Program-made: the position numbers and the translations under genes | Shown: piece by piece, positions 1 to 20,000 of the stretch | How positions within the stretch are numbered: the first letter of the stretch is position 1 | Layout: each line of letters begins with the position of its first letter | NCBI GenBank assembly: GCA_008632985.1 | Contig: QPGO01000151.1 | Location: 176,553-196,552 of the forward strand | Length of the DNA: 20,000 nucleotides | Origin: Psammoneis japonica | Taxonomy: Eukaryota | Direction of reading: 5' to 3' | The notes under the pieces: generated by a model | Told to the model about the DNA's origin: nothing | Seen by the model: the letters and a program-made list of their open reading frames with translations, nothing else | Databases searched by the model: none

Positions 1-128
1 TGCAACAGTGGATTGGATGCCAGTTGTGAGCACTTGTTCAAATTTTACAGGTTGGAAAGTTCCGGACATGACATTGAGGAAGGCAGAGGGGTGAGAGCAA
101 GATGATGAGCAAGGGTCAAGACAAAAAC

Positions 129-190
129 ACCAAACCCCAGCAAGCTCCAATTGCTGGAAAACCAAACCCCAGCAAGCTTTCATTGCTGTT
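129..190 (+). repeat. Two-copy 32-bp-period tandem repeat
   Basis: ACCAAACCCCAGCAAGCT at 129-146 and 161-178, each followed 3 nt later by ATTGCTG. Confidence 0.8.
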
Positions 191-318
191 GCGCCCTTGG
201 CCAAACGATGCTCTGGATTGGTGGGCACAGAGGGATGGCCAAGAGCATGGGGGCCCAGATGGCAAAGCAAAGACAGGAAGTTCCAGTCGCAAGCCTCCCA
301 AAAATGCAATGTGGAGTG

Positions 319-359
319 TTTGGGCTGCAGCCCTTTTGGCAGCATGGCTGCAGCCCAAA
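319..359. repeat. Perfect 14-bp inverted repeat with 13-nt loop
   Basis: TTTGGGCTGCAGCC (319-332) and GGCTGCAGCCCAAA (346-359). Confidence 0.85.
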
Positions 360-546
360 AAATAAAATCAGCTTGTGATTTGAACAATCTGGCATGCAAT
401 GAGTGGCAGCGCCATTGTTCTTCACACACATCATGCAACATAGAGTGGACGCACAATGTGAAGCTGCAAACGATGAAAACTGCCATTCAAACAAAATGCA
501 AAATTCATCAATTGATGTTTGAAACTGAGCAATTTGAAAATTGTAA

Positions 547-746
547 AAAATGTTGGGAACATCATCCGCATGGTTGTTGTGTTTGAATTTTCTTGTGATG
601 CATGACAAAAAAAAATGCATCAGAACTGAGATTTCCAGCACGGTGTGCGAGAATGTTCAAATTAAAATCAAGAATTTTTTGGCATGATGGGCAAGAATGT
701 CATGTGCGCATTCAAACACGATGTCAGATTGTTGCCCTGCCAGATG
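547..746 (+). repeat. Dispersed repeat, copy A (partner of 16682-16860)
   Basis: Aligns by eye to the reverse complement of 16682-16860, including identical AGAATGTTCAAATTAAAATCAA and CGATGTCAGAT..TTGCCC.GCCAGATG. Confidence 0.9.
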
Positions 747-1839
747 CAATGGCAGTGATTTTATGATTCAATGTGTTTTTGAGCAGAGTGGTGAATGGCA
801 AACACACTTCTGATTCAGACGTGTTCCAGCTCCAGGTGGGACCTCGTGCTGCTGAACTGTGACATCAATGGTTTTTTGGGTCACACCACATGTGGCGCAC
901 GCAGATGGCTGCATGTGACATGCTGCAAAATTCTTTCACACTCCCTGTTTTGCAAAGCCAAAGGCTTTCTATTTTCAACATTTGCAAGAGCAAAAATGCG
1001 CTGGGCACATTCTTCAATGTCTGCAGAACACACCCAGGCAAACTGTCAATGATGTGCTTCAAGTGTGAAGGAGGAGATGTGTTCGTAAAATTGCCTCTTT
1101 TTCTGTTGGTGATCATTTGCATTTTCATTGCTTGACAAATTTACTGTGGAGCTCGTGTGCAGAATTCTGCGAGCCAAATGTCGCACCGAGTCCCACCTGG
1201 GACTGGAGCCCATCTTCAACACAGTTTTGTGCCTTGTCCACCAAGACCACAGCCTCCTCCTTGCACTGTTCCAACTCCTCAACAAAGTTGACACAGATTC
1301 TTGTTAAAATGTGTTCGAGTTCTTAAAGAAGCACACATTCCTTCCTTCCCCCTCACAAGTTGACCGCCAAGCTGGCGCAGCAGCCAGCGCAGTTTTTGTT
1401 CCAGTGCCTCAGCAAGCACTGACATGAACTGAACAATGAGGATTCACCTTTTGAGTGATCTTGTCAATGAGTTCCTGATGTTGCACCATGAACTGCCTGT
1501 GACCGACATCCGAGGATTCAAAAGATTCCTGCTGATGCATCGACTGCACCTGAGCATCATGTTTTGCTTGCAAATCCATCGTCATGTTGCCAACAAAGGG
1601 TGCTTTGTTTGGTTGCATTTGAATGCCACCATCTTGCTTGCATTTGAGCATCAGCTGCAAAACAGTCCTCTCCCTTGATGAATGAACATCAAGACAGGTG
1701 GGTCCTGACACCAGCTCTTCATGAGCTCCGTGAGCCATCATGCTCTGGCGAGTCGACGCATGCACACACACTGATGACACTGCATCACACGATGGCACAG
1801 CTGAGATTGATGTGCTCTGTGAAAATTTCAATGTCGTGT

Positions 1840-2269
1840 CAACAGGAATCATTCGAAAATGTCGTGTGGGTCACAATTGATGTTTTGCATGAGTGAAAAC
1901 ACAAAATCGTGCAGAAATGCACACAAAGTCATGCGAGAGAGTGATTGGAGCTGACAACTTTTCGGGAACTGAATTGAAATGCTGTCTGATTGATGGTGTT
2001 GGCCTTCACTGTGTGAATCAAAATGCCATCAATCAGACGGCATTTCAATTGATTTCCCGAGAAGTTGACATTCACACATGGATGGATGGACAGACTGATG
2101 ACAATTGTTTTCAGTGCTCTCCTGCACAATTTTCACGTGATGACTCTCAGGACCCGAATGATTCCTGTTGCTGACAAGATGTTTCTATTTTGTTGCAGGC
2201 ACTCTGCAACAGAGAGCAGTTGTTCTCTTTGTGCTTGGTTCAGATTGCAATGGGAATCTTTCGAAAATG
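1840..2269. repeat. Nested foldback/MITE-like inverted-repeat structure
   Basis: Inner 46-bp arms 1955-2000/2022-2067; middle arms 1903-1914/2122-2133; perfect outer 16-bp arms CAACAGGAATCATTCG 1840-1855/2155-2170; diverged direct copy of the outer motif at 2248-2269. Confidence 0.8.
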
Positions 2270-2360
2270 ACCCGTGACGTAAAAAGCACAAAACAGCTGT
2301 GGACACCTGCAGAATCTACATGTTTTTGTGCTGAAACTGTTATGTTCACACAATTTGTGC

Positions 2361-2453
2361 AAAAATAGACTTGACTGTTATCGGGTCAGGTGTATTTTTG
2401 CAAATGCATTGAAGAAAAATACACCTGATCAGAAAACAGTCAAGTCCATTTTT
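2361..2453. repeat. 39-bp inverted repeat (4 mismatches, 15-nt loop) at the edge of the TA-depleted domain
   Basis: AAAAATAGACTTGACTGTTATCGGGTCAGGTGTATTTTT (2361-2399) pairs with 2415-2453. Confidence 0.9.
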
Positions 2454-3220
2454 CGCAAAGTTAAAATTCACTAAGGACAGACAGACAGACTTTTCAATAA
2501 TTATCTTGGTACTGTTCTACACATTTCTACGTAAATGACTCTACAGCGCGAAAGATTGCTATTGAGATGTTTCTGCTGCAAAAAGTCTGTCCATCGTGAG
2601 CAAGCGACAACTCATCAATCGATATTTTCAAGAACTTATAATATTTATGCTTATTAATTGCCGGAAATTCCCACCCAAATTTGTATTCATATCTTAATTT
2701 GTCAAATTGATACTCCTACCAATGCTGATTTACGTGGCCATCTAGTACTAATGTACGCAACGGCGATCACGCACATGTATTATGTGATATTACATCACGA
2801 TGGTTTCTTAATGAACGTAGAACTGAAAAAATGTTGACCACGTAGGTTCCTACGTGCTATGTACAGAAGATGTACTGCACAGTACCGGCATGCAACCCTG
2901 CCGCCAGCCTGACCTGCTTGCCATGCACGCTTCTCACAGTTCACCCCTCGCGAAAATTGCCACGCACACGCAAACCCACAGACACAATGCTGACAAAGCC
3001 GTTCGGATCCGGACGTTGAACGAGAGGAGAGTGTTTTGCCACGATAGATTCATAAACCAAGAACGACCAAGTCCCGGTTCCAGTTGCTCTTCTAACGCGA
3101 AGAACGACGCTCAACTGTTCTAAATCGATTCGTATTGACGTTGTATCAACCGACGAAAAGTTTGTTGCACACACGAACACTCGATAGATCGCCGAATTCA
3201 AATCTATAATAGTACACACC

Positions 3221-5167
3221 ATGGCACGCACGCACGGTCGCCTTCGTCGCCTGCTCCGACCCAAGTCTTCGCGAGAGATGGAGAAGGCACTCCGTTCTGT
3301 GGCAATCGATTCTGTTCCATCTGAAGAAAGCACTCTCCCAGAATCAGAAGTTTGTTCCACTTCCAGCACCGGAGGTCTTTCGCAAGCGGATTCAGACGAA
3401 GACCTCTTTGAGCTATCCACCACCAACGACCCTTATGCAGATGTCCGTGAACGCATGGAAGAATTGGCAGCAGAGGACAAGGCCATGTTTGCCAATCACG
3501 ACGCTACAAAAGAAGCAGAAGCGCATCACGCTGCAGAGCCTTCGATCCCGTCCTTTGCTGCGTACACAACCTATCTCGGTTACGCTGTGTTGATTATCTG
3601 CGGGCACATTCGTGACATTTGCGCTCGCCTTATTCGAACCGGCCGTTATCTTCGTCGGCATACGGACTTTCCCAGTGACGACCTGACCAAGTACGCGACT
3701 CTGCTCAAGAGCTGGGAGAACTTTTACACGAGGCGGCTCTATCACCGAATTCAGGACTGCTTTAACCGTCCCATTGCTTCGAGACCTGGTGCCCACATTC
3801 AAGTGCTGGAGCGTGTCTCTGCGGATGGAAACAAAACCATGGAGCTGTTGGGGCAGCTCGATAACCTTGAGACGGAGCAGCAGAGACGAGAGTACTCGGA
3901 GGGATCGCATTTTCATACAGTTTCTGAAGGTCGTGTGGCGAGGTCTTGCCTCAACTTGGGTAGTTACAACTACCTTGGTTTTGCCGACGACTGGGATATC
4001 ACTTGCCGAAACGACGTCATGGGCTCTCTCAAGCAACTCCCGGTTAGCACAGGCTCTAGCAGAATTGAATTCGGAACAACGGCCTTGCACCGCGAGGTGG
4101 AGGAACTGGTGGCTGGCTTTGTAGGAAAGGAGGATGCCATGGTACTCAATATGGGGTTCAACACGAATGCCACCACGATCCCGGCGCTTGTATCGAGGGG
4201 TGATTTGCTCATTTCGGACGCACTCAATCACACGAGCATTGTGAATGGTGCTCGCGCTTCGGGTGCGTCTATTCGTACGTTCCGCCACAATGACATGACT
4301 CACTTGGAAAAGATTCTCCGCGAAGCCATTGTCATGGGAATGCCCCGAACAAGACGTCCCTGGAACAAGATTCTTGTCATTGTGGAAGGAATATACTCCA
4401 TGGAGGGCGAATACTGTGACTTGAAGAATGTCGTTCGCATTTGCAAAAAGTACGGTGCCTACATTTACCTCGATGAAGCCCATTCGATTGGCGCCATGGG
4501 ACCAACTGGACGAGGCTGCGCTGAGTACACGGGAGTCAATCCGGATGACATTGATATCATGATGGGCACCTTTACAAAGAGCTTTGGTGGCATGGGCGGG
4601 TACATTGCCGGAAGCAAGGACGTGATTTCCTTTCTGAGGCGGAAATGTGCTGGTAGCTCATACCACAACTCGCTTAGTCCAGTGGTTTGTCAACAGATTA
4701 TCTCCAGCTTCAAGGTATGTGTCATGGTTCTGTGTTGTATGCGACTACTGTGATTATGATTTTCGCGTTGACTAACTAAATTTTATTATCTACGTTTTCA
4801 GGTCATTATGGGACAAGACGGTACCAATATCGGAAAGCAGAAGCTCCAGGCACTTCGCGATAACTCCAACTACTTTCGCATGCGCCTAACAGACATGGGC
4901 CTTCACGTTCTCGGCCACTATGACTCACCCATTATGCCCGTCATGTTGTACAACCCAACAAAGATTGCTGCGTTTTCCCGCGAGTGTCTCAAGCGAGGAC
5001 TTGCCGTGGTTGTCGTGGGTTTCCCTGCCGTTCCCATTCTCATGTCGCGGGCCAGGTTCTGCATCTCGGCTGGGCATACCCGAGAGGACTTGGACAGGGC
5101 TCTCCACGAGATTGATGAAATTGCAGATATCCTCAAACTGAGGTATGCTCGTTCTACGTTTGGCTGA
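3221..5167 (+). CDS. LCB2: Serine palmitoyltransferase catalytic subunit 2; exons 3221-4714 and 4802-5167, ~619 aa
   Basis: Motifs [48 protein letters not shown]-lysine [24 protein letters not shown]. Intron 4715-4801 (GTATGT..ACTAAC..CAG) joins FK|VIMG in frame. Confidence 0.96.
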
Positions 5168-5399
5168 GCTACACACCAAGTGCAATTCCACGGTCAGACA
5201 CGACTATGGTGCTCTACAATTCTTAATCTTTTATTGCCTGCAAGAGCTCGCTGTCTTGTGTAATTGTTTTATAATGAAAGCAGTTGTTTGTATCTCGTTA
5301 ACGCTCTGTCGTCTGATTACCGAATAACGAACGAACATACATGCTTAAAGAGGTACGCCTGATCTGAGTGAAAGAGAAGTCCTCAGGTGAGCTCTCATT

Positions 5400-5520
5400 C
5401 CTATTAGTCTCTACGCAGGCTTGCAGTTTGGTCAAGTGGTTGAGCACCACCACTATGCTAGGTAGACTGTAGACTGCTAGAGTAGTCTACCCTAGTCTAC
5501 TAGCTAGAAGTAGCTAGCGC
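5400..5520. repeat. TAG/CTA-rich low-complexity intergenic patch
   Basis: ...GCTAGGTAGACTGTAGACTGCTAGAGTAGTCTACCCTAGTCTACTAGCTAGAAGTAGCTAGC. Confidence 0.7.
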
Positions 5521-5787
5521 TCTTGACCGACAACTCCATCTTACTCTACCGTTAATGCCGGATGATGGTGGTGATGGGAGTGCACAGTGCGCGCGACGAA
5601 GAATGAACGACCACGCGACCACCGCCCGACACGTCAGTTTTTTTCGTTTGCTGGGCAAGCAAAATGTGAACAGCGGCTATGATATCGATTGGGGACGAAA
5701 TTGAAAATAAACGCATTTTTGTGCGGCATCGGTGCCTCAATCCTGTTGACTTTGCCTGACGATAGTTTTCAGATAGAGAGAATAGCC

Positions 5788-6416
5788 ATGCTGAACTACG
5801 CTCCAACACTTTTGCTTCTACTTGTCTCTCTCATCGGAGGGAGCAATGCATTCTTTGGTTCTGTGGGTGCAGGCGGAAAGCCTTCGGTTTCATCGCCTCA
5901 AGCCGATGAGGCCGTAGCGATTTACGGGGAGAAGTATCCGTTCGACCAGCCGGCGAAGGAGGGGAACTCACTTGCTAGTTTTGGCATGCCCAGCAAAAAA
6001 ACCTACGGACCAGAGGCGCGCCGTCGATTCACAGACAAGAGCGAAGCGGCAGTCCGTGCTACCTTTGCGGAGCTTGCCAAGAACTATGGCACCGACAATG
6101 CTCTGGAAATGGTGAAAGTCATGCCCACGTGCTTGGCTTTTAACAAGGACAACTTTGCACCTTCGCTAGCCAACTTTGGAGAAATCTTTGGTGAAGAAGA
6201 GGCGCAGCAAATGGTTCAACGCAATCCAGGTTTGCTGGCAGTAAAACCCGCGGATGCAGCCACATCCACTGAACAGACAATGGTATTTTCTTACATTGTG
6301 GGTGTGACACGTCCGGTAGGGGGGATTCTATTGGGTGCTTTGGCCATTGCCCTTTGTCGTTACCAGTCGAAGCGGTGACTGGAGTATCGCTTCGTTCCGT
6401 CATCTTTGGACAATAG
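5788..6416 (+). CDS. Putative plastid-targeted protein of unknown function with C-terminal TM helix; apparent 1-nt frameshift near 6354
   Basis: ATG 5788 gives hydrophobic signal peptide MLNYAPTLLLLLVSLIGGSNA followed by F (ASAFAP-like). As given, the ORF stops at 6378; adding one T to the TTT run yields ...ALAIALLSLPVEAVTGVSLRSVIFGQ* ending at 6416. Confidence 0.75.
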
Positions 6417-7125
6417 ACACAGACGACGCTCATGTGAAAGCCTATACTGCTCACGCAAGGCAAAACTTATAATTCGATAATTCCATAGGATTGAAGATAC
6501 CGGTTTTTGAAAAGGCAGTTGACTGCAGTTCTAGAGAGAGGAAATCTTCTTACCGGTATATTCTCTACTGGAAGCTTCAAAACATTGGAAGTTGTGATTG
6601 CGTGTAGGTAAGAGAGAGAGAGAGAGGAAATAAACAACACTATTACATGCCAGTGGTATGGTACTGTACCGTCCGTTTCAGCTCTCTCGCTCTCTCCACT
6701 GATCTTGTGAGAAGATGGAAGGGGATATTTCCTGCAACCTCAGATTCTGAATATTTTAATTTCTTTTCACATTTCATGTGTGTTAAATAGAAATATTTAT
6801 TACATAAATACCTTGTAGATTGGACAAAGTAGTTCTGTTACGAACTTATATACTATTATAGATGGAATAAGGATTAATATGGCAATTGGACATTAATATA
6901 GATATTCGTAGGCATAGGTGAACAAACCCTGCTCTGACGTTGTCTGAATTTTTTCGAAAAAAGAGTCGGGAACAAACACGGAACAACAAGATCGAATGAA
7001 AACAGCCGTGACACGAACGTCGTCAGCGCTGCTCATTCCACCCCAAAGAAATTCTCACTCCTCGCAACTCAGTGTACGAGTAGAGAAAAACTTGGCTGCT
7101 TTTCCTTTAAACATCACTATCGAGA

Positions 7126-8097
7126 ATGGCTTCGCATCTGCCAGAAGCAAAAAGCTGTTCATCGCAGAAGTTCAACGATATGCATGATAGCGAGTTGACC
7201 TCACCAACTGTTACTGATGCGGGGAGCGTCTCGGATGATGACGGGAGTGGGGGGTGGTTTGGAATCGGTGCCGACCTCAAGACCTTCGCCAGATCTATCA
7301 AAAGCTCCGTACCGAATGCCATTGATGGGATCGCAACGGCTATATCGAAATCCGCCATGGCAGTCGCAGCGGAGTTCAGTGAATTGGAAAGGGATGCTGA
7401 AATAGAAGCGAAGCGGTGGAGGGAGGAAAATTATGGGACGTCGCAGGATCAAGAGGCGGGCGTAACGTTACAGCTGCCTTGGGAGATACAACGTGGTGAT
7501 TCATTGGATACCTTGGTCGAAGACACGGTGCTCAAAATGAAGATTCTTAATCTTAGTCGTGATGAAAACATGTTTTTGAAGCCTTTCAGTGTTTCCGCCG
7601 CATCTGATGGCCGCACGACTTGTGGCAAGGCTGACTTTGTGCTTGACGAAGCAAGAATCGACCTCATCAGGCGTCTGTTAGCAATTGATGAAAGTCTTGC
7701 AACCGTGCACGCCAGACTCTCAGGTGAGAATTGTAACAAAACATGTCAGCAGTGATCAATTCTCTCCAATTATTTGGACCAACACTTTACCCTTGTTTCG
7801 TCCCGTACATCAGGCCGTAGCGATGTCAAGGAAGCTGTTTTCTGGAAAAACTATTTTCATCATTGCGAAAGACTTCGAAAAGAGCACCTTACCAAGAGAA
7901 GACCTAGCCAAGCAATCACATCGGGCTCCTCATTGGGATCCTTAACAGCCGTACGCAGCTGTGGTGAAGACGACGCCGCGTCGTTTGTTATAGCAAGCCC
8001 ACCTCAAAGTATGAACAGTGTTCTTTCCACTCACTCAGTTGGGGATATGGTGCTTGTTGGTGGTATGGAGGCACTTGACACACACGATGAAAAATAG
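7126..8097 (+). CDS. BSD-domain protein; exons 7126-7723 and 7814-8097
   Basis: Phase-1 intron 7724-7813 (GTGAGA..CAG) gives LLAIDESLATVHARLSG|RSDVKEAVFWKNYFHHC, with the BSD FWxNYF signature. Confidence 0.85.
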
Positions 8098-8358
8098 GAA
8101 GAATGGGAGAGTTCTCTCGAGGAGAATTCATACGAGTAGCAGTTAATCTCACTCTCTACTAGAGTGACGCCAAGATAAGAGTCTGATGTTTTTCCTACTT
8201 CTCGATTCTGCTTTTGCCGTAAACCTAGAGAGCAGCACTTAATCTCACTTGGAGAGAGTGGTGTCAAGATGAGGAACTCAAATTGTTTGAAATCAGTTGT
8301 TCTCGATCATGTGTTGCTCGTCGCGCCTGTGCAACCCACGTGAATTTCAGCAATTGTA

Positions 8359-8790
8359 TCCTTCGTTCGAGAGAGAAGAAAGACAAAGGCTATTATATCC
8401 GGTAGGTGCGATAGGCAACATTGGTAGGCATTACCAAGGAGCTTCGTTGCGGCCACATTAACAGTTCTTGGTCCCCGAGGAGTCGTCATTCCGTTGCGAA
8501 AACAGAAGCTAAGATACTGAGGCGAAGCTGTTTGGCGAGAGAAGGCCACTATTACCCTCAATGCAGTACAGTAATGTAGAGTATAAATCCTTCGTTCAAG
8601 AGAGAAGAGAGAGAAAGGCCATTATATCCGGTAGGTGCGATAGGCCACATTGGTAGGCATCACCAAGGAGCTTCGTAGCGGCGACAGTAACAGTTCTTGG
8701 TCCCCGAGGTCATTCGGTTGCGAAAACAGAAGCTGCTATAATGTTTGGCGAGAGAAAGTCACTATTATCCCGGATGCAGTAGAGTATAAA
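8359..8790. repeat. Diverged tandem duplication (8359-8587 and 8588-8790) downstream of the CCT gene
   Basis: Both units begin TCCTTCGTTC.AGAGAGAAGA, share ATTATATCCGGTAGGTGCGATAGGC and TAACAGTTCTTGGTCCCCGAGG, and end GTAGAGTATAAA. Confidence 0.92.
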
Positions 8791-8810
8791 GGTAACGAGG
8801 CGAAACTCAT

Positions 8811-10674
8811 TTATGTTAAACTCATTAGATCCCGCATGAGTAACTCGTCTTCCTTCTTAACAAAACGACCTTTTACTCGAAGTCGACTGTCCGCGAAATT
8901 CTTCCTCACGTCATATTTGACAGTCTTTGTCCAAACGCGATGATTTCTTTTAGCCAGGAAGCGCTCAATCCTAATTTTTCTGCTTTCAGGAGAGTATGCA
9001 CCAATCCACCCATCTGGGCGTTCTACTTCAAGCAGTCCATGAATATCCATTGATGTTCTCAAGTTGGGGTCGCTCATTGATCTTGGGCGGCCTAGGCCAG
9101 ATGCATTCTCCTTCCTCTCTTCTTCTTCAACTCTTTTATCCTGCTTTGCTTTTGCAGCCGCCTTCTTATCCTTCCGCTCCTGCTTCTCGCGTGCCTCCCT
9201 CTCTTTTCTTTCCCGCATGTTCTGCTCTCGCTTTTCTTTCTTCTCTCTCTTCTCCCTCTCCTTTTGTTCTTTCTTGGCGAGTTTCTCACGTCGACGCTCA
9301 GCTGCCAGTTCACTTTTAGTCTTTATCCTAGATTCGCTCTTTGATCTACCGTATTGCGCAAGGCTTGCCCCGATACCGCCCTCGCCTGGATGTGACGGGC
9401 TGCCGCCGGTTACGTTCAGACCCACCATGCCTCCATAAGGGTTTGCCCTTCTAGCTCTGACACATGGGTGATGCACCATCGCCCAAGAATCGGCGGTCGA
9501 CCCAACCACCATAACCATCACGCCCATCCTGTGACGACGGGGTTTCTCCCAAGAGACCACCAAACGCCAACGAGTTCGATCGAAAACGTTGTTGCTCTTC
9601 GAGAATGGTGGGAGACGGATCAATGTGTCCCGATCCAAAAGCTTGCGGCGGCAGCTTGAGGTACTCATCACTTTGGCTAGTAAAATCCCCATTGAACTCC
9701 AAATCCCCAATTCCGTCGTCTCCTTCATAAGCAGATGGTGAAACCATGTTGGGTTGAGCTTCTTCCACCGGATTGTGCTTCTGCTGCGTGACCTGCCCTG
9801 GATCTATTGGAATAGGATTTGAGTGGGTACTCTTTGAAGCAATCCCCAGATGTGACAATATATCTGCATCCGGTGCCCCAGGATGACTCGGCATGTCCAT
9901 ACCGGCGCAGAGATCGTCATCTACAGTCAGAAAATCCAGATCCAAATCATCCAACAAGTTAATGTCAGCTGAAGCGCGATTCAACAGCTTTCCACTCGTG
10001 ATCATGTTTTCGAGAGTGCTCTTGTCTCCCCGTTCATACTTGTCTAGAGCAGACTGTAGATCCTCGTCACCTGAAATAATGAGATCTTTGAGAATAGCCT
10101 TCTGGTGTTGGTCGATGAGTCCTGCGTCTTCCAGTTCCGCAGCAGACCGCAGTCGTCCAGAAATGCTCTGAGGAAACGAGAAACACAAAATGATATTTTA
10201 AGCACGAAATCAAGCAAAAGTTCATGACAACGAAAGCCGAAGATCTGAATTACTTACACCACTTCGCGCACGCTTTCCAAAATGTTGCGCTTCATAAGAA
10301 GACGGGGCGAAGGTCGGAGGAGTGTGCGACAACGGATCCATAATCCCACTGAGAAAAGCACTTCCAGAAGAACCGGCAGATCCAGATTGAAACTCGGGGT
10401 TGTTGGGTGTCGGTATCGGCTTCGAGGCTGGTGGTCGTGTCGGCATTGGCCTTCCAACAGGAATGGGCTCCGTGGTACTCACGGCCGTTTGAGTGGGACC
10501 CGATGTACTAATATTGCCATAACCTTCATCCTCGTTGTTCATCGCAGCAACCATATGCGCAACGGTCATGTCCACTCCAGACGACTCGTCAATGTTGAAC
10601 CCCAAGGAAGAGTACTCATCGTCGGTGTGCGAGCTGCCGAGGCGCTCTGCGGACCCTTTCAAATCAGCGCTCAT
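8811..10674 (-). CDS. CCT-domain (CONSTANS/CO-like/TOC1) protein; exon 1 10674-10258, exon 2 from 10167, apparent frameshift near 9445-9470
   Basis: C-terminal WIGAYSPESRKIRIERFLAKRNHRVWTKTVKYDVRKNFADSRLRVKGRFVK is a CCT motif, preceded by a K/E/R coiled coil. Intron 10168-10257 (GTAAGT..CAG) joins RARSG|SISGRLRSA. Confidence 0.88.
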
Positions 10675-11260
10675 CACTGAATTCTCTCTCTCGTGATGTC
10701 GCTTCGTGTCTCAACGGTACCGGTAGGCTTTCTGCTTTCTCCGAAATTACGTGATCAAAGATTGCTTTTCTGTGAATGCAATAGTGTGCAATCGAGATAG
10801 ATTGCGTTGTTCTTGTCAGTTCCAGTTATGATAATGCTATAGGCTTGCTCTACATACCGAGTGGGATTGATTCTTGAAGGGTTGATTGAGGGGGTCGACG
10901 CGGTCAACCATGAGCGTGTTGCCGGCTGTTCCGATCGATGAAAATACCACGCGGGATGCACCGATACCAGAGTTTTACGTGGCGTTCTACAGGGTTCAGA
11001 ATTTGATAGTGATTTGGTCCAATATGAATGAAATTTCATCAAAGTTCTGGGCCATAAATAAATCTAAATGTTCTGACTCCTCACTGAGTCACTGTTTTCT
11101 GATTTCGTTAAGTAAATATAACTTTTATTGCTTCATACAAATATATGAATAATGACATTTCCGAAATCACCTTTTCCCGCCAAAGCAACTCACAAAAGAT
11201 GCCAAAAAAACCAACGCAACATTATTATTATTTGAACATACAGTAGTGGCGAACTTGACC

Positions 11261-11781
11261 ATGTCTTTTCTTCTCAAGTCACCCTTGCTCAAGTCGCTGT
11301 TTCGGGTGCCTGCCCCACCGCGGCCTACCGTTCCATCCGGAAAACAGCGAATTTGTGTCGCGGGATATGGCACATCGCACAACACGGGAAGGGCTCAAAA
11401 AATTGCTTTGGAAATCTCGCTGCTCCATCCAGATCGTTTCGAGACTTGGTTTTACTTTTCCTCTTTTCATTATCATGACTTTTTGAAAGAAATCAAAAAG
11501 GAGATTCCAAAAGAGCAATTGACTAGCAAATCCACAATGGATTCGGAAGGAACCATGGTTGAACACCGCTCGTCGCCTTTTGTTTGGTTGGAGCGCTCGG
11601 ACGAGAAAAATGACAAGATTATCGACGCTATTGGAGGCGAGACAGATTTTGTGAATGGGTCAACAAGCAGTTCCCAAATGATGCATCGATCCAAAAGTTG
11701 GCAACACTCAATGAACCTCCGCTGACGGAACTGTTCTTTGACAATGCAACACCGGGTGGAACGTGGATGGAGACGAAATGA
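11261..11781 (+). CDS. Glutaredoxin/thioredoxin-like fold protein lacking CxxC; apparent 1-nt frameshift at ~11637
   Basis: RICVAGYGTSHNTGRA...HRSSPFVWLE...IGG, then in the -1 frame RDRFCEWVNKQFP...GGTWMETK* (stop 11779-11781). The cis-Pro-like SP and IGGxD motifs are typical of the Grx fold. Confidence 0.7.
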
Positions 11782-12232
11782 TTAGTTATGGATTACTGAC
11801 TCTCCAACAACCGGCAACTCGTTCGTATCGAGTATAAAGATGTAGAATTGTTGGTAGCCATATAAAGTAATAGAACTCTACCCAGTTAGGGAGGTTGTTA
11901 GAGAACAGCCAGCAGGTTCAACCGGAAAGTATTGTAGCTTAAGAGCAGCACATTGCAAGGCTCCTGGCACGACGAAACAAGAAAGGCACTGAAAACTTGA
12001 TGCGGCCTTCTGTGTTCCGACCATAAGGTGACATTCGACCCAACCACCGGATTGGTAAAGAAAAACAGTGCAGTATTATTAGGTACCTTGCAGCGATACG
12101 GAGCATAACTAACTTTGAAAGTCAAAATCGTTGTGCTAATTGTTACACAATGTGAATATTTGGGATCGGTAGCAAGTAAAGAATGAAAAGTGATGCTTTG
12201 GAACCTAAAGCAGCGCAGATGTACTACACTAT

Positions 12233-13523
12233 TTAGTCGTCCATCGGAAAGGCCTCTTCGTTCTCGATTTCATTCAAGTGCGGGTCAGACTCTTCTTCCA
12301 ATATCGTTGCACACCTACTAGCTCCCTCGACAAGGACACCCAGGGAGGCGCTGCGAGGTCTTCGCGAGTATGCTCGGCCTCCTTGATCGCTCTCTGATGT
12401 AAGGAGGGATTCGACAGTAGGATCATTTCGATTGCCGACAAAGTCATGCGGAACAAGAACTGATCTCCCTTGCTTGACCTTGAACGTCGAAGTTTCATCG
12501 CAGCTTTCTGCTCTCAAGCGGCGCTGCTTGGCCGCAACCCCAGAGAGCTCGACGAGCCCTCCTTGCACACGGTCATCTCGAGTGGCATTCAGGAGAGCTG
12601 TCATTTTATCCATATACGTTGAAGTGCTGTCTAGACTCTTTCCCAGCATCGACGGAACAACGGGCCCTCCAGGTGTAGCTTGACATTCAGTAGCAGCAGC
12701 AACTGCGCTTATTTTCCCGCTCATCAACTCAGAAGCGGAGGGCAGACTAGTACTAAACATAGATTCTCCAGTTGAGTCTTGAGGTTGTCTGCACGGTGGC
12801 GGCGGCATCGCTTTGGCAGACGAAGAACGAATGAGTCGGCCTGGAATAACAACACTAGTCGTTTCAGATGAATGCTTTTGTTTTGACAATGCCCGTCTCG
12901 TCTTTCCTCCGCCGGGTGAATGCTTTCCCCCTTCAAGTATGCTCCTTGCATGTCTTGCCATGAGTGAGCAGACGAGACATACATGTTGTTGTTGCTGCCG
13001 TCCAGAGGCTTTCTGCGCTTGCTTTTGTCTGCCTTGACGAGCTCTGATCTCTCGGCACTGATCATAATGAGCAAGAAGTTTTCTCGTTTGACAGCACCCT
13101 TGAAACTCCTTTGGGCATTCTGAGCTTCCCACAGCCTTACAGGTCTTGATATGCAAAAGGACAATTTTCGATTCGGCACAGCCTCTTACAGGACACCGAT
13201 AAGGGCTCTCGTTGCAACGCTACACCCGACGATACAGAGCCAGTAAGTGAGAATGGCATTAACGGAGAATACTCACAAAATAATTCGTAGAAGAAACTTA
13301 CCTGAGCATGCAATATTATGCACAGCGACGCCGCAGCCTTTTTAGCCTTGGATACAACCGCACCAACATCCGAAGAGCATGAAGGCGATTTCCTATCTAA
13401 AAGTCGTGGTGAAGTTGTCTCGTTCTCAGATCCCATTGGATCAGTTACGTTGTCATCGCTGATGTTTCTCGAACTAGCTTCACTCATTGGTCCCACGGCA
13501 TCACAAACAACAGGAGCTGTCAT
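12233..13523 (-). CDS. TAZ-type zinc-finger protein; exons 13523-13302 and 13219-12233
   Basis: Intron 13220-13301 (GTAAGT..TAG) gives ILHAQ|RCNESPYRCPVRGCAESKIVLLHIKTC...CPKEFQGCCQTRKLLAHYDQC...CLVC, i.e. three HxxxC-C-C Zn sites, then a low-complexity tail. Confidence 0.85.
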
Positions 13524-13952
13524 TGGGAGGACGTCCTTGTGGACTGCCTTCCACTTTTGTTATCCCAATGTATTTCAAATCCGAAAATCAATTTCTTTTC
13601 ATCGATTTTGTGGTTGTCGTTCCATCAATCAAATCGAATTCTTGCGTCTGGCGCGAGCAAAAGCAGTGGATGGAGATGGATGAATTCTGTTCGTTTGCTC
13701 CTCGCCAACCATCAGTCTTGCTTTGCGTTTTTCTCACTTGCGCACACAGAAATTGGTGGTGGATGTTGACGTCGCTTGTCGTAGAAAGGACACAGAGAAC
13801 CTCGTACGAAATGTGTGGCTACAGAGGATTTCGGTACAAACGCACGGCCGGTGAGTCGGTCGCGTGGCGCCAATCAAAATTCAATTATTAATGAACTTAT
13901 AAGATATATACTCTGGTTCAAGTTGGAAGATTGTCTGTGTGTTGTCGTGTCA

Positions 13953-14100
13953 GACTACGGTACTACTCCGTAGTATAAGTACTACTCTAGTAGTTGATTT
14001 CGGCGCGGGCACAAAACAGGACCATGCTCTCTCTAGCTAGAGTAGTAGCTACTACTCTCTCTAGAGTAGCTAGCTAGCTAGCTAGCTAGCAGTAGAGAGT
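13953..14100. repeat. TAG/CTA-rich patch with (CTAG)n microsatellite
   Basis: GACTACGGTACTACTCCGTAGTATAAGTACTACTCTAGTAG and GTAGCTAGCTAGCTAGCTAGCTAGC. Confidence 0.8.
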
Positions 14101-14175
14101 AAAGAAATCGAAAGCCACTCGTGCTGGAGGACAATGAGATTAAGAAGAACTATCGATCGATATAGCTGTTGCTTA

Positions 14176-15602
14176 CTATGGCTTCCAGAGAAAGCTATCA
14201 AACATTCGCTTTCCCATTTCAACGCCCAGAAAGAGAGCAGCGTTCGCTGGGAAAGCTCGAAGAAGTGTTGGCCCTAATCCGCTAAAAAGACCTGGCACAC
14301 CCCTTTCTCGCGCGATTTGCATCAACTTAGGAAAATAGCTACCGACAACCTTTGTGTCCCAGCTAGATTGCACATTTGTCTTTGGCACGTCAAACGGCAT
14401 GGCGACTGAAAACAACCCATAATGCAAATGAAACGGTGAGAGGACCCGTCAGTCTCGTCAATGTTGACTAGAAACGTCAACAGGCAAAATCTGTCTTACC
14501 TGTCCATCCAAACATACCGGCTAGCCCCCCACTTCACAGCGGCCACAATGTATTTCGAATCAGGGAAGAGAAAGCATTCAGTCTTGTTATCGTTTCGATA
14601 GCAACAATCAGCAGGTAGGGCCCTACATCGCCTCACCTTATAAAGAAATTCAATTCATCTGGCATAGATGGTGTGTACGTTCGGAAAAAGTATTTAGATA
14701 GCTCGTACCCACCAAAGAAAAAGGCATAGAAGGATCCATCACGCATCAATTGAGCATCAAAACCTACAAACATTGACTGGGGGGTCGAAAACACACTAAA
14801 CGATTCAGTGGATCATCTGCGCACGGCGAAGAGTTTCGTCGCATTTTCCGGACGTACCCTGATTCCTTGCTTCTTCAACATTTCTCTAATGATGTCATTG
14901 GATGATTTTGAACCAACAACTACCTGCGTCTTTGCCTTTATGGCGCGAGTGGTGAACGCAACTTATGTGAGTGATCGAGTTTTTCGTTGGAAGTAAAATT
15001 ATGTCGACCCTCAGGGACTGGTATCCTTACCTTCACAACCTCACTCGGCAACAAGACAGTTGCAGAGCAACAGCCAGTAAATGATCCCTATCGCGTATAC
15101 AGTGAGAAAGAAACCATGGTGACAAAGATATTAGCAACGCTGTACGAAAAACAAGCAGGCTGTTGACGGACTCGGCCACCCACCATGAAAAACGGCTTAA
15201 CGAGATCAGGTCGTCCACCTTGAATTCGTTCTTCTGGATCGTCGGGGAAAGCTCGTTTTAGCGCTTCATTCACTCCGAAGGCCATTGCATTCTCAAGAGC
15301 CATTCCCGCTGCCGTTGGGACCGACCCTTTCCAGAAAGCTGCTATACCCTAGTTGCGAAATCAAAGTAAACTGAGAAAAGAAAACAAGAAAAAATTCCCG
15401 CACACTAACACTCCTCACTTCATACCTCATTTTTGAATATGCTTGATGTGGTTGAAAGAACTCCAGGATATTCCGCAGGATTCGTCTGCATTCTAACCTT
15501 GATCGTGTCGAGAGGCTGACCAGTATAACAGCAAGTTATCGATCCTAACGTCGCCGAAAATACGTCCTTGCTCACTTCACGAGGGTCGGCAATGTCTCCC
15601 AT
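14176..15602 (-). CDS. Mitochondrial carrier (SLC25), probably amino-acid/ornithine/carnitine type; 7 exons: 15602-15426, 15348-15184, 15087-15031, 14935-14858, 14776-14637, 14531-14500, 14405-14176 (292 aa)
   Basis: Three Px[DE]xxK signatures (PLDTIKVRMQ, PSEVVKAKTQ, PFDVPKTNVQ), FWKG, LMRD and LLRAFPANAALF. Six GT-AG introns give an intact 879-nt frame. Confidence 0.92.
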
Positions 15603-16681
15603 GGTTGCTTGCGCTTTCCCTGCTAATATTTCGAACTAAGTTGGAAAGTGCGCTCTCTGCCGATGCCACAACAGAAGAGTTCAAGTGGCGCGCGGTTGAG
15701 TGGATTTGGAGAGATTTGAAGTGGTTTTTGTGAAAATCGTGTTGTGAGAAAAAAATTGCAGCCAGCAGCCAAAATCGGTCTTGAGACAGAGGCTGGTTGT
15801 GCCATTGCCCAGGCAGGTGCGAGATCTCAGAGATGCAAGTGGATGTCAAAGCGATGAGAGCTCTGCAAGAGCCACCCACAGCTCCATGGCCATGTTTAGA
15901 TGGGAAAATGCAAAACCTTGTCTTTCTGCCCTCAGTGTCTGAGCTGCCTGTCTGTGGGGCATGGCGGGCGGCAGCACCAAGACACACAACAGCAGCTTTC
16001 ACTGCGGCAGATGAAAAACACACTCCCGGCAACAGGCATGCAAAAAAAGACTTCTGCAGCAAGCCAAAAAGGGCAGCAAGCTTGAGCTCAGCTCTCAAAA
16101 TGTGAGGTGCAGATTGGCCCATTGAGAGTGGTGGGGGGGTGCTGCTGGTGTGTCACCTGCTTGTGCAGCACTTTGTCCGTGCTTTTTGCTTTGAGTTTCT
16201 TGGCTCTCCAGCCTCTTGTGTGTGAAATGTCACATGTCACAAGGCATCCATCACCCAGCTGTTTCATTGCAGCATTGTCTGCTCTCCAAATTTGCTGACA
16301 AACAAACTCCTTCTTTTGTTGCAACCACCATGACACTCAACAACTGTCACACCACAGTGGCGCGCAGCACACCAGCCAGCCAGACAACACAGCTGATCAT
16401 CAGCCAGCAAGCACACAAGCATGCACACACATCAACATGCATCAAAAACAACTTCATAATTTCATGTGCAGCTGACACCCCCCCTGGAGCATTTTTTCAG
16501 TTTGTCAAAGTTCTCTCTGTTGTGCTGCCAGAGTCTTCAATTTTGGAGCCAGCTCAAGATCTGGCTGCACAGAGACCACCAGCATGCCATTTGAGGTCAT
16601 GACTTGGCAGGAGTTGCAACAGCAACACACTTGTTTTTTTTGTTCTCATGTGTGCACCACTTAAAAAAAATGAGATCTGTT

Positions 16682-16860
16682 CATCTGGCGGGGCAATGAT
16701 CTGACATCGCATGTGCGCAACGTGCCAACAAATTTTTGATTTTAATTTGAACATTCTTGCATGCTGTGCAAGAAATCTTGGTTCTGATTTCAACATTTTT
16801 GGCATGTTGTGCAAGAAAACTCAAATGTGACAAGCACACGGATGACATTCCAAACATTTT
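16682..16860 (-). repeat. Dispersed repeat, copy B (partner of 547-746)
   Basis: Reverse complement aligns to 547-746 apart from a ~20 nt indel; differences are dominated by TG<->CA and CG<->TG/CA. Confidence 0.9.
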
Positions 16861-17350
16861 CAAGTGCAGCACTTGGTCGCCTTTCACCGTGTGACAAATT
16901 GCTTTCCGTTCACTCCTCTTTTCAGCATGAAACAAATTGCTTTCTGGTCACTCTGCTTTTCACCATGTGACAAACCACTTTCCATTCAATCCCCAATTCA
17001 CATCACTTGCAAACTCTGCTTTTCTTTTCTTTTAAGGCCAATTTTGTTCTGACATTCAAATGACATCCTGTCTCTAATCCAACTTGCATTGGTTCCAGAT
17101 GTGAGTTGATTCTTGGTTAATTTTGCTGTTGTTGTTGTGCACTGTTTGCCAGTGAGTGTTGCCATTCAGCTGCCTGTGCGTTCGTGCTGAGCTCCTTGGC
17201 CGCTGCTGTGGGTTGTTGTTTGCTCTGCCTTCTCCTGAACCCATTCAGGTTGAAGCACTGTTGTCCATGGCCTCTGCTGCTGGAGTCTCTTCCTCTCTTT
17301 TCTTGTGTCCATTGTTCCTCCCTGCTGCTTCCCCTTTGCTGTTGCTCCAA

Positions 17351-18502
17351 TCAGTTTTTGGAGCTGCCCATCCCTTCACACTGTTCTTTTTTTTTCCTCT
17401 TTCTTTTCTTTCCCCACGCACTCTCCAATTTCTTTGTCTGCAGGTGTTGTGCATCAACTCTGGCACACTCTGTTCTCTCCTCCACCACCACATTGTGCAG
17501 CTCATTCATTGTGCCTTTTGATTCCACTCTGGCTCCATTTTTGATTTCTCTTTTCTTCCTGTCCCTGGAATGTGCACTTTGGGGGCACGGGCTGTGTTGG
17601 CTCTTGCACCTCTTGTCCTCCTTGAATTGGGTTTCTGTCTCCACCATTGCCATCATCATCCAGCAGCAGTTGTTGCACATGAGCCTTGCAAAAGCCTCCA
17701 TGCTTGTCATCAGCCAATCACCAATGGCCTGGTTTTCCTCTGTCTCAAATTGTTCCATTCCAGCTGCCATAGAACAGAGCTGTTCTAAGAACTGGATGTG
17801 CACCGGTGGTGATGCCCTTTGCTTTTCAATGTCTGCTGCACTCTCTAGACCCCGTGTCTGGCCATGGCCAACCAATGACAAATGTGTGAGCAGCACTTTC
17901 CATCCCATTTGCATGCCACCTGCATCGCATGTGCCAATCGTCTTTTTCCAAAATGCCTCCTGTCTGTTGTTTCATCTCTGATTTAGTCTTTTCCTCACCT
18001 TCTCCTTGTTCAGCTCCCAGCAAGCTGTGCAGTCACTGTTGGCCACATTGAGGTGCTTGCAAACCTTTTTCTGCATTTTGCTGCCAAACACCAACTCAAC
18101 ATTGTCATGCACTACAAACTTGGTCTTTGGGTGCACTGCCATCACAACACAGTTGGTCATTTGACCATCCATGAACTTCCTCTTGGCTTCCTCTGAGCTG
18201 ACGACTAACATCCCTGCAATCTCCACATTTTGGGATCCCATCTCTGCCACATCATGGGTGCCAACTGTAACCAACAACACAGTCCGTGTCAGCGGCATGC
18301 CCGTGTCTGTCTCAGTGTTGCTCTTGCCGCAATGCACTGCCTGATGAATTGTTTCATGCTGACATGATTGCCCACCCATCTCCACAGTGTTGTGCACACA
18401 ATTTTTTTTCTTCCGCCTTGAATGGAGGCCAATTGTGCCTGCCAGCATGCCAATGGCCTGTCTTTTTTTCTGCTCCTCCTCTTTGAATGCCAAAATTTTC
18501 AA
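17351..18502 (-). pseudogene. Fossil protein-coding sequence, probably a TE-associated ORF
   Basis: ORFs 17972-18502 and 17351-17914 are in one frame, separated by a single TGA (R-*-N-N, plausibly CGA->TGA). Protein-like segments PKTKFVV..ELVFGSKMQKKVC..WELNKEKVRKRLNQR and TSMEAFARL..NN; no Tyr. Confidence 0.5.
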
Positions 18503-20000
18503 ATGGGTCAGTTCACAACATCAGCTCATGCATTGTGGCATTTCGTTTGAATGGCGGTTTTTGCCATTTGCAGGCTCACATTGCATGCACACTGTTGCAC
18601 ATTGCACGCTAAGAACAATGACACTGCCACTTTTTGCATGCCAAAATTTTCAAATGGAATGCCAATTTTTGTTGCTTAGCTCATGGTTTGCTTTCCATTC
18701 CCCTGTGCTCTCATCCGTTGCTTGTCATCCAGTCTTCGACCTCTGACCCATCATCCTTGCTTGTCTTGGCCCATTGTTCCTTGAATCTTGGAACAAGTGT
18801 TCCAGGGAAGTGTCCAACCCCCCGTGATGTCCCTCCATGGCCGCATGGACACCAGCACAGTGTGCCCTCAGTCCAATGAGTTTCTTTCATTTGCAAAAAA
18901 CACCAGGTCTCCGCTGACTGTCGGAGGCCACCAATCAGTTGCTGGCAAGGGTTCCAATCCCCTGTCATGCATTTGCAGATGAGCTGCATTCAATGAAGTT
19001 TGGCCATCCTCAATGTCAATTGGTTCCCATTGACGTGGTGGCAGAGCACACATGATTTTTGGGAATCTGCAAGTGTTGTCTCCATGCTTGCATGCTGCCA
19101 CAATGGCGGGAGGCAGATGACTCTGCTGGCACATGTGCTTCGCCACTTTCCTGTGGCTGAAACTGAGAGGCAAAGTTGCTTTGTCCAATTGCTCTTCACA
19201 ATGGACCCTGCTCCACCCCACAAACTCTTCCAAAATGTTGGGCATCCTCCATCTGTCAAAGTCCTGTCTGTTGAAGTCCAGCCATCCTGCAACAATGTGA
19301 CAATTGACATCTCAACAGCTGCAGTGCAGCCTGCTTTCGTCCAGCTCATGGTGTAAATTCCATGGGTGGAAATCTGCAAAGGCACTGTGCAATCACCCCA
19401 CGAGTGCAGCCATCCTGTGTTTCTGTGTTGAAGCAAACCTTGGATCACCCATGTCACTCCATCGCTCCTTGCATGCATCTTCAGCTGCACTTGTCTCTTG
19501 CAAAGCACGTGTTGCATGTTGCTGCATCTGTTTGTTCACTGTGTCCATTTTCAACAGGTTTTTCACATCAAATGTGAAAAGACAAAGTCCACAATGCTCT
19601 CTGTTGATGCCAGGTTACCCAGCTCATCCATTTGCAGGCAATGACAACAAAACCCCGGCAACGCACGCATGGTTTTTTCTGTGTTGCTGTTCTTTGTCAA
19701 CTTGCTCATGATTTGTCAGATGCATTCTCTCTTGCCATCCATTTCACAGTGTCCTGGATTTTGCCTTTGTTGCAAAAAGATGAAAAGGGGGGCATCAGTC
19801 ATGACTTTCACCAACACTCAAAATTTTTGTTTCCGGGCAGTTGACACATCCTTTGCCACAACATGAAATTTTAGTTTGGGGCAGTTGTCTCATCATCAGC
19901 CCAATGAAACTGTGCTGTTTCCTCAAACACCTTGATTGCAGCATCTTGTTGGTCCATCTTTTGTTGTGTGCAATGAAATGCTTTCACTTCTGCACATTTC

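Follow-up and report, generated by a model that had tools for sequence, protein, structure and literature searches.

Dispersed-repeat blocks nearly devoid of TpA flank a gene island in the diatom Psammoneis japonica

Analysis of a 20,000-nucleotide stretch of the genome of the diatom Psammoneis japonica (contig QPGO01000151.1, positions 176,553 to 196,552; hereafter the window) reveals two blocks, one at each end, from which the dinucleotide TA is almost entirely missing, which are poor in CG and rich in CA and TG, and which enclose a gene-bearing island of normal composition. The blocks are best explained as old repeat DNA of the diatom nuclear genome that has undergone CpG decay together with an independent, probably enzymatic, transition process at TpA, a reading to which we assign a probability of roughly 0.7. 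A TA-targeted signature has so far been reported once, in the unrelated alga Bigelowiella natans, and as far as the literature found goes the present one is the first in a diatom; a search judged by titles and the openings of abstracts, with most subscription journals outside it, retrieved no diatom report of TpA loss.

A two-state dinucleotide Viterbi segmentation divides the window into an erased left block (1–2366), a TA-normal island (2367–15714) and an erased right block (15715–20000), none of which is assigned a strand; its states were trained on the window itself and it is thus not independent of the observation. The blocks continue past the left and the right end of the window, respectively. 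By exact count positions 1–2340 of the left block hold 14 TA (observed/expected ratio, o/e, 0.08), 48 CG (0.40), 248 CA (1.73) and 274 TG (1.87), in close agreement with an earlier note on the same DNA that had counted about 15 TA and about 47 CG by hand. In 2000 mononucleotide shuffles of these positions TA numbered 174.0 ± 9.4 (minimum 144), CG 120.1 ± 8.4 (minimum 91) and CA+TG 290.3 ± 13.1 (maximum 333), the observed values being 14, 48 and 522. At the right end (15901–20000) the o/e ratios of TA, CG, CA and TG are 0.07, 0.22, 1.95 and 1.82, and in the middle of the window (2501–15500) they are 0.64, 0.97, 1.12 and 1.11, respectively; non-coding 500-bp windows of the island reach TA values of 0.83–0.91. 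The TA remaining in the blocks amounts to 8–9% of the local non-coding level and the CG to 22–40%, which bears out the earlier note's statement that TA has been lost more completely than CG, and a simple exponential estimate puts the rate of TA loss at 1.5–2.7 times that of CG. The same note had pointed to some 850 bp without TA (1330–2180); at 862 bp (1325–2185) this stretch is the longest of its kind in the window, TA-free gaps in the normal part not exceeding 211 bp. TAA and TAG triplets, counted on both strands, number 14+4 and 20+12 in the two blocks versus 259+275 in the island, and the TA sites that survive in the blocks favour TTA/TAA.

The losses of TA and of CpG switch at nearly the same coordinates. 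At the left boundary TA is back at about 2317 and CG at about 2530; at the right boundary the last dense TA lies at 15637 and the next one at 15897, and CG thins after 15693. Exactly at the left boundary stands a palindromic element of 93 bp (2361–2453, no strand; I3) with 39-nt arms (90%), which retains TA at 2366, 2379, 2393 and 2420.

The island serves as an internal control, which is recognised not only by its TA and CG ratios (0.64 and 0.97) but also by the depth of DNA run X1, by spliced contigs of run X2 and by Pfam matches. The genes on it are spliced, and their best relatives come from diatoms. The first is a serine palmitoyltransferase-like gene on the forward strand (3221–5167; two exons seen, intron 4713–4799) with PF00155 matches at 2.7e-35 and 3.6e-8, diatom relatives that are 63–79% identical, and an X2 joint 4712/4800 of the GT..AG type. 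A CCT-motif gene lies on the reverse strand (8811–9728; PF06203, 2e-16), where an X2 contig over 8872–10874 shows a joint 10167/10258 (CT..AC). A mitochondrial-carrier gene with several exons also lies on the reverse strand (14176–15602; PF00153 at 3.9e-6 on 15420–15635, and exon-like frames); some 110 bp separate its start codon from the right erased block. The region 12233–13156 gave no usable lead from the Protein Atlas. Contigs of X2, a run labelled 'DNA?', carry GT..AG joints on the island and in this respect behave like RNA; on the blocks they amount to a trace at 668–1334 only within 1–2668 and to zero on 16009–20000, a blank that is not evidence of silence.

Comparison of the remaining dinucleotides indicates how the blocks came to lack TA. 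The share of pyrimidine-purine (YR) steps is 0.25 and 0.244 in the blocks versus 0.237 in the island, and AT, AC, GT and GC in the blocks stay at 0.89–1.30. Since the YR share is unchanged, TA and CG must have been converted by transitions within YpR steps to CA/TG. Indeed, 345 of the 420 YRYR tetramers in the blocks are TGCA, CACA, TGTG or CATG, versus 219 of 681 in the island, and these four are the products expected from every YR step collapsing to TG or CA. The counts of TG and CA are nearly equal (277/252 in the left block, 487/485 in the right one), hence both strands were hit. In two repeat pairs common to the blocks, 10 of the 67 aligned YR-YR columns pair CA with TG, whereas this holds for none of the 37 columns of a tandem duplication inside the TA-normal island, which implies that each copy resolved its sites on its own once the two had separated; no column among the 67 pairs TA with CA or TG. 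Columns of the CA:TG kind can arise from ancestral CpG or TpA alike, by a rough estimate about half from each.

Part of this pattern is that of 5mC decay in methylated transposable elements: judged by composition, CG o/e falls to 0.40 and 0.22 versus 0.97 in the island, TpG and CpA are gained, and the effect is confined to repeats. Diatom transposable elements do carry CpG methylation, dependent on DNMT5a, according to the part of the literature consulted (PMC9998398). Decay of this kind accounts for the CpG half of the signal only, and as an explanation of the whole it is rejected, TA standing at 0.08 although the change from CpG to TpG/CpA cannot remove it. Since C-to-T change at CpA would create TA and CpG decay leaves TA untouched, a second, TpA-specific process is needed, and the earlier note's view that CpG methylation decay did not produce the signal as a side effect is supported.

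The direction of change can be followed in a decayed gene copy on the reverse strand of the right block (17354–18520), assigned by homology, in which 389 codons lie in one frame interrupted by one TGA (17972–17974). Small proteins of an unnamed family match its residues 79–202, and two further proteins match residues 227–380; altogether 25 proteins are matched at E ≤ 0.001, the best at 1.6e-17. In a local tblastn search all 30 of the family proteins used match 17354–18520, with E between 1e-8 and 8e-23, and elsewhere in the window E stays at 0.04 or above. Where the family conserves Arg, three codons of the copy read CAG, TGA and TGG, for Gln, stop and Trp. Two columns in which the family keeps an aromatic residue, F/W/Y in one and F/Y/W in the other, hold the His codon CAC and the Cys codon TGC, which are the two outcomes of change in TAC. 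Tyr is absent from the 389 codons versus 2.0% in the family, and Cys and His amount to 4.6% and 4.4% versus 2.3% and 2.0%. These codon changes give the direction of change, from TA and CG to CA/TG. A Tyr ancestor at the two aromatic columns would be only the most parsimonious reading, the family majority there being Phe (12 F, 6 W, 3 Y and 9 F, 7 Y, 3 W). As for the family itself, no Pfam family was found among the 11 members scanned and no protein name among 13 matches in the protein collection; 30 pattern matches in viral contigs included no confirmed relative, and a confident structure model (mean pLDDT 80.4) had no Foldseek match in the PDB at E ≤ 0.001. Across 30 family members Tyr set against Cys+His gave no sign of erosion (rho -0.27, p 0.16). 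The length of open frames was rejected as a marker of relic genes, not being significant against second-order Markov simulations: the longest open frame of the right block was reached in 9% of the simulations and its longest one-stop frame in 7%, the corresponding figures for the left block being 50% and 66%. The long frames in the blocks are a by-product of TA loss, and the relic at 17354–18520 is recognised by homology, not by openness.

The erased blocks are dispersed-repeat DNA. From run X1, which is possibly the source of the window's assembly, so that agreement between the two is not independent evidence, 2714 contigs align to the window at 80% likeness or more. Their summed depth per bin is 52.6–69.4 over 2669–16675 and rises above this only in flank bins, to 225, 41687, 1823 and 7348 in those of the left block and to 355–704 over 16676–18676 in the right block; differences among X1 copies comprise 604 transitions versus 215 transversions. 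Within the window, a repeat segment of the left block (378–693, reverse strand) was delimited by blastn self-comparison, alignments and the inverted pair I1. Its parts 547–693 and 378–542 are about 75% alike to 16714–16860 and 18494–18655 of the right block; the two halves adjoin in the left block and their right-block counterparts are 1.6 kb apart. The bin of highest depth (668–1334, 41687) contains a short piece common to very many contigs (817–878, no strand), on which an X3 contig also lies. The sequence flanking this piece differs among other contigs on both sides, with loose ends at 816/818 before it and at 878 behind it; no Rfam family corresponds to it, and the whole window gave no Rfam match. 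A hairpin-forming inverted repeat (1952–2070, no strand; I2) with 58-nt arms (81%) and a 3-nt loop is also situated inside the left block. None of the 46 stop-to-stop frames of at least 70 residues in the blocks, and none of the 16 such open frames in the left block, reaches the curated Pfam cut-off, and the left-block frame 1412–1870 gave no usable lead from the Protein Atlas.

One part of the right block departs from the rule. The bin 16009–16675 has an X1 depth of 58.0, like the single-copy middle, and yet 16001–16500 contains one TA (o/e 0.03), which argues against equating erased with currently repeated DNA. Together with the uniform erasure across unequal repeat abundance, this bin is more easily explained by a regional process than by one coupled to cycles of copying. 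The earlier note had envisaged TA-normal gene islands set against TA-erased repeat blocks: inside the window the division stands, the erased sequence being recurrent in X1 and the normal sequence carrying spliced genes, but the bin 16009–16675 speaks against a simple rule by which erased means repeated.

On the reading preferred here, the blocks would be old, non-coding, repeat-derived DNA of the diatom nuclear genome in which two kinds of transition, each specific to one dinucleotide, have all but run their course. One would be the usual loss of methylated CpG to TpG/CpA. The other, independent of it, would turn TpA into TpG or CpA (A:T to G:C at TpA) on both strands, would act in place after insertion of the copies, and would end within about 100–200 bp of neighbouring genes. 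Both processes would feed the same two products, hence CA/TG stand at about 1.8–1.95 times expectation with the YpR total unchanged. By analogy, we take the TpA process to be of the same kind as in B. natans, where silenced or foreign DNA would be edited in a targeted and probably enzymatic way; we infer that its targeting is regional and that it may be linked to 5mC. Its likeliest chemistry would be deamination of adenine to hypoxanthine, which is read as G, at 5'-TA-3', a suggestion that we make tentatively. What is at hand is an end state, from which the mutation process is read.

In B. natans mutations of this type have been observed as they arose. According to the preprint, 230 of the 231 mutations in two integrated viral regions of mutation-accumulation lines were A>G or T>C, all 230 were at TpA, and they occurred at about 1000 times background, in bursts of 2 to 45 per line in 11 of 15 lines and in place in single-copy DNA; adenine deamination with an ADAT2-like candidate is proposed (Mettrop et al., bioRxiv 10.64898/2026.01.13.699255). 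The diatom blocks resemble the giant-virus and virophage hypermutation described there in the depletion of TpA with a gain of CpA+TpG, on both strands and against the usual GC-to-AT bias, and in forming multi-kb clusters, which in B. natans lie in foreign, transposon-like or unannotatable sequence and in the diatom in repeats. They pass the cluster thresholds given for B. natans (Rho TpA ≤ 0.43, Rho CpA+TpG ≥ 1.52) by wide margins, with TA at 0.07–0.08 and CA/TG at 1.73–1.95, and their lengths are at least 2366 bp and at least 4286 bp, both being cut by the window ends and the left one lying below 3 kb only for that reason. On the other hand, B. natans is a rhizarian (a chlorarachniophyte) and the present host a diatom, i.e. 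a stramenopile. Erasure is far more complete in the diatom (TA o/e 0.07–0.08 versus 0.45 in the B. natans giant-virus region), and its targets are dispersed non-coding repeats instead of recognisable viral genes. Strong CpG loss accompanies the TA loss in the diatom, whereas the term 'CpG' is absent from the main text of the preprint. Finally, the B. natans mutations were measured directly, whereas in the diatom blocks the signature is known from sequence alone. Among 76 metagenome loci (9 diatom-like, 67 others) none contained an erased window, defined as any 500 bp with TA o/e < 0.25 and CA/TG > 1.5; the 9 diatom-like loci (66 kb, around the serine palmitoyltransferase gene) are on contigs that are short and gene-rich, and they provide no evidence of the feature in other diatoms.

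The blocks share with ascomycete RIP context-specific transitions confined to repeats, a destroyed coding capacity and a sharp contrast with adjoining genes. RIP, however, changes CpA to TpA and raises TpA/ApT, the usual thresholds being TpA/ApT > 0.89 and (CpA+TpG)/(ApC+GpT) < 1.03, whereas the left and right blocks have 0.09 and 0.07 for the former index and 2.0 and 2.05 for the latter, and their G+C content is not lowered (0.45–0.47 versus 0.47 in the island). Fungal RIP was rejected, the direction being reversed. It is conceivable, as a bolder proposal that we would place below even odds, that diatoms have a chromatin-directed 'reverse RIP', in which TpA deamination (or modification of T) would proceed through silenced repeats beside cytosine methylation until TA is near extinct; it would be homologous to the chlorarachniophyte system and an old genome defence of the SAR group, and diatom genomes would be split into TA-normal islands and TA-erased blocks.

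Biased mismatch repair is an unlikely source of the TA loss. It would consist in T:G to C:G repair in methylated DNA that captures replication mismatches at T:A in TpA and slowly turns TA into CA/TG, and the shift of TA and CpG loss at nearly the same coordinates is what would follow from a common dependence on methylation. Strand-coordinated CA/TG tracts, which a processive deaminase acting on single strands might produce, are absent from the blocks (runs test, z -0.78 and 0.19); this favours repair, but the test is weak, most CA/TG being original. Such repair should, however, protect CpG if it erases more than 90% of TA, yet 60–78% of the CpG is gone, and the bursts described in B. natans resemble induced activity more than a steady repair bias. 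We know of no eukaryotic biased-repair system of this kind. A precedent exists in the CTAG depletion of E. coli and Salmonella, which has been ascribed to very-short-patch repair (Bhagwat and McClelland 1992, as cited in PMC5337935) and which likewise replaces T:A with C:G within TA and is tied to the 5mC-deamination machinery; unlike the blocks it is bacterial, concerns one tetranucleotide, is genome-wide and not regional, and is far milder.

Equally doubtful is thymine as the target, that is, modification of T at TpA in silenced DNA (e.g. to 5-hydroxymethyluracil) that makes it mispair with G and yields T>C. A>G on one strand is T>C on the other, so that the bases themselves do not separate the two targets. 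In dinoflagellates 5-hydroxymethyluracil sits preferentially at TpA and TpC; we met no sign of such a base in diatoms, and the B. natans study proposes adenine deamination.

Editing at the RNA level, by which repeat dsRNA would be edited A-to-I with a 5'-U preference by an ADAR-like enzyme, reverse-transcribed and reinserted, is very improbable, although the blocks are repeats. ADARs are, to our knowledge, confined to animals. Homologous sites in the window differ between copies (the 10 of 67 columns above), both strands are equally affected, and erasure is equally complete at very different abundance and in the piece of single-copy depth. Moreover, none of the 46 block frames has a reverse transcriptase or other retroelement domain in Pfam, and the B. 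natans mutations occurred in place, in single-copy DNA. What speaks for RNA editing, apart from the repeat nature of the blocks, is the preference of ADAR for U before the edited A (Discussion of bioRxiv 10.64898/2026.01.13.699255).

We give hardly any weight to the idea that no mutational process was involved, the DNA never having had TA (a foreign source, an odd satellite) or TA having been selected against (e.g. through TA-specific transposon insertion or DNA structure). Nothing specific favours it beyond the existence of TA-poor composition in some genomes. The blocks are complex sequence and no satellite, the other members of the decayed gene's family have a normal Tyr content, conversion, and not avoidance, predicts an unchanged YR share and a collapse of YRYR, and selection on 6.6 kb of non-coding, 75%-alike repeats is implausible. 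A sequencing or assembly artefact, in which TA and CG of repeats carry a modified base and are systematically misread as CA/TG, can practically be dismissed: modified bases do cause systematic miscalls on some platforms, but an X1-built contig over 1146–1874, from what may be the same data, shows 3 differences, none creating TA, the decayed gene also shows transversions, a stop and changes outside TA, as is usual in genuine decay, and CA versus TG at the same site between copies is not expected of a deterministic miscall.

An A:T to G:C process that acts at one dinucleotide and is aimed at repeats would be the mirror image of fungal RIP, and its sole experimental report is in a rhizarian alga; its end state in a diatom, if true, would mean that the process is no peculiarity of one lineage. 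There are consequences for annotation as well. Open frames of at least 70 residues are found at 6.8 per kb in the blocks versus 5.1 in the island, and those of the blocks translate to Cys- and His-rich, Tyr-free sequence, which gene finders may call as orphan genes. Transposons and viral insertions that have decayed by TA loss would evade protein-based annotation, and the repeat and endogenous-virus content of such genomes would therefore be underestimated. Diatoms are ecologically major and include transformable model species, which would open the process to genetics.

Exact counting over positions 1–2340 gives 14 TA and 48 CG (observed/expected ratios of 0.08 and 0.40), together with 248 CA (1.73) and 274 TG (1.87), in agreement with the roughly 15 TA and 47 CG counted by hand in an earlier note. 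The TA-free stretch of about 850 bp that this note placed at 1330–2180 is likewise real, as 1325–2185 is devoid of TA (gap of 862 bp); in its normal part, no TA-free gap exceeds 211 bp. In 2000 shuffled versions of 1–2340 with the same bases, TA occurs 174 ± 9.4 times and always at least 144 times (observed: 14), CA and TG together 290 ± 13 times and at most 333 times (observed: 522). The right end (15901–20000) is in the same state (TA 0.07, CG 0.22, CA 1.95, TG 1.82), and it can thus be confirmed that TA is lost more fully than CG and that both sides of the window are erased alike. A two-state dinucleotide model delimits these erased blocks to 1–2366 and 15715–20000 (borders 2366/2367 and 15714/15715); because it was trained on the window itself, it locates the two states and is no proof of them. 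The borders are sharp: on the left, TA returns near 2317 and CG near 2530; on the right, TA ends at 15637 and CG thins beyond 15693, about 110 bp from the start codon of a mitochondrial carrier gene. As an outside control, erased 500-bp windows (TA below 0.25, CA/TG above 1.5) were found in none of 76 metagenome loci that had been retrieved with a different aim. Exactly at the left border lies a 93-bp palindrome (2361–2453; 39-nt arms, 90%) that retains TA, possibly a recent MITE-like insertion, possibly a boundary element.

The island between the blocks (2367–15714) has an ordinary composition (TA 0.64, CG 0.97), with TA at 0.83–0.91 in its non-coding 500-bp windows. Its genes encode an aminotransferase like serine palmitoyltransferase (PF00155; two exons, matching at 2.7e-35 and 3.6e-8), a protein with a CCT motif (2e-16) and the mitochondrial carrier (3.9e-6). 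Three stretches of 87–90 nt with GT..AG ends (4713–4799, 7720–7809 and, on the other strand, 10168–10257) are skipped by contigs of one sequencing run (X2; joints 4712/4800, 7719/7810 and 10167/10258) and read straight through by those of a DNA run (X1); this identifies them as introns, and the genes as nuclear and expressed. The X2 run is labelled as possibly DNA and behaves as a transcriptome. The aminotransferase has 5211 relatives, the best 120 of which share 63–79% identity, an identical match being absent; organism names are attached to seven of these 120, including Nitzschia inconspicua, Craspedostauros australis, Attheya sp. and Nitzschia sp. Nitz4. Three clipped names ('Helic', 'Gra', 'Duri') we take to be Helicotheca, Grammatophora and Durinskia, the last a dinoflagellate carrying a diatom endosymbiont. 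The window is therefore diatom DNA, or that of a very near relative, with proteins absent from the collection searched, and Bigelowiella is excluded as its source. Short, overlapping palindromes occupy 14031–14099; 14061–14096 was skipped as repeat in read mapping, and X1 contigs stop on either side.

The erased blocks are non-coding, none of their 46 stop-to-stop frames of at least 70 aa reaching the Pfam cut-off and an Rfam search giving no match, and they consist of repeats. In the X1 run, 2714 contigs align with the window at 80% likeness; their summed depth is 52.6–69.4 in all 21 bins of 2669–16675, 225, 41687, 1823 and 7348 in the left-block bins and 355–704 over 16676–18676 in the right block, sums that are not copy numbers and indicate related sequence in many different contigs. 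One right-block bin (16009–16675) has a depth of 58.0, like the single-copy middle, yet 16001–16500 holds a single TA (0.03). Differences between the window and the contigs comprise 604 transitions and 215 transversions. One family is common to both blocks, 547–693 and 378–542 (reverse strand) being about 75% like 16714–16860 and 18494–18655; since its halves adjoin in the left block and lie 1.6 kb apart in the right, the left copy resembles a right copy that has lost internal sequence. The earlier picture of gene islands between repeat blocks is hence accurate within this window. The depth of 41687 stems from a 62-nt piece (817–878), a very abundant short element without Rfam match, also present in contigs of X2 and a third run (X3), where the flanks differ on both sides and contain TA and CG. 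A 38-nt unit is repeated three times in tandem at 16882–16995 (79% identity). Over 1304 nt, the X1 contig spanning the right border (15018–16323) has 23 mismatches and 12 gaps relative to the window, against 0–10 mismatches in 762–2801 nt for contigs over the island; this may point to greater allelic or strain divergence at the block edge.

The share of pyrimidine-purine (YR) steps among all dinucleotides is unchanged (0.25 and 0.244 in the blocks, 0.237 in the island) and the purine-pyrimidine steps of the blocks are near expectation (AT 0.96, AC 0.91, GT 0.89, GC 1.30), from which it follows that TA and CG became CA and TG through transitions. Indeed, TGCA, CACA, TGTG and CATG make up 345 of 420 YRYR tetramers in the blocks, as against 219 of 681 island tetramers, and TGCA alone reaches 4.3 times expectation. 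CA and TG are equally frequent in either block, so both strands are affected. Among 67 aligned YR-YR columns of two repeat pairs, 10 pair CA of one copy with TG of its partner, compared with none of 37 in a tandem duplication of the TA-normal island (8358–8786, about 229 bp, 83–93% identity, directly downstream of the CCT-motif gene). Such columns require that a TA or CG of the ancestor was resolved separately in each copy once the two had diverged; alone they have no power to tell the two ancestors apart, a rough estimate giving about half to each.

The right block also contains a decayed gene (17354–18520, minus strand), 389 codons long and interrupted by a single TGA. A search with this stop written as X, against 1.84 billion representatives, gives 25 proteins with E ≤ 0.001 (best 1.6e-17), of which 23 are small proteins aligned to residues 79–202 that share the motif FPxKKF...ELDxG...LQKRVC.KLN...W...VRKKL.RKRNNV, and two align to residues 227–380. 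All 30 family members fetched land on this locus in a local tblastn, with nothing elsewhere in the window below E 0.04. Where 13, 21 and 14 of 22 aligned members have Arg, the window has CAG (Gln), TGA (stop) and TGG (Trp), the codons that CpG decay produces. At two conserved aromatic positions (F12/W6/Y3 and F9/Y7/W3) it has CAC (His) and TGC (Cys), the pair of codons that TAC yields, with Phe, not Tyr, as the majority residue at both. Tyr is absent from the 389 codons (2.0% in the family, about 8 expected), and Cys plus His are twice as frequent as in the family. The direction was therefore from normal coding DNA to TA-free, CpG-poor DNA. The family is conserved and unnamed (83–229 aa), comes from metagenome and Logan contigs only, and has no Pfam family (11 members scanned) and no fold match (Foldseek, PDB, E ≤ 0.001); its helical domain is modelled confidently (pLDDT above 90 for most of residues 51–130). 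It may belong to an undescribed mobile element of marine protists.

Survival of TA in the blocks depends on its context: 27 of 34 remaining sites are preceded by T or followed by A (TTA/TAA), compared with 229 of 587 island sites (Fisher p 6e-6) and 46% expected had survivors been regenerated from CA/TG (p 9e-5). A reaction disfavoured by a 3' A should turn TATA into TGCA more often than into CATG; the 110 TGCA and 73 CATG of the blocks agree with this, as no more than a hint. By a simple exponential estimate that ignores back-mutation, hits per site amount to 2.1–2.5 for TA and 0.9–1.5 for CG, a decay of TA at 1.5–2.7 times the rate of methylated-type CpG alongside it.

CpG decay is ordinary in methylated repeats, and it accounts for the CG half of the signal only; the loss of TA is, as had been claimed, not its by-product. 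Methylation of transposable elements is established in diatoms (PMC9998398). Fungal RIP, opposite in direction, is ruled out for the blocks by TpA/ApT of 0.07–0.09 and (CpA+TpG)/(ApC+GpT) of 2.0. In mutation-accumulation lines of Bigelowiella natans, the mutation rate of two integrated viral regions was about 1000 times that of the remaining genome, with 230 of 231 mutations being A>G or T>C, all 230 at TpA; the authors propose adenine deamination with an ADAT2-like candidate, and the main text of the preprint makes no mention of CpG, diatoms or stramenopiles (10.64898/2026.01.13.699255). This 2026 preprint is the matching precedent for the block signature. We consider it probable (about 0.7) that TpA in silenced repeat DNA of P. 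japonica is edited regionally, A:T to G:C, in the same way as in B. natans, with CpG decay as an underlying second process in the same DNA. Deamination of adenine to hypoxanthine is the chemistry that we tentatively favour; tRNA adenosine deaminases modify A34, a base always preceded by U33, and this would readily provide TpA specificity for such a reaction. That thymine is modified instead seems improbable, as does a biased T:G repair of the VSP kind, for which a precedent exists (PMC5337935). RNA editing fixed through retrotransposition is very unlikely, an innate or selected avoidance of TA still more so, and an artefact is the least likely of all. The literature on diatoms, judged by titles and abstract openings, yielded no report of a TA-erasure signature. 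Within a kind of system described once, what is new here is the lineage and the extreme end state.

Follow-up and report, generated by a model that had tools for sequence, protein, structure and literature searches.

Depletion of TpA and CpG in two domains of a diatom genome window: TG/CA swaps between repeat copies as a probable footprint of TpA-targeted mutation besides CpG decay

Two copies of a dispersed repeat in the window, i.e., the whole stretch of 20,000 nt of DNA from the diatom Psammoneis japonica that was analysed, differ by serial swaps of TG and CA. These swaps are a symptom of larger, kilobase domains in which CG and probably also TA became TG/CA. Two such domains are situated at either side of an expressed 13-kb gene island of normal composition, and both continue beyond the window (Table 1). 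The participation of CG was read directly from aligned copies. We consider it probable that, besides CpG decay, a TA-targeted process acted on this DNA as well. The footprint was observed in a single window of a single genome.

Table 1. Features of the window, with positions counted from its first nucleotide (o/e, observed/expected ratio).
Feature	Position	Strand	Evidence
Left domain, almost no TpA, poor in CpG; continues past window start	1..2250	.	Composition
Right domain, almost no TpA, poor in CpG; continues past window end	15640..20000	.	Composition
Left copy of dispersed repeat, two contiguous pieces (364-542 and 547-746)	364..746	+	Scores 172, 168 vs shuffle maximum 32
Right copy, piece matching 547-746	16682..16860	-	139 identical columns, 28 transitions, 8 transversions, 9 swaps
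Right copy, piece matching 364-542	18494..18669	-	Approx. 1.6 kb away from the other right piece
38-nt tandem repeat, 3 copies, inside right domain	16878..16995	.	Column CG / TG / CA
Hairpin-like inverted repeat, left domain	1952..2070	.	One TG/CA swap and one CG/TG site between its arms
Very high-copy element inserted in pseudogene (inside the 796-1223 gap)	817..1117	.	Depth 41,687 in bin 668-1334
High-copy element with TA retained, at left-domain edge	2248..2460	.	Loose end at 2248 in 14 contigs
N-terminal part of decayed STAND-type P-loop NTPase gene	1224..1573	-	phmmer E=1.7e-11; tblastn 1e-20 to P0145
Further pseudogene piece, aa 127-145 of P0145	739..795	-	14/19 identical
Normal gene island, internal control	2500..15600	.	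TA o/e 0.45-0.78, CG 0.77-1.15; best protein matches 73-79% identical; spliced X2 contigs
Serine palmitoyltransferase, intron-poor ORF	3221-4753	+	Best 120 matches 63-79% identical
CCT-motif protein	8811-9728	-	Similarity match

In the left domain, the two 1-kb windows of 1-2000 display o/e values of 0.09 and 0.06 for TA and of 0.34 and 0.44 for CG, together with 1.87-1.90 for TG and 1.69-1.82 for CA. The corresponding values in the right domain (16001-20000) are 0.04-0.12 for TA, 0.17-0.27 for CG, and 1.73-2.00 for TG/CA. The ranges given for the gene island in Table 1 derive from the 12 central 1-kb windows (3001-15000). In total, 31 TAs were counted in 6.6 kb, 12 of them in 1-2270 and 19 in 15640-20000. 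The domain edges (approximately 2186-2280 and 15640-15900) are sharp. On the left, a TA at 2186 is followed by dense TAs from 2280 on (2280, 2317, 2341 onward); on the right, TAs are dense until 15637 and the next one is found at 15897. Non-coding, AT-rich intergenic DNA of the gene island retains TA, e.g., 27 TAs in 6751-7000. Due to the sharp edges and the TA content of this non-coding DNA, the TA depletion is domain-specific and does not represent a genome-wide neutral equilibrium. The domains may be methylated or heterochromatic.

The TAs that survive in the domains are biased in context, with 25 out of 31 situated in TAA/TTA compared to 220 out of 573 (38%) in the gene island, and none of those in 1-2270 and 15640-20000 occurs in ATAT, ATAC, or GTAC. 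This bias suggests a process with flanking-base preferences. It also speaks in favour of an alternative in which selection or a structural constraint, e.g., a chromatin or centromere-type function or the avoidance of a nuclease, excludes TA and CG from the domains. We regard such a constraint as improbable, since the domains contain a frameshifted pseudogene, decayed repeats, and inserted high-copy elements, which are expected to decay neutrally, and since the repeat copies diverge precisely at the YR steps, which is divergence and not conservation. With respect to other motifs, TGCA is the commonest 4-mer of the flanks, and GATC is under-represented there (16 vs 36 expected in a second-order model).

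TG and CA are randomly interleaved along the domains, with 247 runs vs 254 expected in the left (z -0.6) and 492 vs 493 expected in the right domain (z -0.06), which fits independent, site-by-site hits on either strand. ADAR enzymes prefer to edit an A that follows a U. A-to-I hyperediting of retroelement transcripts at the RNA level, followed by reverse transcription, would thus convert TA to TG, but such editing would be strand-coherent within each copy, in conflict with the random alternation of TG and CA. Moreover, AA is not depleted (0.0896 vs 0.0782), the signature spans a host-type pseudogene as well as unrelated elements and ends at sharp edges, and neither a reverse transcriptase nor any other Pfam domain was identified above noise in the flanks (28 ORFs and 12 whole frames, stops read as X). 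We consider hyperediting highly improbable. The same set of ORFs and frames yielded no viral or transposase domain, and a comparison to Rfam resulted in 0 matches.

The plus strand of 16500-20000 is strongly pyrimidine-rich, with an AT skew down to -0.42 and a GC skew of -0.2. Long overlapping ORFs of up to 286 aa occur on both strands of the right domain. They lack a Pfam match, are explained by the scarcity of stop codons and the pyrimidine-rich plus strand, and are likely spurious.

The swaps were first noticed between 547-746 and the reverse complement of 16682-16860, for which the earlier note reported approximately nine dinucleotide swaps and four single changes of CG versus TG/CA. A transition-tolerant global alignment reproduced both figures, with exactly 9 swaps and 4 such sites (2 CA/CG and 2 CG/TG) next to the columns listed in Table 1 and 29 gap columns. 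CG/CG occurs 3 times and TA/TA once, and no column has TA versus TG/CA. Twenty-two of the 28 transitions are located inside aligned YR dinucleotides, which account for 82 of the 175 ungapped columns. Adjacent transition pairs are more frequent than in 10,000 random placements (10 vs a mean of 4.2, P=0.003).

The repeat is longer than given by the earlier note, as 364-542 is contiguous with 547-746 and matches 18669-18494 with 131 identical columns, 27 transitions, and 17 transversions, among them 5 swaps and 6 CG-versus-TG/CA sites. These two are the only left/right pairs above the shuffle scores, and the decayed copies are 69-73% alike. For both repeat pairs and the hairpin arms of 1952-2070 taken together, 15 out of 20 adjacent double transitions are TG<->CA (binomial P=9.7e-7, the baseline being the 22.6% of flank dinucleotides that are TG or CA). 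The control repeat 8358-8573 / 8587-8786 in the normal part of the window contains 0 swaps in 13 transitions.

This control repeat is a tandem duplicate within the gene island whose copies are 83% alike. Its 13 transitions include 3 TA-versus-TG/CA sites and one double change of CG versus TA. These TA-type differences could be due to chance or could mark an early stage of the same process.

Two structural explanations were rejected. Inversions of 2 bp would produce TG/CA swaps, but inversions of other dinucleotides require paired transversions, none of which were seen; since the depletion of CG and TA explains the swaps, no new type of event is needed. Likewise, a giant transposon that encloses the gene island and has the two flanks as its terminal inverted repeats was rejected, as only approximately 380 nt are shared.

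At some columns CG ancestry is shown directly. Both repeat pairs together contain 10 CG-versus-TG/CA sites and 3 CG/CG sites, and in the 38-nt tandem repeat (16882-16995) a single column reads CG, TG, and CA in its three copies. For TA, the earlier note's caution that two copies cannot separate TA from CG ancestry holds. TA was found opposite TG/CA in 0 of the 79 aligned YR pairs of the two repeat pairs. This absence is weak evidence, because residual CG is three times as frequent as residual TA and only approximately 1-3 such columns are expected from the relative residual frequencies.

These observations speak in favour of deamination of methylated CpG alone, in which case all swaps descend from CG and TA is lacking for some other reason, e.g., because the ancestral elements were TA-poor. 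All columns that could be resolved directly are CG (the 10 sites and the CG/TG/CA column), and a one-class decay with p=0.8 fits the numbers of steps with none, one, or both copies converted (3/10/28 observed vs 1.6/12.9/26.6 expected). In addition, CpG methylation at a diatom transposon locus is described from preliminary bisulfite data in the available part of PMC2806351, and the ancestors of the repeats could have been unusually rich in CpG. Nevertheless, methyl-CpG decay alone would need CpG to have made up 8-12% of the ancestral dinucleotides, roughly double its density in the neighbouring genes, and it leaves TA o/e values of 0.04-0.12 across 6.3 kb of unrelated elements unexplained. Considering also its predictions for base composition and the codon changes of the pseudogene, both described below, we regard it as unlikely to be the whole explanation.

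The composition of the flanks argues for the loss of both steps. Compared to the middle of the window, the frequency of TA is 0.0049 vs 0.0437 and that of CG 0.0152 vs 0.0547, while TG and CA each amount to 0.113 vs 0.0695. The masses are close to balanced, as CG is lowered by 0.040 and TA by 0.039 and TG+CA is raised by 0.087, with both the total of YR steps (0.246 vs 0.237) and the G+C content (0.466 vs 0.474) unchanged. In a simulation that took the neighbouring gene island as ancestor-like and, starting from this central region, converted CG and TA to TG or CA with the strand chosen at random, conversion of 71% of CG and 89% of TA reproduced the flank dinucleotides with a KL of 0.004 (G+C 0.475 vs 0.468 observed; AT 0.0633 vs 0.0638). 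Conversion of CG only resulted in a KL of 0.042 with an AT of 0.0744, and left TA at 0.044 (observed approximately 0.0047). It predicts a G+C content of 0.434 and a loss of the GC dinucleotide to 0.050, neither of which was found; GC, at 0.072, is even raised in the flanks. Based on this composition, TA was probably present formerly and converted, rather than never there.

The density of swaps points in the same direction. Across 350 columns, the 14 swaps, 10 half-decayed sites, and 3 CG sites still intact imply that the ancestor had 41 self-complementary YR steps. By our estimate, 3-6 of the 14 swaps may have begun as TG/CA in the ancestor, with CG or TA as a brief intermediate, which reduces the number to 29-35. 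CG at the density of the gene island predicts 19 such steps (P=5e-6 to 0.018), CG and TA together predict 34 (P=0.14-0.86). TA ancestry is thus supported, because the swaps are too many for CG alone. Some of the 547-746 swaps probably descend from TA, and it is unlikely, judged from composition, swap density, and the pseudogene described below, that all TG/CA-polymorphic columns trace back to ancestral CG.

A yardstick independent of the repeats is given by the decayed NTPase gene of the left domain. With the minus-strand frame of 800-1900 as query and its stops read as X, exhaustive searching by phmmer identified 7 proteins, the best with the E-value in Table 1. They belong to a family of P-loop NTPases of approximately 480 residues each (PF25199 nSTAND_NTPase5 / AAA_14) for which a word-indexed search found 66 relatives, the named ones from diatoms; the same type of search with the pseudogene frame itself gave 0 matches. 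One relative is fused to a linker-histone domain. The function of this diatom-wide family appears to be undescribed. A scan of metagenome contigs with the family alignment was discarded, since it returned only 2 loci of 72% G+C that represent unrelated bacterial DNA.

Relative to P0145, the closest full-length relative, aa 7-94 correspond to 1573-1301 and, following a frameshift, aa 98-120 to 1292-1224, with TGA and TAA stops in frame. Between this part and the piece at 739..795, 430 nt have been inserted, among them the very high-copy element. Pseudogene and P0145 differ at 62 of 130 codons. Twenty-two of these differences need two or more steps; the single-step ones comprise 7 (plus 1 ambiguous) of TA type, 9 (plus 1 ambiguous) of CG type, 6 other transitions, and 16 transversions. 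Compared to the family majority, 27 of 66 columns differ, with 4 TA-type and 6 CG-type changes, 2 other transitions, 8 transversions, and 7 multi-step changes.

At conserved codons for Arg, Gly, Glu, and Ala, CG-type changes are clearly more frequent per available site than other transitions (6/83 vs 2/213, P=0.007). For the TA type, the enrichment over other transitions is approximately 3- to 5-fold and borderline (4/85 vs 2/213, P=0.057; 7/85 vs 6/213, P=0.056). The TA-type changes include Tyr to His at 1561 and 1501, where the closest relatives carry Tyr, Tyr to Cys at 1333, Ile to Val after T at 1423, where 62 of 65 family members have Ile, and Thr to Ala after T at 753. Methyl-CpG decay alone does not account for the conversion of Tyr and Ile codons to those of His, Cys, and Val. 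Together with the CG-versus-TG/CA sites, the composition, and the swap density, the pseudogene supports the earlier note's interpretation that the swaps arose when a palindromic TA or CG was hit independently on opposite strands after copying.

A public DNA run (X1, 141 Mb of contigs) contains 89% of the words sampled from the window, and 2,714 contigs were placed on the window at 80% likeness or more. Compared to a depth of approximately 55-62 for single-copy DNA, the depth is 225 over 1-667, 7,348 over 2002-2668, and 355-704 over 16676-18676, and it peaks in the bin of the 817..1117 element. Parts that are single-copy at 80% likeness are equally TA-free, e.g., 16009-16675 with a depth of 58. 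The contigs also bear on sequencing or assembly artefacts, e.g., miscalls at modified bases, in favour of which nothing was found. Contigs of this run, which may be the assembly's own data, match the flanks at 99% or more, e.g., with 3 differences in 731 nt over 1146-1874, and the pattern agrees with real divergence between copies and with the protein family. An artefact is the least credible of the explanations considered and hardly deserves weight.

In case of the 817..1117 element, contigs end loosely at 816/818, 878, 984, and 1052, and a joint is located at 1117. In contigs that adjoin 878, CA of the window is replaced by CG-rich versions, and a single small contig reads TA at two spots at which CA is found in the window. 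Further TG/CA swaps were seen in contigs adjoining 984 and 1052. These instances are anecdotal.

The high-copy element at the edge of the left domain contains a palindrome (2361-2453) with arms of 39 nt and could be a mark of the domain boundary or a recent insertion. Since this element keeps its TA, copy number alone is no trigger, unless the element is young.

For the gene island, the named matches of the serine palmitoyltransferase are from diatoms, e.g., Nitzschia inconspicua and Craspedostauros. Contigs of a second public run of the same sample (X2) skip 4713-4799, 7720-7809, and 10168-10257 (87, 90, and 90 nt), stretches with GT..AG or, on the opposite strand, CT..AC ends. These stretches represent short introns, and X2, though not recorded as RNA, amounts to a transcriptome. 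From the protein matches and the spliced contigs, the window is nuclear DNA of a diatom without close relatives in the protein collections. The flanks are covered by X2 with a depth of 0.24 in one bin and zero otherwise, which was counted as evidence neither way. Among 40 listed contig differences, all but 3 in single-copy DNA, the share of tandem substitutions is unusually high, e.g., AC>GT at 9670-9671, TA>CG at 15098-15099, TC>CT at 4540-4541, TA>GT at 4784-4785, and GTC>AGA at 13452-13454. A (TAGC)6 microsatellite lies within a palindromic stretch (14031-14099) where contigs of the DNA run break and 14061-14096 was skipped as a repeat.

Taking the evidence for TA and CG together, we propose that two dinucleotide-specific transition processes would act on silent diatom DNA rich in repeats and pseudogenes, each turning a self-complementary YR step to TG/CA. 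The first would be deamination of methylated CpG, in which a C-to-T change converts CG to TG or CA. The second would target TpA by A:T to G:C transitions, so that T-to-C or A-to-G changes convert TA to CA or TG, a process similar to that measured in Bigelowiella natans. In both processes, one randomly chosen strand would be struck at a time, so that two copies of the same CG or TA would end up as a swap in approximately half of the cases and with the same product in the other half. A transition that recreates CG or TA would soon be resolved again, and old copies would keep toggling between TG and CA. The TA process could be due to an adenine deaminase acting on DNA, which has been proposed for B. 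natans, or to modified thymine that pairs wrongly with G. The suggestion of a modified thymine at TpA is based on the hydroxymethyluracil of dinoflagellates.

More generally, it is tempting to speculate that a diatom genome-defence process marks domains of repeats, pseudogenes, and perhaps foreign DNA, and that TpA in these domains is turned to TpG/CpA very rapidly, alongside CpG methylation, until both steps are erased. It would be of the same kind as in B. natans, possibly old and widespread in the supergroup of stramenopiles, alveolates, and rhizarians, and carried out by a DNA adenine deaminase or a TpA-reading thymine modification. For this wider proposal, taken as a whole, we would claim slightly less than an even chance.

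In open-access papers and bioRxiv, neither domains depleted of TpA nor hypermutation at TpA were found to be described for diatoms. TpA-specific hypermutation of DNA was first measured in 2026, in one alga. If the interpretation is true, the saturated footprint in a diatom would extend the process beyond a single lineage, and a second system would become available for finding the enzyme. Diatoms are a large group amenable to genetic work, for which reference genomes, methylomes, and transformation exist. TA-free, CG-poor, and TG/CA-rich domains would then be a simple genome-wide marker for DNA that a diatom treats as silent or foreign. Such domains also call for caution, since their few stop codons lead to long spurious ORFs and since the fast divergence at YR steps causes ordinary similarity searches to miss repeat copies.

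The footprint shares features with three known systems. Methyl-CpG decay of silenced repeats, e.g., in vertebrates, leads to CpG depletion and an excess of TpG/CpA. Similarly, CG is converted here to TG/CA on either strand, CG is kept in one of two copies, and the CpG o/e is low in the repeats and not in the neighbouring genes. However, methyl-CpG decay spares TA and lowers G+C and GC dinucleotides, whereas the domains have hardly any TA left, an unchanged G+C content, and more GC. Fungal RIP converts CpA to TpA, so that TA is enriched and G+C lowered. With RIP of Neurospora and other fungi the domains have in common transitions in repeated or silenced DNA, a dinucleotide preference, and sharp edges, but the outcome is the opposite, with TA erased (o/e 0.04-0.12) and CA/TG enriched (1.7-2.0). 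According to PMC9998398, diatoms possess enzymes of the DNMT4 type, which are relatives of the RIP/MIP enzymes of fungi.

By analogy, the closest precedent would be the TpA-only hypermutation of the chlorarachniophyte (rhizarian) B. natans, described in a preprint of 2026 (Mettrop et al., bioRxiv 10.64898/2026.01.13.699255), to the accessible part of which the following comparison refers. In an integrated giant-virus region of mutation-accumulation lines, 210 out of 211 mutations were A to G or T to C, all of these at TpA, at a rate of approximately 6e-7 per site per generation, which is raised approximately 1000-fold. The B. natans genome contains 124 clusters of TpA-poor, CpA+TpG-rich windows, and an ADAT2-like adenine deaminase was proposed as the enzyme. 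The word "diatom" is absent from the text at hand. Thresholds for both TA depletion and TG/CA gain are passed here by 16001-20000 (four consecutive 1-kb windows) and 1-2000 (two, cut by the window start). As in B. natans, TG/CA products occur on either strand and are confined to local regions with a normal gene island beside them. In B. natans, transposon, viral, or unannotated DNA is over-represented among the targets; the flanks analysed here contain multi-copy elements and the pseudogene of a multi-copy diatom NTPase family, i.e., dispersed repeats and a pseudogene were seen as targets and no viral gene was found. In contrast to B. natans, the host is a diatom (stramenopile), and the process is known from its footprint and not from a measured rate. 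The depletion is far deeper than in the B. natans virus (TA o/e 0.04-0.12 vs 0.45 region-wide), and it is coupled to a strong loss of CpG, so that G+C does not rise.

What the first reader, a model, noticed from the sequence alone, without database searches (positions are those of the whole stretch)
15640..20000. Candidate repeat-targeted TpA-erasing hypermutation system (TA->TG/CA, an 'anti-RIP')
Seen: about 19 TA dinucleotides in ~4.36 kb, where a few hundred are expected from base composition, with TG/CA in large excess. TA is normal or enriched in the adjacent gene island and the switch is abrupt. ORFs in both flanks together contain only about five Tyr and are rich in C/H/Q/W/M. Known: 5mCpG deamination (diatoms methylate TE CpGs via DNMT5) gives CG->TG/CA but cannot remove TA; fungal RIP (CpA->TpA) creates TA. 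Inference: a separate process drives A:T->G:C transitions at TpA in repeat or heterochromatic DNA (for example TpA-context adenine deamination or modification, or biased repair). It would destroy Tyr codons, TAA/TAG stops, GTA splice donors, TATA/AATAAA signals and TA/TTAA transposon target sites. I am not aware of a described mechanism, but cannot check the literature.
Basis: partly seen in the sequence, partly recalled or inferred. Interest (0 to 1): 0.93.

Follow-up and report, generated by a model that had tools for sequence, protein, structure and literature searches.

The report
TA-erased repeat DNA in a diatom
Silent repeated DNA on both sides of a normal gene cluster in a diatom-like alga has lost nearly all of its TA and most of its CG dinucleotides to TG/CA, which looks like the TA-targeted hypermutation of foreign DNA reported in 2026 in an unrelated alga.

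Summary
Window 15640-20000 has 19 TA where 291 are expected (o/e 0.07), CG o/e 0.24 and TG/CA o/e 1.8-1.9. The left end, 1-2280, looks the same. The gene island between them has TA o/e 0.55 and CG o/e 0.89.

Both flanks are multi-copy repeats with no recognisable protein. DNA-run contigs at single-copy depth reproduce the TA-poor sequence.

Three results favour mutation over native composition:
- Pyrimidine-purine steps total 24.4-24.9% of dinucleotides in the flanks and 23.8% in the island. The gain in TG+CA (8.8 points) matches the loss of TA+CG (8.2 points).
- Two diverged copies inside the window differ by CA<->TG flips at 14 of 99 TG/CA sites, against 1.9 expected.
- Other genomic copies carry TA or CG where the window copy has CA.

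CpG decay by 5mC deamination explains only about half of the TG/CA excess.

The TpA->TpG/CpA part matches the hypermutation measured in Bigelowiella natans (bioRxiv 10.64898/2026.01.13.699255). I found no description of it in diatoms.

The enzyme, the direction at individual sites and current activity remain inferred. I read this as a new member of a barely known kind; interest 0.75.

The parts
15640..20000 (.). Right TA- and CG-erased block. It runs off the window end.
   Evidence: TA 19 observed against 291 expected; CG o/e 0.24; TG 1.79; CA 1.92. TpA/ApT is 0.07 and (CpA+TpG)/(ApC+GpT) is 2.04. X1 word depth is 355-704 over 16676-18676, against about 55-63 over the island.
1..2280 (.). Left TA- and CG-erased block. 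It runs off the window start.
   Evidence: TA is 0.53%, CG 2.11%, TG 11.67% and CA 10.62% of dinucleotides. TpA/ApT is 0.07. X1 word depth reaches 41,687 in bin 668-1334 and 7,348 in bin 2002-2668.
2500..15600 (.). Gene island with ordinary composition, used as the internal control.
   Evidence: TA is 4.41%, CG 5.48%, TG 6.82% and CA 7.03%. Genes include serine palmitoyltransferase (Aminotran_1_2, 2.8e-35), a CCT-motif gene, a TAZ finger below the Pfam cut-off and Mito_carr. Spliced contigs of run X2 cover it.
364..746 (+). Left copy of a repeat shared with the right block, made of two adjacent pieces (364-542 and 547-746).
   Evidence: blastn finds 74% identity to the reverse complement of 18494-18669 and 69.5% to the reverse complement of 16682-16860.
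16682..16860 (-). Right copy, piece B, of the shared repeat.
   Evidence: CA<->TG is the commonest adjacent double difference, 14 of 44.
18494..18669 (-). Right copy, piece A, of the shared repeat. In the right block it lies 1.6 kb from piece B.
   Evidence: 14 flips among 99 TG/CA sites against 1.87 expected.
817..878 (.). Core of a very high-copy element.
   Evidence: Bin 668-1334 has X1 word depth 41,687. Many contigs begin to fit at 816/818. Contig ends that run on past 878 carry CG and TA where the window has CA (tables 2, 7 and 8; window sequence).
1324..2186 (.). Longest TA-free run (862 nt). It still holds 20 CG.
   Evidence: runs; CG positions. TA erasure is more complete here than CG decay.
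15637..15897 (.). A 260-nt TA-free edge zone that keeps a near-normal CG density.
   Evidence: no TA here, but 9 CG between 15651 and 15852. The sparse-CG zone begins only after about 15860. The two depletions are therefore separable.
14176..15603 (-). Mitochondrial-carrier gene. Its start codon lies about 37 nt from the edge of the TA desert, so its upstream region lies in TA-erased DNA.
   Evidence: Mito_carr hits in three exon ORFs, with E from 1.3e-12 to 7e-6. ORF 15420-15635(-) contains the first Met.

Best explanation
The two flanks are old, multi-copy, protein-dead repeat DNA in the nuclear genome of a diatom or close relative. Two context-specific transition processes have rewritten them, and both end in TG/CA.

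(1) CpG->TpG/CpA by deamination of 5-methylcytosine. This is established biology, and diatom transposons are heavily CpG-methylated.

(2) TpA->TpG/CpA. This is a DNA-level A:T->G:C hypermutation that hits both strands equally, is confined to this silenced or foreign DNA, and stops within tens of bases of the neighbouring gene. It is the same signature that was measured directly in integrated viral DNA of Bigelowiella natans.

The most likely chemistry is enzymatic deamination of adenine that follows a T (A->inosine->G), by an ADAT2/TadA-like or other nucleic-acid deaminase recruited to silent chromatin.

Shown: the composition, the repeat status, the conserved pyrimidine-purine step total, the flips between copies and the strand symmetry. 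Inferred: the direction at each site, that an enzyme is responsible, which enzyme it is, and that it serves as a defence.
For: -: TA o/e 0.07, CG 0.24, TG/CA 1.8-1.9 in the flanks; island TA 0.55, CG 0.89.
- pyrimidine-purine steps total 24.92% and 24.35% of dinucleotides in the flanks and 23.75% in the island. TA+CG lost is 8.19 points and TG+CA gained is 8.80 points. G+C is unchanged (47.6% against 46.9%).
- applying TA->TG/CA (90%) and CG->TG/CA (77%) to island DNA reproduces the flank dinucleotide profile (r 0.978). It predicts TG = CA = 11.02% against 11.24% observed. CG decay alone gives 9.07% (r 0.862).
- in 426 aligned columns of two copies, 14 of 99 TG/CA sites are flipped to CA/TG where 1.87 are expected. 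With the short inverted repeat added, flips are 15 of 111 at TG/CA, while double-transition flips at the twelve dinucleotides other than TG, CA, TA and CG are 5 of 352.
- the flanks are multi-copy. A single-copy-depth contig reproduces 1146-1874 with 3 differences. Other copies read CGTCGTATG and CGTAGAT where the window reads CACCACATG and CGCAGAT.
- TA erasure occurs where CG survives (15637-15897; 1324-2186), so it is not a by-product of CpG decay.
- surviving TA are context-biased. None of 31 is in RTAY, against 161 of 578 in the island. 25 of 31 lie in TTA/TAA, against 223 of 578 (p = 5e-6). An agent that reads the sequence around the site would produce this.
- the B. natans preprint reports 230 of 231 mutations in the hypermutable regions as A->G or T->C, and all of these on TpA. 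Its TpA-poor coding sequences are enriched in transposase and reverse-transcriptase domains.
Against: - No outgroup or family consensus could be built, because no genome is held. Each flip could therefore descend from an ancestral CG rather than an ancestral TA. The case for TA as the source rests on mass balance and on a few bases of other copies.
- The ancestral composition of these repeats is unknown, and island DNA is only a stand-in for it.
- Copies differ by nearly as many transversions (52) as transitions (57). The elements are old, and the signature may come from a process that is now extinct.
- Some differences from TA-bearing copies are not simple TA->TG/CA changes. For example, a T/C difference outside a TpA, and TTAT aligned with TGGT (my reading, table 7).
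- The model leaves a GC-dinucleotide excess unexplained (7.17% observed against 5.94% predicted).
- All runs come from one sample and may be the data from which the window was assembled.
- Only 1 of 1531 windows from related diatom loci shows even a weak version of the signature.
Confidence: 0.62

Rival explanations
1. Passive, non-enzymatic bias. TpA sites in compact, unrepaired heterochromatin accumulate A:T->G:C changes through context-specific damage or error-prone repair. There is no dedicated editing system and no defence role.
For: The elements are old, at 25% divergence with many transversions, so there was a long time for change to accumulate. The signature stops where a transcribed gene starts, as it would if transcription-coupled repair set the limit.
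Against: About 10% of TA survive, against about 24% of CG at methylated sites. Other sites differ by about 13% per lineage. The per-site TpA rate must therefore exceed the methyl-CpG rate and be more than tenfold above background. The edge is sharp to within tens of bases, and a 260-nt zone has lost TA but kept CG. In B. natans the same signature is episodic and 1000-fold above background.
Confidence: 0.15
2. Native or selected composition. The repeat families were TA-poor (and CG-poor) when they inserted, for example through selection against TA-containing signals or target sites. Only CpG decay happened afterwards.
For: No intact family member could be recovered to show its TA content. All flips could in principle come from CG.
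Against: Stretches with very different copy number (word depth from about 58 to 41,687) share the same composition, and only about 380 nt is alike between the two flanks. CG loss alone would require an ancestor with about 10% CG dinucleotides and 0.4% TA. Other copies, including one in the spliced-contig run X2, carry TA next to or inside the shared element (table 7).
Confidence: 0.12
3. Thymine-side chemistry instead of adenine deamination. T in TpA is modified (for example hydroxylated by a JBP/TET-like enzyme) and then mispairs or is misrepaired to C. This gives the same TA->CA/TG outcome.
For: Strand symmetry (TG 495, CA 489) cannot separate A->G from T->C. From recall, not from any call: dinoflagellate DNA carries 5-hydroxymethyluracil preferentially at TpA and TpC.
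Against: There is no evidence for such a base or enzyme in this organism. The only paper on this signature argues for adenine deamination.
Confidence: 0.08
4. Sequencing, base-calling or assembly artefact at modified bases.
For: All three runs come from one sample and study, and their library type is not on record.
Against: Contigs of run X1, at word depth about 55-63, reproduce TA-poor stretches: 1146-1874 with 3 differences, and 15018-16323. The window differs from those contigs at scattered island sites, so they are not simply the same consensus. An artefact would not give old paralogues a 25% divergence with CA<->TG flips.
Confidence: 0.03

Closest known systems
TpA-restricted hypermutation of integrated giant-virus and virophage DNA in Bigelowiella natans (Mettrop et al., bioRxiv 10.64898/2026.01.13.699255; I read the abstract, Results and Discussion)
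   Same: TpA->TpG/CpA on both strands. Confined to sharply bounded domains of foreign or silent DNA. The long-term trace is TpA depletion with CpA+TpG enrichment, and it is found in transposon-like sequences.
   Different: The host is a different supergroup branch (stramenopile, not rhizarian). The depletion is far deeper (o/e 0.07, against Rho 0.45 for their viral region). It is combined with strong CpG decay, which that paper does not discuss ('CpG' occurs 0 times). The targets here are high-copy repeats of unknown origin. No rate has been measured here.
Fungal repeat-induced point mutation (RIP)
   Same: Transition hypermutation of repeated DNA with a dinucleotide context. It leaves domains with skewed composition and dead reading frames.
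   Different: The direction is opposite. RIP turns CpA into TpA and raises TpA/ApT, whereas here TpA/ApT is 0.07 and (CpA+TpG)/(ApC+GpT) is 2.04. G+C is unchanged rather than lowered.
CpG decay of methylated transposons (5mC deamination). In diatoms, CpG methylation of TEs is 84% in Thalassiosira rotula (PMC11842555, passages read) and depends on DNMT5a in Phaeodactylum (PMC9998398, passages read).
   Same: It explains the CG o/e of 0.24 and part of the TG/CA excess.
   Different: It cannot remove TA. It supplies only about half of the TG/CA gain. TA loss also occurs where CG is retained.
ADAR-type A-to-I hyper-editing of repeat-derived double-stranded RNA (from recall, and as summarised in the Discussion of the B. 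natans preprint)
   Same: It prefers a U/T before the edited A, and it acts on repeats.
   Different: It acts on RNA. To become heritable it would need reverse transcription, and that would leave strand-biased A->G. Here TG and CA are equal. From recall: ADARs are known only in animals.

Membership tests
B. natans-type TpA hypermutation of foreign DNA | [quoted passage not shown] | tested here: met
   TA o/e is 0.07 and TG/CA o/e is 1.8-1.9 over 4.4 kb and 2.3 kb. [quoted passage not shown]
B. natans-type TpA hypermutation of foreign DNA | Changes are A->G/T->C transitions at TpA only | tested here: inconclusive
   The pyrimidine-purine step total is conserved, the mass balance fits and CA<->TG flips occur. 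However, no outgroup polarises any site, and CG decay gives the same end products.
B. natans-type TpA hypermutation of foreign DNA | Confined to foreign DNA (viral or transposon) with sharp borders | tested here: inconclusive
   The borders are sharp and the DNA is multi-copy. Its origin is unknown: none of 87 ORFs reaches a Pfam cut-off, and no relatives were found.
B. natans-type TpA hypermutation of foreign DNA | Measured de novo rate about 1000-fold above the rest of the genome | not testable with these tools
   This needs mutation-accumulation lines or pedigrees of this organism.
Fungal RIP | CpA->TpA, giving high TpA/ApT and low (CpA+TpG)/(ApC+GpT) | tested here: not met
   TpA/ApT is 0.07 and (CpA+TpG)/(ApC+GpT) is 2.03-2.04 in the flanks, against 0.68 and 1.21 in the island.
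Methyl-CpG decay | CG depleted with a matching TG/CA gain and no effect on TA | tested here: not met
   CG o/e is 0.24 (met). But the TG+CA gain of 8.8 points exceeds the CG loss of 4.2 points, and TA falls from 4.41% to 0.44%. CpG decay is therefore present but is not the whole explanation.
RNA-level (ADAR-like) hyper-editing fixed through retrotransposition | Strand-asymmetric A->G along an element | tested here: not met
   TG is 495 and CA is 489 in the right flank. Counts in 400-nt bins differ by more than about 1.4-fold only in 17201-17600, where A is scarce (48 against 29).

The most novel reading that the evidence does not exclude
Diatoms carry a DNA-level editing defence that is directed at TpA and acts on silenced repeats. 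It is at least as mutagenic per site as methyl-CpG decay, and it runs until TA is essentially gone. It is homologous to the system just glimpsed in a chlorarachniophyte. That would make TpA editing an old genome-defence arm of the SAR eukaryotes. It would work in parallel with cytosine methylation and have a readable sequence preference (RTAY fastest, TTAA slowest).
Probability: 0.35. Interest if true: 0.88.

Novelty: new member of a known kind. Interest (0 to 1): 0.75.

Why it matters
A natural process that removes TA from silenced DNA would be a second heritable genome-defence chemistry in eukaryotes, beside cytosine methylation/deamination and fungal RIP. Its direction (A:T->G:C) runs against the usual mutation bias.

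Expected consequences:
- It destroys Tyr codons, two of the three stop codons (six-frame stops in the flanks are TGA 330, TAA 32 and TAG 15), TATA-type signals and TA/TTAA transposon targets.
- It hides decayed transposons from homology searches: none of 87 ORFs was recognisable.
- It leaves G+C unchanged, so ordinary composition scans miss it.

The only report of such a process that my searches found is one 2026 preprint on a chlorarachniophyte. A saturated example in a diatom suggests the process is wider and older than that. It also points to a group with transformable species and known methylation biology in which the enzyme could be sought. If an adenine deaminase that acts on double-stranded genomic DNA at TpA exists, it would also interest base-editing research.

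Tried and rejected
- Whole genome: none is held for this window. I could not do genome-wide window scans, family consensus building, or a search for deaminase, JBP/TET or DNMT4 genes.
- Protein identity of the flank DNA:
  - 20 ORFs, then 87 stop-to-stop ORFs of 50 aa or more, against Pfam. No flank ORF reached a cut-off. The best was DUF7117 at 23.2 bits against a cut-off of 28.
  - Word-indexed homologue search of ORF 17975-18520(-): 32 candidates, none significant. Only lengths near the query's were searched.
  - Full HMMER search of ORF 18871-19311(-): 1 hit among 1.84 billion representatives. It is a tandem-repeat protein, which I judge spurious.
  - Viral contigs with two ORFs: no relatives.
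- Rfam and tRNA scans of the window: nothing.
- Tandem repeats explain nothing.
- Other copies in public metagenomes: a Y/R-degenerate 32-mer of the high-copy element gave 0 matches.
- 80 loci (414 kb) around serine-palmitoyltransferase relatives. None shares DNA with the flanks. Only 1 of 1531 windows of 500 nt passes TA o/e below 0.25 with TG+CA above 1.5: L038:1-500, at a contig end, with TA 0.21 and CG 0.19. This is a weak lead, not support.
- More paralogy inside the window, using a transition-tolerant score: only the two known blocks exceed shuffled controls.
- A possible 11-base inverted repeat around the high-copy element (826-836 and 1190-1200) was not reported by the repeat finder. 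I dropped the miniature-transposon idea.
- Expression: no RNA holder is listed. Run X2, whose contigs are spliced, has no cover over 16009-20000 and almost none over 1-2668. I do not use this as evidence either way.
- Earlier findings of this scan: nothing on this genome and nothing alike.
- Literature: searches found only the B. natans preprint for TpA->TpG/CpA. I found no diatom paper.
Full report
**1. Observation**

Window 15640-20000 (4361 nt) has 19 TA where base composition predicts 291 (o/e 0.07). CG is 59 against 242 (0.24), TG is 495 (1.79) and CA is 489 (1.92). The left end of the window, 1 to about 2280, has the same composition: TA 0.53%, CG 2.11%, TG 11.67% and CA 10.62% of dinucleotides.

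The 13-kb island between the flanks has TA 4.41%, CG 5.48%, TG 6.82% and CA 7.03%. That gives TA o/e 0.55, which is moderately low rather than 'normal or enriched'. 1531 windows of 500 nt from related diatom loci have a median of 0.70.

TA-free runs reach 862, 677, 652 and 560 nt in the flanks, against at most 211 nt in the island. The right edge is abrupt: 17 TA between 15343 and 15637, then none until 15897.

The DNA is complex sequence, not a satellite. In ORFs of 100 aa or more, Tyr is 3 of 2220 aa in the flanks against 95 of 5148 aa in the island. C, H, Q, W and M are raised and R is halved. Six-frame stop codons in the flanks are TGA 330, TAA 32 and TAG 15. It should be extended to include CG depletion and the left flank.

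**2. Organism and setting**

No genome is held for this window. The island encodes:
- a serine palmitoyltransferase (Aminotran_1_2, 2.8e-35);
- a CCT-motif protein;
- a TAZ-finger match just below the Pfam cut-off (23.4 bits against 25);
- a weak mTERF match;
- a mitochondrial carrier on the minus strand.

The carrier's first Met lies about 37 nt from the edge of the TA desert.

The best named relatives of the palmitoyltransferase are diatoms: Cyclotella cryptica at 75% and Conticribra weissflogii at 72%. Triparma is at 73% over a shorter span and Ectocarpus at 66%. Unnamed marine hits reach 84-85%. Contigs of run X2 skip 87-90-nt GT..AG introns.

**3. What the flanks are**

Contigs of three runs from one sample were laid at 80% or more likeness.
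- Run X1 has word depth about 55-63 over the island. It has 41,687 in bin 668-1334, 1,823 in 1335-2001, 7,348 in 2002-2668 and 355-704 over 16676-18676. Much of the TA-poor DNA is therefore multi-copy.
- Some stretches are near single-copy depth at this likeness: about 58 in 16009-16675 and about 94 in 18677-19343.
- Places where X1 contigs differ from the window are mostly transitions: 604 transition places and 215 transversion places.
- A 731-nt X1 contig at depth 62.8 reproduces 1146-1874 with 3 differences. Another contig spans 15018-16323. Contigs of a DNA run therefore reproduce the TA-poor sequence.
- The runs share one sample and may be the assembly's own data, so this support is not fully independent.

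None of 87 ORFs reaches a Pfam cut-off. Homologue searches found nothing credible. There is no Rfam or tRNA match.

The two flanks share one repeat. Positions 364-542 and 547-746 match the reverse complement of 18494-18669 (74%) and of 16682-16860 (69.5%).

**4. Mutation or native composition**

Four lines of evidence favour mutation.

(a) Transitions cannot change the purine/pyrimidine pattern. The share of pyrimidine-purine steps is 24.92% and 24.35% in the flanks and 23.75% in the island. TA+CG lost is 8.19 points and TG+CA gained is 8.80 points. G+C is unchanged (47.6% against 46.9%).

(b) I applied TA->TG/CA (90%) and CG->TG/CA (77%) to island DNA. This reproduces the flank dinucleotide profile (r 0.978, RMSE 0.0058) and predicts TG = CA = 11.02% against 11.24% observed. 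CG decay alone gives 9.07% (r 0.862), and TA conversion alone gives r 0.856. The TA and CG levels are fitted. The TG/CA level is a genuine prediction. This assumes that island DNA is a fair stand-in for the ancestral repeats.

(c) In 426 aligned columns of the two copies, the commonest adjacent double difference is CA<->TG, at 14 of 44. Of 99 TG/CA sites in one copy, 14 are flipped in the other, where independent sites predict 1.87. With the short inverted repeat added, flips are 15 of 111 at TG/CA, while double-transition flips at the twelve dinucleotides other than TG, CA, TA and CG are 5 of 352. A flip needs an ancestral TA or CG that was resolved independently in each copy. Much of the rewriting therefore happened after the copies separated.

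(d) Contig ends that continue beyond the aligned core of the high-copy element read CGTCGTATG and CGTAGAT where the window reads CACCACATG and CGCAGAT. Another copy reads GTAAA where the window reads GTCAA (table 7, compared). Some copies therefore still hold TA and CG where this one has CA. These are only a few dozen bases, and some neighbouring differences are not simple TA->TG/CA changes.

**5. TA loss is separate from CpG decay**

The 260-nt zone 15637-15897 has no TA but keeps 9 CG. The stretch 1324-2186 has no TA but 20 CG.

Overall about 10% of the expected TA survive, against about 24% of CG. Ordinary sites differ by about 13% per lineage. By inference, the per-site TpA rate was at least that of methylated CpG and more than tenfold above background.

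**6. Properties of the process**

TG and CA are equal (495 and 489). Counts in 400-nt bins differ by more than about 1.4-fold only in 17201-17600, where A is scarce. Both DNA strands were hit alike, which argues against RNA-level or single-strand editing fixed through retrotransposition.

Surviving TA are context-biased.
- None of 31 is in RTAY, against 161 of 578 in the island. 16 of 31 are in YTAR, against 107 of 578 (p = 6e-5).
- By tetranucleotide, observed against the island-rate expectation: TTAA 7 of 14.7; CTAA+TTAG 8 of 20.3; GTAA+TTAC 7 of 30.5; ATAT 0 of 24.3; GTAC 0 of 21.3; ATAC+GTAT 0 of 36.
- 25 of 31 survivors lie in TTA/TAA, against 223 of 578 (p = 5e-6).

Either the agent disfavours a T before, or an A after, the TA. 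Or new TA arise preferentially in those contexts. The numbers are small.

**7. Comparison with what is known**

Fungal RIP runs in the opposite direction. TpA/ApT here is 0.07 and (CpA+TpG)/(ApC+GpT) is 2.04.

CpG decay is expected. TEs are 84% CpG-methylated in Thalassiosira rotula (PMC11842555, passages). DNMT5a loss removes methylation in Phaeodactylum (PMC9998398, abstract and passages). But CpG decay cannot remove TA.

The close match is a 2026 preprint on Bigelowiella natans (10.64898/2026.01.13.699255; I read the abstract, Results and Discussion).
- In mutation-accumulation lines, 231 of 302 nuclear point mutations fell in two integrated viral regions.
- 230 of those 231 were A->G or T->C, and all of these lay on TpA.
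- The rates were about 6e-7 per site per generation, and only some lines were affected.
- TpA-poor, CpA+TpG-rich windows clustered, and TpA-poor coding sequences were enriched in DDE transposase and reverse-transcriptase domains.
- The authors propose an ADAT2-like adenine deaminase acting on DNA.

That paper mentions neither diatoms nor CpG. Five full-text searches found no other description of this signature and none in diatoms. A 2025 diatom TE preprint has no occurrence of 'dinucleotide', 'hypermutation' or 'deamination'. Diatoms do carry DNMT4, a relative of the fungal RIP factor RID, of unknown function (PMC9998398). That is a lead only.

**8. Verdict**

The sequence feature is real and extreme. 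I read it as repeat DNA rewritten by CpG decay plus a TpA->TpG/CpA hypermutation of the B. natans type, here run almost to completion in a stramenopile (confidence about 0.6).

The enzyme is inferred. Adenine deamination at TpA is the most likely chemistry, and thymine modification is an alternative that these data cannot separate from it. Native composition (about 0.12), passive bias in heterochromatin (about 0.15) and artefact (about 0.03) remain open.

It is no longer without precedent, so I class the finding as a new member of a barely known kind. Section 'decisive next steps' lists the tests that would settle it. None could be run here for lack of the genome.

Noticed in passing
window 817-878 (bin 668-1334): A short element has X1 word depth of about 41,700 against about 60 for single-copy DNA, so it has hundreds of copies. 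Many contigs start to fit exactly at 816/818. A version carrying TA and CG occurs in the spliced-contig run X2 and in the tiny run X3. An 11-base inverted match (826-836 and 1190-1200) hints at terminal repeats, but the repeat finder did not report it.
   Followed up: partly
window 15604-15900: The upstream region of the mitochondrial-carrier gene (first Met at about 15601-15603, minus strand) lies inside TA-erased DNA. It has no TA at all for 260 nt but keeps its CG. The gene's promoter must therefore work without any TA-containing signal.
   Followed up: partly
window flanks 1-2280 and 15640-20000: The GC dinucleotide is in excess (7.17% observed against 5.94% predicted by the two-process model; o/e 1.34 in the right flank). 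AA/TT is also somewhat high, and GA/TC is low. The simple model does not explain these.
   Followed up: no
L038:1-550: A metagenome contig from a related diatom (palmitoyltransferase 76% identical) ends in about 550 nt with TA o/e 0.17-0.27, CG 0.12-0.35 and TG+CA 1.4-1.7. This stretch lies about 1.9 kb upstream of the part of its palmitoyltransferase gene that matches the query. It shares no DNA with the window's flanks.
   Followed up: partly
window 8358-8786: A direct duplication of about 225 nt lies inside the gene island (123-nt core at 93% identity, with flanking pieces at 84-86%), next to the CCT-motif gene.
   Followed up: no
window 16882-16995: Three tandem 38-nt units lie inside the TA-poor block. 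At one column the three units read CG, TG and CA, which shows CpG decay caught in all three states.
   Followed up: partly
window 2868-15400 (island): The window differs from the X1 and X2 contigs at scattered sites, for example 10 differences in 2372 nt. This suggests a second haplotype or strain in the sample.
   Followed up: no
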